DNA of 64,000 nt, taken from assembly GCA_963843645.1 (NCBI GenBank), contig CAWJLE010000002.1, positions 189,909 to 253,908 on the forward strand, read 5' to 3'. Origin of the DNA: an uncultured Chloroflexia bacterium. GTDB lineage: Bacteria; Chloroflexota; Anaerolineae; DAOTYC01. Both the position numbers and the translations under genes were made by a program. This document shows, one piece after another, positions 1-64,000 of the stretch (positions within the stretch are counted from its first letter, which is position 1; each line of letters starts with the position of its first letter). Under the pieces are notes generated by a model, which made no database searches, was not told the DNA's origin, and saw only the letters and a program-made list of their open reading frames with translations.

Positions 1-2
1 TG

Positions 3-194
3 ACGGCGGGGGCGGACGCGGCGAGCGTGACCGTGTACAACAACACGGCGGGCTCGGGGGACAAGGTGTGCGTGCTGAAGGCGGCGGCGGGGACGACGGC
101 GAGCTGGTGCCCGGCGCTGGCGATCGCGTGCGGCGGCGGGCTGTACGCGGCGGTGACCGGGACGACGCCGGACGTGTCGATCGCGTACGTGTGA
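3..194 (+). CDS. hypothetical protein, 3' end (partial; first visible cistron of the co-directional 1-7.7 kb operon)
   Basis: Open frame from the window edge to TGA at ~192-194. Strong third-position G/C bias (gcg/acg/ggg/gtg codons). No start is visible in the window. Confidence 0.4.
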   Translation, partial: TAGADAASVTVYNNTAGSGDKVCVLKAAAGTTASWCPALAIACGGGLYAAVTGTTPDVSIAYV

Positions 195-330
195 GACAGC
201 GGTCAGCTGTCAGCATTCAGCTCTCAGCTGTCAGCAGAAGCCTCACCGGCCGTGAGGGTCGTTGTCATTGCTGATCGCTGATCGCTGACCGCTGAGAGCT
301 GAATGCTGACAGCTGAGTGCTGAGAGCTCG
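190..330. repeat. ~140-nt palindromic intercistronic element (CAGCTGTCAGC / GCTGAGAGCTGAATGCTGAC arms, CCTCACCGGCCGTGAGG apical hairpin), copy A
   Basis: Long perfect stem-loop read directly. An inverted copy lies at 2068-2195. The element is immediately followed by GGGAGG and a start codon. Confidence 0.7.
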
Positions 331-344
331 TCGGGGAGGGTGCG

Positions 345-479
345 GTGAGAGAGCTGGTGTGGGTGGTGGGGTACGCGGTGGTCACGGCGCTGCTGGCGTA
401 TGGACTGGGCAGGCGGCTCCGCCAGGCTGTCCGCCCGGCACAGGCCGCCGGACAGCGTGCGAGGCGGAACGGAGATTGA
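345..479 (+). CDS. small hydrophobic protein (44 aa; one predicted TM helix plus basic tail; holin-like?)
   Basis: GGGAGG RBS 5 nt before GTG. GC3-rich frame translates to VRELVWVVGYAVVTALLAYGLGRRLRQAVRPAQAAGQRARRNGD. Not in the ORF track because of the GTG start. Confidence 0.3.
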   Translation: MRELVWVVGYAVVTALLAYGLGRRLRQAVRPAQAAGQRARRNGD

Positions 480-482
480 GCG

Positions 483-689
483 GTGAAGGTGACGATCGTG
501 CGGTATGGGAAGAAGGTGTCGTTCGGGCACTTCTGCAACGAGGAGGCCCACGTCACGGTGGAAGTAGAGCCGGGCGAAGACGTGATCGCCGCGTTGAACA
601 CAGCCCGGGCGGCGGTCGATGCGACGCTGGCGCAGAGTGAGGCAGAACGGGACGCGGCGTTTGGACTGGATGAAGAGCCGCCGTTCTGA
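483..689 (+). CDS. small hypothetical protein (68 aa)
   Basis: GGAG RBS 6 nt upstream. High GC3 coding frame. Confidence 0.5.
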   Translation: MKVTIVRYGKKVSFGHFCNEEAHVTVEVEPGEDVIAALNTARAAVDATLAQSEAERDAAFGLDEEPPF

Positions 690-766
690 CCAATGGATGT
701 CGGCAATGTGCAGCGACACCGGAACGGTACCGCTGACTGCTGATAGCTGAAAGCTGAGGGCTAACT

Positions 767-2068
767 ATGGCGATGACATTGGCGGCACTGGAAGCGGCGG
801 TGGCGGCGGACCTGGACGACGTGGCGCAGGAGCTGTGGACGACCGGGCAGCTGGAGCGGGCGATCCGGAAAGCGTTGATGCGGTACAGCGAAGTGCGGCC
901 GCAAGTAGTGATGGGGACCGTTGCCTCCGCGGCGACCCGCGAGTACTCGCTGTCGTCGCTGACGGGGTTGGTGGACGTGCTGCGGGTGGAGTGGCCGTGG
1001 GTGCAGGGGGCGGGGATGACGTATCCGCCGCCGTACGTGGATTTCGACGTGCTGGACGACCGGATTTCGATTGCGCTGCGGACGGCGACGTGCCCGAAAG
1101 TGACGGACGCGCCGCTGCGGGTGACATACACGAAGACACACACGCTGTTGGGGTTGGACGGGGCGGCGGGGACGACCGTACCGGCCGAAGACGAAGAGAC
1201 CCTGATCGTGGGGGCGTGCGCCTACGCCGCGATCCAGCGGGCGCGGACCGTCGTCGAGGCCGTCAACCCCAGCGCCGACACCCCGGAGCTGTGGCAGAAG
1301 TGGGGGGAAGCCCGCCTGGCGGAGTTCGAAGCTGAGCTGGCCCGCCTGCAGGCCCGGAAGAGCGCCAAGGGACCCGGACGGACGACCGTCGTCGCGCCGG
1401 CCGGCGACCCGCGAACGCTGGGGTACCTGCGCGACCTGCTGGAGCTGGACCTCAGCGACGTCGAGAACGTGGTGTGGTCCAGCTGGGAGCTGGACCGCGC
1501 CCTGCGCAAAGCCCTGCAGGAGTACAGCGCCGTGCGGCCGCAGGAATACATCTCGACGCTGGCGGCAGCCGACAGCCGCGAGTACGCGCTGACCACGCTG
1601 AACGGGCCGCTGGTGGACGTGCAGCGGGTGTGGTGGCCGTACGACGCCGCGGCGCCCGAATATCCGCCGCAGTGGGTGGAGTTCGAGCTGTGGGACGACA
1701 AGACGATCCTGTTTGTGAAGAGCGATCCGGCGCCGCGGTTGGGGGACAAGCCCCTGCGCATCTTCTACACGAAGGTGCACACCATCGAGGACCTCGACGG
1801 GGCCACGGCGAGCACCTACGGCGCCGAGGACGAAGAAATTCTGCTGGCCGGCGCGGCCGGCTACGCGGCGGCGCAGCGAGCGCGGCAGGCCGGCGCCGAG
1901 TCCGCAGCCAAGTGGACCCGGTGGGGGGACGAGCGGCTGCGGGCCTTCAAAGCCGGCCTGGCGGCGATCGCGCGGCGGATCGAGCGGTACCACGACGCCC
2001 GCGTGGCCATCCAGTGGCCGGACCTGGAGGCCTTCGACGATAAGCACGAAGGCAGCAAGTGGGCGTGA
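767..2068 (+). CDS. hypothetical protein with internal tandem duplication (two homologous ~210-aa repeats)
   Basis: 433-aa ORF. Residues 1-~200 and ~225-430 align (…RALRKAL..YS.VRPQ…REY.L..L.G.LVDV.RV.WP…). Codon choice switches from G-ending to C-ending at ~nt 1260. Confidence 0.7.
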   Translation: MAMTLAALEAAVAADLDDVAQELWTTGQLERAIRKALMRYSEVRPQVVMGTVASAATREYSLSSLTGLVDVLRVEWPWVQGAGMTYPPPYVDFDVLDDRISIALRTATCPKVTDAPLRVTYTKTHTLLGLDGAAGTTVPAEDEETLIVGACAYAAIQRARTVVEAVNPSADTPELWQKWGEARLAEFEAELARLQARKSAKGPGRTTVVAPAGDPRTLGYLRDLLELDLSDVENVVWSSWELDRALRKALQEYSAVRPQEYISTLAAADSREYALTTLNGPLVDVQRVWWPYDAAAPEYPPQWVEFELWDDKTILFVKSDPAPRLGDKPLRIFYTKVHTIEDLDGATASTYGAEDEEILLAGAAGYAAAQRARQAGAESAAKWTRWGDERLRAFKAGLAAIARRIERYHDARVAIQWPDLEAFDDKHEGSKWA

Positions 2069-2195
2069 AGCGGTCAGCGATCAGCGATCAGCGGTCAGCG
2101 ATCAGCAACGACAACGACCCTCACGGCCGGTGAGGCTTCTGCTGACAGCTGAGAGCTGAATGCTGACCGCTGAGAGCTGATCGCTCCTCGGGAGG
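2068..2195. repeat. palindromic intercistronic element, copy B (inverted relative to copy A)
   Basis: Reverse complement matches 190-330 (…CAGCATTCAGCTCTCAGCTGTCAGCAGAAGCCTCACCGGCCGTGAGGGTCGTTGTC…). Followed by GGGAGG and ATG at 2202. Confidence 0.7.
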
Positions 2196-2201
2196 TGGGC
2201 G

Positions 2202-2903
2202 ATGGAGAGTGACGCGGCGGAGTACGGGGTGACCGTGGAGGTCGCGACGGCGGCGGCCGGCGCGAAGTGGCGGTGGGTGGCCACGCGGGTGCACCACCTG
2301 ACGGCGGGCGAGAACAACGGGAATCACAATCTGTACGTCACGCTGCTGGACGAGAACCTGGCGCGGGCGCGGACGCGCACGGCGTGGATCGCCTGGCCGA
2401 CGGAGACCACGTACGAGTACACGATCGAAACGATCCTGCAGGACAAGCCGGAGAATGAGGCGGGCGGCAACGCGCCGCTGTGGAAGCACCAGGTCGTGAG
2501 CTGCGGGGTGAACGTGAACTCGGACGAAGTGAGCGACGTCGTGCGTGGGATCCACACCGAGCATCCGGACGAGCCGCCGGCCACCCCTGGGGGGAACCTG
2601 GGCAACACGCTGTATCACCACTCGTTTCTGGTGGAGTTCACGCGGACGGCGGTAGGCGACCCTGAGCCCACGCCGGACCCGGGCCCGGGCGACGAGGACG
2701 ACGAGGCCTCGGGCGACGAGGACATGCCGGCGTTGGGGGACGTCCCGGAACGGTACTGGGGGTGGATCGAGACGGCGAGCCACGCGCTGAGTCTGGCCAT
2801 GTATCGGCTGAACGTGGTGGTGGCGGCCGGGCCGGCGGTCGGAGACCGGGCGGCGCGAGCGGCGGCCGGCGTCGACGAGGTGCGAAAGGCGTTGACAGGT
2901 TAG
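2202..2903 (+). CDS. hypothetical acidic protein (233 aa)
   Basis: RBS GGGAGG. Uniform G-ending codon usage. Asp/Glu-rich segment PDPGPGDEDDEASGDED. Confidence 0.65.
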   Translation: MESDAAEYGVTVEVATAAAGAKWRWVATRVHHLTAGENNGNHNLYVTLLDENLARARTRTAWIAWPTETTYEYTIETILQDKPENEAGGNAPLWKHQVVSCGVNVNSDEVSDVVRGIHTEHPDEPPATPGGNLGNTLYHHSFLVEFTRTAVGDPEPTPDPGPGDEDDEASGDEDMPALGDVPERYWGWIETASHALSLAMYRLNVVVAAGPAVGDRAARAAAGVDEVRKALTG

Positions 2904-2937
2904 AACGTTGGAACGTTGGAACGTGTGAACGAGGTAG
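2899..2937. repeat. tandem GAACGTTG octamer repeats (AACGTT palindrome cores) upstream of the 2940 gene
   Basis: ttagaacgttggaacgttggaacgtgtgaacgagg read directly. A matching array lies downstream of the gene. Confidence 0.55.
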
Positions 2938-2939
2938 TC

Positions 2940-3926
2940 ATGGGCATACACAAGGGGATCGTGCGGGGGTACGAGGCGGGGACGGGGCTGGTGAGCGTGG
3001 AGCTGGTGGGGAGCCATCCGAGCTTCGTGCAAGTGCCGGCCGGGGCGCACCTGGGGGCGGTGAATCTGGTCGACGGGCGGCGGTGCGCGGTGGTGTTCTT
3101 CGACGAGAGTAACGCGCGGGACGGGCTGGTGGTGGCCACGTACGACGTCGTGGCAGACGCGCACCACACCACGCACGAGAGCGGCGGGGCCGACGAAATC
3201 AGCGTGGCGGGGCTGGCCGGCCAGCTGGCCGAGGCGCAGACGCCCCAAGACTGGACCGCTGCCGGCGAGACCTGGACGTACGCCAGCGCCACGACGGTGA
3301 CCGTAGCCGGCGACGTCACGGGCAAGTACGCCGTGGGCGACAAAGTGCGGCTCAAGCAAGGCGGCGCGTACAAGTACTTCTACGTCGTGAGCGCCACGTA
3401 CAGCGCCCCCAACACCACCCTCACCCTGTACGCCGGCTCGGATTACACCGTGGCCAACGCGGCGATCACCGACCAGGCGTACTCGAAGCTGGCCACGCCC
3501 CAGGGCTTTCCGCACTGGTTCTACTACACGCCCACCTGGACCAGCGGGAGCAACCCGCAGCCGGCCAGTCCCGGCCTGCTGCGCGGCCGCTTCACCCTCA
3601 ACGGCCGACTGTTGTCGTTCGAGTTCGTACTCGTGTACGGACCGTCGACGACCGCGGGCACCGGGCAATGGATCTTTCAGCTGCCGTGGTCCATGGCCGC
3701 GTCGGCCTGGTCGTACGACTGGGCGTACAACTTCCGGGCGCAGATCATCGACGCCGGCACGGGCTACTACTCGCCCGGCCTGTGGGGCTATCCGGCCAGC
3801 GCGGCCACGATCTACGTCATGTTCAACAACTCATTCGGCGTGGGCGGCAACCTCCTGCAGGCCACAGTGCCAATGACCTGGGCCAACGGCGACGTGCTGC
3901 ACGTCAGCGGCGAGTACGAGGTGTGA
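2940..3926 (+). CDS. hypothetical protein (β-rich; possible structural/virion-like protein)
   Basis: ORF track 2916..3926. ATG at 2940 preceded by GAGGTAG. Ser/Thr/Tyr/Gly-rich composition. Codon usage shifts G3→C3 at ~nt 3170. Confidence 0.6.
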   Translation: MGIHKGIVRGYEAGTGLVSVELVGSHPSFVQVPAGAHLGAVNLVDGRRCAVVFFDESNARDGLVVATYDVVADAHHTTHESGGADEISVAGLAGQLAEAQTPQDWTAAGETWTYASATTVTVAGDVTGKYAVGDKVRLKQGGAYKYFYVVSATYSAPNTTLTLYAGSDYTVANAAITDQAYSKLATPQGFPHWFYYTPTWTSGSNPQPASPGLLRGRFTLNGRLLSFEFVLVYGPSTTAGTGQWIFQLPWSMAASAWSYDWAYNFRAQIIDAGTGYYSPGLWGYPASAATIYVMFNNSFGVGGNLLQATVPMTWANGDVLHVSGEYEV

Positions 3927-3927
3927 A

Positions 3928-3975
3928 ACGGGCATTGGAACGTTTGAACGTTTGAACGTTTGAACGTTGGACACC
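3928..3975. repeat. tandem GAACGTTT octamer repeats (4 copies) downstream of the 2940 gene and upstream of the 4024 gene
   Basis: ggaacgtttgaacgtttgaacgtttgaacgttgga read directly. Confidence 0.55.
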
Positions 3976-4023
3976 GCCTGTACGTCTGTCGGTGCAGGAC
4001 GTTGGACTGAGAGGAGCAATGAC

Positions 4024-5223
4024 ATGGGCGAGGCAGCCGAAGGGGCGCGACCGCGGACGGCGGGCGAAGTGTGGGCCGCGGCGAAGGCGGAGCTGGCCGG
4101 GCAAATGACGGGCGCCACGTACGAGCTGTACGTCAGCCGGACGACGGCGGCGGCGCCGGACGCGGACGTCCACGTGGGCGGCGAGCTGGCGGTGGTGGCC
4201 GGCAACGCCCAGGCCGTGGAGTGGCTGGACAAGCGCCTGGGGGCGGTCATCACCCGCACCCTGTGCGGCATCCTGGGCGGCACGGTCAACGTCAGCTACC
4301 AGGTAGCCGCGCCGACGCCGGCGCCGGCCCCCGCCGCGGAACTCGGGCAGCTGGAGCGCGAAGTTCGGGTCGTGGATCGGCGGCGGGGGTTCAGCATCCT
4401 GGAGAACGTCATCGTGGACGAGTACCTGCCGCTGATGGGCTCGACCGTGTTCGCCGTGTACGCCCTGTACAGCCGGCTGGTGAACTACGATCAGGGCTAC
4501 GCCTGGCCCTCGTATCGGACCATCTGCGCCCACCTGCACATCGGGCCGGCGACGCTGGCGGAAGCGAACCAGGTCCTGCAGGTCTTGGGGCTGATCGAAG
4601 TCCGCCCGGGCGACGTGCGGAGCCCCAACGCCTATTACCTGCTCGATGCCGGCGCGATCGACGACGCGCGCCAGGCGGCGATTCTGGCGGCCGCGGCGGC
4701 CTGGGTTCCACCCACGGCGGGGAGCCCGGCCCGCAAGCGCATCGAGGGCGGGCTGAATTCCACCCAGGGCCGGGTCGGCGCGCCGTGGAGCGGCGGCGGG
4801 CGCCCTCGAGGAGATCACAGCACGGCGGAGGGCGCTTCTGATCAGAAGCACCCTGTTACTGACGAGAAGCACCCTGCTTCTAATCAGAAGCACCCTGCTT
4901 CTGGCCCAGAAGCAGAACAAGACAAACAAACAGAACAAACACCAATTGTGGGTCCAGAAACTGTTGTTGTGGATGTGGTTGTGGCCCGCGCTGGCCGCAC
5001 GGACAGTGCGTCCAAAACCGTCGACGACGAAATTTCCGGACACACTCTCCTGGACGAGCTGGTGGCGCTGGGCGTGCAACGGCGGACGGCCCTGGACGCG
5101 GTGATGACGAACGACCGCCGGCGCGTGGCCGGCTGGCTGCGCTACACCCTGGAGCAGGACAACCTCCGCAACCCCGCCGGCTTCCTGCTGAGCATGCTGG
5201 GCACCGGCCGCCAGCCGCCGTAA
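4024..5223 (+). CDS. winged-helix replication-initiator-like protein with an in-frame low-GC 21-nt ×3 tandem-repeat linker
   Basis: ORF 3967..5223. ATG at 4024 after GAGGAG. The segment LPLMGSTVFAVYALYSRLVNYDQGYAWPSYRTICAHLHIGPATLAEANQVLQVLGLIEV resembles initiator/DnaD-type winged helices. Repeats encode (D/E/N)QKHPxx at 4840-4905. Confidence 0.5.
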   Translation: MGEAAEGARPRTAGEVWAAAKAELAGQMTGATYELYVSRTTAAAPDADVHVGGELAVVAGNAQAVEWLDKRLGAVITRTLCGILGGTVNVSYQVAAPTPAPAPAAELGQLEREVRVVDRRRGFSILENVIVDEYLPLMGSTVFAVYALYSRLVNYDQGYAWPSYRTICAHLHIGPATLAEANQVLQVLGLIEVRPGDVRSPNAYYLLDAGAIDDARQAAILAAAAAWVPPTAGSPARKRIEGGLNSTQGRVGAPWSGGGRPRGDHSTAEGASDQKHPVTDEKHPASNQKHPASGPEAEQDKQTEQTPIVGPETVVVDVVVARAGRTDSASKTVDDEISGHTLLDELVALGVQRRTALDAVMTNDRRRVAGWLRYTLEQDNLRNPAGFLLSMLGTGRQPP

Positions 5224-5232
5224 GGGAATCGA

Positions 5233-5339
5233 CCGCAGATGAACGCAGATAAAAGCAGATAAAGACAAGAAACAGAAACGACAAAAAAACAATTGCTTTT
5301 GATCTGTCGTTATCTGTGTTCATCTGCGTTCATCTGCGG
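5233..5339. repeat. AT-rich iteron-like palindromic element (GCAGAT[A/G]AA short repeats in inverted arms around an A-rich spacer)
   Basis: cgcagatgaacgcagataaaagcagataaagacaag … ctgtcgttatctgtgttcatctgcgttcatctgcgg. Related copies at 43555-43650 and 45558-45728. Confidence 0.6.
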
Positions 5340-5374
5340 TTAACTGTCTTTCAGAGACGATTGGGGGTGGGGCA

Positions 5375-7711
5375 TTGAAGGCGTGTTCGGACGAGCTGCT
5401 GGCGGCGATGGCGGGGAAGTCGCTGCAGGCGGAGCTGCAGGTGATCGTCGACGATCGGGCGGTGGGGACACCACGGGCGCGGTGGGAAGACTTCTACAGC
5501 GGGCCGCGGGGCTACGGGCACACCGCGTTTCAGCACATGACCGTGGTGGGCAGCACGCTGTTCGTGGTGGCCTTCGTGAACAGCGCGGGGCAGCTCCTGC
5601 GGCAGAAGCTGAGCGAGGGGACGGCGCCGAACGACGCCTGGTGGCGCACGGCCGGCTCGAACGTCAAGGCCGGCACGCCGATCGCCATGGCGGCGGGGCC
5701 GTACGTGCCGGATGCGTTGGTGTTCTGGGTGGACGCCGACGGGCGGAGTATCAAGTATGCCGACGCCTACACCGACGCCCCCAGCGGCGTCGGGACCACG
5801 GTCGACACCCTGGCGGCCGGGCACACCTGCCTCGGCCTGGCCGCGGTGCGGGTCGACTCCGCGGGGGGCTACGGCATCCGCCTGGCCCTGGTGTACGTCG
5901 ACGGCGCCACCGCCAACGGCAGCGGGGCCGACAAGACCGTCAAGGTCAAGCTGACCGCCGACGGCAGCACCTGGAGCGCCGCCATCGACACCGGCATCCC
6001 GGCCGGCCAAAGCTGCTACGGCGTGGCCGCCCTGAACTACGGCACCACGGCCACCCACGCCGGCCTGCACCTGGTGGTGGCCGGCAAGTACCACGACCTG
6101 GCCCAGGGCGACAACGTCAACGTCTACGCCGTGTCGATCGACGTCGCCGCCAACACCGCCGGCGCGACCTGGCTCGGCTGTCCCCTGCAGGCCAGCAAAG
6201 GGGCCACGGTGAACTGGCGGTACCCGAGCCTCATGCCCGAAACCAGCCTGGACCGCTGCCGCTGCTTTCTGCAGCGCTACGACGGCAGCCTGGCGAGCGA
6301 CAAACGCTGGCGGACCGGCAGCGTCGCCGTGCAGACCCTGGCCGATGGGGCCGTCCTCTTCGGCGACTGGATGCCGTTCGACGCGCGCTGCGCCGTGACC
6401 GTCGGCGTGGGCCGCGTGTGGAACTACCTGTGGTGCCTGTGCGGCGACCACATGTGGCGGGCGCCGTTGTACGACGGCGGCGCCACGTACCGCGTCGACC
6501 TCACCGCCGACGTCGTCGGCCTGCAGCACGCCTACTACGACAACACCCTGTTCCTCGAGGACGTCACCAAAGCCGGCTGGGGTTACCTCATCCTCGACAA
6601 CCATGACAACCGCTATCAGAACCTCGGCCAGAGCGGCAAGTACCAGGCCGTCAAACGCGGCGCCCAGGTCGTCATGAAGGTCGGCTACCGCTGGCGTGAC
6701 CCCGCCACCAGCCAGTGGGTCAGCGAAACCAAGATCCTGCCGCCCATGTGGATCTCGCGGATCATTCAGGTCAACAACCCCGCCGTCAGCACGGCCGGCG
6801 GATTACCGCGGCTGAGCGTGCAGGGCGCGCCCAGCCTGGGCGGCTCGTTCATCGTCCTCAGCCTGTACGACGGGTGGGCCATCACCACCCACCGCCTGGC
6901 CAAGTACTACTTCGGGTGGGACAGTGCCCGGCCGCGCAGCGTCCTGCAGGACGCCTTCCTGACCGGCATGGGGTTCACCTACAGCGACGACGGCACGGCG
7001 GCCCTCGGCGTGGCCGAGACCGGCGTCGTGCGGCAGACCCTGCAGGGCAAGCCCTACTGGGCCATGATCAAAGACATCCTCAACACCGTCGGCTGCCGCA
7101 TGAAGTTCTACACCGAAGACGACGAAGAGGCCACCAGCCCCACCGTGCGGGTCCACGTCTTCACCACCACAGCCGCGGACCAGGCCGACGCCGCGTATGG
7201 CGACACCGGCGAGCCCCGCCTGTACGCCAGTATCTACTGGGAGCAAGACCGGGCCAGCTGGCTGCGGTGGATGTGGTGGTACCAGGTCGTCGAGGACGCC
7301 GCGGCCGCGATCGCGTCGGCCGGCTCGCCCCTGGTGGGCGCCCCGATCACCGGCGCGCGGGTCGAGGGCAAAGACGTCGCGGCGGAGTACATCGCCTTCG
7401 ACGAAGTCGAGCGCCTCGGGCTCTACCAGCCGATGACCATCCTCGACGACAACATCACCACGGCCGAGGCCGCCGAAGCGCGGGCCGCGTTCGCGGCCTC
7501 GCAGGCGGTGCAAGGCATGCAGAGCGGCTGCATCCTCGTGCCCGTGCATCCGGGCTTGGAGCTGTGGGACCGCATCGAGATCACCGACGCGAAGGCCTGC
7601 TTCAACCCGATGAGCCGGCGGGTCGCCGGCGTCGAAACGTTTTATGACAAGCGGGGTAAGCGCTGCCAGTACGAGCAGGTGGTGTATCTGTGGGGACTGG
7701 AGCCGTGGTGA
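5375..7711 (+). CDS. large hypothetical protein (778 aa)
   Basis: Long ORF with consistent GC3. TTG/alternative start per ORF track. No recognisable catalytic motif. G3-type codons in the first ~100 codons, C3-type thereafter. Confidence 0.7.
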   Translation: MKACSDELLAAMAGKSLQAELQVIVDDRAVGTPRARWEDFYSGPRGYGHTAFQHMTVVGSTLFVVAFVNSAGQLLRQKLSEGTAPNDAWWRTAGSNVKAGTPIAMAAGPYVPDALVFWVDADGRSIKYADAYTDAPSGVGTTVDTLAAGHTCLGLAAVRVDSAGGYGIRLALVYVDGATANGSGADKTVKVKLTADGSTWSAAIDTGIPAGQSCYGVAALNYGTTATHAGLHLVVAGKYHDLAQGDNVNVYAVSIDVAANTAGATWLGCPLQASKGATVNWRYPSLMPETSLDRCRCFLQRYDGSLASDKRWRTGSVAVQTLADGAVLFGDWMPFDARCAVTVGVGRVWNYLWCLCGDHMWRAPLYDGGATYRVDLTADVVGLQHAYYDNTLFLEDVTKAGWGYLILDNHDNRYQNLGQSGKYQAVKRGAQVVMKVGYRWRDPATSQWVSETKILPPMWISRIIQVNNPAVSTAGGLPRLSVQGAPSLGGSFIVLSLYDGWAITTHRLAKYYFGWDSARPRSVLQDAFLTGMGFTYSDDGTAALGVAETGVVRQTLQGKPYWAMIKDILNTVGCRMKFYTEDDEEATSPTVRVHVFTTTAADQADAAYGDTGEPRLYASIYWEQDRASWLRWMWWYQVVEDAAAAIASAGSPLVGAPITGARVEGKDVAAEYIAFDEVERLGLYQPMTILDDNITTAEAAEARAAFAASQAVQGMQSGCILVPVHPGLELWDRIEITDAKACFNPMSRRVAGVETFYDKRGKRCQYEQVVYLWGLEPW

Positions 7712-7721
7712 GGGGGGGGAA

Positions 7722-7800
7722 TTCTCTCTTGGAGGCGCAACGATTTCGGAGTATACTAACTGGATTCATAAGCCAACGGTTGAATGCGAAATCCGGAATC
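7722..7800 (+). promoter_or_regulatory. conserved promoter plus structured leader, copy 1 (TTGGAG-17-TATACT, then GATTTCGGAGTATACT…AAGCCAACGGTTG…GCGAAATC)
   Basis: About 80 nt nearly identical to 29996-30076. Contains a σ70-like -35/-10 with 17-nt spacer and a GATTTCG/CGAAATC inverted repeat. Confidence 0.45.
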
Positions 7801-8030
7801 GACGTGTTCGGCAAAGAGGGACGAGGTACTACCACTTCTGGAGACTGGCGGCGTCTCCGGGAACGAGCACTGTGTGGTCACGATCGTGTCTCCAGAAGCC
7901 CCGCGCATGGGGATAAAGCTTCATCGAATACCAACAGAAGTCGGTGAAGCAAAGAAGGTCCGACGAATTGGCCCGGGAATCGCCATCGTGCAAACAACAT
8001 GCCGAGTCTGACTTTCTCTACGGGAGGGGG

Positions 8031-8723
8031 ATGCAAGCCAGAATGGACAACGAACGCCTGACACAGAAGAAACAGCAGCGCTATGATTTCCTCAAGAAGC
8101 TCTACGATAAGACGGACGGAAAAGATCTTGTTCCCGTAAACTTCGACGGGTTCGCGGAAGAACTGGGTTTGAACAAAGAAGCCACACGTGACGTCATCCA
8201 GTACCTAAAGGGTGAAGGCTTAGTGAGGCAGCACACCCAAGAACTGGTGAGCATTACGCACGCGGGAGTTCTCGAGGTCGAGGAGACGATGGAGCATCCA
8301 GATAGGCCGACGTCCCATTTTCCGCCCGGTGTCAACATCCTGCATATCGAGACCGTGAAAGACTCGCAAATACAACAGGGGACCTTCGCCTCGTCGCCCC
8401 AAATCCAATTCCGTGATGACGAGATATCAAGAGCCTTTGCCAGCCTATTACAACAGGTTGAGTCGTTGGCAGAAGGACCAGACAAGCGTGACGCCAAACA
8501 TGCGGTGGAGATGCTTGAAGAAGAGGCACGCAAAGGCACACACGCTCATGAAGGAACCGTGCGGAGGTGGCTCAATTTCCTTCTCGAAACTGCCCCAGCC
8601 GCCGGGGAAGTCGCGGTGACCACCTTCATCAATCCAATTGCCGGAGTGGCTAAAGTATTCCAGAAGGTAGCAGAGAAGGCGAAACAGGAAAGAGAACAAG
8701 GCGCCCATCATGGCCCGAACTGA
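8031..8723 (+). CDS. winged-helix (wHTH) DNA-binding protein with uncharacterised C-terminal domain; first gene of the low-GC island
   Basis: ATG after GGGAGGGGG RBS. N-terminus (KKLYDKTDGKDLVPVNFDGFAEELGLNKEATRDVIQYLKGEGLV) is a typical wHTH. GC ~50% vs ~68% in flanks. Confidence 0.65.
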   Translation: MQARMDNERLTQKKQQRYDFLKKLYDKTDGKDLVPVNFDGFAEELGLNKEATRDVIQYLKGEGLVRQHTQELVSITHAGVLEVEETMEHPDRPTSHFPPGVNILHIETVKDSQIQQGTFASSPQIQFRDDEISRAFASLLQQVESLAEGPDKRDAKHAVEMLEEEARKGTHAHEGTVRRWLNFLLETAPAAGEVAVTTFINPIAGVAKVFQKVAEKAKQEREQGAHHGPN

Positions 8724-8771
8724 GCATCCTGCGAAGAACCTCGCCACTGGAAACCTCAGCGGAGGCGACAG

Positions 8772-9719
8772 ATGAGCGACAAGCAGAACGATGATATCCT
8801 GCAGTCCACGACGCCCAAACCTTTTGTGTTCGTCTTGATGCCCTTTGATCGGTCATTTGACGACATTTACAAGTTCGGAATTAAGGGCGCAGCGGAGCAA
8901 GTTGGAGCCTATGCAGAGCGGGTAGACGAGCAGATCTTCACTGAAGGTATTCTCGACAGGATCTTCAGCGAGATCAACAAGGCTGATGTAGTGGTTGCAG
9001 ATATGACAGGGCGAAATCCCAACGTGTTCTACGAGGTCGGCTATGCCCACGCTCTGGGCAAGATCGTGCTGCTGGTGACAAGAGACGCCAACGACATTCC
9101 CTTTGATCTTCAGCACCAACAGCACACGGTCTATGGCGGGAGCATCGACACATTGAAGAGCGAGCTGGCTAGAAAGCTGCGCTGGGCAATTACCAATCCG
9201 AAGGCAAGATCAGCCGACGTCGTCGTCACTCTGCAGTTCTCGCGACTCGATTCACGCCCGCCCAAAGCGTATATACTTGAGGTGCATATAGCGAATGATG
9301 GGCTTGAGACCATAGAACGCTTCAGTCTGCAGATTGAAGCCCCGCACTATCAACCCAGTAGGGAACCAAAGAATGTCCGTACAGCCGATCTGAGTCTTAG
9401 AGACCATGCTCTTGACCGCTGTGAGACTGAGTTTCTCTCGTTCCCAGACTCGACAAGGACGTCTTTGAAAATGACTTATTGGTCTCCGCATCCTCTCCTG
9501 CCTGGGCAGCGGATCTCGTTAACCAGCAAATTCCGCTACGGACTCGAGTTCCGTGGATTCGACAAGGCCCAGGTCCTCGAGTGGTTCAGAGTCACGTCAA
9601 GCCTAGACAACTCCAAGTTGTCTTGGTCTCTCTATTGTGATCGCCGACCTTCCACAAACGGGCAGCTTTCACTTTCCGAACTATTCGAGGCCGAGCCGTC
9701 GACCTCGGTGTGGCTCTAG
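8772..9719 (+). CDS. nucleoside 2-deoxyribosyltransferase-like / TIR-like (SLOG-superfamily) N-glycosidase-motif protein with unknown ~170-aa C-terminal domain
   Basis: FVFVLMPFD…ADVVVADMTGRNPNVFYEVGYAHALGKIVLLV matches the NDT/DNPH1-type motif (β1-Asp; catalytic Glu in the E-x-G-Y-A motif). GGAGG RBS. Low GC. Confidence 0.65.
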   Translation: MSDKQNDDILQSTTPKPFVFVLMPFDRSFDDIYKFGIKGAAEQVGAYAERVDEQIFTEGILDRIFSEINKADVVVADMTGRNPNVFYEVGYAHALGKIVLLVTRDANDIPFDLQHQQHTVYGGSIDTLKSELARKLRWAITNPKARSADVVVTLQFSRLDSRPPKAYILEVHIANDGLETIERFSLQIEAPHYQPSREPKNVRTADLSLRDHALDRCETEFLSFPDSTRTSLKMTYWSPHPLLPGQRISLTSKFRYGLEFRGFDKAQVLEWFRVTSSLDNSKLSWSLYCDRRPSTNGQLSLSELFEAEPSTSVWL

Positions 9720-10037
9720 TGCGCCCTCATGGGTTCTCGGATCCCGCCTTCGCCATGGCTGTTTCGACGACGTGATCACATTAACCTGATGTGGCCGACT
9801 CATGACATGGGCTCGACTTGTGGATCGCTCAGATGTCGCAGATGTGTGTGAATCCGTGGTGCCGCAACTGGGGCGAAGCAAGCAGAAAAGACGTGTCCTC
9901 GCGGTGCAGCGCAGCCGCGCCTAGAGCTGAGGCCGGGGCAATTGTTGCCGTTTCGAGCGGACAGTGTTCCTGAACGAGGGCCAGTCTCAGTGTCGCCGGA
10001 CGATGCCCGCCACGCCAGCCCGAAAGGGAGATAAGCC

Positions 10038-10988
10038 ATGACAGACTGCGATGCCCCGCCCAACTCGTATGATCGATTTTATGAGCACAATCGCGACACC
10101 TTTGGAGAGTACATGCCAAAGGAAAAGCTGATGGATGCTCTCTACTATCATTTTCTTCCATCTCAATTCGCGATAGATGATCTTGCAAAGCAGAGGATCA
10201 AGGTTAGTACAATAGACACTCTTAATGACCCGTTTGAAATGAACCCCTATATGCGATGCGATGACGACATAAGGCCGGAGTATCGCGAGGAGCGCAGCAG
10301 AATTTGTGACAATTACGGTCTCTTGTGTTTTTGCCATGACTGGCGCGAAACGCTTCTGTGGTCGTACTATGCCGACAAGCACAGAGGCATTGCAATAGGC
10401 TTTGATATTCCATCGGATGACGTGATAGAAGTTTGCTACACCCTCAACCCGACAAGGCAACGAGTTGAGCTGACGGATAACCCAAGAGAGGTCGAGAAGC
10501 AATTCCTAGATTTGGCCAAGGTCAAGTACGGAGAGTGGATGCACGAGAGAGAAGCCAGAGTACTAGTCGAACGGAAAGACTGGAAGGATGAACCAGTTGA
10601 CAAGTGTGGGAAGCAGGCCCTTTACCGCTTCCGCCATTTTGACAATAGGCTACAAGTGAAGGCTATAGTGTTGGGCTGTAGGTTTCCCTATTCGAAAGCA
10701 TGGGAGGACATACTGCGAGAAGCCAAGAAGCTGGAGGCTTGGATTGTTCCTACACGAGAGGCCTGGGAAGGCTACAAGATACGTCTACGCAACCGCAAGG
10801 CCAAACCCGGCACATCAGAGTGTCCGTCCGGCAGTCCATCGGCGTCTGGATCCCCCAGTTCTAGCGCCTCCCCGTCGGAGTGTACGTTTCTCAGTCCGTC
10901 GGCCTCTCCATCTGCCGGTCCCAGCGCCTCCCCGTCTGCGTCCGCATCTCCCAGTCTCAGTGCGGATGAAGATATGCCAAACGATTGA
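10038..10988 (+). CDS. DUF2971-family protein with C-terminal Ser/Pro-rich low-complexity tail
   Basis: Signature motifs LNDPFE and LLCFCHDWRETLLWSYYADKHRGIAIGF match the DUF2971 hallmarks (NDPxE; MWshYAd.hkG). Tail PSGSPSASGSPSSSASPS… is encoded by imperfect ~60-nt repeats. Confidence 0.75.
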   Translation: MTDCDAPPNSYDRFYEHNRDTFGEYMPKEKLMDALYYHFLPSQFAIDDLAKQRIKVSTIDTLNDPFEMNPYMRCDDDIRPEYREERSRICDNYGLLCFCHDWRETLLWSYYADKHRGIAIGFDIPSDDVIEVCYTLNPTRQRVELTDNPREVEKQFLDLAKVKYGEWMHEREARVLVERKDWKDEPVDKCGKQALYRFRHFDNRLQVKAIVLGCRFPYSKAWEDILREAKKLEAWIVPTREAWEGYKIRLRNRKAKPGTSECPSGSPSASGSPSSSASPSECTFLSPSASPSAGPSASPSASASPSLSADEDMPND

Positions 10989-11175
10989 TGTCCTGACAAA
11001 GAAATCATTACGGCAGCGGCGCAGCTTCCCGCTTGTTGCCTGCGACCGGCCATTGGCCAACAGAACGACAAGTTGCTGACCCCCAAACTGCAGGGTGAGC
11101 AGCCGAAGTATCCGTACGGCACGGAGATGACGTTCAAGCAGGCGCAGCGTTGCTATTCTGGAAGTGTGGAGAGCG

Positions 11176-12012
11176 ATGACTGTGCGTGCGCTCGTGGAGG
11201 AGAACAGTGCCATGACCAGAAGGGAGCAAAAGGAAGAGGAGTTGGTTGTCTTCAATGAACTGAAGGCCATCGTTCCGCACTTCCCCACTGCAGAGCAGAG
11301 TGAGTGTCCTGATTTCTTGGCGGAGACTAGCGCTGGGACTCTTGGCATCGAACTCGAGTGCTACATACGAAAACAAAACCCGGGCGCATCTGACGACGAT
11401 AATCCACGTCAGTACGATCAGTTTCGAAAACAGGTTCAAGCCGAGACTCAAGCCAAGTTTGAACGAATGTGCCACCCTCCCGTTTTGGCCACCTTCTTTT
11501 GGTTCTCGTATGACCTGATTCAGAGTAGGAAAAAAACCAACCCGACATGGTATCGAACAAGACCCGCGGAGTTGGCGTCCCAAGCCGCCGATCTGATGTG
11601 TCGCTCTTTGTCCGGGCTTGGCCCGGAAGTAAACCGGATAAGGATCCCACACGTCGAAATGCCGCAATCTCTTCGAGGTTATCTTCACTGCATTGATATG
11701 TGGATCTGGCCGGGTTTGGAACGCACTGAGTGGTCCGCGGTCGATTCTGGTCGGGTGACCGTGGCACCTCAGGAACTGGAGAGACTTATTGCATATAAAG
11801 ACCAAGCGAAGCTCAATGAGTATCTGAAACACTGCCAGTCGTGCTGGTTGGTGATCTACGCAGACGGCAAGCACATCTCCTCCACTGCCTTAATCAGCCC
11901 CGAACTTCCGGCTTACAGATTCAACACGCGTTTCTCGAGGGTATTGTTCTACTATGATCGTTATGAGCACCGTTACCTCGACCTTCTCATAGGGAATCGC
12001 GGTAGTTCCTGA
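11176..12012 (+). CDS. hypothetical protein (last gene of the low-GC island; weak PD-x(n)-ExE nuclease-like motif)
   Basis: ORF 11164..12012. ATG at 11176 after GGAGAG. Low-GC codon usage. PDFLAETSAGTLGIELECYIRK is only weakly nuclease-like. Confidence 0.55.
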   Translation: MTVRALVEENSAMTRREQKEEELVVFNELKAIVPHFPTAEQSECPDFLAETSAGTLGIELECYIRKQNPGASDDDNPRQYDQFRKQVQAETQAKFERMCHPPVLATFFWFSYDLIQSRKKTNPTWYRTRPAELASQAADLMCRSLSGLGPEVNRIRIPHVEMPQSLRGYLHCIDMWIWPGLERTEWSAVDSGRVTVAPQELERLIAYKDQAKLNEYLKHCQSCWLVIYADGKHISSTALISPELPAYRFNTRFSRVLFYYDRYEHRYLDLLIGNRGSS

Positions 12013-12205
12013 ACCCTTCGATCCGGTGAGCAATTCCAAGCTCGGCAAAGACCTGCGGGCCTCCTGCCCGAGTGCCTTCGTTTCTGCTCTAATCCTCGTC
12101 CGGCAACATGATCGTGATCACCGGCTCGCCGGCGTCTCCAGGGCCGCACACGGCCTTAAGGGTGATGAGCTGAGTGCGGTTCCCGACGCGCGGGTGGGTC
12201 GTCCA

Positions 12206-12283
12206 CGAATAATGGCCGCGAATACACGAATAGCGCTCACTGGAGAGGTCGTTATTCGTGTATTCGTGGCCGTTATTCGCGGA
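12206..12283. promoter_or_regulatory. 27-bp inverted repeat (CGAATAATGGCCGCGAATACACGAATA … TATTCGTGTATTCGTGGCCGTTATTCG) upstream of phzF
   Basis: Near-perfect inverted repeat separated by ~22 nt, ~75 nt upstream of the PhzF start. Confidence 0.4.
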
Positions 12284-12358
12284 TGGCCCCCCGCGGGCTT
12301 GCCTTCGCGCCGCAGATATGCTAGAGTCCCGACATCCTGGCGAATAGCGGAGGCGAAT

Positions 12359-13237
12359 ATGCTGGCACGCCGATTCAAGCAAGTCGATGTCTTCACGACG
12401 CAGCCGTATCGCGGCAATCCGGTGGCCGTCATCCTCGATGCAGACGGACTCAGCACGGAGGATATGCAGCAGATCGCGGCCTGGACGAACCTCTCGGAGA
12501 CGACCTTCGTGCTCCCGCCGACACAGCCGGGCGCGGATTTCCGACTGCGGATATTCGGGCGGGTGAACGAGTTGCCCTTCGCCGGCCACCCGACGATCGG
12601 CAGCGCCCACGCGGTGCTGGAGAGCGGGTGGGTCACGCCGACCGCGGGGCGCATGGTGCAGGAGTGCGGCGCGGGCCTCCTCCCGCTCCGGATCGAGACC
12701 GGCGGCCCGGCGCGCCGCATTTTCGTGCGCGCGCCTGAGCCGCGCATTGCCCCGCTTCCGGCCGCGGCCGTCGAGCAGCTCAGCGCGGCGATCGGCTCGA
12801 CGGTTGCGGGGGCGCCGCTGGCGATCGACGTCGGCCCGGTGTGGCTGGTGGCCCGGCTGCCGGACGAGGATGCCGTCCACGCGCTGCGGCCGGACATGGC
12901 GGCCGTCACCCGCCTGAGCCGCGACCTCCACGCCGAAGGCGTCATCGCCTTCGGGCTCACCGGCCGGGCGACCTACCAGGTCTACACGCGCGCTTTTGCC
13001 CCCGTGGTCAACGTGCCCGAGGACCCGGTCTGCGGCTCCGGCAACGCGGGTGTGGCCGCGTTCCTGAACCACTTCGATCTGCTGGCGGCGACGGGGCTCA
13101 CCTATACCGCGCAGCAAGGCTACGAGGTCGGTCGCTGCGGGGTGCTGTCGGTCTGCGTGGACCCGGCCGACCGTTCGATCGAGGTCGGCGGGTCGTCCGT
13201 CACGTGCGTAGACGGCCTGCTGCGCGATCCCGCGTAG
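12359..13237 (+). CDS. PhzF-family phenazine-biosynthesis-like isomerase
   Basis: MLARRFKQVDVFTTQPYRGNPVAVILDADGLSTEDMQQIAAWTNLSETTFV… is the classic PhzF/YddE N-terminus. In frame with ORF 12026..13237. Confidence 0.9.
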   Translation: MLARRFKQVDVFTTQPYRGNPVAVILDADGLSTEDMQQIAAWTNLSETTFVLPPTQPGADFRLRIFGRVNELPFAGHPTIGSAHAVLESGWVTPTAGRMVQECGAGLLPLRIETGGPARRIFVRAPEPRIAPLPAAAVEQLSAAIGSTVAGAPLAIDVGPVWLVARLPDEDAVHALRPDMAAVTRLSRDLHAEGVIAFGLTGRATYQVYTRAFAPVVNVPEDPVCGSGNAGVAAFLNHFDLLAATGLTYTAQQGYEVGRCGVLSVCVDPADRSIEVGGSSVTCVDGLLRDPA

Positions 13238-13599
13238 ACAGGCGCTCACGCACTTCCCCCGCACGAGGTCCGGTGTTCGTCGGCGGCATGGATACCGGCG
13301 GCGTTGGCGCCCAGCGCGCGGGACGTCACCACGCCCTGGCGGTCCCGGCTGTTTGGGTCCCGGGGCAGCCGCTGCCCCCCAGGCCCGCCTCTGAATCGTT
13401 GTGACTCGAGGCCACCCTGCCCGACCGGACAGGGTGGCCTGATTCGTGGGCGCCCCCATCACGTGGATTACCCCGCCCGTCATTCTGAGTTTTCGCATAT
13501 TGCGAATCCATCACTGACAGTTGGGCCGTATATGAATTGTATGCACGATTATTGACATCAGGCTTTCGACGCACGTTCACTTACATGAAGGAGACAACG

Positions 13600-13920
13600 A
13601 TGCCGAAATATCTCGTTCAGGCCAACTACGTCGGCGAAGGAATCAAGGGACTGCTGAAAGAGGGCGGCTCGGGTCGACGCGACGCGATCGAGAAGATGTT
13701 TAAGTCAGCGGGAGGCAGGATGGAAGCCTTCTACTTTGCTTTTGGCGACACTGACGTATACATCATCGCCGATCTGCCCGACAACGCATCGGCGGCGGCG
13801 CTGGTTCTGACCGTCAACGCATCCGGCGCCGCGTCCTGCAAGACGACGGTGCTCATCTCGCCGGAGGAGATCGACGCCGCTGCGAAGAAGTCACCGAGTT
13901 ACAGACCGCCAGGTCGTTAG
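13600..13920 (+). CDS. GYD-domain protein
   Basis: MPKYLVQANYVGEGIKGLLKEGGSGRRDAIEKMFKSAGGRMEAFYFAFGDTDVYIIADLPDN. GAAGGAG RBS. A TTGACA -35 lies ~45 nt upstream. Confidence 0.85.
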   Translation: MPKYLVQANYVGEGIKGLLKEGGSGRRDAIEKMFKSAGGRMEAFYFAFGDTDVYIIADLPDNASAAALVLTVNASGAASCKTTVLISPEEIDAAAKKSPSYRPPGR

Positions 13921-14045
13921 GCGGGGCAGGGGCGTGATGCGTGGCGGGAGCACGGTGCCTCATCTGTCCTCGGACTCACGGGCCCACGAGCGGCAGCGCG
14001 ACCTACCGCGCCCCGCCTCATTCAATCGATTAAGGAGAGCTATTT

Positions 14046-14478
14046 ATGTCAGCACAAGACGAAGTTCGTAAGGCATCAGAAAAATTCTACGCCGCGCTGA
14101 ACCATTTGGTGAAGGGGGATTCGGCTCCGATGGCCGAGATCTGGTCCCACGGTCCCGACGTAATGACCATGCATCCGGTCGGTGGTCGGGAAGTGGGCTG
14201 GGACCAGGTCTGGGGAACGTGGGATCAGGTCTCCAAGGGGTTCTGCGTCTGGTCACGTCGAATTGAAAGACCAAATGATCCAGGTGTTCGGGGATGTGGG
14301 CTACGAGCTCGGCACCGAGCAGGGGCATGCCAAGCTCGGCGGCGAGGAGATCTCGTTCGAGCATCGCGTCACCAACATCTATCGCCGTGAGGCAGGCGCC
14401 TGGAAGATAGTCATGCATCACACCGACGTGTCGCCGGCGATGGTGGCTATTCTCAAGCGCATGACGGCGCACGCATAA
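14046..14478 (+). pseudogene. SnoaL-like/DUF4440 (NTF2-fold) protein, +1 frameshift near 14250
   Basis: N-terminal half is in frame 14046..; C-terminal half (…GDVGYELGTEQGHAKLGGEEISFEHRVTNIYRREAGAWKIVMHHTD…) is in frame 14182..14478. Confidence 0.6.
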
Positions 14479-14641
14479 GGAACCCGTGGCCGGTTTCATC
14501 TGCCGCGACAGGGTATCGCACTGAATTAATGGGAGTGCCCCCCGGTGATCGGAAGCCGGAGGGCACTCCCGTCAATTTTGATGGAATTGTCCGGCGCGCC
14601 GTGATCGGGTGTGTGCAGGGATTTTGGGCGAGACAGCGGTC

Positions 14642-14785
14642 GGTACTGGGGCGACCAAGGTCGCGTCTGGATTACGAAGCCCGCCTCCGCGGGCTACGGC
14701 AACAGGAAGAACGGTCCTTCTGTCGCCGCAGCCCGCGGAGGCGGGCTTCGTAGTCCAGACGCGACCTTGGTCGCCCCGTACCGCC
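14642..14785. repeat. MITE-like palindromic repeat, family P1 (…GGTCGCGTCTGGATTACGAAGCCCGCCTCCGCGGGCTA… hairpin)
   Basis: ~145-bp near-perfect palindrome. Other copies at 55170-55325 and 63621-63775. Spurious ORFs translate it as …RSRLDYEARLRGL…. Confidence 0.75.
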
Positions 14786-14933
14786 GACCGGCACCCCCGC
14801 ATGGACCCCCTGTACAGGCTCCGCTTGGAAGATAGCCATGGCCGTGCTACAATAGGTAAACAAATTGTTGATATAGAGTGACACACCATCCTCCTTTCCG
14901 GTTCGCAGCATCTACCTTGCCCTGGGGGACGTC

Positions 14934-15719
14934 ATGGCGGAGCCCAGAATTCTGATAGTGGACGACGATCCCGGCCTCAGATCGATGCTCGTCCGCGTCC
15001 TCGCCATGGACAAGCACAAGCCGGACGTTGCCAGCAATGGCCTCGAAGCCATGGAGATGATCAAGGCCGTCCACTACGACCTGATCCTGCTCGATCTCGC
15101 CATGTATCCGGTGAGCGGCCTCGAGGTGCTCAAGTTCGTGAAGGAGCACGACCCCGACGTCGTGGTCGTCATCCAGACGGCCCATGCCTCGCTGGACAGC
15201 GCCGTGGAGGCGTTGCGCCTCGGCGCGTTCGACTATCTGTTCAAGCCCTCGTCGATAGACACCATCCTGCAGCGCACCCGCGCCGGCCTGCAGCATCATG
15301 CGCAGGTGCGCCGCCGCAGCGAGGTATTGAGTCAGCTCGACAAGCTGCGGGAGGCGCTCGATGGGATGCCGGCGCCCATCGTCGCTTCGACCCCGCTGCC
15401 GGACCGTGAGCCCCTCATTTGTTCGGGCGGACTCACCATCGACCGGTCCAGTCGCACCGCGACCCTGGACGGCCGGACCCTCAATCTGACGACGACCGAA
15501 TTCGACATGCTGCTGTGCCTGGTCCTCAGCGCGCCCGCGGTCTTGTCCGCGCCGGAGCTGGTCAAGAATGCCATGGGCTACGCCGCCGGTGAGATCGAGG
15601 CGCGCGAGCTGGTGAAGTGGCACATCTACCAGCTGCGGCAGAAGGTGGAGCAGGACCCCTCCAAACCCAAGCGCATCCGGAACGTGCGCAACAAGGGGTA
15701 CTTCTGGTGCAGCGAGTGA
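14934..15719 (+). CDS. OmpR-family response regulator (REC + winged-helix trans_reg_C); orphan
   Basis: ILIVDDDPGLRSMLV…DLILLDLAMYPVSGLEVL…, C-terminal …LTTTEFDMLLCLV…VEQDPSKPKRIRNVRNKGYFW. No kinase gene adjacent. Confidence 0.9.
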   Translation: MAEPRILIVDDDPGLRSMLVRVLAMDKHKPDVASNGLEAMEMIKAVHYDLILLDLAMYPVSGLEVLKFVKEHDPDVVVVIQTAHASLDSAVEALRLGAFDYLFKPSSIDTILQRTRAGLQHHAQVRRRSEVLSQLDKLREALDGMPAPIVASTPLPDREPLICSGGLTIDRSSRTATLDGRTLNLTTTEFDMLLCLVLSAPAVLSAPELVKNAMGYAAGEIEARELVKWHIYQLRQKVEQDPSKPKRIRNVRNKGYFWCSE

Positions 15720-15769
15720 TCTAACCGCCGGTGCCCGATCGTTCCGCCCTGCGCGCGCCGCGCACCGCC

Positions 15770-16030
15770 GCCCTTCGCCGTCGCGCCGCCGCCCCTCGCC
15801 GTCGCACCGCCGCCCCTCGCTGTCGCGCCGCCGCCCCCGAATACTGTCACCCTGAGGAAGCGCCGTATGCGACCGAAGGGTCTCGCGCGCGAAAGACGAG
15901 CCCGTCTAGGTCGACCAAAAGGGCTCGTCTCTCGCGCGCGAGACCCTTCGGTCGCATACGACGCTCCCTCAGGGTGACAGTAATCGAGGGCGGCGGTGCG
16001 CGACGAGGGGCGGCGGTGCGACGGCGCGAC
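15770..16030. repeat. composite palindromic repeat, family P2 core (GTCACCCTGAGGAAGCGCCGTATGCGACCGAAGGGTCTCGCGCGCGA…) flanked by inverted 21-bp tandem repeats
   Basis: Core hairpin 15846-15981. Left arm has 3× CGCCGCCCCTCGCCGTCGCGC; right arm has their reverse complements. Related copies at 27228-27410 and 63361-63520. Confidence 0.7.
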
Positions 16031-16240
16031 GGCGAGAAGCGATCTCTCTCCCAACCCTCCCAACTCTCGCTTCCGGAATCGCCAACCCTCGCTAACCGCA
16101 CCCGACCGTTTCATATGGTATGCTGATATACAGAAAAGAACGCGACGAACACGGTCAGCCCCTCCTGGCGCCAACCGTGCAGCCCAAGGTGCAATGCGTC
16201 AGGCAACGGTCGCGGCAGAGCATCGCCAGAAACGGAGCGC

Positions 16241-16705
16241 GTGCCGGCAATGAAAGACTCTTACGTCCGCCTCAATCTGGAAGATCACGAGTTCCAGCAG
16301 ATTTCGGTCATCCTGAGCGATCTGAGCGCCCAGCTGCCCGCGCGCTATGTGTTGTTGGTCGGCGCCGGGGGGCAGGTCATCGCCGAGTGGGGACGGCGCG
16401 GAGCGAGGAACCCATTCACCCTGGCGGCGCTCATCGTGGGCGAGAAGATGCTTCAGACCGAGCTTTCCCCAACGGAGGGGGAGAGCGAGCCTGATCGCAT
16501 CGTGATCATCGACGGCCGCGACGAGCTGCTGTTCGTGGCGCAGGCCGGACCTTACCTGGCGGTGATCGTCATCGCTTGTCGCGAGATCGCCGTCGAGTGG
16601 GCGAGATTCCTGATACCGCATGCGGTGAATCGTCTGCGCAAGCTCGAGGTGAAACCGGAGGATGCGGACCACGAACCCTGTCTCGACTTCGATGGCGTCG
16701 ACTGA
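16241..16705 (+). CDS. Roadblock/LC7 (MglB-like) domain protein
   Basis: Alternating hydrophobic β-strands and Gly/Pro turns (YVLLVGAGGQVIAEWG…RIVIIDGRDELLFVAQAGPYLAVIVIA) fit the roadblock fold. Confidence 0.5.
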   Translation: MPAMKDSYVRLNLEDHEFQQISVILSDLSAQLPARYVLLVGAGGQVIAEWGRRGARNPFTLAALIVGEKMLQTELSPTEGESEPDRIVIIDGRDELLFVAQAGPYLAVIVIACREIAVEWARFLIPHAVNRLRKLEVKPEDADHEPCLDFDGVD

Positions 16706-16963
16706 ATGGGCGGCCCGGAGGGTGTGCGCCGGCCGCGGCGGCCTAACCAAACCTAACCGCCGTCACACCTTTGCCAACCGCACGCCCGTCACTTTCACCG
16801 TATAATGGTCGTAGGAAACTGAAATCAGCTGCGAGCTGTCATCTCGGACCCGGCGACAGAGCGCAGGCTCCCACAGGGTCGGACGGCATCGAAGGTCCGA
16901 CCAGAAGCAACCGCCAGTGCCGCAAGAACCACCAACCGCTCACAGCAATCCGGAGGTGCCTCT

Positions 16964-19111
16964 ATGAAGTCACAGAGAGCGGTTTCGATCAAGTCGGAGA
17001 GTGGTCAGTCCATTATCATCGTCAGCATGATCCTGGTGGTGCTGATCGCCCTGATGGCCCTGGTGGTGGATGTCGGCAACGCCTACGCCCAGCGGCGCGT
17101 GGCCCAGAACGCGGCCGATTCGGCCGCCCTCGCGGCGACCGGCGAGCTGGCGCGGGGCAGCGCAACGACCAACGCCAAAGTGCTGGCCGCGGCGAAATCG
17201 TACGCGCAGCAGAACGGGATCGACCCGAACGTGGTCGAGGTCCATTACTTCAGCTACAACCCCACTAACCAGCGGCAATCCGATCTCGGTGCGGTGCCGA
17301 ACAACAACAGCGTGCCGCGCTCGGATGCTGACGGGGTCATGGCGACCGTCAGCCGCACCTTCCCCACGTACCTGGCCGGAGTGATCGGGCGCCGCAGCAT
17401 GGCGGCGAGCGCCAGTTCGAGCGGGTACGTGGGTGAGGGCGCGTGCAGTGCCGGCGGCCCCGAGGACCCGCTGTTCCCCATCGCGGTCAGCAGAGACACG
17501 TTCACGCCCCTCGCCGATCAGTGGGTCCCCAAGTTTGGGCGGGACAACATCTACGTGATATGGGGCGAGAAAACGTCGCCCGGAAACTTCCAGTGGCTGT
17601 CCTGGAACCAGGACTCCGGCCACACCAGCGAGCAAACGCTGCTGTACAACCTGGATGGATCGGCGCAGAGCGGCGTTTGGAACGTCGGCGACTCCATTCC
17701 GGCCGGACCGGGCAAGATGACCAGCAGCAACACGGCGAATCTGCTGCAGCAGCGCATCAACGGTCAGCTGCCGAACCCGGTGTCGGTGGCCGTGTACGAT
17801 TACGTTTCCGGAACCGGGGCTAACGCCACCTATCACGTGGCCGGTTTCGCGAAATTCTACATCACCGGCTACAAATTCAAGAGCTCGAGCAAGTATGTGA
17901 AAGGCTACTTCGTGGAAACCGACCCGTCCATTTCGGAGGGTGGCTGCGGCTTCTACGGCACCCGGACCGTCAAACTGCGTCCCCCGATGAAAATCACCCG
18001 AAACATCGAAGGCCGGCTCGCCTACCAGTGGTTGAAGACCGAAGGCGGTGACGCCGCACAGACCGTGAATCCGGCGGACGTGGTGCTGGTCATGGACACG
18101 TCCGGCAGCATGAACCAGACCTGGGGCTCGAACCAGACGAAGATCGCCACGGCGCGCCGCGTGCTCAAGGATTTCGCCGGGCGGCTGCGCTCAGAACTCG
18201 GCGACCAGGTCGCCCTGGTCCACTTCCCCAAGGTGAACAATCTGAACGATGCGGCCGGCTACGAAACCTTCAGCAGCAGCTACAAGCTGAGCTGCAGCAA
18301 TGACCGCAGCAATTACCGCTTCCGAGCGGAAACCCTGGTCGACCTCACGTCGCGCATGCAGAGTATCACAGACACGGTGACGTCGTTGGGCGCCAACGGC
18401 GGCACCCCGATTGCGGATGCGATGGACGCGGCCTTCGAGATCCTGAACGGGCCCGGCCACGTGGACGGGCACGCGAAGGTGGTGATCCTGGCCTCGGATG
18501 GTATGACGAACGTCACCCAGGACGGCCGTTGGACCGGATACAGCGGCAACACGACGTCCGGGATGGGCGGCTGCAACGGCACGGCTGAAGCGCAGGCCAT
18601 GGACGTCGCACAGGCGGCCAAGACGGCCGGCGTCACGGTCTTCACCGTGGCCATCGGCAACGACTTCAGCGACACCATCCTGCAGAGCATGGCGTCGCCC
18701 AGCAGCGATCCGTCCAAGCCCCACTTCTTCGTCGCCTCGGATCCCACGGCGATGGAGCAGATCTACCAGTCGCTGGGCACTCGCGTGACCCACCTGTCCG
18801 GAGAGTGCAAGGTGACCCCCGTCGAACAAGGTGCGGCGAGCGCCTACGTCGCCATTTGGAAGAATGGGGTCAAGGTCGCGGAAACGACTGCCGACTCCGG
18901 TGGGAACTTCGTATTCAGCAACGTGGCGCCAGGCACCTACACGATCGTCGCTTCGACGAGCCGCGATGGATTGACCTACAACGTGTTCATCAATCGTATC
19001 GGCGGGATGGAGATCGATCCGCCCACAGTCGTCGTCGGTGAGCAAGCAGGCGTATACTCCGTCGACGTGTTCCTCAAGTCGTCGACACTGCCGGAATGCG
19101 CCGGAGGGTAA
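16964..19111 (+). CDS. TadG-like Flp-pilus-associated protein with von Willebrand factor A domain and C-terminal Ig/CarboxypepD_reg-like domain
   Basis: N-terminus SGQSIIIVSMILVVLIALMALVVDVGNAYAQRRVAQNAADSAALAA is a TadE/G-like (PF13400-type) motif. vWA MIDAS: VVLVMDTSGSMN…ILASDGMTN. Confidence 0.85.
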   Translation: MKSQRAVSIKSESGQSIIIVSMILVVLIALMALVVDVGNAYAQRRVAQNAADSAALAATGELARGSATTNAKVLAAAKSYAQQNGIDPNVVEVHYFSYNPTNQRQSDLGAVPNNNSVPRSDADGVMATVSRTFPTYLAGVIGRRSMAASASSSGYVGEGACSAGGPEDPLFPIAVSRDTFTPLADQWVPKFGRDNIYVIWGEKTSPGNFQWLSWNQDSGHTSEQTLLYNLDGSAQSGVWNVGDSIPAGPGKMTSSNTANLLQQRINGQLPNPVSVAVYDYVSGTGANATYHVAGFAKFYITGYKFKSSSKYVKGYFVETDPSISEGGCGFYGTRTVKLRPPMKITRNIEGRLAYQWLKTEGGDAAQTVNPADVVLVMDTSGSMNQTWGSNQTKIATARRVLKDFAGRLRSELGDQVALVHFPKVNNLNDAAGYETFSSSYKLSCSNDRSNYRFRAETLVDLTSRMQSITDTVTSLGANGGTPIADAMDAAFEILNGPGHVDGHAKVVILASDGMTNVTQDGRWTGYSGNTTSGMGGCNGTAEAQAMDVAQAAKTAGVTVFTVAIGNDFSDTILQSMASPSSDPSKPHFFVASDPTAMEQIYQSLGTRVTHLSGECKVTPVEQGAASAYVAIWKNGVKVAETTADSGGNFVFSNVAPGTYTIVASTSRDGLTYNVFINRIGGMEIDPPTVVVGEQAGVYSVDVFLKSSTLPECAGG

Positions 19112-19187
19112 TCACCACAGCCCCGCGCGCCGTTGATCGTGAAACGCTGGAACTTCAGCCGGAGTTGGTCCACAAGGGAGGTGAGAC

Positions 19188-20084
19188 ATGGCGGAAGCTG
19201 AGCATCTCGACATCCTCAAGCGGAGCACGACATCCTGGAACGAGTGGCGGAAGCGGTATCCTGAGATCATGCCGGAGCTTGGTGGGGCGAACCTCAGGCA
19301 GGCGCAGCTCCAGCACGCGGACCTCTGCGGAGCGGACCTCCGCGAGGCGGATCTTCGAGAAGCGGAATTGCGGGAGGCGGACCTCTTCGCGGCGAGCATC
19401 ACCGGGGCCAACCTCTTCATGGCGGACCTGCAAGGGGCGAACCTCTGCCGGGCCGAGCTGTGCGGATCGGACCTCCGGAAGGCGAACTTCGCCGGGGCGA
19501 ACCTCGGCGAGGCGGACCTCAGACGAGCGGACCTCAGATGGGCCAACCTGCGCGAGGCGAACCTCAAGTGGGCGGCCATCGAGGGCGCAAACGTGGAGGG
19601 CGCAGGACCGATTGCCGGCGGGAACGCGCGAACAGCCACCGGCCCACGAGCACTCGGCGCCGCCGCTTTCGGTGAAGCCGGCGCGAGCGCGGAGCAGCTT
19701 CGCGTTCTGGAACGCGGTGTTGCGGCCTGGAATCAATGGCGCCGCGAGCATCCTGAGACCCGGCCGCACCTCCGCCGGGCGGACTTGTTCGCGATGAACC
19801 TCGCCAGCGCTCACCTCGAGCGCGCGGACCTGCGTGGCGCGGACCTGCGCTGGGTGGACCTGCGCTGGGCGAACCTCAGCGATGCCAACCTCGAGGGGGC
19901 GGACCTCGAGGACGCGGATCTGCGCTGGGCGGACCTCCGGTGGGCGACCCTCAGCGGCACGAACCTCAGGGGGGCGAACCTCGCCGGCGCGAACTTCGAC
20001 GACTGGCGGCCGGCTCGCGTTACCAATTTGCGGGGCGAGTTCGGATGCGTCAACTCACTTGTGGCCGCACACGAATCGGGTTAG
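19188..20084 (+). CDS. pentapeptide-repeat protein
   Basis: Long run of A(D/N)L(R/x)xA pentapeptides (ADLCGADLREADLREAELREADLF…). Confidence 0.85.
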   Translation: MAEAEHLDILKRSTTSWNEWRKRYPEIMPELGGANLRQAQLQHADLCGADLREADLREAELREADLFAASITGANLFMADLQGANLCRAELCGSDLRKANFAGANLGEADLRRADLRWANLREANLKWAAIEGANVEGAGPIAGGNARTATGPRALGAAAFGEAGASAEQLRVLERGVAAWNQWRREHPETRPHLRRADLFAMNLASAHLERADLRGADLRWVDLRWANLSDANLEGADLEDADLRWADLRWATLSGTNLRGANLAGANFDDWRPARVTNLRGEFGCVNSLVAAHESG

Positions 20085-20145
20085 AACCCGGTCCGTCGAA
20101 CCTCTTCTCCATACGTCGCGCGCAGCCAGTGAAAGGAGGAACTCG

Positions 20146-20295
20146 GTGTCAATCGTCCAGGAACACGGCCAGGGCCTCGTCGAGTACGGATTGATCCTGG
20201 TGCTGGTTTCCATCCTTGCAATTGCCGTTCTGGTGCTGCTAGGAGCAAACATCGGTGGCGTCTATAGCAGCGTCACTGCACACCTTCCATTCTAA
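20146..20295 (+). CDS. flp: Flp-family type IVb pilin
   Basis: AAGGAGG RBS then GTG. VSIVQEHGQGLVEYGLILVLVSILAIAVLVLLGANIGGVYSSVTAHLPF carries the Flp G-x4-EY motif and a hydrophobic helix. 49 aa. Confidence 0.85.
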   Translation: MSIVQEHGQGLVEYGLILVLVSILAIAVLVLLGANIGGVYSSVTAHLPF

Positions 20296-20346
20296 GTCTT
20301 CTTCTATATTCTCTCCACGCCTTCTTCTGTCTCCCTCCTCCAAGAC

Positions 20347-20378
20347 AAAACGGCCCGCGCGACGGCCGTTTTGTCGTT
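20347..20378. terminator. bidirectional Rho-independent terminator between convergent flp and the 20436..21132 gene
   Basis: aaaacggcc-cgcgcgac-ggccgttttgtcgtt gives a 9-bp stem with A-tract and T-tract on opposite sides. Confidence 0.55.
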
Positions 20379-20435
20379 ATGGGACTCAAACGCGTGCGGT
20401 GCAGAAGTCGGGCGACCCCGGCCGCACGTCCCCCC

Positions 20436-21132
20436 TCAGTTCCCGGCGTTGGCCGGCAGGGACTTGCGGGCGAACACCACGATCTCCACCAGCGGGCCGG
20501 CCCACGCGTTCGGCGCCCGCAGCATCCAGTGCGTGACGTGGGTGCCGGCGGTCGGGGCGACGAAGGTCAGGACGAAGCCGTAGGTCGAGCCGGACGGCAC
20601 GCTGGTGCTCGGGCTGACGGCCAGCGGGTTTGCGCCGATCTGGTCCTTCTCCACCCACTTGAACGCCCAGTCCGGCCCCCAGGCGCAGCTGCCGGTATTC
20701 TTCATATTCACCGTGACGTGCGACGGGAACCGGGCGGTGACGACCGTGCTGCTTCGGATCGATTGACACGAGCTGTGCGCCGTTCTCACACGGTGGGGCC
20801 AGCGGACCCGGCGTCACGGCGATCTTGTCCGTGCCGAGGACGCGCGACCGCGTCGGTGTCGGCGTGGGCAAGGCCTTGCCGGGGAGGCCTGGGAGCCGGC
20901 CCGCCCGGCGCGTCGGCGTCGCACCGCTCGCTGCCTGCGGCGTCAAGAGGTTCGAGCACTCCTGGTCGTCGCACGGCGGCGACTTGAACGTCGCCGTCGG
21001 GGCGGGGGACTGCTTGGGAGCGGCGCCGGCGGTGGGCGCCGGCTGCAGCCCGAACCACGACGCGGCGCTGCCCAGAACCAGGAGGGCCAGCAACAGGGTG
21101 CCGAGGAGTATGAGTCGTTTCTGGGTAGACAT
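20436..21132 (-). pseudogene. secreted protein with NBR1-type Ig-like domain, frameshift near 20760
   Basis: Signal peptide MSTQKRLILLGTLLLALLVLGSAASW (AAGGAGG RBS). C-terminal domain (…VNMKNTGSCAWGPDWAFKWVEKDQIG…) lies in a different frame (ORF 20436..20789). Paralogous domain in gene 30238..30924. Confidence 0.55.
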
Positions 21133-21478
21133 AACCAATCCTCCTTGGAAGAGACGAGCGCTTCCACTCGGGGTGGGCCGGGCTGAGCGGCGCCAGGGGG
21201 ACCGATCGACGAAGGACGGGTACTTCCCAATCGCAGGGTGGCGGTCACGACGTAGGGGAGGGTGGCGAGGGATGGCGGCTGTCATCGTGCACGTCGTTCC
21301 TGTGAATTCACGTATATACCGCTTCATTATATTGGCGTTCGCCGATGCGCGGCTATGACGCGCGTCACCCGCGCGCGCCTCGAGGGTGCGGCACCGAGAG
21401 CCGCACCCTCCGGGCCGAACGCCGGGGGGCTACGGTCTCGCCCATAGTCGGATTCACCCGACGCTCGGCAACCTGACT

Positions 21479-21640
21479 CCTACCCACTTTGCTCACTCAG
21501 CCGCCGCAGACCTCTCTCCCGGCCTCTCCCCTGCAAAGGGAGAGGAGAACGTCAACCGATTTGCTCCTCTCCCTTTGCAGGGGAGAGGCCGGGAGAGAGG
21601 TCTGCGGCGGCTGAGTGAGCAAAGTGGGTAGGAGTCAGCT
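21479..21640. repeat. MITE-like palindromic repeat, family P3 (…CTCTCCCGGCCTCTCCCCTGCAAAGGGAGAGGAGAAC… hairpin)
   Basis: ~160-bp near-perfect palindrome. Other copies at 58546-58700 and 60492-60592. Confidence 0.75.
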
Positions 21641-21650
21641 CGGCAACCAC

Positions 21651-21711
21651 TTGACACGTCTTCACGTTCGTCGTATACTCCCATTAATAAACCGTCTGAC
21701 GGTCTATTAAT
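21651..21711 (+). promoter_or_regulatory. σ70-like promoter (TTGACA-17-TATACT) followed by palindromic operator ATTAATAAACCGTCTGACGGTCTATTAAT for the downstream TetR
   Basis: Read directly. Operator lies between the -10 and the GTG start of tetR at 21731. Confidence 0.5.
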
Positions 21712-21730
21712 ATCACGGAGGGAGGCGGCC

Positions 21731-22486
21731 GTGGCCCGCATCGTGAAGCAAGAGGAATACAGCGCCAAGCGCAACCAGATCCTCGACGTGGCGCGGAGCC
21801 TGGTCTACGCGAAGGGGTACGAGCAGATGACCGTTCAGGACATCCTGGACGGCCTGGAGATCTCGCGGGGCGCCTTCTATCACTACTTCGACTCGAAGCA
21901 GGCCCTGCTCGAGGCGCTCGTCGACCGCATGGCGGACGACGCGGGGCAGACCCTTCTGTCCTTCGTGGCGCAGCCGGACCTGCCCGCCATCGAGAAGTTC
22001 CGCCGCTATCTCGACGGCTCGGCGCGGCTGAAATCCGACCAGAAGACGCTGATCGTGGGCCTCCTGCGCACGTGGTACACGGACGAAAACGCGCGCATCC
22101 GCCAGAAATTGACCACGGGGTCGATCGAGCGGACCGCGGCCCTTCTGGCGCCGATCATCCGCCAGGGCATCGAGGAAGGGGTCTTCACGACGCGTTTCCC
22201 CGCGCAGGTGGCCGAGATCATCGCCGGCGTCGCCTTGAGCCAGCTGGACACCATCCTGGCGCTGCTGCTCAATCCGCAATTGGACCAGGCCGGGGTTGAA
22301 GAGCTGCAGACCATCCAGGAGGCCTACGTCGACACGGTCGAGCGGGTTTTGGGCGCGCCGGCCGGCTCTCTCAGGGTCTTCGGCCCGGATGCCTTTCGGG
22401 AGTGGTTCGTGGCGTTACAGCCCGAAGATGGGGCCGGCGCCGCAGAGTCGACGAGGCGGAAGAAAGGAACGAAACAACTATTATGA
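21731..22486 (+). CDS. TetR/AcrR-family transcriptional regulator
   Basis: ILDVARSLVYAKGYEQMTVQDILDGLEISRGAFYHYFDSKQALL is the canonical TetR HTH. Confidence 0.9.
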   Translation: MARIVKQEEYSAKRNQILDVARSLVYAKGYEQMTVQDILDGLEISRGAFYHYFDSKQALLEALVDRMADDAGQTLLSFVAQPDLPAIEKFRRYLDGSARLKSDQKTLIVGLLRTWYTDENARIRQKLTTGSIERTAALLAPIIRQGIEEGVFTTRFPAQVAEIIAGVALSQLDTILALLLNPQLDQAGVEELQTIQEAYVDTVERVLGAPAGSLRVFGPDAFREWFVALQPEDGAGAAESTRRKKGTKQLL

Positions 22487-23174
22487 TGAAGGAAGAACAC
22501 TCCGACTCGAACGTCAGGGTGTGGCTCTCGGTTCTGGGCATGGCCGCGATCATGGCCCTGTTGCTCTTCGTCCCAGCGGGAACGATTCGATACTGGCAGG
22601 CGTGGGTGTATCTCGCCGTGTACTTCGCGGCCTCCGCCCTCATCGTCCTCTACCTGATGAGGAACGATCGGGCGCTGGCCGATCGCCGAATGAGGGGCGG
22701 CCCGACGGCCGAGAAGGAGAGGACGCAGCAGGTCATCATGCTCTTCCTGTCCCTCGGATTCGTCGCCTCGCTGGTCGTGCCGGCGTTCGACGTTCGCTAC
22801 GGGTGGTCGAGCGTGCCGCTCTGGCTCGTCATCCTTGGCGATGCGATGATCGCGCTGTGGTTTTACGTGGTATTCCTGGTTTCAGGGAGAACACCTTCAC
22901 TTCTGCCACGGTCGAGATCGCCGAAGGCCAGAAAGTGATCTCGACGGGGCCGTACGCCTGGGTGCGCCATCCCATGTACGCCGGAGGCCTGTTCTACTTC
23001 ATCGGCGCGCCGCTCGCGCTCGGATCGTTCTGGGGGCTTCTGCCACTCGCGTTCGTGGTGCCCGCCCTGATATGGCGGCTCCTGGACGAAGAGAAGCTGC
23101 TCGCCCGAAGCCTGCCGGGGTACACCGACTACTGTGCCAGGGTCCGCTGGCGGCTGATCCCCGGCGTGTTCTGA
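22483..23174 (+). pseudogene. isoprenylcysteine carboxyl methyltransferase (ICMT)-family membrane methyltransferase, frameshift in a T-run near 22880
   Basis: Start ATG overlaps the tetR stop (ATGA). Protein switches frame where the paralogue 23188..23865 reads FWVLRENRYGS. C-terminus EGQKVISTGPYAWVRHPMYAGG is the ICMT motif. Confidence 0.7.
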
Positions 23175-23187
23175 GCAGAGGAATCAC

Positions 23188-23865
23188 ATGAAGAACGTCA
23201 TCATTCCGACGATAAGAACGTCGCTGCTGGGCGCGATTGCGCTGGCGGCGCTGATAATGCTCCCCGCGTGGACGCTGAGCTACTGGCAGGGGTGGGTCTT
23301 CGTGGCCGTTTTCGTCGTATCGACGAACGCCATCGGCGTCTACCTGGTTCTCTACGACCCCGAGCTCCTGGAGCGGCGCAAGAAGGTCGGGCCGGGGGCG
23401 GAATCGACGCCGGCACAGAAGATCATCGTCACCCTGTTGGTCGCGGCATGTCTCGCCGTCCTGGTATTTTCCTCGCTCGATCACCGCTTCAGCTGGTCGC
23501 GGGTCCCGGCGGGCGTCTCACTGGCCGGAGACGTCCTCGTGGCGCTCGGGCTCCTGGTCGACTTCTGGGTACTCAGGGAGAACAGGTACGGATCCTCCAC
23601 GATCCAGACGGTCGAGGGCCAGAAGGTGATCACCACGGGCCTGTACGCGCTCGTCAGGCACCCCATGTACTCTGGGGTCATGGTCATGTTCGCGGGTGTG
23701 CCGCTCGCGCTCGGCTCCTACTGGGGGCTTCTGATCGTCCTCGCCATCCTGCCAGTTCTCCTCTGGCGGATCTTCGACGAAGAGACGTTCCTCGCCGCCA
23801 ACCTGCCCGGCTACGCCGATTATTGCGCCAAGTTCCGCTGGCGCCTGCTCCCCGGCGTCTTCTGA
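23188..23865 (+). CDS. ICMT-family membrane methyltransferase (paralogue of upstream gene)
   Basis: …EGQKVITTGLYALVRHPMYSGV…, multiple TM helices. Confidence 0.85.
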   Translation: MKNVIIPTIRTSLLGAIALAALIMLPAWTLSYWQGWVFVAVFVVSTNAIGVYLVLYDPELLERRKKVGPGAESTPAQKIIVTLLVAACLAVLVFSSLDHRFSWSRVPAGVSLAGDVLVALGLLVDFWVLRENRYGSSTIQTVEGQKVITTGLYALVRHPMYSGVMVMFAGVPLALGSYWGLLIVLAILPVLLWRIFDEETFLAANLPGYADYCAKFRWRLLPGVF

Positions 23866-23993
23866 CACGAAGGGCGGGATGCGTAATGCGTGATCCAGGT
23901 ACACGTATTACGCATTACCCCCTTCATCCCGCTTTGCGGCGCACGGGGCCCTGTGCTATAGTGGACACCACGATCATACAGGGAGGTGCAACG

Positions 23994-24545
23994 ATGAAGA
24001 TGCTGGCGGTGGTGGGCAGTCCGCGGAAGCGCGGCAATACGGACGTCCTGATGGACGCGGTGATCCGGGGGGCGACGGAAAACGGGGCGGAGGTCGAAAA
24101 AGTGTTTCTGCCCGACCTCGACATCGGGCCATGCGATGCGTGTGACGCGTGCCGCAAGAGCTTCCGCTGCGTGGTCCGGGACGATATGATCGCCCTGTAC
24201 GAGAAGTTGTTCGCGAGCGACGTCTGGGTGCTCGGGACGCCGATCTATTGGTGGGGGCCGAGCGCGCAGCTCAAGGCGTTCGTGGACCGATGGTATGCGT
24301 TCAGCGGCGACGAGGAAGGGCGCGTCAGCGGGAAGCGGGCGGCCCTGGTGGCGGCGTTCGAGGAATCGGATCCTGCGACGGCCCGCCACACCGTGGGGAT
24401 GCTGCAGGACACGTTCGACTACCTGAAGATCGACTTCGTCGATCAGGTGCTCGTCACGGCCGGGCCGCGGGGCGAGGTGGCGAAGAACCAGTCCGCGCTG
24501 GATCGCGCGTCCGCGCTGGGGAAGAGGCTGGCGGCCAGGAAGTGA
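23994..24545 (+). CDS. NADPH-dependent FMN reductase / flavodoxin-like fold protein
   Basis: MKMLAVVGSPRKRGNTDVLMDAV…SDVWVLGTPIYWWGPSAQLKAFVDR. GGGAGG RBS. Start computed in-frame within ORF 23268..24545. Confidence 0.85.
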   Translation: MKMLAVVGSPRKRGNTDVLMDAVIRGATENGAEVEKVFLPDLDIGPCDACDACRKSFRCVVRDDMIALYEKLFASDVWVLGTPIYWWGPSAQLKAFVDRWYAFSGDEEGRVSGKRAALVAAFEESDPATARHTVGMLQDTFDYLKIDFVDQVLVTAGPRGEVAKNQSALDRASALGKRLAARK

Positions 24546-24569
24546 GCGAGCCATGCGTCAATGTTGGCC

Positions 24570-25825
24570 TGGCGGCCTGAGGATTTTATCCTCAGGCTCA
24601 CGTGCCAAAGCCTGCTGAAGCAGGCTGCAACACGGCGGACGAGCCAGCCTGGGCGATTTTAGAGATTAGCGCGGAAGTGAGACGCTGGCCGGCTTCGGAC
24701 CGCACCGTGGCCGGGCGTGAACCCCGACATCCGCGGGGCGGGTGCTTCCGTGTCATTCTGCCAGCCTGCTTCAGCAGGCTGCGACACGGCGGACGAGCCA
24801 GCTTGGGCGATTTAAGAGATTAGCGCGGAAGTGCGTCGCGTGCGTCTCAAGGCAAGCTGCAATGAGCCGAACGAGCGGCCGTGAGACGCTAACCGGCTTG
24901 GCGGCCCGCCCGGCGATGAAGTCGCCGGGCTACACAACAGCGTCCGATGAATCGGACTTTCGGCTGCTCTGAATTCCGATTCATCGGACGCTGTCATGTA
25001 GCCCGGCGACTTTATCGCCGGGCGGGCGTCTTCGGATCGCACGGTGGCCGGGCGTCTTCGGATCGCACCGTGGCCGGGCGCCTTCGGACTGCACCGTGGC
25101 CGGCGTGAACCCCGACATCCGCGGGGCGGGTACCTCCGCGTCATTCTGCCAGCCCGCTTCAGCAGGTTGCGACACGGCGGACGAGCCAGCTTGGGCGATT
25201 TAAGAGATTAGCGCGGAAGTGCATCGTGTGCGTCTCGAGGCAAGCTGCAATGAGCCGAACGAGCGGCCGTGAGACGCTAACCGGCTTGGCGGCCCGCCCG
25301 GCGACGGAACGTGTCGCCGGGCGAGCGTCTTCGGACTGCACCGTGGCCGGGCGCCTTCGGACCGCACCGCGGCCGGGCGTCTTCGGACTGCACCGCGGCC
25401 GGGCGTCTTCGGACCGCACCGTGGTCGGCGTGAACCCTCCCATCCGCGGGGCGGGTACCTCCGCGTCATTCTGCAACCTGCTTCAGCAGGCTGCAACACG
25501 ATGGACGAGCCTGCCTAGGCGATTTAAGACATTGGCGCGGAAGTGAGTCGCGTGCGTCTCGAGGCAAGCTGCAATGAGCTGAACGAGCGGCCGTGAGACG
25601 CTAACCGGCTTGGCGGCCCGACCGGCGAAAAGTCGCCGGGCGGGCGTCTTCGGACTGCACCGTGGCCGGGCGCCTTCGGATCGCACCGTGGCCGGGCGTC
25701 TTCGGACTGCACCGCGGCCGGGCGTGAACCCCGACGTCCGCGGGGCGGGTACCTCCGCGTCATTCTGCCAGCCTGCTTCAGCAGGCTTTCGCTCCGTAGC
25801 CTGAGGATTTATCCTCAGGTCCCGA
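24570..25825. repeat. 1.27-kb non-coding array of nested palindromic and tandem repeats (4-5 degenerate higher-order units, each with a CCTGCT(TCA/GAA)GCAGG hairpin, a conserved ~60-nt segment, 28-bp tandem sub-repeats and palindromes), bounded by CCTGAGGAT(T)TTATCCTCAGG palindromes
   Basis: Repeated strings read directly at ~24612, 24767, 25155, 25469 and 25771. 28-bp units CGTCTTCGGA(C/T)(T/C)GCACCGTGGCCGGGCG ×3 per unit. All overlapping ORFs merely translate repeats. Confidence 0.7.
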
Positions 25826-26044
25826 CGGCGCCCCTCAGGTCCCCGCTGCGGCTGCGGTACCCCTCAGGTCCCCGCCGCGCCACCCCACAGGTCCCCACGG
25901 CGGCCTGCCCGGGCGCCTGACCCGTATGCGCGGCATCATAGCAGCGGACGGACGCCGACGGTATAGTGGAGAGAGTTGAGCGCCTTGGATTCGGTTTGGC
26001 CGTGCCGAGGGGCAGGCCTCTTCTCTTTGCGCCGGAGGTCCGTC

Positions 26045-27222
26045 ATGAACGCGATCCGTCCCCCAACCCGTCCGCTCCGTATCGCCGCGCTGTTGGCCGC
26101 CGTCCTGATGGCCCTCGCGCCCGCTCGCCCGAGCTTCGTCGCCGCGTCGCAGCCCCTGCCGGACCTCGTCGTCACCGACCTGAAGCTCATGGACGCGGGC
26201 GGCGGCACGGCGCTCGACATCCAGTTCAGTGTCAAAAACCAGGGCACCGCCGATGCTCCGGCCTCGTACGCGGAGATCGACGTGGCCGGACGGGCGATCC
26301 AGAACTACCCGGTCGGCCCGCTCCCCGTCGGCACGTCGCAGGCCGTCGAGCTGAAGACCAGCTACCCCGAAAACAAGGTCAAAGTGACCATCATCGCCGA
26401 CTCGAAGAAGAAGATCGACGAACTGCACGAGAGCAACAACAAATCCAGCGCGCAGTTCGAACCCGCCGCCCGGCCGGACCTGGTCATCGACCGCGTGCAC
26501 ATCGAGCAGACGAAGGTGACGCCGCCGGAGCTGAAGGTGACGATCCGCGTCAAGAACCGGGGCAAAGGCGACGCGGCCGGCCTGACCGTGAAAGCCTGGC
26601 AGCCGGAGATCCCTGAGACGGTCTGGGTCCTGGGTTTCAACACCGGCAAGCCGCTGAAGGGCGGCCATTCGCGGGAGGACTCGTTCACCGCGACGCCCTT
26701 CAACAATCCCGTCACGTTCAAGGCGAAGGTGATCCCCAACCCCGGCGTCAACGATTCGAACCCGAATGACAAGCAGGGCTCCGGCAGCCTCAAGCTGAAG
26801 GCCGGCTCCAAGTCGCCCGATCTCGTCGTTCAGATCAACAAGATCGAGCTCGACCCGTCCATGACCAACGCTCAAGGCAAGCTCTGGGCGTTTACTTTGC
26901 CATCCTCAACACCGGCGGCAAGGACGTGACGTCACCGATTGCGGTCCGGTACCACTTCGCGAACAACTTGCTGCCCGACGTGCAGGACACGATCATCCCG
27001 AACGGCCTCCACGCCGGCGAGGTGACCGACTGGGTCCATCCGCAGGAGCTGGGCGCCACCCCGCAGGATTTCTACGGCACCCAGCTCGTGGTGACTCTCG
27101 ACCCCGGCAACACCATCAGCGAGTCCGACAAGGCCAACAATACCGCCACCGCCACCATTCCGAATCCGATCAGGAAGGTCCCCATCACGAATCCCCTCCC
27201 TACGCTTGAAAACAAGCCGTAG
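26045..27222 (+). pseudogene. secreted CARDB-domain (cell-adhesion-related) repeat protein, frameshift near 26885
   Basis: Signal peptide MNAIRPPTRPLRIAALLAAVLMALA. PDLVV…N.G…ESNN CARDB repeats. Third repeat continues in frame 26926..27222. Confidence 0.65.
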
Positions 27223-27227
27223 GCGGG

Positions 27228-27410
27228 GCGGCAGACCTCTCGAAAACTGTCACCCGAGGAGGACGGCCGTATCGTCCGACGAGGGGTCTCGCGCGCGAGG
27301 GAGGACATTGTCAATCGCACGACTGGGGCGTCCTTGTCGCGCGCGAGACCCTTCGTCGGACGATACGGCCGTCCTCCTCAGGGTGACAGTTTTCGAGAGG
27401 TCTCCCGCCC
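27228..27410. repeat. MITE-like palindromic repeat, family P2 copy
   Basis: …TGTCACCCGAGGAGGACGGCCGTATCGTCCGACGAGGGGTCTCGCGCGCGAGGGAGGACATTGTCAATCGCACGACTGGGG… palindrome. Confidence 0.7.
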
Positions 27411-27522
27411 TTGGACACCCAACGAAAATCAGCTATACTGGTCCCATCAGCGATTGGTTGATTGCGAGCGTGTCGAGCGAGGATGGTTCTTTGGCGATTT
27501 GCGCCGAAAGGAGGCAACCCAC

Positions 27523-28059
27523 ATGTCGGCTTCAGTTCTGGTAGCTTATGCGACGAAATTCGGCTCAACGCAGGAAGTGGCGGAGGCGGTGGCCGCGACA
27601 ATGCGCGAACAGGGGCTCGCGGTCGATCTACAGCCCGTGCACAGCGTGCGCAGCGTCGAGGGTTACGACGCCGTCGTGCTGGGCGCGCCCCTCATCATGT
27701 TTCGCTGGCACAAGGACGCGCGCCGCTTCCTGTCGCGGTACCGTGAGGCTCTGGCGGCGCGGCCGGTGGCGGTGTTCGCCATGGGTCCCGTGAAGAACCC
27801 GAGGGACGAAGACGAGTGGCAGGGTTCCCGCGAACAGCTCGACAAGGCGCTGGTGCAGTTTCCCTGGCTCAAGCCGATAGCCGTGGACGTCTTGGGCGGC
27901 AAGTTCGACCCGACGGCGCTGCGTTTTCCTTACACCCTTCCGGGCAACCCCCTCAAGAAGATGCCGGTGTCCGACTCACGGGATTGGGCGGAGATCGGCG
28001 CGTGGGCCGGCCGCCTGGTCGCGAAGCTCGACGTTTCGGCTGCGGCGCCGAAGGGTTAG
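27523..28059 (+). CDS. flavodoxin-domain protein (HemG/flavodoxin-like)
   Basis: MSASVLVAYATKFGSTQEVAEAVA… with AAAGGAGG RBS. Confidence 0.8.
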   Translation: MSASVLVAYATKFGSTQEVAEAVAATMREQGLAVDLQPVHSVRSVEGYDAVVLGAPLIMFRWHKDARRFLSRYREALAARPVAVFAMGPVKNPRDEDEWQGSREQLDKALVQFPWLKPIAVDVLGGKFDPTALRFPYTLPGNPLKKMPVSDSRDWAEIGAWAGRLVAKLDVSAAAPKG

Positions 28060-28072
28060 TACCCGGTCTGCC

Positions 28073-28939
28073 CTACGCCGTCTTGCGGGCCTCCAGATAC
28101 ATCCACGTCCGGGGAATCGCCGTCAGCCCCTTGGCCTGCAACCGCTTGAAGTAGCCGTCCGCGGCGTCCTGCAAACACCCAATGGCCAGGTCGATGTCGA
28201 CTCCGGGCAGGGCGCCCTTCGCGAAGCCGTCGTAGCCGAAAATCGCGCGGATCGCGTCGATGTCCATATCGACCGTGTGGTGCTCCAGCTTGATGTCACC
28301 GAATCCGGCCTGAGTGGCGATCCGGCAGTAGTCGTCCGCAGAGTAATTCAGCAGATTCACCGGATTGGGGATGTCGTTGTGGTGCCCACGTTCCTTGGCC
28401 AGCTTTCTCGCCGAGGCGACCATGACGCCCCAATGCCGTTCGGAGCCCGGCGGGTACGCGTGCAGCGCCTCGTACGCGCTGTTGAGCAACAGCGTGCCGT
28501 CCTTCTGCAGCAGGCGGTTGGCCTCGCCCAGCGACCGTTCGAGATTGGTCAGGTGCGCGGAGTTCAAAAAGGTGACCAGCTCTTGCGAGCCGCTGGGAAG
28601 AGGGACCTCCTCCACGCTGCCCAGCATGAAGCGCACCGTGATCTCCGTGGGCGATTCGTCGAGGAAATCCGCGAACTTCAACCTCGCTGTGGCCAGGCTT
28701 TCTTCATCTACATCGACCCCATGGACCATCGCGCCGCGCTTGAGTTTGCCGAGCGCAATCAGATGCTCGATCGCCGCGCCTGTGCCCGTCGCGAAGTCCA
28801 CGACGCTTCCCACTTCCGGTGCTCTTTCGAGAAGCTCGCTGTCGATCTTCTCGTAAAACGGCTGCCGGGCAAAGGATTCATATGATCGAGGCGATGCTTC
28901 TACGTGACGAACTCGTCGCTCGCCATCCGGACTACTCAT
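28073..28939 (-). CDS. class I SAM-dependent methyltransferase
   Basis: VVDFATGTGAAIEHLIA…VHGVDVDEE is SAM-binding motif I plus post-I. GGAGG RBS 8 nt before the ATG chosen (MSSPDG…). Confidence 0.8.
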   Translation of the reverse strand: MSSPDGERRVRHVEASPRSYESFARQPFYEKIDSELLERAPEVGSVVDFATGTGAAIEHLIALGKLKRGAMVHGVDVDEESLATARLKFADFLDESPTEITVRFMLGSVEEVPLPSGSQELVTFLNSAHLTNLERSLGEANRLLQKDGTLLLNSAYEALHAYPPGSERHWGVMVASARKLAKERGHHNDIPNPVNLLNYSADDYCRIATQAGFGDIKLEHHTVDMDIDAIRAIFGYDGFAKGALPGVDIDLAIGCLQDAADGYFKRLQAKGLTAIPRTWMYLEARKTA

Positions 28940-29184
28940 GGCACAATCCTCCCATCGTGATACGAGTGTCGAATACACGCAGACTCCGACGGCCGTCTTC
29001 TCCTGTACATTTCGTGTGACGCATTATTTTACCCGCAATTTTCATACAGGCAAATTGGCCTAAGCCGGCCGGTCGAGCGTCTTCATTATGACGCAAATCC
29101 TGTCGCGTGGCGCGCCGCCGTGCTAATCTGGGGGCAGGTATCGGACGACTCAGTTCACTGCCGCGGGCCGGAGGAGGTGGCGCG

Positions 29185-29796
29185 ATGAAATACAGGAACG
29201 CAATGGGAATATTGATCGTGGCGCTCATGGCAGCCGTGTTGTGGCCCGGCGCCGGGCCGGCAGCGGCGCTCGCCGGGCACCGTCACTTCGACAAGCCGGA
29301 ATGGCACGTGGCGATGGATTACCCTTCGGGTTGGACGGCGCGGATGGTCGGCGAGACGCTGCAGTTCAGCCGTCTGACCGGCACGAGTGCACTCGTGTTT
29401 GTGCTGGCCCACGACAAGGCATACCTCGACCCCACGCTGTCCATGGACGACATCTTCGCGGACATCCTGAGCAAGGCCGGCGCGCAGATGGCCTTCCAGA
29501 CCCAGCCCGCTCCATCGCGCACGATCTCAGGCGCCCCGGCGCGTGTGGCGACCTTCGCCGCGGTAGGGACGCTGCTCCCCGCGGCGGGCGGGTACGTGTA
29601 CCAGTTCTCGGTCGGCTCCGACGGCTTCGGCGCGCTGGCGTCGGTGCCGCCCGGCTCGTGGCAGCTCCACCAGGCGGACTTCGACGTGATCCTGAACAGC
29701 ATCGTCGTATCGCCGAGCGGCACGCCGTCCGCGCCGAAGCCCGCACCGAAAGCCACGCCGGCCAATTCGGGCGCCGTTGCGCCCCCGCCCCAGTAA
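29185..29796 (+). CDS. secreted hypothetical protein
   Basis: MKYRNAMGILIVALMAAVLWPGAGPAAALA signal peptide. Pro/Ala-rich C-terminus. Confidence 0.6.
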   Translation: MKYRNAMGILIVALMAAVLWPGAGPAAALAGHRHFDKPEWHVAMDYPSGWTARMVGETLQFSRLTGTSALVFVLAHDKAYLDPTLSMDDIFADILSKAGAQMAFQTQPAPSRTISGAPARVATFAAVGTLLPAAGGYVYQFSVGSDGFGALASVPPGSWQLHQADFDVILNSIVVSPSGTPSAPKPAPKATPANSGAVAPPPQ

Positions 29797-29832
29797 GGAC
29801 GGCAGACCTCTCTCAAGAACAGGGCAATCGCA

Positions 29833-29975
29833 TCTTAGCCGGGCCCGCCCGGCGATAAAGTCGCCGGGCTATACGACAGCGTCCGATGAATCGGACTTCA
29901 GAGCAGCCAGAAGTCCGATTCATCGGACGCTGTCATGTAGCCCGGCGACTTTATCGCCGGGCGGGCCGGCTAAGA
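29833..29975. repeat. palindromic repeat, family P5 (…CGCCGGGCTA(T/C)ACAACAGCGTCCGATGAATCGGACTT…); second copy at 24905-25030
   Basis: Both copies read directly. Near-perfect hairpin. Confidence 0.7.
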
Positions 29976-29995
29976 TGCGATTGCCCTGCCCAACA

Positions 29996-30076
29996 GAAAT
30001 TCCCTCTTGAATCTGGAGGGATTTCGGAGTATACTTTACGTACAAGCCAACGATTGTAGCGAAATCAATTCGGCCC
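29996..30076 (+). promoter_or_regulatory. conserved promoter plus structured leader, copy 2 (TTGAAT-17-TATACT)
   Basis: cttgaatctggagggatttcggagtatact…aagccaacgattgtagcgaaatc is near-identical to 7722-7800. Lies ~160 nt upstream of gene 30238. Confidence 0.45.
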
Positions 30077-30237
30077 GACGGCGTCAGCAGCCGTGAGGGC
30101 CATGCGTCCACATTCAAGTGCGTCGAGTCTGAGCTGAAACCCCCAGCCCAAGTCCCCCGGCCAGGCGGGTTTCACTGTTCTCACCGTGGCGTCATCGCCT
30201 GACCGCCTCATCTCAATATGCGACGAAGGAGCCTGCC

Positions 30238-30924
30238 ATGTCCAGCAAAGTCGGTGCCGTCCTCCTGGTCCTCATCCTGTTGGCCTCGTTCATCGGCCCA
30301 TCGAGCGCGCACGCCTGCACTCCGGGCATGTCCTTCATCGCCGACGTGACGATCCCGGATGGGACGCACCTCCCGGCGGGCCAGGCTTTCGACAAGGTCT
30401 GGCGGCTGAAGAACAAGGGCACCTGCGACTGGTCTCCGCGCTACGCGATGACCTACGTGGGCGGGCAGCGGCTCACCGTGGCGGACAGCTTCCCGATCGA
30501 GCGTGAGGTCCCCGCCGGCAGCACCGTGGACCTGACGGTCAAGATGCAGACGCCGCTGGACGTCGGGACGACGGAAAGCATGTGGGCGCTGATCGACGAC
30601 GCGGGCCTGGGCGTGCATCCCCACATCGGCGAGATGATCTTCGTGCGGATCGTCGTCGACGAAGGCGACCCCGATGCCCCGGCGGTCTCCATCGACGGCC
30701 CGGTCCTGACCCCCGACCAGCCGAACGCCGTCTGGCTGTGGGGCGCGCCGAACGCGGACCACGCTGAGGGCGACGTGCTGCCCGCCGGGCGCTACCACAT
30801 TCTCGGGACCGAGCAAGACGGCGCGTGGACGCAGATCGAATTCGGCAGCCGCACGCCGTGGGTCTTCACCGGCCCCGATTCGGGCACGCACACTATCCCG
30901 GCGGCCGCTCCCACGTCCCAGTAG
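30238..30924 (+). CDS. secreted protein with NBR1-type Ig-like domain
   Basis: Signal peptide. …FDKVWRLKNKGTCDWSPRYAMTYVGGQRL… is the NBR1-like Ig motif. Confidence 0.7.
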   Translation: MSSKVGAVLLVLILLASFIGPSSAHACTPGMSFIADVTIPDGTHLPAGQAFDKVWRLKNKGTCDWSPRYAMTYVGGQRLTVADSFPIEREVPAGSTVDLTVKMQTPLDVGTTESMWALIDDAGLGVHPHIGEMIFVRIVVDEGDPDAPAVSIDGPVLTPDQPNAVWLWGAPNADHAEGDVLPAGRYHILGTEQDGAWTQIEFGSRTPWVFTGPDSGTHTIPAAAPTSQ

Positions 30925-30976
30925 CGACGCGAGCCTGAGGCGTGGTGTAAGGCATGCGCCTCACTGACGAGGAAGG

Positions 30977-33013
30977 ATGCAAGCGAACATGACAACGGAT
31001 CTGGGTTCATCGTTGGATATCGGTCAGCTGGCCTCCGGCTCGCTGTGGTTGGTGCTGGTACTACTCCTGCTGGTGCTGATCTTGCCCTCCATCCAAACTA
31101 TCGGACCCACCCAGGTGGGCCTGCTCACCAAGCGATTTTCGTTCAAGAAGTTGAAGGAAGGCAACGTGATCGCCTTCAGGGGCGAGGCCGGGTACCAGGA
31201 AGCTCTGCTCATGCCCGGCTGGCGCTTCGTGTTCTGGCCGAGCTACATCTGCACCAAATACCCCTGGGTGCAGGTGCCGGTCGGGCAGGTGGGCGTCGTG
31301 ATCAGCCAGGTCGGAGAGACGCTTCCGGTCGGCGCCAAGTCGGCCGTTTATAAGGATGTGTTTGGCGATTTCCGGAACCTGCGCACGTTCATCGAGAACG
31401 GGGGGCAAAAAGGCGTCCAACGCCCGGTGCTGCCGCCCGGCGCCACCGTCCCCATGCACCCCATCGGCTTCCTGGTCATCACCCAAAATCAGGTCTACGG
31501 CCACCCGATGCAACCGGAGTTGGAAGCTGCGTACCGCCGGCGGACCCTGTCGTGCTCGGATTTTGGCCTCGACCCCGCACAGCTGAACGTGGTCCGGATC
31601 GAACCAACTCTGACCGACTCCGGGCTGATTCAGGACATGGTGGGCATCGTCACCACGCTGGAAGGGCCGCCCCTCGATGAGGGGGACATCGCCTGCCGGC
31701 TCGGCGGCTACACCGACCTCACGGAGCTGGAGGAGGACTCAGGGCTTCCCGACACTCAGATCATCGAGCGCCTGTTCGGCAGCAAGAACGACCTGCACGG
31801 GTCTTACCAGAACTTTCAGGCGTTCCTGGATGCGGGCGGCAAGATGGGCCTGCAGCACGACCCGATACTGTACGGCGCCTACACGCTCAACCCCTTCCTG
31901 GTCAACGTCCAACTCGTGCCGATGCTGGTCGTCCAGCAGGGCGAGGTGGCAGTCATCAAGTCCTACGTAGGCCTGGAGACCAAAGACACCTCGGGCGCGG
32001 AGTTCAAGTTCGGCTCCCTGGTGCGGCCCGGGCACCGTGGCATCTGGCAGGAGCCGCTGCGCACCGGCAAGTATCCGCTGAATCCTCGCATCTACGCGGC
32101 CGAAATGGTCCCGACCGCCATCCTGACGCTCAGCTGGGCCAGCTACAGCTCCAAGGCCCACGATCTCGACCGGGAGCTGGAGTCGATCATCGCCAAGAGC
32201 CGCGAGGGTTTCGTCTACAAACTCGATCTGCAGGTCCTCATCCACATCGCCGATACCATGGCCAGCCGGGTCATCTCGATGGTGGGCACCATGAGGAACC
32301 TGGTCGACGAGGTGCTCCAATCGGCGGTCGGCAACCACTTCCGCAACAGAGTCCAGTCCATGCCCGCAGTGCAGTTCATCGAGAACCGGCAGTCGGTCCA
32401 GGTGGAGGCCACCGAGCACATCGTCCAGCAATTGGCCCAATACTACGTCGAAGTGAGGGGCGTTTACATCCAGGACGTGAACCTGCCCGAGGCGCTGGTC
32501 ACCGTCCTGACTCAGCGCGAAATCGCTCATCAGGACATCGAGACCTTCAACATGCAGCGCCAGGCCGAGGAGGGACGCATCCAGAAGGAGCAGGCCAAGG
32601 GCCAGGCCGACAAGCAGGGCGAGCTGGCGGCCTCAGTGGTCAATATCCAGATCAAGCAGAACGACGCCCAGGCCCGCACCGCCGAAGCGAAGGGCGAGGC
32701 GACGTACATCTCCGAGACGGGTGCGGCCAAGGCCGTCGAAGTGAGAGCCACCGGCGTCGCGCGGGCCGAAGCCTACCGGCTGCAGGTCGAGGCGCTCGGC
32801 CAGGGTCCGACCGCCTGGGTCAACGCCATCAACGCGCTGGCCGAGCACAACGTCAAGATCGTGCCCGAGGTGCTGGTCGCCGGGGGCGGCGACGCCTTCA
32901 GCGCCCTCGCCGCCGCCTTCACCCAGAAGCTCCGCGCGGAGCAGAAGGGGGAGATGGTGGAGGTGGTGGAGGCAGAGGAAGAGCCCGGAGAGGAGCCGGC
33001 AGAGGGCGTTTGA
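30977..33013 (+). CDS. SPFH/band-7 (flotillin-like) membrane protein
   Basis: N-terminal TM helix, SPFH core, long Ala/Glu/Gln coiled-coil C-terminus (…EAKGEATYISETGAAKAVEVRATGVARAEAYRLQVEALGQG…). Confidence 0.8.
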   Translation: MQANMTTDLGSSLDIGQLASGSLWLVLVLLLLVLILPSIQTIGPTQVGLLTKRFSFKKLKEGNVIAFRGEAGYQEALLMPGWRFVFWPSYICTKYPWVQVPVGQVGVVISQVGETLPVGAKSAVYKDVFGDFRNLRTFIENGGQKGVQRPVLPPGATVPMHPIGFLVITQNQVYGHPMQPELEAAYRRRTLSCSDFGLDPAQLNVVRIEPTLTDSGLIQDMVGIVTTLEGPPLDEGDIACRLGGYTDLTELEEDSGLPDTQIIERLFGSKNDLHGSYQNFQAFLDAGGKMGLQHDPILYGAYTLNPFLVNVQLVPMLVVQQGEVAVIKSYVGLETKDTSGAEFKFGSLVRPGHRGIWQEPLRTGKYPLNPRIYAAEMVPTAILTLSWASYSSKAHDLDRELESIIAKSREGFVYKLDLQVLIHIADTMASRVISMVGTMRNLVDEVLQSAVGNHFRNRVQSMPAVQFIENRQSVQVEATEHIVQQLAQYYVEVRGVYIQDVNLPEALVTVLTQREIAHQDIETFNMQRQAEEGRIQKEQAKGQADKQGELAASVVNIQIKQNDAQARTAEAKGEATYISETGAAKAVEVRATGVARAEAYRLQVEALGQGPTAWVNAINALAEHNVKIVPEVLVAGGGDAFSALAAAFTQKLRAEQKGEMVEVVEAEEEPGEEPAEGV

Positions 33014-33193
33014 CTGGGATCGAGACGCCACAGGCCGGGGGCTTTCCCTGCACCGGCTGCATCTTGTGGGAGGTGAGCGCGGGGTGGTCGACGCCGACGA
33101 CGATTGAGCGTCGGCGGCGTCACGAAAATTCCGTTACATAACGTAGCTCGTCGAATGAAGCAGGATGCATCAGCGAAGACACGGAGGTGACCG

Positions 33194-34387
33194 ATGAGGA
33201 TCCGTTTTCGCTTCGCGGCGTTGGCATTCGGGTGCTTCTTGGCTCTATCCGTGGCGTGGGTGGGGGCGGCGCCTCCCGCGGGCAGCACGGCCCAGCAGGT
33301 GTCCGCCGCGCGGGGCGGCGTGGTCGTGTCGCCCTCCGGCCGCCTCGTGCTGACCATCCCGGCGGGCGCGCTGGCCGCAGACACGACTGTCTTCGTTGCG
33401 GAGACCGCGCCCGGCGAGGACCTCTTCGTCGGCCCCACCTTCGTTCTGCAGCCGGACGGGCTACAGTTCCGACAACCCGCCGGGCTCACGATCCGCTACG
33501 CGCCCGCTGACCTTCCGGCCGGCTACGAGCCTGACGACGTGGCGATCACCGAGGTGAACCCGGAGGGGAAGGGGACGGCCGCTGCCGCGCCGCCGGGCGG
33601 AGATATTCTGGCGACCGGCGGCTGGCAGTACCTGGACAGCGACGTCGACGCGGACGCGGGGACCGTCTCCGGCGAGATCAGCCACTTCTCGCGCTACTCG
33701 CTGCGCGCAATCGCCGGCTACCGTCTCGGTACAGGCATGACGACCCTCAAGGGCCCTTTCGACTACGGCATCAAGTACGCCGACGAGACGGGGGCCGGGG
33801 CGGCGAAGGCAAACTGGGGCAAAGTGGGCGAGGTCTTCGAAGACGTGGCGGTAACGTTCGGCTCCGAGGGGCTGGCCATGGCGCACGTCGAGATCGCAAA
33901 GTGGTTCCGGGTAAAGCCCGGCAAAACGGGGCAGCGCTCCAGCGACCAGGTCTACATCACCGGGGGCGTCGAGCACAACGCGCTGTTCGTCGGCGGTACG
34001 AACCAATACATCATCACCCTGGGCTTCGTCCTGGCCGACGCGGCCGCGCAGCCCATCGGCACGCCGGAGATCACGAGCATCTTGCCGCCGAAGGGTGGGC
34101 GCTTCACCTCGCAGGGTGTGCTGAACCAGGTCTATTTCCACGACCCGATGATGCCCAACCTGACCCAGTTCCCGGCTGGGCCGCCGTACGAAGTGGAGCA
34201 CCTCAAGGTGACGTTCAAGAATTGCCGCCTCGTCGCCGGGCGTATCTATGGGCTGACGACGAGCGTGACGACGTCCGTGGCGGGACGCGCCGCGCAGCCG
34301 CACGTGGACCCGACCGGCGGGGGCGTGCGATTCTACGGGCCGTTCCCAGGGAAGTGCATGATCGACCTGCCCTACGTGGACGAATAG
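33194..34387 (+). CDS. secreted hypothetical protein
   Basis: Signal peptide MRIRFRFAALAFGCFLALSVAWVGA. No recognisable motif. Confidence 0.6.
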   Translation: MRIRFRFAALAFGCFLALSVAWVGAAPPAGSTAQQVSAARGGVVVSPSGRLVLTIPAGALAADTTVFVAETAPGEDLFVGPTFVLQPDGLQFRQPAGLTIRYAPADLPAGYEPDDVAITEVNPEGKGTAAAAPPGGDILATGGWQYLDSDVDADAGTVSGEISHFSRYSLRAIAGYRLGTGMTTLKGPFDYGIKYADETGAGAAKANWGKVGEVFEDVAVTFGSEGLAMAHVEIAKWFRVKPGKTGQRSSDQVYITGGVEHNALFVGGTNQYIITLGFVLADAAAQPIGTPEITSILPPKGGRFTSQGVLNQVYFHDPMMPNLTQFPAGPPYEVEHLKVTFKNCRLVAGRIYGLTTSVTTSVAGRAAQPHVDPTGGGVRFYGPFPGKCMIDLPYVDE

Positions 34388-34426
34388 CCGAACCGCCGCG
34401 CCGGTCCGGGTGGCGCACGCAAGAAA

Positions 34427-34457
34427 CCTCCCTTCTCGCACACCCGGAGAAGGGAGG
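34427..34457. terminator. bidirectional terminator hairpin between convergent genes (CCTCCCTTCTC-n9-GAGAAGGGAGG)
   Basis: 11-bp perfect stem read directly. Confidence 0.5.
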
Positions 34458-34495
34458 GGACTGCATTTCTTCCATTTTCGAGAGCACCAGCCGCG

Positions 34496-35101
34496 TTACT
34501 GGCTCTGCAGCTTGCCGCCGCCCCGGTTGATGTTGGGCATGGCTCCGCCGCCGCCCGGCGCGAAGCGGGCTGACTCACAGACGAGCTGGAACTTCTCCCA
34601 GGTGTTGACGTGCGTCGCATCCGAGTGCATGGTCTCCGGGACTTCCGTGCCGTGGCCGCCGCCTCCGGTCGCGGTCAGGTAGTGCCCGTTCACCGTCTTG
34701 ATGTCGTACCACCCATACCCCAGGGATTCGAATACGAACTGCTCCCAGGCGTTCGGCTGAGTCGCATCGGAGTGAATGACGTCGGAGATGCGCCCGCCGC
34801 CGTCCACCGCGGTGAGGTAGTGCCCGTTGGCGGTCTTGATGCCGTACGTGATGACCGGCGTCCCCAGATCCAGGTCCTCCAGCGTGAACTTCTCCCAGCT
34901 TCTGGCTTGTGTCGCGTTCGTGTGGATGACGTCTTTGATCCGCCCTCCGCCGCCGACTGCGGTGAGGAAGTGCCCGTTGTAGGTCTGGATCGCGCAGACG
35001 ACGGGCCCGTTTTTGGCGGAAACAGTAGCGGCCGGGACGACGACAGCGCCCAGCATAACGGCGATCAGCAGCAACGAACCGGTTACCCAAAACGTTTTCA
35101 T
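34496..35101 (-). CDS. secreted β-trefoil protein with three (N/R)xWE(K/Q)F repeats (ricin-B/fascin-like)
   Basis: Signal peptide. Three ~45-aa repeats NGH(Y/F)LTAV.GGGRI.DVIH.(D/N)AT..N.WE.F resemble a QxW trefoil. Confidence 0.55.
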   Translation of the reverse strand: MKTFWVTGSLLLIAVMLGAVVVPAATVSAKNGPVVCAIQTYNGHFLTAVGGGGRIKDVIHTNATQARSWEKFTLEDLDLGTPVITYGIKTANGHYLTAVDGGGRISDVIHSDATQPNAWEQFVFESLGYGWYDIKTVNGHYLTATGGGGHGTEVPETMHSDATHVNTWEKFQLVCESARFAPGGGGAMPNINRGGGKLQSQ

Positions 35102-35319
35102 GGTTCGAGATCCTCCAAATGCGGCTGCCCCTGCTCTTTCGGTCGCTGATGGTCCTCAGAATAATGAAGCACCCGCGGTGACTATGGCCGACTATACCGG
35201 AAGAACGCTAAATCCCGACGCCTGCGCTGAGTGTTGTTATATTCGCACATAAATAGAGTGTACGTGAAGAGCTCCGGGGAGTGTATGATGCAGGTCATGA
35301 GGTGGCGGGCTGGCGGGGT

Positions 35320-35931
35320 TCATTCACACAGCTCTCGCAGGCCGCGCACAAACACCTGGAAGCTCTTCGACTGGTTCCGATCCGGGTTCATGTGCGGGGC
35401 GATCCGCCGGGCAGCGGAAATCTTGGCGAGGCCGCTGCGATGATACCCGGCCCGTTGGAGTTCCCGCTCCAGGGCGTCACTCGTCTTGCCGGCGATCTGA
35501 TCGGAGTTGCGGTATTTTGCCCGCCTTGCCAGGTTGACCGGAACTCCGGGGTAGGCAGCGTGCAGGGCTTCCACATCTCCAAAGAACCAGGCCTCCAGCT
35601 CCTTGACCGCCAGCCGGTTCAAGACCTGAACGTGCGAGCTGAACAGAGAGGTCGACCGGGTCGCCAACCGCGCGCGGTGCGCCATTTCTTCCAACGATGC
35701 CTTCAAATCACGGCAATCGCCCTCGTCCGCGTCGAGCAGGACCACGATCCGCCAATCGTCAGGCAGCCAGTTGTGATATGCTCTGAGGAGCCCCGGCAGC
35801 TTCGAGAGGAGGTCGTCCTTGCCCTGATGGGGGTGGATGGCGAACGTGACGGCCGCTCCCACGACCTTGGGCACCAGTATCTGCAGCGCTGCTTCAGACG
35901 AGGACTCTTCCACCAAGAATTCGATGTGCAT
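35320..35931 (-). CDS. DUF4276-family protein (Toprim-like; partner of the upstream AAA_21 ATPase)
   Basis: MHIEFLVEESSSEA…IVVLLDADEGDC…LEAWFFGD carry the conserved E…E, D-x-D and E-A-W motifs recalled for DUF4276. Lower GC (~60%). Confidence 0.7.
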   Translation of the reverse strand: MHIEFLVEESSSEAALQILVPKVVGAAVTFAIHPHQGKDDLLSKLPGLLRAYHNWLPDDWRIVVLLDADEGDCRDLKASLEEMAHRARLATRSTSLFSSHVQVLNRLAVKELEAWFFGDVEALHAAYPGVPVNLARRAKYRNSDQIAGKTSDALERELQRAGYHRSGLAKISAARRIAPHMNPDRNQSKSFQVFVRGLRELCE

Positions 35932-35951
35932 CGGGGCCGTCTTCCTTGGGC

Positions 35952-37178
35952 TCAGTGTTGTGGAATCTTCAGACCACCGGAAGCGGTCAGCGGGTCGCCG
36001 GCGTCGAAGAACCCGCTCATCCAGAGGTTCCCCAGCAGATTGCCCTGGGCCATGAATTCCCTGATGCCTCTCATATCGGCGGCCCGGCGGGCCTGCGTGT
36101 AGCCTCGTTCATCCCGGTAGAGCACCCACAGCTCCTCGGGCTTGAGTCCGTTCACGAAGAAGGGCGAGTGCGTGGTCACCATCAACTGACTGCGGCCCGA
36201 CGCTTCGCGGCATTCCTCGGCCAACTCCGGCAGCAAACGAGGATGAAGGTGGTTTTCCGGTTCCTCTATGCCGATCAGTTGGGGCGGGTCCGGATCGTAC
36301 AGCACCGTGAGGTACGAGAGCATCTTCAGCGTACCATCGGACGCGAATCTGGCCAGAATGGGGCGCTCAAACGGCGCGTCCTTGATCTGCAGCAACAGCC
36401 GGCCATCGGCCATAAGCTCCGCGTCTACCTTCTCCAGCCGCGGTACACGCTCTGACAGTGCCTGGAGAATCTGGGTCAACCGATCCTCGTGTTGCTCTTT
36501 GAGATACTGGATGACGTTCGGCAGGTTGTCCCCGGTGGCCGATAGGCGTTCCTGAGGTCCGGCCTCGGGCACCGCCCGCGCGTTGTCGGCGGTGAGGTAG
36601 GAGAGATACCACCCCGTGATGAAGCGGCGAAGAGCGCTGACGCGTGGGTTCCTGGCCAGTTGGCCCAGTGTGTTCACGGCAAGCATCTCGGACGAGTCCA
36701 GGGTCTCCGACATGCGCTGATCTGTGGCGTCCGGCACCTCGCCACTCACTACCATGCCGCTGCCCATCTGGAAGTCGACGAACCTGAAGGGCCGGCCCCA
36801 CTGCCCGCGTCGCCACTGCAGCCATTCTTCGGTGACGAAGGGGCCCCTCGAACCCTCATCGATGGCCAGATGGTAGGTGATGAGCGGTGATTCGCGCGTC
36901 TCGCGGTATTTCAGCTCGATGACGATGGGACCGTCCGATCCGCGGGTGCGTAGCTCTTTGAACCGTCCGCGGCGGTCCCAGGCCTTGCGCAGGCCGACGG
37001 AAAAGCACTCCGCGAGGAATGCGAACACGTCGAAGAGCGTCGACTTGCCGCTCCCGTTGGGACCGAGCAGAACGGTCAATGGGGTCAGTCCCTTCAGTTG
37101 AAGGTCCCGGAGAGCCCGATAGTTCCTGACCGCCAACGCTTCGATGCGCGGGATGGAGGGCCTGTTGTAGCTGCTCAT
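35952..37178 (-). CDS. AAA_21/ABC-type ATPase (OLD-family-like N-terminal ATPase)
   Basis: Walker [18 protein letters not shown] signature and Walker B/H-loop region …[14 protein letters not shown]…. Stop 20 nt before the DUF4276 start. Confidence 0.85.
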
Positions 37179-37348
37179 CGCTCACCTGGTTCCCCGAGTC
37201 CGTCACGGACTCTCGGCGTGGGAAGCCCCCATCGTCAGAGGGGGCTCATTCGCACATGACATATGAATGGGCGAATTATACCACACAATCGCGAAACGTC
37301 TACGGACCTTGCCCTGCCCGAAGCCCATTCGGCTTCCCGAGCGGGCCG

Positions 37349-38675
37349 CTACGTGGACGAAAGTCCGGGGACAGGGGCGGCGCCCTGACTCCGGTCCGGC
37401 TCCGATTCCAGGGCGCGGATCTTGCCGACGCGCCCGATGATGACCGCCAGGATGGACACGAACAGGCCCGACAGGATGAACATCAGGCCGATGCCCCTGC
37501 CCGGGCCGGTGCCGATCATGCGCCCGACGCTCTGGCCCAGCACACCGTTCGGCAGGAGCGCCGGGTTGAACAGGCGGTCCGCCAGGAACCCGGCCGAGGC
37601 AAACGCCAGTATGTAGCCGATCTGCGAAATGGCGGACACCAGCGACCAGGCCCGGCCCTGGCGTTCGTTGTCGACGTTCCGGCGGATGAGCACCTCCAGG
37701 CTCGTGTTCGCGAACGGCAGCGTGGCAAAGAACAGGAAGCCGAAGACGATGATCCACTTGACTGACGTGAACAGGCCCATGCAGGCATAGCACAGGCCGG
37801 CCAGCGCGAGGAACAGCGAGAGCATGAATACCTTGTTGCCCTTCATGCCGAGCACGCCGATGAACAGGCTGCTGACCATCATCCCTGATGCCGATGCGGA
37901 CAGGGCCACGCCTAACGTCTGTGAGTTGGCGAGGGTCAGCATCATGGGACCGTACAGCGATTGCAGCAATCCGATGTAGAAGCAGAGCACGGAGGTCAAC
38001 ACCACCAGCCACAACACTCCTTGCTGCGCCGTGAGGTAGCGGAAGGAATCGCGCATATCGTGGAAGAACGTCTGTGTCTCGTGCTTCTGGGGAGCGGCAT
38101 ACGGCGTCCCGATCAGCAAAACCGCGGCTACCGCGATCAGGAAGGTGGCGATGTCGATCGCCAGGACCCACTTCACGTCGTACACGCTCATCAGCAACCC
38201 GGCGACGATCGGGGAGATGGAGATACTGCGCCGATCCCGCCAGCTGAATCAGGCCGCTGGCCTGGGAGTACAGCTCTTCGGAAACCAGATCGGTGACGGC
38301 GGCCTTGTAGGCGGGGCTCTGAATTGCTGCGAACACCGCGCTCATGGCCACGCCGACGTAGATGTGCCACACTTCCAGGCGCCCCGACCCCATGGCCAGC
38401 AGGATGAACAGCAGTCCGCTGATGGCGCCCGCGTCCCCTACGATCATCATCTTCCGGCGATCGAAGCGGTCGGCCAGCACTCCGGCAAACGGCAGCAGGA
38501 CGAACGTCGGCAGAAACGCGAACAGAATCACCAGGGAGTAGCTCGTGGCCGACTGGGTCTTCTGAAAGACGAAGACCCCCAGGGCGAACGCGGTGAGCCC
38601 GCTGCCGATGGCTGAGATCAGCTGTCCCAGCCAGACGACGAGAAATCTCTTGAAGGTTCGATCTGGAGTGTTCAA
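37349..38675 (-). pseudogene. MFS transporter (EntS/macrolide-efflux-like), frameshift near 38215; TTG start overlapping upstream stop (TTGA)
   Basis: N-terminal half (…VWLGQLISAIGSGLTAFALGVFVFQ…LADRFDRRKMMIVGD…) and C-terminal half (ORF 37349..38197) are in different frames. Confidence 0.65.
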
Positions 38676-39538
38676 CTCTGCATTGCTCCTTCGGTCGCGA
38701 CGGACCGCGCGGGGGCCGATTCGACTTCCGGCTGCGCCTCGAAGAACGCCCGGTCGTAGATCACGATGCCGGCGGCCACGATCAGCAGCAGCGCGGTCTG
38801 GATGAATTTCGTCGATTCCACCGTGGCGAACGCTTCCGCCGAGATCACGGTCATGAAGTGCAGCAATATGGCGGCCGGGATGCTGCGGTGGTTCCGGTAA
38901 TAGACCCAGTTCAGGATGAACGCCATGGGTAGGATGCTGAGGAAGAAGTTGACGACGTAGGGGCCGCCCATCTTCCACAGCTCGTTGTGGTAGTAGTTGT
39001 TGATGAAGAACAGCGGCACGTGCCATGCCCCCCACAGAACGGCGAACAGGACGCTCGTCTTCAGCAGCGTGAATCTCTGGCGCAGGCTGTCGACGCCGTA
39101 ACCCCGCCACCCGATTTCCTCGAAGGTTGGGGCCAGAATCGAGATCAGCAGGCTGGCGAGGACCTGCCCGCCCACGATGTCGAACTGATCGGACAGCGAG
39201 AACTGCGCCGGGGATGCGCCGAACAGCAGGGAGACGGCGATCGCCGCCAGGACCGACGCCGGCATCAGCAGTACGATGACCGGTACGTATCGCAGGTCGA
39301 TCCGCCGGATCTGGGTGAGCCTGCTCCAGAAGTCGGACTTCAGGTCGCGGCTGCCGGACCCGAAAACCATGAACAGGCCGATGACCATCGGCGCGATCAA
39401 GCCGGGGATCAGCAATAGGAACTCGATGGACTCCATGCCGGCGCGATGGCTGAAATAGGCGGCGGCGAACCAGGACGCCCAGGTCAACAACAAGGTCGAA
39501 GCGAAGAATTTCGTGGGTTTGTACGCATGGCGACTCAT
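38672..39538 (-). CDS. CPBP-family intramembrane metalloprotease (CAAX protease/Abi domain)
   Basis: …APTFEEIGWRGY…FAVLWGAWH… motifs. Confidence 0.85.
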   Translation of the reverse strand: MSRHAYKPTKFFASTLLLTWASWFAAAYFSHRAGMESIEFLLLIPGLIAPMVIGLFMVFGSGSRDLKSDFWSRLTQIRRIDLRYVPVIVLLMPASVLAAIAVSLLFGASPAQFSLSDQFDIVGGQVLASLLISILAPTFEEIGWRGYGVDSLRQRFTLLKTSVLFAVLWGAWHVPLFFINNYYHNELWKMGGPYVVNFFLSILPMAFILNWVYYRNHRSIPAAILLHFMTVISAEAFATVESTKFIQTALLLIVAAGIVIYDRAFFEAQPEVESAPARSVATEGAMQS

Positions 39539-39580
39539 GATGATCTCCTGTAGGGTGAAAGTGATGCACGCACTGCGCGC

Positions 39581-40192
39581 TTACATGAACGAGAAGGTTC
39601 CCGGGGCGGCACGGAGCGCCCGTTCGATGACGGCCTGCATGGCTCGAGCGCGCTTCATCTGCTCGTCCTGATTCCAATCGAAGAGGCCCGATTCCAGCAG
39701 GAACTGGGATCCCGCCAGCAGGAACTGCACGGTTTCGAGCGGGTCTTCCACGTCGAACACGGCTTCCTGCTTGCCCTGTTCGATCACTCGCGCCAGAACA
39801 GGGGCCAGCTCGACGATGGTCACCACGCTGATGCGCTCGTGAAGCTCCCGGTTCTCCGGTCGATGGAGGCTTTCCATCAACCAGTCGCCGTGTTCCGAGG
39901 GCCGGTTTTCTCCCCGCAGGATCTGCCGCAGCTTGTCGACGGCGCCGATGGCGGGGTCGTCGGCGATGGCCTCGTAGTCTTCGCGCAGCCGGTCGACCAT
40001 CGCCTGGGCCAGCGCGACCAGGACGTCTTCCTTGGATTTGAAGTAGTAGTAGAACGTCCCCTTCGCCACGCCCACGTGCTGGACGATCGCGTCCACGCTG
40101 GTGTTGCCGTATCCCTGCTCCGCGAACAGCTCTCCGGCGGCCGCCAGTATCTCCGCTCGCCGCGTCTCGGGATCCTTGGTGATTCTCTTCAT
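39581..40192 (-). CDS. TetR/AcrR-family transcriptional regulator (first gene of tetR-CPBP-MFS operon)
   Basis: ILAAAGELFAEQGYGNTSVDAIVQHVGVAKGTFYYYFKSKEDVL. Confidence 0.9.
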   Translation of the reverse strand: MKRITKDPETRRAEILAAAGELFAEQGYGNTSVDAIVQHVGVAKGTFYYYFKSKEDVLVALAQAMVDRLREDYEAIADDPAIGAVDKLRQILRGENRPSEHGDWLMESLHRPENRELHERISVVTIVELAPVLARVIEQGKQEAVFDVEDPLETVQFLLAGSQFLLESGLFDWNQDEQMKRARAMQAVIERALRAAPGTFSFM

Positions 40193-40205
40193 GTGCTATC
40201 TCCTT

Positions 40206-40259
40206 TGACTGACGGTCAGTCAGTGATTCAAATTATAGCACATGACTGACCGTCAGTCA
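40206..40259. promoter_or_regulatory. two copies of palindromic TetR-type operator TGACTGAC(G/C)GTCAGTCA upstream of tetR
   Basis: ttgactgacggtcagtcagtg … catgactgaccgtcagtcaata, 10-60 nt upstream of the 40192 start. Confidence 0.55.
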
Positions 40260-40304
40260 ATAGGAAAATCGGTGAATTTTGGACGAGTTTGGTCAGCTGG
40301 GAAA

Positions 40305-40338
40305 AAAACTTCCGAAGTTTCCAAAACTTCGGAAGTTT
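40305..40338. promoter_or_regulatory. AACTTCCGAAGTTT / AACTTCGGAAGTTT palindrome pair (site 1 of 5)
   Basis: aaaaacttccgaagtttccaaaacttcggaagtttag read directly. Confidence 0.45.
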
Positions 40339-40366
40339 AGCTGAGGGGTGACGCTCACGCCTCGGC

Positions 40367-40540
40367 GTACGCCGTCCCGGTCACGGTGTCGGCGAGGGCC
40401 CAGAAGTTCTCCAACGGAGTATCGAGCTGGACGTGGTGCGTGGGGCCGAGGATGAGGCCGCCGCGCCGGCCGAGGGTGCGCAGGCGGGCGAGGACTTCGC
40501 CCCGCACGTCGGCGGGGGAGCCGAAGGGCGCTCGGCCAAG
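40367..40540 (-). pseudogene. orphan ~170-bp duplicate of the 3' end of the UroD-family gene 42412..43527 (gene fragment)
   Basis: gtacgccgtcccggtcacggtgtcggcgagggcccagaagttctccaacgga…gggggagccgaagggc is identical to 42424-42586 except for 2 mismatches. Confidence 0.6.
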
Positions 40541-40543
40541 TGC

Positions 40544-41671
40544 TCAGGCGTAGAGCCAATCTTCCTCTGAGGAAACCGGCAAGTCGTCGCAAGCGCGGGC
40601 GTGAAGCCAACCCAAGGCTCCAAGATCTCGAATTGCTGTCGCGACCGTCTTTTCGTCCAGAGGCGGTGTTCGCCGTTGCTTCCATTGCATAACTTCCGCA
40701 AGTACCTCACACTCGGTCGGCTGTGTGTCTCTGGCCGCCCGTAGCGCGCGGGCCGTGAACAGCACGGTGGCGGTCACCTCGGCCTGCTGCGTGTCCATCC
40801 GCAGGAACAAGTCAGCCACTCTGTTCAGAATAGATTCCCATTGTTGCAGATGCTCGGCGTAGGACTGGCGAGCATCGGAAAAGGTCGGTCCGACGTTGAC
40901 GGCGAACATTTGACCGAGACGAGATTCGACGATTAGCCCGTTGTTTACTAATCTTGTGACAACTCCCTTGAGCGCAGGAGCGAACGGGCCATAGCTGCTC
41001 CGCTTATACTCGAGCCCGGTAGGAATTCCCTCTTGTGTCGCCACATAGGCGATCTTCTGGAAGGTGGTTCGACCTACCGGCCAGTGGTACGGTTGCTCTT
41101 CGATGCGCCGAAGAATGTCGACGAGAGCCACCAGCCCCGCATGCACCCAGCGCGGCTCCGGCATGCTGACCCCATTGGCATCAGGCGTCTCCCGAGCCAG
41201 GAAAGCCGGCTGCAACTCCTCGTGTGGGGTACCGTAAGGGGCATACAGCTCTATCGGAATCTCCAGGCGACTGAAGCGGCGATACAGCGTCGGTCCCACG
41301 ATGCGCCACTCAAGCTGACCCTCGCCACAGCCGAGTGGCGGAACCGCCAACGAACTGATGCCCCAGGCCTGGTAGTTTTCGAGGAGGTAGTCGACGCCTT
41401 GCACGATGCTGTCCAATCGAGCAACTGACCGCCAATGGTCCTTCGTTGGGAAATTCAATACCCAGGGAAAGACGAGACGCTTGTATAGATAGGGGCGGCC
41501 GAGTCGGACTTCGCGCCGCTGGCAACGGCGAACGTAATCTGCGAACATCTCTGGAAAGCGGGTTTTGAACCCTAACGCGATGCCCTTGCCCATTACACCG
41601 ACGCAGTTCACCGTATTCACCCAGGTTTGGGCATTGGATTCGAACATGTCGCCAATCAAAACCTTTATCAT
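40544..41671 (-). CDS. darG: DarG-like antitoxin (N-terminal macrodomain + C-terminal DarT-binding domain)
   Basis: MIKVLIGDMFESNAQTWVNTVNCVGVMGKGIALGFKTRFPEMF… macrodomain. 375 aa. Immediately downstream of the DarT-like gene. Confidence 0.75.
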   Translation of the reverse strand: MIKVLIGDMFESNAQTWVNTVNCVGVMGKGIALGFKTRFPEMFADYVRRCQRREVRLGRPYLYKRLVFPWVLNFPTKDHWRSVARLDSIVQGVDYLLENYQAWGISSLAVPPLGCGEGQLEWRIVGPTLYRRFSRLEIPIELYAPYGTPHEELQPAFLARETPDANGVSMPEPRWVHAGLVALVDILRRIEEQPYHWPVGRTTFQKIAYVATQEGIPTGLEYKRSSYGPFAPALKGVVTRLVNNGLIVESRLGQMFAVNVGPTFSDARQSYAEHLQQWESILNRVADLFLRMDTQQAEVTATVLFTARALRAARDTQPTECEVLAEVMQWKQRRTPPLDEKTVATAIRDLGALGWLHARACDDLPVSSEEDWLYA

Positions 41672-41688
41672 GGCGTACCCTCCTGTGT

Positions 41689-42279
41689 CTAGCGGAAGAA
41701 TAGAACCGCATTCACTGCTACGTCCAGGGTCGGTGCCAGTTCGTTCAGACTCAATCGAGCCTCTTCACAAGACACGTAGGCGCCCAGGATGTGATGGGGC
41801 GGTACCCGATTAGGGACCAACACCTCAGCACATTTAATCCGCTTCTTCCGCCACTGCTCAATCTGATTGGCGTCCGTCCAGTATGTGGCGAAAACCAGTG
41901 TCTCGTCAACTTCGCTGAGTCCGTAAGGAGATGGGAGGAAGCGCGTATAATTGCTGGCAGCGTTCCCATCTGTGATCACTACCCCAGACAAATCGAGGAT
42001 CGCCTGGCTGACCCGCAACACGCACAATTCCATATGAGAATCCCTGCGTTTGTAAATCATCGGGTTCCTGGCGCAGAGGTACAGATTCACGTATGTGTGG
42101 AGAGGTCGGCCACCAGGTACTGTTTTTCTCGTTCGTATTTCCTGAACCTCAGGCATTGCAACTGAAATTGGTCCCATCGGCTTAGCTCTCTGGTATGAAA
42201 GGATGCCGTGGATCAGGATCGAAGGGACGTTAGCGATGTTGGTTATGTAGTGCAATTCAGGGAGATCTGACCTATTCAT
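41689..42279 (-). CDS. darT: DarT-like toxin (DUF4433 ssDNA ADP-ribosyltransferase)
   Basis: LHYITNIANVPSILIHGILSY… matches the DarT N-terminal hallmark (YHxTHxxNLxSIL). 196 aa. GC ~52-55%. Confidence 0.75.
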   Translation of the reverse strand: MNRSDLPELHYITNIANVPSILIHGILSYQRAKPMGPISVAMPEVQEIRTRKTVPGGRPLHTYVNLYLCARNPMIYKRRDSHMELCVLRVSQAILDLSGVVITDGNAASNYTRFLPSPYGLSEVDETLVFATYWTDANQIEQWRKKRIKCAEVLVPNRVPPHHILGAYVSCEEARLSLNELAPTLDVAVNAVLFFR

Positions 42280-42411
42280 ATTTCATCTTTTCGTGTGGAT
42301 TGGCCAAACCAAACTGCGCACGCAGGCAGAAGCCTCTTGATCAAGAACCATTTGCCTCGAACAGGGTTTGTCTTTAGTTGTGCACGACCTCATTATACCA
42401 CGCTGATGCGA

Positions 42412-43527
42412 CTACAGCGACTCGTACGCCGTCCCGGTCACGGTGTCGGCGAGGGCCCAGAAGTTCTCCAACGGAGTGTCGAGCTGGACGTGGTGCGTGG
42501 GGCCGAGGATGAGGCCGCCGCGCCGGCCGAGGGTGCGCAGGCGGGCGAGGACTTCGCTCCGCACGTCGGCGGGGGAGCCGAAGGGCAGGGTGTGCTGCTC
42601 GTCGACGGAGCCCCAGAAGCAGAGCCGGTCGCCGTAGGCACTTTTCAGGCGCTCCGGGTCCATGCACGCGGGCTGGATAGGGTTCAGGACGTCGAGGCCG
42701 ATGTCGATGAGGTCCGGAATGATGGGTTCGATCGCGCCGTCGGAGTGGTAGGCGACCTTCACCCGCGGATTGACGGCCTTCAGCGTGGCGATGAACTCGG
42801 CCATGCGCGGCTTGAAGAAACGCCGCCACGTGGCCGGCGCGACGAGCATGTGGTGCTGGGCGCCGACGTCGTCGCCGATCCAGATCATGTCGACGCCGAG
42901 CTCCACCAGTCGCCGGGCGGCCGCCAGGTGGTAGCGGAAGGGAATCTCGAAGATGCGGTCGACGAGGTCCGGGTTGAGGGCGAAGTCCATCAGCATCTGG
43001 GCGTACCCACGCAGCGCCCAGGCCGTCTCGAAAATCGTCGTCACCGTGACGCCGACGATCCAATACTCGTCGGCGTACGCGTGGATGACGCGCTCGGCGT
43101 CAGCGTACAGCTCGGGCCGGTGCGGATCGGGCGGCCGGTAGGCGTCGAGGGCGCGCTCGTCGGCCAGGGGGTGGCCGACGATCTCCGTGTAGTGGCCGAC
43201 CCCGAAGCGCGTCTGGTAGGGTGCGTTGCGCCACCCGACGCCCCACTCGTCGGTGTAGGTCTCGCTGTCCTGGCTGAGGGCCTCCATCGCGTAGTACGAG
43301 TTCGCCCAGCCCACCGAGGTCAGCAGCAGGTCCTGATCGAGCAGACGCTCCAGGACGTAGGTGTTGCCGCCGCCGTGCGGATTGTGGCGGGCGCGCTCGG
43401 TGAGCCCCTCGTCGGCCGCCAGGCGGGCGTTGAACTCCGGCGTGAAGCTGGCCTGCCATGGGCAGCGGTCCGGCTCCTCGTGGTGCAGCGCCATGAGTAC
43501 GCGGTCACGGTGTCGCATGAGAGGCAC
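42412..43527 (-). CDS. uroporphyrinogen-decarboxylase (URO-D) family protein (HemE/MtaA-like)
   Basis: 371 aa. URO-D fold motifs …WIGDDVGAQHHMLVAP…, …DVLNPIQPACMDPERL…. Last gene of the minus-strand sugar ABC operon. Confidence 0.8.
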   Translation of the reverse strand: MPLMRHRDRVLMALHHEEPDRCPWQASFTPEFNARLAADEGLTERARHNPHGGGNTYVLERLLDQDLLLTSVGWANSYYAMEALSQDSETYTDEWGVGWRNAPYQTRFGVGHYTEIVGHPLADERALDAYRPPDPHRPELYADAERVIHAYADEYWIVGVTVTTIFETAWALRGYAQMLMDFALNPDLVDRIFEIPFRYHLAAARRLVELGVDMIWIGDDVGAQHHMLVAPATWRRFFKPRMAEFIATLKAVNPRVKVAYHSDGAIEPIIPDLIDIGLDVLNPIQPACMDPERLKSAYGDRLCFWGSVDEQHTLPFGSPADVRSEVLARLRTLGRRGGLILGPTHHVQLDTPLENFWALADTVTGTAYESL

Positions 43528-43554
43528 CCTCCTTTTATGCGAGCCGGAATGTCT

Positions 43555-43650
43555 AACCGCCGATGAACGCGGATAAACGCAGATGGATTAGATGAATGTT
43601 TTGTTTTCATCTTGTTCTTAATCTGTGTCTATCTGCGTTCATCGGCGGTT
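43555..43650. repeat. AT-rich iteron-like palindromic element (same family as 5233-5339)
   Basis: aaccgccgatgaacgcggataaacgcagatggattagatgaatgttttgttttcatcttgttcttaatctgtgtctatctgcgttcatcggcggtt. Confidence 0.6.
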
Positions 43651-43663
43651 ACGAAACCAGCCC

Positions 43664-44689
43664 TTACAGCGCCAGGCGGCGGCGCAGTACGCTGTGCATC
43701 GAGACGGACAGGACGATGATCAGGCCGTAGATGAGCTGGGTCCAGAAGCCGGCCAGGCCCATGGCGACGATCCCGGCGTTGATCGAGCCGATGATGAACG
43801 AGGCGATGAAGGTGCCGAACACGGTGCCCGTGCCGCCGAAGACCGACGTGCCGCCCAGGAACACGGACGATAGCGTGGTCAACAGGTAGCCGTCGCCCAG
43901 GGTCGGCCAGAAGTACAGCACTTCCATACTGGCGACCAGGCCGGAAAACGCGGCCGCGACGCCCATGATGGCGAAGATCCACAGCTTGGCGCGCGAGACG
44001 TTGACGCCCATCAGCCGAGCGCTCTCCACGTTATCGCCCACCAGGTAGGTGTGCGCGCCCAGGCGGGTGCGGTTCAAGATCACCCAGATCAAGATGGCAA
44101 TCGCGATCGCCCACAGCATCTGGCCGGGAATAGTGCCGAACAGCCGGCCCACCAGCCCGTCGTGAAAGATCGTGCCCACCGTTGGGTTGAGCGACCGCCC
44201 GTTGCCGCCCGTGACGACCAGCACGACGCCGCGCCAGAAGAACTGGGTGCCGATGGTCGCCACCAGGGACGGGATGCCCAGCCGGGTGACGATCCAGCCG
44301 TTCAGCAGACCGGCTACCAGCCCGGCCAGCAAGCAGGCCGCAACGGCCAGCTCTAGGCTGCCCGTCGCCCCAAGGGTCAGTGAAAAGGCGGTCATACCCC
44401 AGGCCATCACCGACGGGAAAGACAGGTCCATCTCACCGGCGATGATGAGCATGGTCAGCGGCAGGGCCATGATCGTAAAGAACGGTGTCGAGGACATCAT
44501 GGCGCCGTAGATGTTGAACGACAGAAAGGTGCGAGGGGCCCCCACCAGGAAGATCAGCCAGATGACCAGGCCGACCGCCACGATTCCGATCTGGAGCCCG
44601 TTCCGGCGAACGATCCGCTCCAGAGGGCTGCGCCCGACCCGCGCGGGGGCTGAAACGTGATTCTCTTGCTTTTCCGCTTCAGAAGCCAT
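43664..44689 (-). CDS. sugar ABC transporter permease (RbsC/AraH family)
   Basis: Multi-TM protein. Start MASEAEKQEN with GAGGAAGG RBS, in-frame within ORF 43664..44905. Confidence 0.85.
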   Translation of the reverse strand: MASEAEKQENHVSAPARVGRSPLERIVRRNGLQIGIVAVGLVIWLIFLVGAPRTFLSFNIYGAMMSSTPFFTIMALPLTMLIIAGEMDLSFPSVMAWGMTAFSLTLGATGSLELAVAACLLAGLVAGLLNGWIVTRLGIPSLVATIGTQFFWRGVVLVVTGGNGRSLNPTVGTIFHDGLVGRLFGTIPGQMLWAIAIAILIWVILNRTRLGAHTYLVGDNVESARLMGVNVSRAKLWIFAIMGVAAAFSGLVASMEVLYFWPTLGDGYLLTTLSSVFLGGTSVFGGTGTVFGTFIASFIIGSINAGIVAMGLAGFWTQLIYGLIIVLSVSMHSVLRRRLAL

Positions 44690-44739
44690 ATAAACACCTT
44701 CCTCAGGATGGTTAGGTAAAATCGCCACGCCGTCGCGCG

Positions 44740-45507
44740 TCAGTCCAGGCTGCCTGTCTGAGCCACCCGGTACATCTTCTCCATTAGCTGGTCCAGGGTA
44801 ATGTTCTTGGTGAGGAATTCTCCGGCGACGGATCCGCGATCCAGCACGACCACCCGGTCCGCCACTGAGTAGACGTGGAACACGTTGTGGTCGATGAAGA
44901 TGCACGCCTTGCCGGCGTTGCGGATGTCGCGCACGAACTCCAGCAGCTTCTTGGTCTCGGACAGCGACAGGCCCATGGTGGGCTCGTCCAGGATGATTAA
45001 CTCGGCCTTGAAGTACAGGGCCCGCACGATGGCCACGCCCTGCTTTTCGCCGCCGGAGAAGGAGCCGACGACCGAATCGGGCGTGACGGCGGACGAGGTG
45101 AAGCCCATGGAGCCGACCATCAACTTGTGGGTCTCGGTGCGCATGGCGTGCACGTCCAGAAGGCCGAGCGGCGTCGTCATCTCACGGCCCATGAAGATGT
45201 TGCGCCACAGGGTCTGCTGGTTAGCGAGGGCGCGCTCCTGGTAGACCGTCTCGATGCCGAGGTTGCGGGCCTGGGCCACCGAGTTGTCCACCAGCCTCCG
45301 GCCGTTAAAATAGATCTCGCCCGTCGTAGGCTGGTGGTACCCGGTAATCATTTTAATGAGAGTCGATTTGCCGGCGCCGTTATCGCCCAACAGGCCGAGG
45401 ACCTCGTTTCGACCAACGTTTAAGCTGACGTTCCGCAGCGCGTCGACCTCGCCGAACGACTTGCAGACGTTTCGCAGCTCGATGATGTAATCCTGATCTG
45501 CCATCAC
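44740..45507 (-). CDS. sugar ABC transporter ATP-binding protein
   Basis: Walker A GDNGAGKSTLIKM. LSGGEKQ signature. Walker B ILDEPT. Confidence 0.9.
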   Translation of the reverse strand: MMADQDYIIELRNVCKSFGEVDALRNVSLNVGRNEVLGLLGDNGAGKSTLIKMITGYHQPTTGEIYFNGRRLVDNSVAQARNLGIETVYQERALANQQTLWRNIFMGREMTTPLGLLDVHAMRTETHKLMVGSMGFTSSAVTPDSVVGSFSGGEKQGVAIVRALYFKAELIILDEPTMGLSLSETKKLLEFVRDIRNAGKACIFIDHNVFHVYSVADRVVVLDRGSVAGEFLTKNITLDQLMEKMYRVAQTGSLD

Positions 45508-45557
45508 CCTCTCCTTACCGATTCAGATGCCTGGCTTTTTCGCCGTCCAGCGGCATC

Positions 45558-45728
45558 ATAACAGGATGCACAGGATGGACAGGATAAAGACAAAGATGAG
45601 AAAAAAGCATGAGAGCACGGGTACGTCCCAGAGAACCCTGCGACGAGTGTTGTCAACGGCGTCTTCGGCCGGTTGGCTCTTTCATCTTGTCTCTTTTATC
45701 CTGTGCATCCTGTCTATCCTGTCACACA
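45558..45728. repeat. AT-rich iteron-like palindromic element with ~80-nt central spacer (same family as 5233-5339)
   Basis: aacaggatgcacaggatggacaggataaagacaaagatgag … catcttgtctcttttatcctgtgcatcctgtctatcctgt. Confidence 0.6.
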
Positions 45729-45784
45729 CGTCGTTCAGGGCTGCGAATGGGGCAGGCGGCACATAGGGGCCGCCTGCCCCTCTT

Positions 45785-45856
45785 AAACTTCCGAAGTTTT
45801 TAAAACCTCGGAAGTTTGACAGAACCTCGGAAGTTTGACAGAAACTCCGGAAGTTC
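45785..45856. promoter_or_regulatory. four tandem AAC(T/C)TC(C/G)GAAGTT-type half-palindromes (site 2 of 5) upstream of the ABC ATPase
   Basis: aaacttccgaagtttttaaaacctcggaagtttgacagaacctcggaagtttgacagaaactccggaagttcgg. Confidence 0.45.
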
Positions 45857-45861
45857 GGCGT

Positions 45862-46872
<1,011 letters not shown>

Positions 46873-47470
46873 TTCTTCCTCCTTCGTAGAAGAACCCTTG
46901 CTCTGTCTGGTCCGGTTGCCTGCCGGCCGTGGGATCGGCCGCAGGACGGGTATGGGTGGCTAACCACGGCGTGGAACAGCCCGTCAGTGGGGTGTTGCGA
47001 TCACCTCCCTTCAGCTCTGTGAATGAGAGCCGGGCCGGCCGGTGGCGCCCCATTCGCGGGACCACCTGCCGGGACGGCGGTGTAAGTTGGCGGCTGAGAA
47101 ATCGAGATCACGATTATTATAATCCAGTGATCGATGGCCGTCAAGGGCTTTTGCGCAAATTTGCAGATATCATCCGTGGTGGGCCATCCGCGAATGAAAC
47201 GCGAGCGCCCACAATTCTAACGCGATTGCCCCTGCACGTCTCCCCGGAGGTTATTGACAAATGCTGCAGTACCATGCTATATTATTGCCATCAAATTGCT
47301 CCCCCAACTGGTCAACCCCCTCCAGGCTCCGAATCACGTGAGGAGGCTTGAGGGGACATAGCCGGCACCGTTGCCTGGCCGCTAAGCCCCACTCCGGCGG
47401 CGCGTTTTCTGTGAGACGTACGTCAGTGTTACTGGTATTGTCATCCGATCGAAAGGACGCGAAGCCAGAC

Positions 47471-48454
47471 ATGACTACCTCCGCCTTCTCCGGATTCATG
47501 AATCGCCATCGCGACTCAGCCCTGGATATCCTGTTCGTGTTCGTCGTGGTGCAGATCGGCTGCGTCGTGGCCGGACTGGCTTTCCCCGACACTTTCCACT
47601 ACCTTAGCCCGGCCAACATCTCGGTGCAGTTGAAATCCATCCCGGTGCTGGGCATCATCGCCCTGGGCGTCGGGGTGCTGATGATCTCCGGCGAGTTCGA
47701 TCTGTCGGTCGGCGCCAATTACACCTTCACGGCGATCGTTATGGCCACCATGGTGCAAGACGGCAAATCGGCCTTCATCGCGGCGCCGGTCGCGCTGATC
47801 ATCGGGGTGCTCATCGGGCTGCTCAACGGCTTCATCACCCTGCGGTTCAACATCCCGTCCTTCATTGCCACTCTGGGCGCCATGTTGTTCTGGAAGGGCA
47901 TGACCCTGCTGTACCACGGAGCCACGTCGTTCCGTTTCCGGCCCTGAGCAAGCCTTCACGGACCTGATGGCGGGCAGCCGTCGGACCACTGGAGGCGGCC
48001 TTCCTCTGGTTCGTCGCCCTGAGCCTGCTCTTCTGGGCGCTGCTGCATCATCACAAGCTGGGCAATCATTTCTACGCCGTGGGCGGCAATAAGGCGGCCG
48101 CCACCGCGATCGGCATCAACCCCGACCGGACCAAGATGATCGCATTCGGTTTGGCCGGCTTCTGCTCGGCGATGGCCGGCATCCTGGCCACCGCGCGGGT
48201 CGGCAGCATCCTGCCCGGCAGCGGCCTGGGTCTGGAGCTGCAGGCCATCGCCGCCTGCGTGATCGGCGGGCTGGCGCTGACCGGCGGGCGCGGGCACCAT
48301 CCTGGGCATCTTCCTGGGCGCGGCGTTCATGTACACCATCCAGGACGTCCTGCTGTTGGTACGCGCGCCCGGCTTCTACCTGGACATCTTCGTCGGCGTG
48401 CTGATCGTGGTGGCTGTGATCTTCAATGAAGTCGTTGGCCAGCACGGAAAGTGA
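47471..48454 (+). pseudogene. sugar ABC permease (RbsC family), at least two frameshifts (~47940, ~48290)
   Basis: Protein continues across three frames (47348.., 48079.., then …GTILGIFLGAAFMYTIQDVLLLV…). Confidence 0.65.
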
Positions 48455-48461
48455 GGAAGGT

Positions 48462-49245
<784 letters not shown>

Positions 49246-49452
49246 ACCGGGCGCCCCGCGGCTGCCGGCGTCAGGCAGCCGCACCATTCGTCCGAGGAAC
49301 CCCTGCAAGGGGGGCGAGAGGTTCGTGGGTCCGGCATGACGGCTCCATCAGCGTCGAAAGGAGGTGTCAGCGAAGACTATTATTGGGTTGAGACGTGGTC
49401 GATACTCAGGCATTCGGCGTATCTCCCATAACGAAAAAGGAGAAAGTGAAAG

Positions 49453-50424
49453 ATGCGGTCGAGTAAGATCATCAACCTGTTAGTCGTGGCGGCCCTGCTG
49501 CTCGGTGTGGTGGCCATGATTCAAGCGCCCACCGCCCAGGCGGCCGAACCCAAGCCGAAGATCACCCTCATCATCTACACCGCCGCCACCGTCGAGTTCT
49601 TCATCCCTGTCGTGAATGGCGCCAAAGAGGCCGCAGACATGTTTGGCGTGGACCTCGATATTCAGTACGGCGACAGTGATCCGGTCAAGCAGAACAATCT
49701 GATCGAGACCGCGGTCGCGAACAAGGTCAACGGCATCGCGGTCTCGATTCAGGACGACGATGCGTTCGACGAGAGCGTCGCCAACGCCATGAAGGCCGGG
49801 ATTCCGGTGGTCTCCTTCAACGTAGACGACTCGAAGGGCGCGGCCGGCAACGCGCGCATGGCCTTCATGGGCCAGGATTTCGTCGCGACCGGCTATCTGA
49901 TCGCGCAGCGCATGATCAAGGACCACAACATCGGCAAGGGTGACCTGGTCTTCACGCCAGTGGAATGGCCGGAAGCCGTGTATGCCACGCTGCGGTACGC
50001 CGGCGTCAAGAAAGCCCTGGACGAAGTCGGCGCCAAGTCGGAGATGATCGGCACCGGAGCGAACCTGCCGGACGTCCAGACCAAGGAAGTCCAGTATTTG
50101 CTCGGTCACCCCGAGACCAAGGCCATCATCGGCCTCGGTTCCTCGCCGCTGACGGTCGCCCCGAAAGCCATCGAAGAGGCGAAGATGAAGATCCCCCTCG
50201 GCGGCTTCGACCTGACGTCAGGATATCATCGACGGCATCGAGAACGGGACGATCACCGCCACCGTCGACCAGCAGCCGTATTCCCAGGGGTTCTACTCCG
50301 TGGCGCAGCTCGCCCTGTACCTGAAGTATGGCCTCTATCCGTCCGACATGAACACCGGCGGTCTGGGCCTCGTCGACAAGACGAACGTGGCCAAGGTAAA
50401 AGAGTTCGTCGGCAAGTACCGATA
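49453..50424 (+). pseudogene. sugar ABC substrate-binding protein, frameshift near 50220
   Basis: Signal peptide plus PBP fold. C-terminus (…DIIDGIENGTITATVDQQPYSQGFYSVAQLALYLKYG…) is in another frame. Confidence 0.65.
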
Positions 50425-50517
50425 ACTTCGACGATCAGGCCTCGGGGGACTCTCCGAGCCCACTGGCCGTTCGGCCAGCGGGCTGGAAGTCTCCTTACGT
50501 CGGGGAGAGAAGAAGCG

Positions 50518-51746
50518 ATGAATTTGCGAGAGCGGTTCCTCGAAGTCATGCAGTTCAACACGGGCGTGCATTCCATCAAGTGGGAATTCGGCTACTGGGG
50601 CGAAGTGCTGGACAACTGGTACGAGGCCGGCCTGCCCAAGCAGCATTATCCGGAGATCCCCGTCGGGCACAACCCCACGTCCGGGCTGTACCACGTCGCG
50701 TGGAAGTCGGTCAAGGGCGGCAGGCTGCCGAAAGGCATCGCCGTGATGGGCGGCGGCCTGTACTGGCCGACGCAGAGCTTCCCGATCGACCACGACGTGC
50801 GCGCCTACTTCGGGATGGACACGCCGCTCCGGCTGGTGGACGTGAACCAGATTTTCTACCCCAGTTCAAGGTCGAAGGTTCTGGAGGAAGACGAGAAGCA
50901 GATGGTCTACGTCGACCTGGACGGCGTCAAGCGGCGCTTCCTGAAGGCCACGGCGACCATGCCGTCCGGCGAAGGCTACCCCATCCGCGACCGGGCCACG
51001 TGGCAGAAGCTGAAAGAAGAGCGCTCAGGCATGGACAACTCACGGCCGCTTCCCGCCCAACTGGGACGAGCTGACGCAACGAATACCGCAACCGCGATTA
51101 TCCCCTGGCGCTGATGGGCTACCCACACGGTTTCTTCGGCATTCTGGCCAACCTGATGGGCTACGAGAACCTGTTCTACTCCTATCACGACGATCCGGCG
51201 CTGATCCACGACATCGTCAACACGTTCACTGAGCTGTGGATCGCCCTGTACGAGGAGGTGCTGCGGGACACGGACGTCGACTGCGTGCACATCTGGGAGG
51301 ACATCTCCTACGGCCGCGGCTCGATGATCTCGAAGGACGTCGTGCGCGAGTTCATGCTGCCGTACTACAAGCGCTTCACCGGCTTCCTGAAGGGCAAGGG
51401 CGTGAAGAACATCTTCGTCGACACAGACGGCGACTGCTGGGACCTGATCCCGCTGTTCATCGAGGGCGGCGCGACGGGCATGTACCCGTTCGAGACGGCT
51501 TGCGGCATGGACATCGTCAAGGTGCGCCGGACCTATCCGCAGCTCCAGATGATGGGCGGCATCCCCAAGTCGGACATCAGCCGGCGCGACCGCGTCGACG
51601 AGTTCCTGGGCCCCGTGGAAGAGGTCCTCAAGACGGGCGGATACATCCCCTACGGCGACCACTTCATCCCCCCGGACGTCACCTGGGACGGCTTCAAGTA
51701 CTATCGCACCCGCCTGAACGACCTGATCGACAAGTACGGGCAGTAG
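50518..51746 (+). pseudogene. URO-D-family protein (paralogue of 42412..43527), two frameshifts near 51030-51080
   Basis: N-terminal part MNLRERFLEVMQFNTGVHSIKWEFGYWGEV… and C-terminal part MGYPHGFFGILANLMGYENL…IWEDISYGRG… are in different frames. Confidence 0.6.
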
Positions 51747-51764
51747 GGGCGCCTGCTTGTTCAG

Positions 51765-53490
51765 AGCCGGCCCCCCGGACTTCTGTCATTCTGAGCTGCA
51801 ATATGGTCCGCGGCGGACCACTGATTGGGCAAGAAACAGACTCGCGGGCGGTGAGGTGTATGTGTATAATGGGGGGCGAGTTCAGACAGTTAAGACCGGC
51901 GCCTCATTGGTGCGCACGAGCCCGTCTCTGAGCTTGGTTCCGACTATTAGTGACTCATTGATTGGTGGCGTAGACCCCGGTTAGTAGCATTCCGAGTTCG
52001 TACGAGATAGTCGGGTCTGGACTCTGTGCAGCGAGATATTTAACCTAGAGTAGAGGTGAGTCCATGAGTCAGAAGACCAGTCGTCGCCCCCGCGTGGCGC
52101 CCGCCCCCGTGTTGGAACAGTTGAATCTCGATGCCGCCGGGCTAGATATCGGCGCCAGCGAGATCTACGCCTGTGTGCCGGGGGACCGGACCGACCAGCC
52201 GATTCGGGTGTTTCGCACGTATACGGCCAGCCTGCATGAGTTAGCCGATTGGCTGGCCCAATGTGGGATCAAAACCGTGGCGATGGAATCGACGGGCGTG
52301 TATTGGATCGCGGTGTACAACATCTTGGAAGCGCGTGGCTTCGAAGTCTATCTGGTCAATGCCCGCCACCTCAAGAACGTGCCAGGGCGCAAGTCGGATG
52401 TATCGGATTGCGAGTGGTTGCAGCAACTGCACAGTCACGGCTTGTTGCGGGCCTCGTTTCAGCCACCGGCCGAGATCTGTGCGTTGCGGACCCTGGCGCG
52501 CCAGCGCGAGAGCCTTATCAAGTCGCAGGCGAGCCATATTCAGCACATGCAGAAAGCGTTGCAAGTGATGAACGTCAAACTGAGCGAGGTCGTGTCGGAC
52601 ATCACGGGCCTGACCGGGCAGCGCATCATCCGGGCCATCCTGGCGGGCGAGCACGAGCCCGGCCGCTTGGCGCAGTTGCGTGACCCGAAGTGTGCCAAGA
52701 GCGAGGCGGAGTTCGCCCTGGCGCTGGCCGGCACCTACCAGTCCGAGCAGGTGTTCGTCCTGCAGCAAGCTGTGGCGCAATACGATTTCTTCCAGGGCCA
52801 ACTCCAGGAGTGTGATGCGCAACTGGAGGCCGTGTACGCCCAACTGCCACCGGCCACGCCGGGCGCCAACTGCCCGCCCCCAGCGGCCCGAACGACCAAA
52901 CGGCGCAAAAACCAAGCTCACTTTGATCTGTCGGGCCACCTGTATCAGCTGACCGGCGTGGACCTGACGGCCATTGATGGCCTGGGGGCCTTAACCGTCC
53001 ACACGATCATCTCCGAAGTGGGGGTCGACCTGACCAAATGGGAGACGGCCAAACACTTCACGTCCTGGCTCGGCCTGGCGCCGTGTCCGGAGAAATCGGC
53101 CGGCCAGGTCCTCCATACGGGCACCAAGAAGACCGACAACCGGGCCAATCAGGCCTTCCGCCTGGCCGCGCAGAGTGTGAGCCGCAGCCAGTCGTCGATC
53201 GGGGCCTGTTACCGCCGCTGGCGCGCCCGCTTTGGTGCCGCCGAAGCCATCACTGCCACGGCCCACAAATTGGCCCGCATCTTTTACAAACTGCTCAAGG
53301 ATCACGTGCCCTACAAGGATCCGGGCCCAGACGACTACGACCGCAAACACCGGGCCCGCACCATTCGCAACTTGGAACGCAAGGCCAGCGCCGTGGGTAT
53401 GCGCGTGGTACCGATCGACATACCTCTTGTTTCTTAGTAGGAGCGCCGTTCAGCGACGAAGAATGACAGAAGTCCGGGGGGCCGGCTCGC
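51765..53490 (+). mobile_element. IS110-family insertion sequence with short terminal inverted repeats
   Basis: GCCGGCCCCCCGGACTTCTGTCATTC at 51768 and its reverse complement GAATGACAGAAGTCCGGGGGGCCGGC at 53458 bracket the transposase gene. Confidence 0.75.
52064..53437 (+). CDS. IS110-family transposase
   Basis: N-terminal DEDD-type motif LDIGASEIYACV. C-terminal Transposase_20 motif …FTSWLGLAPCPEKSAGQV…. Confidence 0.9.
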   Translation: MSQKTSRRPRVAPAPVLEQLNLDAAGLDIGASEIYACVPGDRTDQPIRVFRTYTASLHELADWLAQCGIKTVAMESTGVYWIAVYNILEARGFEVYLVNARHLKNVPGRKSDVSDCEWLQQLHSHGLLRASFQPPAEICALRTLARQRESLIKSQASHIQHMQKALQVMNVKLSEVVSDITGLTGQRIIRAILAGEHEPGRLAQLRDPKCAKSEAEFALALAGTYQSEQVFVLQQAVAQYDFFQGQLQECDAQLEAVYAQLPPATPGANCPPPAARTTKRRKNQAHFDLSGHLYQLTGVDLTAIDGLGALTVHTIISEVGVDLTKWETAKHFTSWLGLAPCPEKSAGQVLHTGTKKTDNRANQAFRLAAQSVSRSQSSIGACYRRWRARFGAAEAITATAHKLARIFYKLLKDHVPYKDPGPDDYDRKHRARTIRNLERKASAVGMRVVPIDIPLVS

Positions 53491-53566
53491 CCCGTCCGGC
53501 AGACGACCGCCTGGTTGACAGACTCCGCCGTGCCATGTATAGTGTACCCGTCTCAGAACACAGGCA

Positions 53567-53600
53567 GACTTCCGAAGTTTTCAAAACTTCGGAAGTCTCA
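53567..53600. promoter_or_regulatory. GACTTCCGAAGTTTTCAAAACTTCGGAAGTC palindrome (site 3 of 5), 20 nt upstream of the FGGY kinase start
   Basis: Read directly. Confidence 0.45.
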
Positions 53601-53621
53601 TCAAACCTCGAGGATGAGCGA

Positions 53622-55160
53622 ATGACGAGGGGATACCTGCTGGGCATAGACGTGGGCACGTACGAATCGAAAGGCGTCATTACCACCCCGGAGGGGCAGG
53701 TGGTGGTCAGCGCGGCCGTGGGGCACGGGCTGTCGCTGCCGGGCCCCGGCCTGGTGGAGCAGGACGCCGACGAGGTCTGGTGGCATGATTTCGCCACGCT
53801 GTGCCGCGAGTTGCTGGGCCAGTCCGGGATCGATCCCAGGCAGATCCTGGGCGTCGGGCTGAGCGCGCTGGCCCCGTGCGTGCTGCCCATCGACGACGAC
53901 GGACGGCCGCTCCGTCCGGGCATCCTCTACGGCGTGGACACGCGGTCCGCGGCGGAGATCGCCGAATTGGAGTCCGAGCTGGGACGCGAGGCTATCTTCG
54001 CCAACAGCTGCCTGCACCTGTCGGCACAGTCGGCCGGCCCCAAGGTCCTCTGGGTCCGCCGCCACGAGCCGGACGTGTGGGCGCGCACTGCGACGATACT
54101 GACGACCAGCGGGTACCTGGTGTTCAAGCTGACGGGCGAGCGCATCCTGGACCACTACACGGCGGCCGCCTACCCGCCGCTGTACGACATCCGCAACGCA
54201 TGCTGGTCCGCCGATATGGCGCGGGCGATCACGCCGCTGGACCGGCTGCCGCGCCTGATCTGGCCCATGGACGTCGCCGGGACCGTCACGCCACAGGCCG
54301 CGGCCGAGACCGGCCTGGTGGCCGGCACGCCGGTCATCGCCGGGACCTCGGATGCGGGCTCCGAGGCGCTGAGCGCCGGCCTGTGCGAGATCGGCGACAT
54401 GATGATCATGTACGGCAGCAGCCTGGTGCTGATCCAGCGCACCGCCCACATGGTGAGCACGGAGAACCTGTGGCCAGGGCTCTACCTCGAGCGCGACACC
54501 TTCTCGCTGATCGCCGGCATGGGCACCACCGGCAGCCTCACCCGCTGGTTCCGCGACCTCTTCGCTCCGGCGGAGGTCGCCGCGGAGCGGGCCGGCGGCC
54601 CCAACGCGTATGGGATCCTGGCCGAGGAAGCCGCGCAGTCGCCGCTCGGGAGCAAAGGCCTGGTGCTGCTGCCCTACTTCGCGGGCGAGCGCACGCCGCT
54701 GAACGACTCGGAGGCGCGCGGCCTGTGGGTGGGCCTCACGCTGGCGCATACGCGCGGCGACCTGTTCCGCGCGGTGCTGGAAAGCGTGGCGTACGGCATC
54801 CGCCACAACATCGAGGTGATGCGCGCCCAGGGCGGGCCGGCGGCGCGGGTCGTGGTCATGGGTGGGGGCACGCGCAATCCGCTGTGGATGCAGATCGTCA
54901 GCGACGTCGCCGGCATCGAGCAGCACATCCCGGATCAGCACTACGGCGCCTGCTACGGCGACGCGCTCATGGCGGGCATCGGCATCGGGCTCTTCTCCGG
55001 CATCCACCACGCCACGAAGTGGGTGAAGTACCGCCAGGTGGTCGAGCCGAACCTGGAGGCCCACGAGCGCTATCAGCCCTACTTCGACATCTACCGCCGG
55101 CTCTACCCCGACAACGTCGCCGCCATGCACGAGCTGGCGCGCCTGGCGTGCCAGGGGTGA
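53622..55160 (+). CDS. FGGY-family carbohydrate kinase (xylulokinase/glycerol-kinase-like)
   Basis: YLLGIDVGTYESKGVI… N-terminal ATPase motif. FGGY C-terminal region …MGGGTRNPLWMQIVSDV…. Confidence 0.9.
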   Translation: MTRGYLLGIDVGTYESKGVITTPEGQVVVSAAVGHGLSLPGPGLVEQDADEVWWHDFATLCRELLGQSGIDPRQILGVGLSALAPCVLPIDDDGRPLRPGILYGVDTRSAAEIAELESELGREAIFANSCLHLSAQSAGPKVLWVRRHEPDVWARTATILTTSGYLVFKLTGERILDHYTAAAYPPLYDIRNACWSADMARAITPLDRLPRLIWPMDVAGTVTPQAAAETGLVAGTPVIAGTSDAGSEALSAGLCEIGDMMIMYGSSLVLIQRTAHMVSTENLWPGLYLERDTFSLIAGMGTTGSLTRWFRDLFAPAEVAAERAGGPNAYGILAEEAAQSPLGSKGLVLLPYFAGERTPLNDSEARGLWVGLTLAHTRGDLFRAVLESVAYGIRHNIEVMRAQGGPAARVVVMGGGTRNPLWMQIVSDVAGIEQHIPDQHYGACYGDALMAGIGIGLFSGIHHATKWVKYRQVVEPNLEAHERYQPYFDIYRRLYPDNVAAMHELARLACQG

Positions 55161-55169
55161 TGGGCCCGC

Positions 55170-55325
55170 CGGCGTGTTCCAGGGCGACCGAGGTCGCGGC
55201 TGGACTACGAAGCCCGCCTCCGCGGGCTAACGGCAACGGAAATGCAACGTTTCCTGCCATTGCCGTTAGCCCGCGGAGGCGGGCTTCGTAGTCCAGCCGC
55301 GACCTCGGTCGCCCTGGAACACGCC
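55170..55325. repeat. MITE-like palindromic repeat, family P1 copy
   Basis: …GGTCGCGGCTGGACTACGAAGCCCGCCTCCGCGGGCTAACGGCAACGG… palindrome. Confidence 0.75.
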
Positions 55326-55384
55326 GGGCGGTCCGCGCCATCTGTGGCACCGTCGCCTTGGACCAAACGATGCCCGCGGGGTGA

Positions 55385-55417
55385 GACTTCCGAAGTTTTC
55401 GAAACTTCGGAAGTCCT
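55385..55417. promoter_or_regulatory. GACTTCCGAAGTTTTCGAAACTTCGGAAGTC palindrome (site 4 of 5)
   Basis: Read directly. ~110 nt upstream of gene 55527. Confidence 0.45.
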
Positions 55418-55526
55418 GGTTACACTCGAATACGCGAATACCCTTGTACCCCCTGCCGGTTTGTGGTATACTGTGAGCAACGGTGCCCCTTGGAGCCGCG
55501 TCCGTCTTGGCCTACGTTACAGTTGA

Positions 55527-57005
55527 ATGAAAAAGCCGACGATGCATCGATTGGTCGATTGGAAGGCGCATTACGCCGCAGCCCTGAGCGCCGCCGAGGC
55601 GCAGGGGAAGCGGGAATCCCGGATCGCCTGCGGATTCACCAACAACGTCGACGTCCTCCTGAAGCTCGACGGCGACACGCGGCGCGTGCTGCAGGCGATT
55701 GCGTCCGCCGAAGGGCCGCTGGGTCGGCTGCCGGACCGCATTCGAAACCCCGCGGATCTGCTGGACAGTCTGTGGCACCACATGTCCGCCGGCACCGGCG
55801 ACGTGATGGCGATCGATTCGGCCGGGATGGCGCAGTGGATGGAGGACCGTTTCCACGGTCCCTTGCAGCTGGGCGGCACCGGCGCGCAGGCGGCCAACAC
55901 GCTCGCCCACCTGGGTTATCCGTCCTTGCTGCACGTCACCCGGCTGTCCGCGATCGACGCCGGCGTGTATGCGGACGGCGCCAGCGGCGACCACATCGTC
56001 GTCGCCACCGCGGAGGGGCTCCGGCCCCTGGCGCAGGCGGTCCGCGCGGCCGATCGGCCCACGTATCACTTCGTGTTCGAATACCAGACGGGCGACGAGC
56101 TGCGCGTGGGCGAACGTGCCGTCACCGCGGCCCGGGCCAACCGCATCATCACGGGCTACGATCCGATCAACGCCGTGCTGCCCATCGATCCCCTGTTCAT
56201 GAAAGCCGTCGCCGACCCTGATTCGCGGGTCGATCGTGTTTTGATCTCCGGCTACACCGACCTGAAGGATACGGACGTGGCCCGCGCGCGCATCGCCGAA
56301 ACCGTCGCCTATCTGCACGATCTGCGTCAGCAGCGCCCGGAGCTGCTGTTTCACCTGGAGATGGCGTCGGTCACCGAGGCTGCCGTGATGCGCCCGATCC
56401 TGGACGAGATGGCGCCGCACGCCGATTCCGTCGGCCTGAACGACCAGGAGCTGGCCCTGGCGGCCGAGGCCTGGGGCTGGCCCGAACCCGCAACGCTGGA
56501 CGAGCGCCTCGCCACGCTGCACCGCATGCGCGAGCGGCTGGGCCTGTACGGGAGGGAGACCGGGCAACCACCGGGCGTAGGGGCGACCCTGTGTGGTCGC
56601 CCGCCCGATGGACGGCCGTCCCCCGCCGGCATTCGGCGTGTCAGCATGCACACGCAGGATTACTGCCTGACGCTGACCGACGGCGACGCGGCGGCCGAGC
56701 GGAATGCCCTGCTGTTCGCGTCGCTGGTGGCCGGCACGCGGGCGCGGCTGGGGCGGTTCCCTACGGGGCCGGACCTGCACCAGACGCTCGCGGCCGCGGC
56801 GCCCGGCGAGGCGGGGCTCGAGGCGGAGGAGCAGCTGGCGGGCCGAGTGGGCCTGCACGAGGGTATCGGTCGATACGAAGGCGCGACGCTCGTGTTCGCG
56901 CCGACTTTGAGCGTGTCCCATCCCGCGGGCACCGTGGGCCTGGGCGACAGCTTCACTGCCGGCGTTCTCGTCTTCCTCGACGACAGCCGGCTGCACGGGA
57001 ATTGA
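55527..57005 (+). CDS. ADP-dependent glucokinase/phosphofructokinase-family (ribokinase-superfamily) sugar kinase
   Basis: LQLGGTGAQAANTLAHLG, …SVGLNDQELALAAE… (NxxE motif) and C-terminal GLGDSFTAG match ADP_PFK_GK-type motifs. Confidence 0.55.
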   Translation: MKKPTMHRLVDWKAHYAAALSAAEAQGKRESRIACGFTNNVDVLLKLDGDTRRVLQAIASAEGPLGRLPDRIRNPADLLDSLWHHMSAGTGDVMAIDSAGMAQWMEDRFHGPLQLGGTGAQAANTLAHLGYPSLLHVTRLSAIDAGVYADGASGDHIVVATAEGLRPLAQAVRAADRPTYHFVFEYQTGDELRVGERAVTAARANRIITGYDPINAVLPIDPLFMKAVADPDSRVDRVLISGYTDLKDTDVARARIAETVAYLHDLRQQRPELLFHLEMASVTEAAVMRPILDEMAPHADSVGLNDQELALAAEAWGWPEPATLDERLATLHRMRERLGLYGRETGQPPGVGATLCGRPPDGRPSPAGIRRVSMHTQDYCLTLTDGDAAAERNALLFASLVAGTRARLGRFPTGPDLHQTLAAAAPGEAGLEAEEQLAGRVGLHEGIGRYEGATLVFAPTLSVSHPAGTVGLGDSFTAGVLVFLDDSRLHGN

Positions 57006-57126
57006 TATGAGGAGGTGATGCCCATACCCCAATCGTGTCCATTTTCGAATCCATATTTGGCGGACAATCGATAGCTGTCAGTTGGCCGGCCGCTTTTAGC
57101 TCGTTCACTGATGAAAGGAGCTTCCC

Positions 57127-58488
57127 ATGTCCGACCTGAAGGAAACTCGTGTCAGCCGTCGTACGTTCCTAAAAGGCTCAGCCGGCGCGATTGCCGCGGC
57201 CCTCGCCGCCTCGTCGCTGCCGTCCCTGGCCCAAGCCGCCGAGATGACCCGCAGCAAGTATGAGATCCCGCACGTCGCTCAGACGGTCACTCTGCGTTGG
57301 ATCGAGTGGATCACACCCGAAATCTCCGAAGAGAAGATGCAAACCGTGCTGAAGGGCTTCGCGGCCACCGATGCGGGCAAGAACATCACGATCGAGCGGA
57401 TCTCCATGCCGTTCGCGCAGATTCACGACACGGTCGTGGCCCAGCACCTGGCCAAGAAGACCCCGGACATCCTGAACATGAACGGCCCGTGGCAGGTGGA
57501 GTTCGCCGACATGGGGATTCTGGAGCCCCTGGACGGCTACCTGGCCAAAGAGACCAAGGACTGGGTCGACGCCCTGGTCAAGGGCCCGATGCAGCCCTGG
57601 AAGGGCAAGATCTACCTGGTTCCCCTCACTTCCATTCCGTTCTTGCTCTACTACAACGAGACGAAGCTGGCCGATGCCGGCCTGACCGCGCCGCCCGCGA
57701 CCTGGGCCGACGTCGAAGCCATGGCGCCCAAGCTGACCGATCCGGCCAAGAACACCTATGCCTTCGCCTCCGGCATGGCGGCGAAGTCGCCGTACAACGG
57801 CCCGGAAATCGAGCTGTTCCCGCTGATCTACCAGGAGAACGACACGGTCCTGAAGAACGGCATGCCGAACCTCACCTCGCCGGCCGCGCTCAAGGCGCTG
57901 ACGTTCTACCTGCACCTGGTCAACGACCTGAAGGTCTACGCGCCGGGCGTCACGACCAACATCGAGAAGGACAAACTGGAGGCCTTCGGCGCGGAGCAGA
58001 CGGCGCTGATGGACAGTAACGTCGCGCACGTGACGGTGCTCGAGCAGCGCAACGCCGCCCTCAAGTTCAACCTGGCGCCGCTGCCGTCCGACGCCACGTT
58101 CGGCACCGTGCTGACCGGCTGGAACACGTCCATGTCGGCCACCTCCGCGGACAAGTCGGCGGCCTGGGAGTTCGTGCGCTACCTGGCCGGACCCGACGGG
58201 AACACGCTGATGACGCTCGCGGCGAAGCACCTGCCCGGCAACAACATGGACGACGTGAGCGAGATGGTCAAGGCCGAGCCGCGGCTCCAAGTCCCGCTGG
58301 ACATCCTGAAGAAGGGCCGCGTCTTCATGGAGGCGGCGGCCATGCCCAACCAGACGGAGTGCGCGCGCATCTTCACCGAGCAGGTCGTCGAGGCGCTCAG
58401 CGGCAACAAGAGCGCCGAGGAGGCGCTGAAGTACACCAACGACGAGTGGGTGAAGATCTTCGAGGCCGCCGGCATGAAGGCGTCCTGA
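57127..58488 (+). CDS. extracellular solute-binding protein (family 1 sugar ABC SBP) with Tat signal
   Basis: SRRTFLKGSAGAIAAALAASSLPSLAQA twin-arginine signal. AAGGAG RBS. Confidence 0.9.
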   Translation: MSDLKETRVSRRTFLKGSAGAIAAALAASSLPSLAQAAEMTRSKYEIPHVAQTVTLRWIEWITPEISEEKMQTVLKGFAATDAGKNITIERISMPFAQIHDTVVAQHLAKKTPDILNMNGPWQVEFADMGILEPLDGYLAKETKDWVDALVKGPMQPWKGKIYLVPLTSIPFLLYYNETKLADAGLTAPPATWADVEAMAPKLTDPAKNTYAFASGMAAKSPYNGPEIELFPLIYQENDTVLKNGMPNLTSPAALKALTFYLHLVNDLKVYAPGVTTNIEKDKLEAFGAEQTALMDSNVAHVTVLEQRNAALKFNLAPLPSDATFGTVLTGWNTSMSATSADKSAAWEFVRYLAGPDGNTLMTLAAKHLPGNNMDDVSEMVKAEPRLQVPLDILKKGRVFMEAAAMPNQTECARIFTEQVVEALSGNKSAEEALKYTNDEWVKIFEAAGMKAS

Positions 58489-58545
58489 TCCCGTGCGTCG
58501 ACAGGGCCAGCGCCCGCCCGATGGGCGCTGGCCTCCTGGATGACC

Positions 58546-58700
58546 TCCCTCCACGCAGGGGGACCTCTCTCCCGCCTCGGCGGACCCCTCTCCCACCCTC
58601 TCCCCCACAGGGAGAGAGGAGAACATCAACAGCATGGCTCCTCTCTCCCTGTGGGGGAGAGGGTGGGAGAGGGGTCCCCCTGCGTGGAGGGGTTCCGACC
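58546..58700. repeat. MITE-like palindromic repeat, family P3 copy (intercistronic)
   Basis: …CTCTCCCACCCTCTCCCCCACAGGGAGAGAGGAGAAC… palindrome. Confidence 0.75.
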
Positions 58701-58720
58701 ACAACACAAGGATACCCGTG

Positions 58721-59644
58721 ATGACTGAAGCAACGGCAACGAGGGCAACGATGCTGCGGCGGCAGCGGTTCTCCAGGCGAGTCGGCAAATTGATGCCTTT
58801 CCTGTTCGTCGCGCCGACCGTGCTCGTGCTGATGTTCTTGATCCTGTATCCGATCATTCAGGTCTTCTACATGAGCGTGTGGGACAACTACTTCGTGTCC
58901 CCGCATCCCCGCTTCGTCGGGCTGGACAACTACCGGTGGTTGTTCCAGCAAGACGTGTTTCCGCGCATCTTCTCCAACACGGTCCTCTTCACCATCGGGT
59001 CGGTCGCCCTGCACCTGATCTTCGGGCTGGCCCTGGCCGTGCTGCTCTCCGCGAAAATCAACGAACGCGCGCGGGGCATCTTCCGCGGCGTTTTGTTGCT
59101 GCCCTGGACGTTCACCCTGGTCGTCGTGTCCGTGATCTGGCGCTTGATTCTGAACCCCTTCGGCCTGCTGAACGGCCTGCTGTCGGCCGTGGGACTGATG
59201 CAGCTGGCCGCCCCGCTCAACTGGCTCGGGGACCCGAACATCGCTCTGCCGGCGATCATCCTGATCAACTTCTGGGCGGGTTACCCGTTCGTCTTCCTGA
59301 TGCTCCTGGCGGCGCTGCAGAGCGTCCCCGCGGAGCTGTACGAGGCGGCGACCGTGGACGGCGCCGGGGAATGGGCTAAATTCTTCTTCGTGGCGATTCC
59401 GATCATCCGGCCGGTCATCCTCAGCGTTTGCCTGCTGGACGGGATCTGGAGCTTCCGGCTCTTCGACCTGGTGTACCTGACCACCGGCGGCGGCCCGCTG
59501 AACGCCACGCACGTGCTGGCCACGTTCAACTACCAGCTGGCCTTCGAAGGCTTCCAGTTCAGCCGGTCCGCGGCGCTGTCGGTCGTCCTGCTCATCTGCA
59601 CCTCGGTGATGGCCCTCTTCTACTTCCGGTTCCAGAAGGCATAG
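58721..59644 (+). CDS. sugar ABC transporter permease (MalF/UgpA-like)
   Basis: Six TM helices. EAA-like loop …AALQSVPAELYEAATVDGAGEW…. Confidence 0.9.
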   Translation: MTEATATRATMLRRQRFSRRVGKLMPFLFVAPTVLVLMFLILYPIIQVFYMSVWDNYFVSPHPRFVGLDNYRWLFQQDVFPRIFSNTVLFTIGSVALHLIFGLALAVLLSAKINERARGIFRGVLLLPWTFTLVVVSVIWRLILNPFGLLNGLLSAVGLMQLAAPLNWLGDPNIALPAIILINFWAGYPFVFLMLLAALQSVPAELYEAATVDGAGEWAKFFFVAIPIIRPVILSVCLLDGIWSFRLFDLVYLTTGGGPLNATHVLATFNYQLAFEGFQFSRSAALSVVLLICTSVMALFYFRFQKA

Positions 59645-59648
59645 GCCC

Positions 59649-60485
59649 ATGTTCACCAAAACGAACCTGCGACAACGGACGGTGATCTATTTCCTGCTGC
59701 TGCTGTCGGCCACCTTCGCCCTGACGCCCATCCTGTGGATGGCGTCCATCTCCGTCCGCCCCAACGTCGAGATCTTCCGCATCCCGCCGGCGCTGCTGCC
59801 GCCCACGTTTACCCTGGAGGCGTTCAAGACGATCTTCTCGACGCCGCAGTACCTGAGCATGTTCTTCAACAGCTACTTCGTCGGCACGTCGGTCACGCTG
59901 GTCTCACTGTTGCTGGCCACGCTGGCGGGCTACGGCTTCTCGCGCTATCGCCTGCGGGGGGGCCGGCTCTTGCAGCTCTTCATCATCGGCACGCAGATGC
60001 TGCCGCCGGTGTCGCTCATCGTGCCCTACTTCATCCTGATGAGCACGCTGAACCTGTACGACACCTATCCCGGCCTGATCGTGACCCACACCGCGTTCGT
60101 GCTGCCGTTTGCCACGCTGATGCTCACCAGCTACTTCAACACCATCCCGCAGGACCTGGAAGAGGCGGCGATGATCGACGGCTGCAGCCGCGTCGGCGCG
60201 CTGTGGCGCGTGCTCATGCCGCTGATGGTCCCCGGCGTGATCGCCACGGGCATCTATTCGTTTTTGCTGTCGTGGAACGAGTTCCTGTTTTCGGTCACCC
60301 TGACGCAGAGCGTGAACATGCGCCTGGTGCCGGTGGGCATCGCCATGTTGATGGGGGAGCACGTGTACCAGTGGAGCGTGATGATGGGCCTGTCGGTCTT
60401 CGCCAGCATCCCGCTGCTGATCATGTTCCTGTTCTTGCAGAAGTACCTCATCGCCGGCCTCACGCACGGCGCCGTGAAGGCGTAG
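59649..60485 (+). CDS. sugar ABC transporter permease (MalG/UgpE-like)
   Basis: …DLEEAAMIDGCSRVGALWRVLMPLMVPGV… EAA motif. Confidence 0.9.
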   Translation: MFTKTNLRQRTVIYFLLLLSATFALTPILWMASISVRPNVEIFRIPPALLPPTFTLEAFKTIFSTPQYLSMFFNSYFVGTSVTLVSLLLATLAGYGFSRYRLRGGRLLQLFIIGTQMLPPVSLIVPYFILMSTLNLYDTYPGLIVTHTAFVLPFATLMLTSYFNTIPQDLEEAAMIDGCSRVGALWRVLMPLMVPGVIATGIYSFLLSWNEFLFSVTLTQSVNMRLVPVGIAMLMGEHVYQWSVMMGLSVFASIPLLIMFLFLQKYLIAGLTHGAVKA

Positions 60486-60491
60486 AAGGAT

Positions 60492-60592
60492 GACCTCTCT
60501 CCCGGCCTCTCCCCTGAGAAGGGAGAGGAGAACGACAACGACCTTCTCCTCTCCCTTCTCAGGGGAGAGGCCGGGAGAGAGGTCTGCCGCTC
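60492..60592. repeat. MITE-like palindromic repeat, family P3 copy (between convergent genes; may act as terminator)
   Basis: acctctctcccggcctctcccctgagaagggagaggagaacgacaacgaccttctcctctcccttctcaggggagaggccgggagagaggt. Confidence 0.75.
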
Positions 60593-60596
60593 CAGC

Positions 60597-61664
60597 CTAC
60601 AATCGGCCTTCGCCGCCGAAGAAGCGGCCGAACGGGACCTCCGGCGTGCGGCCGTGGACGACGATGTCGATCAGGGTGCGCATGAGGGGGAACTCGTCGG
60701 GCCGGACCACGCCGCGCTCCGTGAGCCGGGGCAGGGCCTTGCCCATGTTGCGGATGATCTCCGCCGATTCCAGGGTCTCGCCGGCCATGATCTGCCGGGC
60801 CTCGGCGTAGGTGTGGCCCGCGCCGAGCAGGTTCCCCAGGCGGACCGTGCGCCCGCCCTGGGCGGTGACGTACTGGTCGCCGGCGCCGGGCAGGCCGTAC
60901 GCGAACTTCAGCGTGCCGCCCACGATCTCCATCCAGCGCGCGATCTCGGTCGTGCCCTGGGCGAACAGGCCGGACGCCATGTTCCACGTGCTGCCGCCGT
61001 ACTCGTTGGCGCCGCCCAGCTTCTGCAGCGCGCCGCCGGCCAGGCCCACGCCCAGCACGTAGGCGTTCTTCAGGGCCGCGCAGGACTCCAGGCCCAGGAG
61101 ATCGGTCGTCGTCCAGATGTGATAGTAGGAGGTGCGGAAGGTCGAGGCCAGCCGCTCCACGGCGTCCCCGTCGCGGCAGCCGAACACGACGCAGATCGTG
61201 CGCCTGGCCGCCAGCTCCCCGGCGATGCACGGGCCGCCGACCGCCGCCAGCTGAACCCGGTCGCGGACCGCCGCCGGCAGCTCGCCGCGCACCACGTCGG
61301 GCAGGATCACCAGGTCGCCGTCGTCCGTGGCCTCCAGGCCCTTGGTGATGGCGATGATGAGCTGGCCGGGGCGCACGTACGGGCCGATGGCCGGGCCGAT
61401 CCAGTGGACGCCCAGCGAGTTCACGCCGCTGACGATGATGTCCGCGCCGTCCAGGGCCTCCGCCAGGTCCTCCACGAAGTAGGCCTGCACGCCCGCGGGC
61501 AGCTCCCGCTTCAGCTTCGGGTGGATGCGCGTCTCGCGGCAGCTGCGGATGATGTCCGCGTCCAGGTGGGTGCCGACCAGCCGAACCTCGTGCCCGTTGT
61601 CCGCCAGGGGATAGGCCACCGCCGTCCCCATGAATCCCGCTCCCACGATCGTGACTCTCGCCAT
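60597..61664 (-). CDS. gpsA: NAD(P)H-dependent glycerol-3-phosphate dehydrogenase
   Basis: MARVTIVGAGFMGTAVAYPLADNGHEV… Rossmann N-terminus. …GLESCAALKNAYVLGVGLAGG… GpsA core. AAAGGAG RBS. Confidence 0.9.
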   Translation of the reverse strand: MARVTIVGAGFMGTAVAYPLADNGHEVRLVGTHLDADIIRSCRETRIHPKLKRELPAGVQAYFVEDLAEALDGADIIVSGVNSLGVHWIGPAIGPYVRPGQLIIAITKGLEATDDGDLVILPDVVRGELPAAVRDRVQLAAVGGPCIAGELAARRTICVVFGCRDGDAVERLASTFRTSYYHIWTTTDLLGLESCAALKNAYVLGVGLAGGALQKLGGANEYGGSTWNMASGLFAQGTTEIARWMEIVGGTLKFAYGLPGAGDQYVTAQGGRTVRLGNLLGAGHTYAEARQIMAGETLESAEIIRNMGKALPRLTERGVVRPDEFPLMRTLIDIVVHGRTPEVPFGRFFGGEGRL

Positions 61665-61677
61665 GGTCATCTCCTTT

Positions 61678-61744
61678 AAACTTCCGAAGTTTTGGGAACT
61701 TCGGAAGTTTGGAAATATTGGAAATTTGGACACATCGGAAGTCT
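61678..61744. promoter_or_regulatory. AACTTCCGAAGTTTTGGGAACTTCGGAAGTTT palindrome pair plus GGAAAT repeats (site 5 of 5), abutting the gpsA RBS
   Basis: Read directly. Confidence 0.45.
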
Positions 61745-62124
61745 TAGCTGATATTCAACGCCCAGCAGAGGCAGGATGGTGGGCAAGCCCGTGGCCAGTC
61801 TCTGCGGTCCCACATTGTACCACATCACGCGCGCTATTCCGAAGCCTGCCCTGCCCTGCGCCCCCCCACCGAGTTGACAGACCATTCGAATCAGGTTACA
61901 TTGACCTGAACCTGGATGTGATCGTACTGACGGCCGCGGCGGCGATGAATTTCACCCGGCGCGACATCGCGTACACGCTGGTGGTCCTGTGGGGGCTGGG
62001 CGGGGTCGCGGTCGAGCACGCCGCCCACCTGGATCACCCATGACACTGGTGGTGCTGACCCTGCCGGCCGCATCGGCGCTCGGACGCGACCCGGATCGGG
62101 AGACGCAGCGTTAGGAGGAACCCC

Positions 62125-62592
62125 GTGCCCAAAGTTGACCTGAACGTTCCCGCCCCCGATTTTACCTTGGCCGATTTCACGGGCCGCACGGTTCGACTGT
62201 CGGATTTCCGCGGCAAGTCGCACGTTCTGCTCGTGTTCAACCGCGGCTTTGCCTGACCGTTCTGCCGACAGCACATGGCACAGTTGTGCCAGGACTACGA
62301 GGAGTTCGTCCGCAGGCAAGCCGAGGTGATCGCGGTCGGTCCGGAAGACGCCCGCGCCTTTGAGGCGTACTGGCGTGAGCTCGACCTGCCCTTCATCGGC
62401 CTGCCGGACCCAAAGGTCTCGGTGCTCAAGCTGTATGGGCAGGAAGTCAACCTGTTCAGACTGGGCCGCATGCCGGCCCAGGTGATCGTGGACAAGGCCG
62501 GCGTAGCGCGCTTCGTGCACTACGGCCACTCGATGTCCGACATCCCGGAGAACGCCGAGGTCCTGGCGTTGCTGGATGGATTGAATGCCTGA
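62125..62592 (+). CDS. thioredoxin-fold redoxin/peroxiredoxin-like protein with in-frame TGA at the first Cys of a CxxC motif (candidate selenoprotein, U-P-F-C)
   Basis: AGGAGG RBS then GTG. …HVLLVFNRGFA-TGA-PFCRQHMAQL… with TGA at 62254-62256 in frame. Codon bias continues through it. Small hairpin UGGCAC-AGUU-GUGCCA lies 20 nt downstream. Confidence 0.55.
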
Positions 62593-62745
62593 TTCCGGCG
62601 GTGCACAGCAATGAGACGAGGCACACTGCCTGTAGTGCGCCTCGTCTCATTGCCACAATATGGGCGATGAACACAACTCAGCCGAGAATTTCCAATCGCC
62701 GTGGGCGCTGAAATCAGGTCTCCGGCAACGACCGGTTAATCCACA

Positions 62746-63249
62746 TCATTCGCCCAAATTCTTGAATATCGGCAGGTCGCCCGGCTCGTAGGTGAGCATA
62801 TCAGCGACGTCGCGCGTCTCCTCGATGCTGAGCGGGAAGAACTTGCCGCGGCCGCGCGCGTAGATCGTGCCTTCGGCGTCGCGCACCTCGCCCTCGGCGA
62901 CCCAGTAGCGCCCCCGATCCTCCGCCACCCACGACACGATGTGGTACGGCCGCTCGCTCGCCAACGGCTTGACGTAACGCACGGTCAGCTCCGCGGTCAC
63001 CGTGAAGCGGTCGCACTGCAGCGAGACCGCCCAGCCCAGAATTTCATCCAACACCGTGCCGACGATCCCGCCGTGCACGACGCCGGTGTAACCCGTGAAA
63101 TGTTCGGCCGGCGTGAAGTCGACGTGGACCCGGCCGTCGCCCAAAGTATAGAAGCGGACGTGCAGTCCGCCCTGGTTGTCCGCCCCGCACACGAAACAGG
63201 TGGCGCCCGTTGGCAGGTAGCGCCGGCCGTTCTCATTGCTTGCTGGCAT
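62746..63249 (-). CDS. PaaI/hotdog-fold thioesterase
   Basis: …FTGYTGVVHGGIVGTVLDEILGWA… is the thioesterase-superfamily motif. Confidence 0.85.
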   Translation of the reverse strand: MPASNENGRRYLPTGATCFVCGADNQGGLHVRFYTLGDGRVHVDFTPAEHFTGYTGVVHGGIVGTVLDEILGWAVSLQCDRFTVTAELTVRYVKPLASERPYHIVSWVAEDRGRYWVAEGEVRDAEGTIYARGRGKFFPLSIEETRDVADMLTYEPGDLPIFKNLGE

Positions 63250-63360
63250 GGTAGTTTCCTCCCGGGACCGAGATGAATGCGTGGCTATTCTACCACAAAC
63301 GGCGGGACTACTGAAGTCTTCGATTGAACCGGGTGTATCCCCGATTTTGGGTGAGATCGT

Positions 63361-63520
63361 GGCCGCGACTTATGTCACCCTGAGGGAGCGCCGTTTGCGA
63401 CCGAAGGGTCTCGCGCGCGAGAAAGGACATTGTCAATCGCACGACTGGGGACATTCCTTCTCGCGCGCTAGACCCTTCGGTCGCAAACGGCGCTCCCTCA
63501 GGGTGACATAAGTCGCAGCC
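63361..63520. repeat. MITE-like palindromic repeat, family P2 copy
   Basis: …ATGTCACCCTGAGGGAGCGCCGTTTGCGACCGAAGGGTCTCGCGCGCGAGAAAGGACATTGTCAATCGCACGACTGGGG…. Confidence 0.75.
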
Positions 63521-63935
63521 GCGATCTCGCCCATAATCGGGGATTTGCCCTGGGCGAGTGACTTCTCTCCGGGCGGTCTCCGATGCCCGCCGGTCCAGGC
63601 GCCGGGCCGGTCTCCGATGCCCGCCGGTCCAGGGCGACCAAGGTCGCGTCTGGATTACGAAGCCCGCCTCCGCGGGCTAACGACAACGAAAATGCAATTT
63701 CCCTGTCGTTGCCGTTAGCCCGCGGAGGCGGGCTTCGTAATCCAGACGCGACCTTGGTCGCCCTGGACCGGCGGGCATCGGAGACCGGCCCGGCGCCTAG
63801 ACCGGCGGGCATCGGAGACCGCCCGGCGCCTAGACCGGCGGGCATCGGAGACCGGCCCGGCGTCTAGACCGGCGGGCATCGGAGACCGGCCCGGCGTCTA
63901 GACCGGCGGGCATCGGAGACCGCCCGGAGAGAAGT
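63512..63935. repeat. composite ~420-bp palindrome: family P1 core (63621-63775) flanked by 2+5 tandem ~34-bp repeats (AGACCGGCGGGCATCGGAGACCGGCCCGGCGTCT) inside an outer inverted repeat
   Basis: Nested inverted and tandem repeats read directly. Confidence 0.7.
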
Positions 63936-64000
63936 CACTCGCCCAGTCGTGGTCTTACGGCCGGCCGCCGGAGGCCTGCTCGAACATGCGGCGCTTGCTG

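What the first reader, a model, noticed from the sequence alone, without database searches (positions are those of the whole stretch)
40367..42586. DarT/DarG toxin-antitoxin cassette inserted at the 3' end of a UroD-family gene, with ~170-bp duplication of the gene end
darT (DUF4433 hallmark YHITNIANVPSILIHGILS) and darG (macrodomain) lie on a ~1.9-kb lower-GC segment. The segment is flanked by two copies of the last ~170 bp of gene 42412..43527: an in-gene copy at 42424-42586 and an orphan copy at 40367-40540 with 2 mismatches. This is the footprint of a site-specific integration that regenerates the target gene's 3' end, as with tRNA-targeting islands. Here it targets a protein-coding gene, and no integrase remains.
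Basis: partly seen in the sequence, partly recalled or inferred. Interest (0 to 1): 0.6.

Follow-up and report, generated by a model that had tools for sequence, protein, structure and literature searches.

The report
DarTG cassette displacing a gene's end
A foreign 1.9-kb DarT/DarG toxin-antitoxin (anti-phage) cassette sits just inside the end of a UroD-family gene, and 164 bases of that gene are duplicated on its far side; this is a real insertion scar, but it looks more like homology-driven "3'-end displacement" than the work of a lost integrase.

Summary
A 164-nt direct repeat (40366-40529 and 42423-42586, 2 mismatches, spacing 2057) brackets an intact darT (41689-42279) and darG (40544-41671), both on the minus strand. 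The cassette is compositionally foreign (GC3 0.60/0.67, against 0.84-0.94 in the neighbouring genes).

The repeat stops 11 nt before the stop codon. The working gene ends ...AYESL*, and the orphan copy ends ...AYAEA* at the homologous codon. 17 nt after the orphan stop lies a genome-specific REP-like hairpin with a U7 run, which is the operon's native terminator. Both mismatches are derived in the orphan copy.

The integrase reading is weakly supported:
- None of 49 scanned ORFs in the window is an integrase.
- None of 80 UroD homolog loci has an orphan 3' end.
- Neither the closest DarTG relatives nor the viral contigs show an integrase, a UroD gene or a matching att-like segment.
- The cassette is flush with the repeats (14 nt after darG).
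- 164 nt of species-specific identity is atypical for an att core.

My best reading is an integrase-independent duplicative insertion anchored on UroD homology (a Campbell-type single crossover or homology-facilitated illegitimate recombination). This resembles the C-terminal displacement known at Rhs, CDI and T6SS loci. No empty site could be found, so the mechanism remains inferred. DarTG itself is a known system. Interest is modest.

The parts
42412..43518 (-). UroD-family gene (368 aa from the ATG at 43518). It is the last gene of a conserved operon of solute-binding protein, ABC ATPase, permease and UroD. It is intact.
   Evidence: Pfam URO-D 6e-27. It is identical to P0121. The operon order is conserved in many Chloroflexota loci.
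42423..42586 (-). In-gene copy of the 164-nt repeat (codons for ...LPFGSPADVRSEVL...TGTAY).
   Evidence: At both mismatch sites it carries the state shared with the relatives L163 and L164.
42412..42422 (-). The last 11 nt of the working gene (tail ...ESL plus TAG). It is unrelated to the orphan tail and is probably cassette-borne.
   Evidence: It matches 8 of 12 nt of the tail of relative L163. Its shape fits the family's usual Y-x-x-L* ending.
42280..42411 (-). darT upstream region (47.7% GC). It holds an extended -10 box, TGGTATAAT, at 42400-42392 (12 nt after the UroD stop) and an imperfect palindrome at 42324-42357 that may be an operator.
   Evidence: Sequence read; regex hit at -121 from the ATG; palindrome I12; GC content. 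The leader has no significant RNA fold.
41689..42279 (-). darT (196 aa), a ssDNA thymidine ADP-ribosyltransferase toxin. The conserved motif KCAE(152)VLVP is present.
   Evidence: Pfam PF14487 2e-36; PADLOC DarT 2e-39. It matches PDB 7omu and 7omv. Motif position.
40544..41671 (-). darG (375 aa), a macrodomain antitoxin with the DarG C-terminal domain. The motif NFPTK(77)DHW is present. It lies 17 nt after darT.
   Evidence: PADLOC DarG 5e-85 over residues 1-351; Pfam Macro. It matches PDB 7omu, 5m3i and 5m31. K77 is invariant in 35 relatives.
40530..40543 (-). 14-nt spacer between the darG stop and the orphan repeat. This is the right-hand junction of the insert.
   Evidence: The junction is present in the independent Logan contig L081.
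40366..40529 (-). Orphan copy of the 164-nt UroD 3' segment. It has no start codon and begins mid-codon. It carries two derived substitutions, one of them non-synonymous (S to G).
40355..40365 (-). Orphan tail (...AEA plus TGA). It has the same length and the same stop codon as the tail of the closest relative, L164. It is inferred to be the native end of the gene.
   Evidence: 8 of 12 nt identical to L164; chance estimates.
40306..40338 (-). REP-like palindrome followed by a T7 run. It is the intrinsic terminator of the operon and now also ends the DarTG transcript. It belongs to a genome-specific repeat family found at 5 sites in the window.
   Evidence: 16 half-site matches against 0.04 expected. 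RNA fold -30.7 kcal/mol, z = -4.6, followed by U7. Only the palindrome is conserved among the copies.
39581..40260 (-). Native downstream neighbour: a TetR-family regulator (39581-40192) with a promoter (TTGACT-17-TATAAT) inside an 18-nt perfect palindrome (40205-40260).
   Evidence: Pfam TetR_N and TetR_C_39; promoter scan; inverted repeat I4.

Best explanation
This is a recent, integrase-independent, duplicative insertion of a compact, self-contained DarTG module. The module consists of its own extended -10 promoter, darT and darG (1893 nt).

Before the event, the UroD-family gene ended ...TAYAEA*, followed 17 nt later by the REP-type terminator. The incoming DNA carried DarTG joined to a UroD 3' segment ending ...YESL*. 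It recombined through that homology. The most likely route is a single (Campbell-type) crossover of a circularised fragment, or homology-facilitated illegitimate recombination of a fragment from a close relative.

The result is as follows. The working gene now reads through the 164-nt anchor into the cassette-borne three codons and stop. The old anchor, the old tail and the terminator were pushed 2057 bp downstream as an orphan. The orphan has since picked up two substitutions.

Functionally, DarT ADP-ribosylates thymidines in ssDNA and DarG reverses and neutralises this, acting as a toxin-antitoxin and abortive-infection defence. Transcription comes from the cassette promoter, plus read-through from the operon, and ends at the old operon terminator.

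Shown: the anatomy, the foreign composition, gene integrity, both junctions, derived changes in the orphan, and the terminator. Inferred: which tail is native, the recombination route, and the donor.
For: - Repeat and junctions.
- Foreign composition of exactly the unique 1893 nt.
- At both mismatch sites the in-gene copy matches relatives L163 and L164, so the changes arose in the orphan (one is non-synonymous). This fits an unselected displaced copy.
- The two copies differ by 1.2%, while relatives with 90% amino-acid identity differ by about 9-15% over the same nucleotides. The anchor on the incoming DNA therefore came from the same lineage, or was later homogenised.
- The orphan tail has the same length and TGA stop as the closest relative (8 of 12 nt). 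It is followed at 17 nt by a genome-specific REP hairpin with U7, the typical native gene end in this genome.
- The cassette margins are flush with the repeats, and the promoter starts 12 nt after the UroD stop.
- There is no integrase among 49 ORFs. The cassette has no terminal inverted repeats. DarTG relatives share no conserved termini.
- The UroD 3' end is not a recurrent site: 0 of 80 loci.
- Comparable bracketing duplications of other targets occur at some chromosomal DarTG loci: L093, L138, L103 and L085.
- Published precedent: 3'-end or C-terminal displacement that leaves orphans, attributed to homology-facilitated illegitimate recombination, at T6SS, Rhs and CDI loci (PMC5361080, read).
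Against: - No empty site and no donor allele (...YESL*) was found, so the direction of the event and the native tail are inferred.
- Identity falls abruptly from 99% in the anchor to 4 of 12 nt in the tails. This needs an extra assumption: an earlier breakpoint at that spot in the donor lineage, or later gene conversion between the copies.
- The in-gene tail YESL* fits the family consensus Y-x-x-L* better than the orphan tail does. That could mean the in-gene tail is the native one.
- The enrichment of bracketing repeats at DarTG loci is weak. At 80 nt or longer it is 5/44 against 4/138 in controls (p = 0.04), or p = 0.06 against pooled controls. It is 0/25 in viral contigs.
- A circular intermediate is hypothetical.
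Confidence: 0.45

Rival explanations
1. A genomic island integrated site-specifically into the UroD 3' end using a tyrosine integrase. The 164-nt repeats are attL and attR. The integrase and the rest of the island were then lost, for instance by excision of a tandemly accreted partner element. That would leave an integrase-less, CIME-like DarTG remnant.
For: The geometry matches that of islands that regenerate the 3' end of their target: direct repeats, an intact gene and foreign composition. Accretion followed by excision could leave neat att-flanked remnants (my own knowledge of CIMEs in streptococci, not tested here). Both tails look like genuine UroD tails, as expected if the element carried a captured gene end.
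Against: No integrase among 49 ORFs. No orphan UroD end in 80 homolog loci. No viral contig carries the segment. The closest DarTG relatives lack integrases. Only 14 nt of non-coding DNA lies on one side of the cassette. 164 nt of identity over a sequence that varies by 9-15% among the nearest relatives would confine such an element to one species.
Confidence: 0.2
2. One-step illegitimate capture. A foreign 1.9-kb fragment with no homology to the host was ligated into a staggered break, or into a stalled replication fork, 8 nt before the UroD stop. Fill-in synthesis then produced a 164-nt target duplication. On this view the ...ESL* tail is a fortuitous in-frame closure.
For: It needs only one event and no conspecific donor. 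It explains why the two copies were initially identical and why homology ends abruptly at both borders. The family's C-terminal tail is highly variable, so almost any short tail would be tolerated.
Against: Target duplications of 164 nt are not a known outcome of bacterial end-joining (my own knowledge). The chance of an in-frame stop at exactly the homologous codon is about 4%, and the tail also matches the tail of relative L163 at 8 of 12 nt, which has a chance probability of about 0.3-2%.
Confidence: 0.15
3. DarTG is an older resident downstream of a gene whose native tail is ...YESL*. The orphan copy arose later through a local tandem duplication of the segment running from the anchor to the darG end. 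A deletion then fused the second anchor copy to the DNA in front of the terminator.
For: The in-gene tail fits the family consensus Y-x-x-L*. The junction between the darG end and the anchor has exactly the form of a tandem-duplication joint.
Against: It needs two events with one endpoint exactly at the anchor/tail border. The orphan tail would then match the tail of L164 in length, in its TGA stop and at 8 of 12 nt only by chance. The unameliorated composition of DarTG argues for recent arrival.
Confidence: 0.1
4. Assembly artefact. Two strain variants (UroD followed by DarTG, and UroD followed by TetR) were chained together through the shared 164 nt.
For: The source is a metagenome-assembled contig. 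Several genes in the window show apparent frameshifts.
Against: The junction from the darG end into the UroD anchor, including the orphan-specific base at 40501, must exist in real DNA. It is reproduced at 100% identity in an independent k-mer assembly of ERR11571143, on one contig that also spans the UroD tail to darT junction. The exact repeat blocks are at most 79 nt long.
Confidence: 0.04

Closest known systems
DarTG toxin-antitoxin / anti-phage defence system (DarT ssDNA ADP-ribosyltransferase plus DarG macrodomain glycohydrolase)
   Same: Both proteins match their family profiles over full length. The gene order is darT then darG, with a 17-nt gap. The key motifs are conserved: KCAEVLVP in DarT and NFPTKDHW in DarG.
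   Different: There is nothing unusual in the proteins themselves; the closest relatives are 70% identical and spread over many phyla. Activity was not tested.
C-terminal / 3'-end displacement with orphan modules at Rhs, CdiA and T6SS effector-immunity loci (PMC5361080 and the work it cites)
   Same: An incoming module recombines through a conserved anchor in the upstream gene. It supplies a new gene end plus linked downstream genes. The old end is pushed downstream as an orphan preceded by a copy of the anchor. No integrase is involved.
   Different: The displaced tip here is only three codons, not a toxin domain. The host gene is a metabolic UroD-family gene. The cargo is a TA/defence pair rather than an immunity gene. 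There is a single event, not an array.
Integrase-mediated genomic islands that regenerate the 3' end of their target gene (tRNA, tmRNA and some protein-coding genes), and their integrase-less derivatives (CIMEs)
   Same: Direct repeats made from the target's 3' end, an intact target gene and cargo of foreign composition.
   Different: There is no integrase or excisionase, no room for arm sites and no recurrence at this target. The identity block is very long and species-specific. The whole element is just one TA operon.
Campbell-type single-crossover insertion / homology-facilitated illegitimate recombination (de Vries & Wackernagel 2002; Prudhomme 2002; Meier & Wackernagel 2003, as cited in PMC5361080)
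   Same: A one-sided homology anchor leads to insertion of heterologous DNA next to it. The duplication of the anchor is what a single crossover of a circle produces.
   Different: These processes are known mainly from laboratory transformation experiments. Here they are only inferred from the scar. The donor and the circular form are hypothetical.

Membership tests
DarTG toxin-antitoxin system | A toxin with the DarT (DUF4433, PF14487) domain | tested here: met
   Pfam 2.2e-36, residues 10-182 against profile positions 1-183 of 201. PADLOC DarT 1.7e-39.
DarTG toxin-antitoxin system | The catalytic glutamate of the ART fold in DarT | tested here: met
   E152 lies in KCAEVLVP, a motif kept in all DarT relatives read here. 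It aligns to the same motif in PDB 7omu. That this Glu is the catalytic residue rests on my knowledge of the published Thermus DarT work.
DarTG toxin-antitoxin system | An antitoxin with an N-terminal macrodomain plus the DarG C-terminal domain, encoded immediately downstream of darT | tested here: met
   PADLOC DarG 4.8e-85 over residues 1-351. Pfam Macro over residues 18-125. K77 of NFPTK is invariant in 35 relatives. The gap to darT is 17 nt.
DarTG toxin-antitoxin system | DarT toxicity that is reversed by DarG; protection against phage | not testable with these tools
   This needs expression experiments.
Integrase-mediated integrative island (site-specific) | A tyrosine or serine recombinase gene inside or beside the element | tested here: not met
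   No integrase among 49 ORFs across the 64-kb window. The only recombinase is an IS110 DEDD transposase at 52064-53437 with its own inverted arms.
Integrase-mediated integrative island (site-specific) | Direct repeats (attL and attR) derived from the target | tested here: met
   164-nt repeat, 98.8% identical.
Integrase-mediated integrative island (site-specific) | The same target is used recurrently in related genomes, or attP is found on a free element | tested here: not met
   0 of 80 UroD homolog loci have an orphan 3' end. There are 0 matches in viral contigs. Close DarTG relatives sit at unrelated sites. No conspecific genomes were available.
3'-end (C-terminal) displacement by homology-anchored recombination | A copy of the conserved anchor precedes both the working gene end and the displaced orphan end, and the two ends differ | tested here: met
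   The anchor is 164 nt in two copies. The tails, ESL* and AEA*, share 4 of 12 nt.
3'-end (C-terminal) displacement by homology-anchored recombination | The new end and the linked downstream genes arrive together as foreign DNA | tested here: inconclusive
   The composition break coincides with the unique 1893 nt. However, 11 nt of tail is too short to assign, and no donor was found.
3'-end (C-terminal) displacement by homology-anchored recombination | The displaced tip encodes a polymorphic toxin domain with a cognate immunity gene (the Rhs/CDI/T6SS sense) | tested here: not met
   The tip is three codons long and the host is a URO-D family enzyme. The locus resembles the mechanism but is not a member of those loci.
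Transposon / IS-borne cassette | Terminal inverted repeats, a short target-site duplication, and a transposase | tested here: not met
   There are no inverted repeats at the insert borders. Relatives share no conserved ends. The duplication is 164 nt.
Integron gene cassette | An attC site at the 3' end of the cassette, with an IntI integrase nearby | tested here: not met
   Only 14 nt separate the darG stop from the UroD anchor, and no IntI is present. No dedicated attC model was run.

The most novel reading that the evidence does not exclude
Small defence or TA cassettes such as DarTG may travel between related genomes without any recombinase of their own. They would carry along a piece of the neighbouring conserved gene or promoter, and that piece would act as a portable homology anchor. 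Each landing would displace and duplicate the target segment. The resulting repeat-flanked state could loop out by RecA as a roughly 2-kb circle and re-insert elsewhere, while the toxin-antitoxin pair penalises loss. The window would be a fresh example (98.8% repeats). L093, L138, L103 and L085 would be older or inter-lineage examples (84-90% repeats) at type I restriction loci and other sites.
Probability: 0.2. Interest if true: 0.55.

Novelty: new member of a known kind. Interest (0 to 1): 0.3.

Why it matters
DarTG itself is well known, so the value lies in the scar. It is a clean, recent and fully resolvable example of how a two-gene defence module enters a housekeeping operon without any mobility gene and without breaking the host gene. 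If this homology-anchored displacement route proves general, it would help explain a common puzzle: many defence systems sit alone, outside recognisable mobile elements. It would also give a sequence signature for finding such events, namely an orphan gene end or promoter copy on the far side of the cassette. For this window alone the finding is ordinary biology, neatly preserved.

Tried and rejected
1. Empty-site search. The exact UroD, ABC, TetR, CPBP and HEC-01 proteins occur only on the source contig (308,789 bp) and on short Logan contigs from one run. The two closest UroD relatives (L163 and L164, about 85% nucleotide identity) are not syntenic downstream. No comparator was obtained.

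2. Deciding the native tail from the family consensus. This was indecisive. Y-x-x-L* favours the in-gene tail. The nearest relatives end ...YGAV*...YGSVEL* and ...YRSLPA*. Each window tail matches one relative at 8 of 12 nt.

3. The idea that a REP insertion created the orphan tail. Rejected: only the 34-nt palindrome is conserved among the five REP copies.

4. The idea that DarTG cassettes have conserved ends, as a transposon or attC-bearing cassette would. Rejected.

5. The idea that bracketing repeats are a general DarTG property. The signal is only weak in chromosomal loci (5/44 against 4/138 in controls, p about 0.04) and absent in viral loci (0/25).

6. A link to the nearby IS110 element. 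Rejected: it shares no sequence with the cassette borders and has its own inverted arms.

7. A structured RNA in the darT leader. None was found (z = 0.19).

8. Literature search for DarTG with direct repeats and integration. Nothing specific was found.


Full report
**Observation**

A 164-nt direct repeat lies at 40366-40529 and 42423-42586. It is 162/164 identical with a spacing of 2057 and occurs nowhere else in the window.

Two minus-strand genes lie between the copies:
- darT (41689-42279): Pfam DarT 2e-36, PADLOC DarT 2e-39.
- darG (40544-41671): PADLOC DarG 5e-85 over residues 1-351, Pfam Macro.

Both genes look intact. DarT keeps the KCAE(152)VLVP motif. DarG keeps NFPTK(77)DHW, which is invariant in 35 relatives.

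The right-hand copy is part of a URO-D family gene (42412-43518, 368 aa; Pfam 6e-27). This is the last gene of an operon encoding a solute-binding protein, an ABC ATPase, a permease and UroD. That operon order is conserved in many Chloroflexota genomes.

The unique DNA between the copies (40530-42422, 1893 nt) is 55.7% GC, against 63.8% for the window. GC3 is 0.60 for darT and 0.67 for darG, against 0.84-0.94 in the neighbours. The orphan copy ends at 40529. The repeat does not reach the end of the gene.

**The tails**

The last 11 nt differ between the copies. The working gene ends GAG TCG CTG TAG (...AYESL*). The orphan ends GCC GAG GCG TGA (...AYAEA*). The stop falls at exactly the homologous codon.

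- Across 80 homologs the common ending is ...PY-x-x-L*, which favours the in-gene tail.
- The closest relatives instead end ...TAYGAV* (L164)...TPYGSVEL* (L163) and ...YRSLPA*.
- Each window tail matches one of these relatives at 8 of 12 nt (chance about 0.3-2%).

Both therefore look like genuine UroD ends, and the consensus cannot say which one is native.

**What points to the orphan as the old, native end**

(i) At both mismatch positions the in-gene copy shares its base with L163 and L164. Both changes are derived in the orphan, and one is non-synonymous (S to G). This fits an unselected, displaced fragment.

(ii) 17 nt after the orphan stop lies a palindrome, AAACTTCCGAAGTTT-TGG-AAACTTCGGAAGTTT, followed by T7. 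It folds at -30.7 kcal/mol (z = -4.6) and has the form of an intrinsic terminator. The same palindrome occurs at five intergenic sites in the window (16 half-site matches against 0.04 expected). It is a genome-specific REP-like element, and only the palindrome itself is conserved among the copies.

(iii) After the in-gene stop the DNA is AT-rich, like the cassette (47.7% GC). It starts 12 nt later with a perfect extended -10 box, TGGTATAAT, so the darT promoter abuts the gene end.

(iv) On the other side only 14 nt separate the darG stop from the orphan copy.

The insert is therefore a minimal module of promoter, darT and darG. It supplies three codons and a stop to the host gene and borrows the old operon terminator.

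**Is it real?**

A Logan contig from run ERR11571143 (L081, 1982 bp) is 100% identical to window 42452..40471. It covers the UroD tail to darT junction, the whole cassette and the darG to orphan junction, including the orphan-specific base at 40501. It ends inside the repeat, as a k=31 assembly must. The mismatches leave exact blocks of only 55, 79 and 28 nt. A chimeric assembly is therefore very unlikely.

**Testing the integrase reading**

- I scanned 49 ORFs spread over the whole window with Pfam. None is a tyrosine or serine recombinase.
- The only recombinase is an IS110-family DEDD transposase at 52064-53437. It sits between its own perfect 29-nt inverted arms and shares no sequence with the cassette borders.
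- No tRNA gene is present.
- None of 80 UroD homolog loci (median about 10 kb downstream) holds an orphan copy of its own 3' end.
- No viral contig carries the UroD segment.
- The closest DarG relatives (69-71% identity) lie in three unrelated contexts. None has an integrase, a UroD gene or a bracketing repeat.
- DarTG relatives share no conserved sequence upstream of darT or downstream of darG, so nothing resembles transposon ends or an attC site.
- The 164 nt are poorly conserved: about 85% nucleotide identity to L163, and about 9% divergence even in a relative with 90% amino-acid identity. An att site needing this identity block would be usable in one species only.
- With 14 nt of spacer on one side there is no space for arm sites or for the remains of a deleted integrase module.

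An accretion-and-excision history (a CIME-like remnant) is not excluded. Nothing found here speaks for it.

**Other DarTG loci**

Among 80 metagenomic DarG loci, 41 had both genes and usable flanks. Twelve showed some direct repeat between the upstream and downstream flanks, and five had one of 80 nt or more.

- L093: about 90 nt of the hsdM promoter and leader is duplicated on both sides of DarTG.
- L138: about 135 nt of the 5' end of a type I restriction gene recurs before darT and twice after darG.
- L103: copies of a small secreted-protein gene alternate with DarTG and a second TA pair.
- L085: a two-part unit A-B precedes DarTG, and A' and B' flank a HigBA-like pair downstream.
- The repeat identities at these loci are 84-90%.

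Random pseudo-cassettes in control loci gave 4/138 at 80 nt or more and 16/138 for any hit. With three further close relatives added (0/3), Fisher's p is 0.04 for repeats of 80 nt or more, or 0.06 against pooled controls. In viral contigs 0 of 25 DarTG loci have a repeat of 50 nt or more. Duplicated target segments therefore do recur at some chromosomal DarTG sites, with different targets each time. They are a minority feature, and the statistics are only suggestive.

**Mechanism**

The geometry is anchor, new end, cargo, anchor, old end. A single crossover between a circular molecule carrying the anchor and the chromosome produces exactly this. It is also the pattern described as C-terminal displacement at Rhs, CDI and T6SS effector-immunity loci. 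There, incoming modules recombine through a conserved upstream stretch, push the old end downstream as an orphan, and no integrase is involved. Homology-facilitated illegitimate recombination was proposed for those cases (PMC5361080).

I therefore favour a homology-anchored, integrase-independent duplicative insertion. The fragment would come from a close relative in which DarTG already lay behind a UroD allele ending ...YESL*.

The weak point is the abrupt fall from 99% identity in the anchor to 4 of 12 nt in the tails. It requires either an older breakpoint at that spot in the donor lineage or later gene conversion between the two copies, which cannot spread beyond the shared 164 nt.

The rivals, in order:
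1. Integrase-mediated insertion with neat loss of the integrase.
2. One-step illegitimate capture with a 164-nt fill-in duplication, in which the ESL* tail is fortuitous.
3. A resident DarTG followed by local duplication and deletion.
4. An assembly artefact.

**How it works now (inferred from family knowledge)**

DarT ADP-ribosylates thymidines in single-stranded DNA and arrests replication. DarG removes the modification and also neutralises DarT. The pair acts as a toxin-antitoxin and abortive-infection defence.

Here the pair is transcribed from its own promoter and probably also by read-through from the transporter/UroD operon. Transcription ends at the displaced REP terminator.

Recombination between the 164-nt repeats would delete the cassette and restore a single gene copy. 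The toxin-antitoxin pair may counter-select such loss. This last point is speculation.

**Verdict**

The finding is real and neatly resolved. DarTG is a known system, and the insertion mode has known analogues, though it has not to my knowledge been described for DarTG (one search found nothing specific). The direction and route of the event stay inferred because no empty site or donor could be found.

Noticed in passing
window 51764-53488: An IS110-family (DEDD) transposase gene lies at 52064-53437. It sits between perfect 29-nt inverted arms (51764-51792 and 53460-53488), 18 nt after the stop of a second UroD-family paralog. It looks like an IS110 element inserted into the centre of a palindromic terminator or REP-type hairpin.
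   Followed up: partly
window 47348-51746 and 37349-38640: There are apparent frameshifts in a second, divergent ABC-transporter/UroD cluster: the solute-binding protein near 50215 and the UroD paralog near 51075. Its permease and ATPase ORFs are truncated. The MFS transporter next to the CPBP protease also has one, near 38215. These are either real pseudogenes or indel errors in the assembly.
   Followed up: partly
window 40306-40338, 45785-45854, 53568-53596, 55386-55414, 61678-61710: A genome-specific REP-like palindrome family (ACTTCCGAAGTTT ... AAACTTCGGAAGT) sits just after gene ends. There are 16 half-site matches against 0.04 expected. The copy at 40306-40338 folds as a strong terminator.
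   Followed up: yes
window 35320-37178 (minus strand): A second candidate defence system lies 3.4 kb from DarTG: a HEC-01A-type AAA ATPase (PADLOC 6e-171) followed by a DUF4276 protein. Their GC3 is about 0.79, slightly below the native genes. TetR, a CPBP protease and the split MFS gene lie in between.
   Followed up: partly
L088 1128-4152: On a metagenome contig, an 80%-identical HEC-01A homolog and its DUF4276 partner are followed directly by a full-length DarG (63% identity) with no DarT gene. This may be a solo antitoxin or anti-DarT immunity gene attached to another defence system.
   Followed up: no
L085 3311-7103; L103 6738-10582; L138 3377-6293; L093 2367-4556: These are chromosomal DarTG loci in which pieces of the target are duplicated around DarTG, and around further small TA pairs. 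The duplicated pieces are a promoter, a gene's 5' end and a whole small gene. The copies are 84-90% identical. They look like arrays built by successive displacement.
   Followed up: partly
window 761-9719: Several large ORFs have no Pfam match on either strand (761-7700). They are followed by ORFs with a TCAD2 domain (7944-8723) and a nucleoside 2-deoxyribosyltransferase-like domain (8772-9719). This may be another conflict or defence region.
   Followed up: no
window 40205-40260: An 18-nt perfect palindrome (TTGACTGACGGTCAGTCA / TGACTGACCGTCAGTCAA) encloses the TetR promoter (TTGACT-17-TATAAT, 11 of 12 matches). It is a likely TetR operator.
   Followed up: no

Follow-up and report, generated by a model that had tools for sequence, protein, structure and literature searches.

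The Prx-like thiol:disulfide oxidoreductases designated 'Prx-like 1', in which a PF00578 domain carries a UxxC motif, constitute an established, high-confidence predicted family of prokaryotic selenoproteins (PMC13188914, PMC2398784, PMC1794560). The initial annotation of the present locus describes UxxC redox motifs as a hallmark of bacterial selenoproteins. The redoxin described here resembles these proteins in its PF00578 domain, in a UxxC motif with selenocysteine (Sec) in the first position, in the existence of Cys homologues, in a SECIS-like hairpin directly after the UGA codon, and in having a function that is predicted (PMC13188914 table, PMC2398784 Table 2, PMC1794560 Table 1). The likeness to these proteins, of which WP_010940744.1 is a reference member, is one of domain and motif, and two features set the present proteins apart: they form a clade that is largely confined to Anaerolineae/Chloroflexota, and their hairpin is very short, almost invariant, and dictates the amino acid sequence H-M-A-Q-L-R. 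The Sec-peroxiredoxins (TxxU) belong to the same Pfam family and share the same fold, with Arg115 of the redoxin equivalent to their catalytic Arg; in those enzymes, however, Sec replaces the peroxidatic Cys, whereas in the redoxin the predicted Sec replaces a Thr three residues upstream, the peroxidatic position is held by Cys, and the conserved Pro is exchanged for Asn39. Selenoprotein L (SelL) contains a UxxU motif. The animal protein has been called 'a Prx-like protein' (PMC2398784), and the best NCBIfam match of the redoxin is to the SelL-related redox protein family NF040769 (E 1e-22), a Prx-like family linked to selenoproteins, although the score of 80.7 bits lies below the curated cutoff of 120 and profile positions 2–99 of 173 are matched. 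Thioredoxin-like proteins, including ResA, TlpA, and the Geobacter 'thioredoxin family protein' 3hdc, have a similar fold and a CxxC motif that aligns residue for residue with U-P-F-C of the redoxin, but their sequence identity to it is only ∼25–31%. ResA and TlpA are membrane-anchored, extracytoplasmic proteins. The SECIS of E. coli fdhF is longer than the redoxin hairpin and contains a bulged U, with a G-U in the loop that makes key contacts to SelB. Both elements, the fdhF SECIS and the candidate SECIS of the redoxin gene, follow the UGA closely within the open reading frame and have a loop G-U and a fixed spacing from the UGA; in the redoxin clade, by contrast, conservation is limited to a stem of 6 bp and a loop of 4 nt, and no bulged U is evident.

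The redoxin gene lies near the 3′ end of the 64-kb stretch of DNA that was analyzed (hereafter the window). Its features are as follows.

61874..61902, plus strand: sigma-70-like promoter candidate, TTGACA-17 nt-TACATT, ∼220 nt upstream of the start codon.
62113..62119, plus strand: Shine-Dalgarno sequence AGGAGGA, read directly from the sequence, with a 5-nt spacer to the GTG at 62125.
62125..62592, plus strand: complete coding sequence of the UxxC redoxin, 155 residues, with a GTG start and a TGA stop at 62590–62592.
62254..62256, plus strand: in-frame UGA, the predicted selenocysteine codon (U44); the next base is C (UGA-C context).
62263..62265, plus strand: TGC codon of Cys47, the second redox residue of U-P-F-C and the putative resolving residue.
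62276..62291, plus strand: SECIS-type hairpin UGGCAC-AGUU-GUGCCA, with stem arms 62276–62281 and 62286–62291 and loop 62282–62285.
62467..62469, plus strand: codon of Arg115, equivalent to the peroxiredoxin catalytic Arg (R116 in AhpE).

The reading frame from 62125 to 62592 is interrupted once, by the TGA at 62254–62256, which is situated within the sequence FNRGFA-(TGA)-PFCRQH. The initial annotation had proposed that translation starts at an RBS-supported GTG and runs through this TGA with unchanged codon bias, and its coordinates are right: AGGAGGA precedes the GTG by 5 nt, and the GC content of third codon positions is 0.77 in the 35-codon stretch that precedes the TGA and 0.83 in the 35-codon stretch that follows it. 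The read-through product matches the Pfam family AhpC-TSA (PF00578) with an E value of 4.2e-21 (75.6 bits against a cutoff of 26) over residues 9–129, in an alignment that crosses the TGA, and the Pfam family Redoxin with an E value of 4e-15. The promoter candidate at 61874..61902 (plus strand) agrees with the consensus at 10 of 12 positions in a consensus scan, which is weak evidence. A genuine gene thus occupies 62125 to 62592, and its product is a small redox protein resembling peroxiredoxins.

Relatives of the gene were sought in one genome per species (GTDB); 467 were confirmed, and inspection covered the best 80 of these. The 82 loci fetched comprise 80 distinct ones (L011, for example, repeats the contig of L002), and TGA occupies the aligned codon in 82 of 82, each of which gives one continuous tblastn alignment through the TGA. 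Further TGA forms at this codon were found in four additional sequences (L087–L090), including metagenome contigs. The fetched loci represent ∼80 species, with protein identities to the window gene of ∼69–83%; L001, at 98.7%, is a copy of the window's own gene. Among the best 80 of the 467, the relatives derive almost entirely from metagenome-assembled genomes of Anaerolineae/Chloroflexota, and two cultured carriers of the TGA form are present, Longilinea arvoryzae KOME-1, on NZ_DF967972.1, and Leptolinea sp. HRD-7, on AP024710.1. One TGA form, on contig PLTW01000224.1 (L079), is labelled 'Actinomycetota bacterium', possibly as a result of mis-binning or horizontal transfer.

The UxxC motif is present in all fetched relatives, and the base that follows the UGA is always C. 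UGA-C is the weakest context for termination. On either side of the TGA, conserved amino acids are specified by differing synonymous codons, from which it follows that both halves of the gene are under protein-level selection. PFCxxH, encoded by the six codons that separate the TGA from the next ATG, is likewise conserved in frame as protein. A small number of homologues carry Cys at the same codon, encoded by TGT in L083 and L086 and by TGC in L084 and L085. The alignment of orthologues at this codon, which the initial annotation had suggested as a check, therefore returns TGA in 82 of 82 loci (80 distinct) together with rare Cys forms, and its view that a substitution error is less likely here can be put more strongly: with the same TGA in 80 distinct loci and protein selection beyond it, error and pseudogene are excluded. 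In the Cys-form locus L084 (1442–2404), a reverse-transcriptase gene (RVT_1) immediately precedes the redoxin gene, and a gene with a DSBA domain is located further upstream.

The hairpin downstream of the TGA begins with its first paired base at the 20th nucleotide after the TGA, and its loop starts 25 nt after the UGA. Searches for bacterial SECIS elements consider loop starts 16–37 nt after the UGA, a range that contains this value, and the rule used in bacterial SECIS prediction, a G within the first two loop positions, is satisfied by AGUU. The folding energy of a 28-nt segment is −10.4 kcal/mol (z −1.9); at this z value a 6-bp hairpin in a single sequence is not beyond chance, so that the argument depends on comparing the relatives. 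The segment AUGGCGCAGUUGCGCCA hardly varies among 81 distinct sequences. The loop AGUU, with G-U at loop positions 2–3, is invariant, and the codons that form the hairpin are frozen where the same amino acids elsewhere in the protein use several codons:

Ala52: GCG in 78 of 80 sequences in the hairpin; Ala elsewhere uses 4 codons, 1.3–1.85 bits.
Gln53: CAG in 81 of 81 in the hairpin; Gln elsewhere uses both CAG and CAA.
Leu54: TTG in 81 of 81 in the hairpin; Leu elsewhere uses 5–6 codons, 1.45–2.3 bits.
Arg55: only CGC or CGT in the hairpin (C-G or wobble U-G); Arg elsewhere uses 5–6 codons, 1.4–2.2 bits.

Overall, conserved four- and sixfold degenerate codons outside the hairpin have codon entropies of 1.2–2.3 bits. 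Where the stem does change, it changes on both sides. One G-C pair is replaced by A-U in the window and in L020, exchanging Arg55 for Cys so that the window reads MAQLC; another pair undergoes the same compensatory replacement in L077, with Ala becoming Thr; and in the more distant TGA forms L089 and L090 the element reads UGAUGC-AGUU-GCAUCA, two pairs having changed on both sides with the substitution of Met for Ala and His for Arg. G-U wobbles are found in 13 further sequences. In an alignment of 85 sequences, 98.6% of the hairpin cells are paired, double changes affect three of the six pairs, the observed covariation is reached by 0 of 500 shuffles, and all slid controls collapse. Judged by these alignments, the hairpin at 62276–62291 is under selection at the RNA level. 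The suggestion in the initial annotation that this small hairpin could be a minimal SECIS gains in substance, given its frozen synonymous sites and compensatory pairs.

The SECIS covariance models proposed there as a check gave no such agreement: there was no SECIS family match in Rfam, either for the whole window at gathering thresholds or for 62000–62700 at E values up to 10, where only spurious miRNA-model matches to a downstream 20-bp hairpin were returned. A search with the hairpin pattern gave 5 matches against 3.85 expected by chance, none of them behind an in-frame TGA. Among the Cys forms, the hairpin is kept in two of four; in L085 it is lost, with HAAK in place of HMAQ, and in L086 it is weakened by replacement of TTG with the synonymous TTA, which leaves the closing pair open. 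This pattern fits relaxation after loss of the UGA, although the argument is weak because four sequences are few and two of them keep an intact hairpin. Two further observations concern the same region. RNAalifold draws an additional 3-bp mini-hairpin (UGC....GCA; 62263–62273, columns 10–20 of alignment A1) between the UGA and the main hairpin, which is too short to judge, and codon 49 ends in G in at least 90% of sequences regardless of the residue encoded, a hint of a further constraint on the RNA.

The alignments also place the motif within the fold. The positions that define the active site correspond to those of known proteins as follows.

Asn39: the conserved Pro of peroxiredoxins (BCP 5enu, AhpE).
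U44: the Thr of PxxxTxxC in BCP 5enu and AhpE; the first Cys in the thioredoxin-like proteins 3hdc and ResA.
Cys47: the peroxidatic Cys in BCP 5enu and AhpE; the second Cys in 3hdc and ResA.
Arg115: the catalytic Arg of peroxiredoxins (R116 in AhpE).

Cys47 is invariant in alignment A2, and at least 90% of family members share Arg115. The counterpart of U-P-F-C in 3hdc is C-P-Y-C. An AlphaFold (AF2) model was inspected for the Cys homologue P0006, which is 68% identical to the window protein; in this model (pLDDT 88), the CxxC is situated at the start of helix 45–56, and the nearest solved folds are Bcp1, Bcp4, and AhpE at a TM score of ∼0.8, followed by thioredoxin-like proteins. Of the residues of a canonical peroxiredoxin (Pro, Thr, peroxidatic Cys, Arg), the redoxin retains Cys47 and Arg115, with Asn39 in place of Pro and the predicted Sec44 in place of Thr. 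Relative to the TxxU of Sec-peroxiredoxins, Sec is displaced three residues upstream of the peroxidatic position. A placement of Sec at the peroxidatic position itself was rejected: Cys47 holds that site, and U44 aligns with the Thr of TxxC. The initial annotation had located the TGA exactly where thiol peroxidases and redoxins carry their reactive Cys, which holds for redoxins, where it corresponds to the first Cys of CxxC, and fails for thiol peroxidases, in which the peroxidatic site is that of Cys47. Together, the alignments and the model indicate that the protein combines the fold of a peroxiredoxin with a redox motif of the thioredoxin type whose first residue is the predicted Sec. The N-terminus (MPKVDLNVPAPDF...) contains no hydrophobic signal or anchor segment that is obvious by eye. 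The window and L002 do not share synteny, and the neighborhood thus offers no clue to the substrate.

These data support the proposal of the initial annotation that the gene encodes a candidate selenocysteine (U-P-F-C) protein, given the TGA in all 80 distinct loci, the Cys homologues, and the selected hairpin; we put the probability that residue 44 is selenocysteine, with the UGA recoded via the SECIS-type hairpin, at about 0.88. The product would be a cytoplasmic, 155-residue thiol:disulfide oxidoreductase of peroxiredoxin fold, with the active site Sec44-Pro-Phe-Cys47. During translation, the UGA at 62254–62256 would be read as selenocysteine when the hairpin (6-bp stem, AGUU), acting as a bacterial SECIS, recruits SelB with Sec-tRNA(Sec) to the ribosome paused at the UGA, and the ordinary TGA stops of the genome, that of the redoxin gene included, would lack such a hairpin and lead to termination. 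The selenolate of Sec44 is predicted to lie at the N-terminus of the first helix, where CxxC proteins of the thioredoxin type have their attacking Cys, and would act as the nucleophile on an oxidized substrate, which may be a disulfide, a sulfenate, or a peroxide. Cys47 would then resolve the adduct to give a selenenylsulfide with Sec44, and re-reduction by a thiol reductant would recycle the protein.

A more specific version of Sec insertion, which we consider doubtful, is that the clade has a distinct minimal SECIS of its own, consisting of a 6-bp stem, an invariant AGUU, and a fixed 19-nt spacing without a bulge, that would be read by a Chloroflexota-type SelB together with an 8/4 tRNA(Sec). 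In such a system the RNA element may fix the HMAQLR motif and force amino acid changes whenever the stem mutates. Less likely still is a variant of it in which recoding depends on the hairpin but yields Cys, or yields Sec or Cys according to the selenium supply.

The apparatus for Sec insertion was sought in the DNA at hand. ARAGORN detected no tRNA-Sec in the 64-kb window, which contains no tRNA at all, or in 60 related loci; a Pfam scan of the 20 largest ORFs of the window gave no AIRS/SelD, SelA, or SelB domains; and tblastn with approximate sequences of E. coli SelD and SelB as queries gave no match in 416 kb comprising the window and related loci. The tblastn result is weak, because the queries were approximate and the sequence covered is a small fraction of multi-megabase genomes. 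Indirect support, at the level of the class, comes from Anaerolinea thermophila and Caldilinea aerophila, cultured Chloroflexi now placed in the Anaerolineae. SelD, SelA, and SelB are encoded by strain UNI-1 of the former, which has 4 selenoproteins, and by the latter, which has 3 (PMC5029168 Tables S1, S2), and a tRNA(Sec) of the unusual 8/4 type has been reported in Chloroflexi (PMC5389517). Within the literature searched, no report was found of selenium (75Se or MS) in a protein of this Anaerolineae clade. As for recoding elsewhere in the window, 261 in-frame TGAs flanked on either side by open frame were ranked; those ranking higher are antisense to real genes, a candidate at 44163 lies opposite the permease gene at 43664–44905, and no second read-through candidate was found among them.

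Three other accounts of the TGA were weighed against selenocysteine. Recoding of the UGA to Cys, which we regard as improbable, would proceed in a SelB-like, hairpin-dependent manner through a tRNA(Sec)-like tRNA(Cys) with a UCA anticodon (selC*/SelB*), or would leave the residue to be set by the selenium supply. It has precedent in some anaerobic bacteria, where a selC* tRNA(Cys) with an opal anticodon, accompanied by a second selB copy, can decode UGA as Cys (PMC5389517); sequence data do not separate Sec from Cys at residue 44, and the Cys forms of the redoxin are evidently viable. The reported selC* genes, however, are from Firmicutes, Thermodesulfobacteria, Nitrospirae, and Proteobacteria and not from Chloroflexi, in which a true tRNA(Sec) is found, and every genome with selC* also had the full Sec apparatus (PMC5389517). 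Moreover, with Cys as the product, a TGA with a costly hairpin would bring no gain over a simple TGC, and yet TGA is found in 80 of 80 distinct loci. At a still lower probability, the TGA could be a true stop that divides the locus into two products, a peptide of 43 residues and an independent protein of 105 residues initiated from the ATG at 62275, with the hairpin serving re-initiation, mRNA stability, or regulation. Exactly this split is annotated by gene callers, and the internal ATG (M51) is invariant. Against this, the split would cut the Prx/Trx fold between strand β3 and the active-site helix and remove or strand the conserved U-P-F-C motif, the PFCxxH codons between TGA and ATG are conserved as protein in frame, the Cys-containing homologues are single proteins of 155–160 residues, and the ATG at 62275 is located within the hairpin with no Shine-Dalgarno sequence upstream.

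That the TGA is a sequencing or assembly error, a recent nonsense mutation in a pseudogene, or a sense codon for Trp or Gly is effectively refuted. The contig is metagenome-derived, the initial annotation had noted indel-type disruptions elsewhere in the window, and some databases translate the TGA as Trp; nevertheless, 80 distinct genome loci share the TGA, as do additional metagenome contigs, and selection on the protein continues past it. A reassigned code is further contradicted by the use of TGA in the window, where it is the commonest stop (32 of 59 predicted genes) and ends the redoxin gene itself, and by both Trp forms that were checked (P0012 and P0024), which give a stop under code 11. 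Selenocysteine remains the preferred identity of residue 44.

The Trp forms are one of several ways in which public gene calls render this gene. A search of 5.8 billion proteins was carried out and the best 120 matches (P0001–P0120) were classified: the TGA is read as Trp in 57, the protein is truncated after the TGA in 51, Cys is present in 7, Arg or Leu stands at the site in 3 (P0038, P0058, P0027), and 2 are frameshifted. The Arg and Leu forms are possibly point mutants of the TGA. Among matches annotated as full length, Trp predominates at the site. For P0012 and P0024, the DNA has TGA at the site and the database protein is not obtained under code 11, which suggests that genes on short contigs were called with a code in which TGA means Trp. 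Dozens of matches are 105 residues long and span only the C-terminal 68% of the query at 83–100% identity, as expected of gene calls that begin at the ATG just past the same TGA. Public gene calls thus either split the redoxin gene into pieces of 43 and 105 residues, the latter from the ATG at 62275, or place Trp at the TGA.

The redoxin gene and hundreds of its relatives are therefore mis-annotated in public databases, and inventories of redox proteins in Anaerolineae miss a selenoprotein that is apparently widespread in the class (467 relatives, the best 80 all with TGA). Anaerolineae are common in anaerobic digesters and sediments. The gene marks the organisms that carry it as likely users of selenium. 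As bacterial selenoproteins of the UxxC type are already known and are routinely split or truncated by gene callers, the find is a fairly ordinary one; it changes no concept, UxxC Prx-like selenoproteins having been predicted by comparative genomics for ∼20 years, and for that reason should come as a small surprise to the specialist. Its most notable aspect is the near-invariance across ∼80 species of a short hairpin that dictates the overlapping HMAQLR motif, a clean example of overlapping constraint in which an RNA recoding signal, as we interpret it, shapes the protein sequence that it overlaps.

Immediately downstream of the gene, the window contains a second and much stronger hairpin:

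62608..62653, no strand assigned: near-perfect 20-bp hairpin with arms 62608–62627 and 62634–62653 and a 6-nt loop, 16 nt after the redoxin stop.

This element (inverted repeat I9; −37.3 kcal/mol, z −5.1) is located between two convergent genes and is probably a terminator or an mRNA-end structure; it has no T-run, which is why the terminator scan missed it. At the other end of the window, four large ORFs of high GC3 (433, 336, 418, and 778 aa) occupy 767–7711 on the plus strand, with no Pfam match at E values up to 1e-5. Beyond the terminator-like hairpin, a dense nest of repeats extends from 63337 to 63951. It contains direct repeats of ∼34 nt (core GACCGGCGGGCATCGGAGACCG), with at least four tandem copies at 63763–63927 and inverted copies at 63571–63633, as well as two long inverted repeats, one with 121-nt arms (63569–63689 and 63706–63826, 98%) and one with 87-nt arms (63337–63423 and 63458–63544, 94%). 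Repeated translations of similar appearance occur near 58540–58860.
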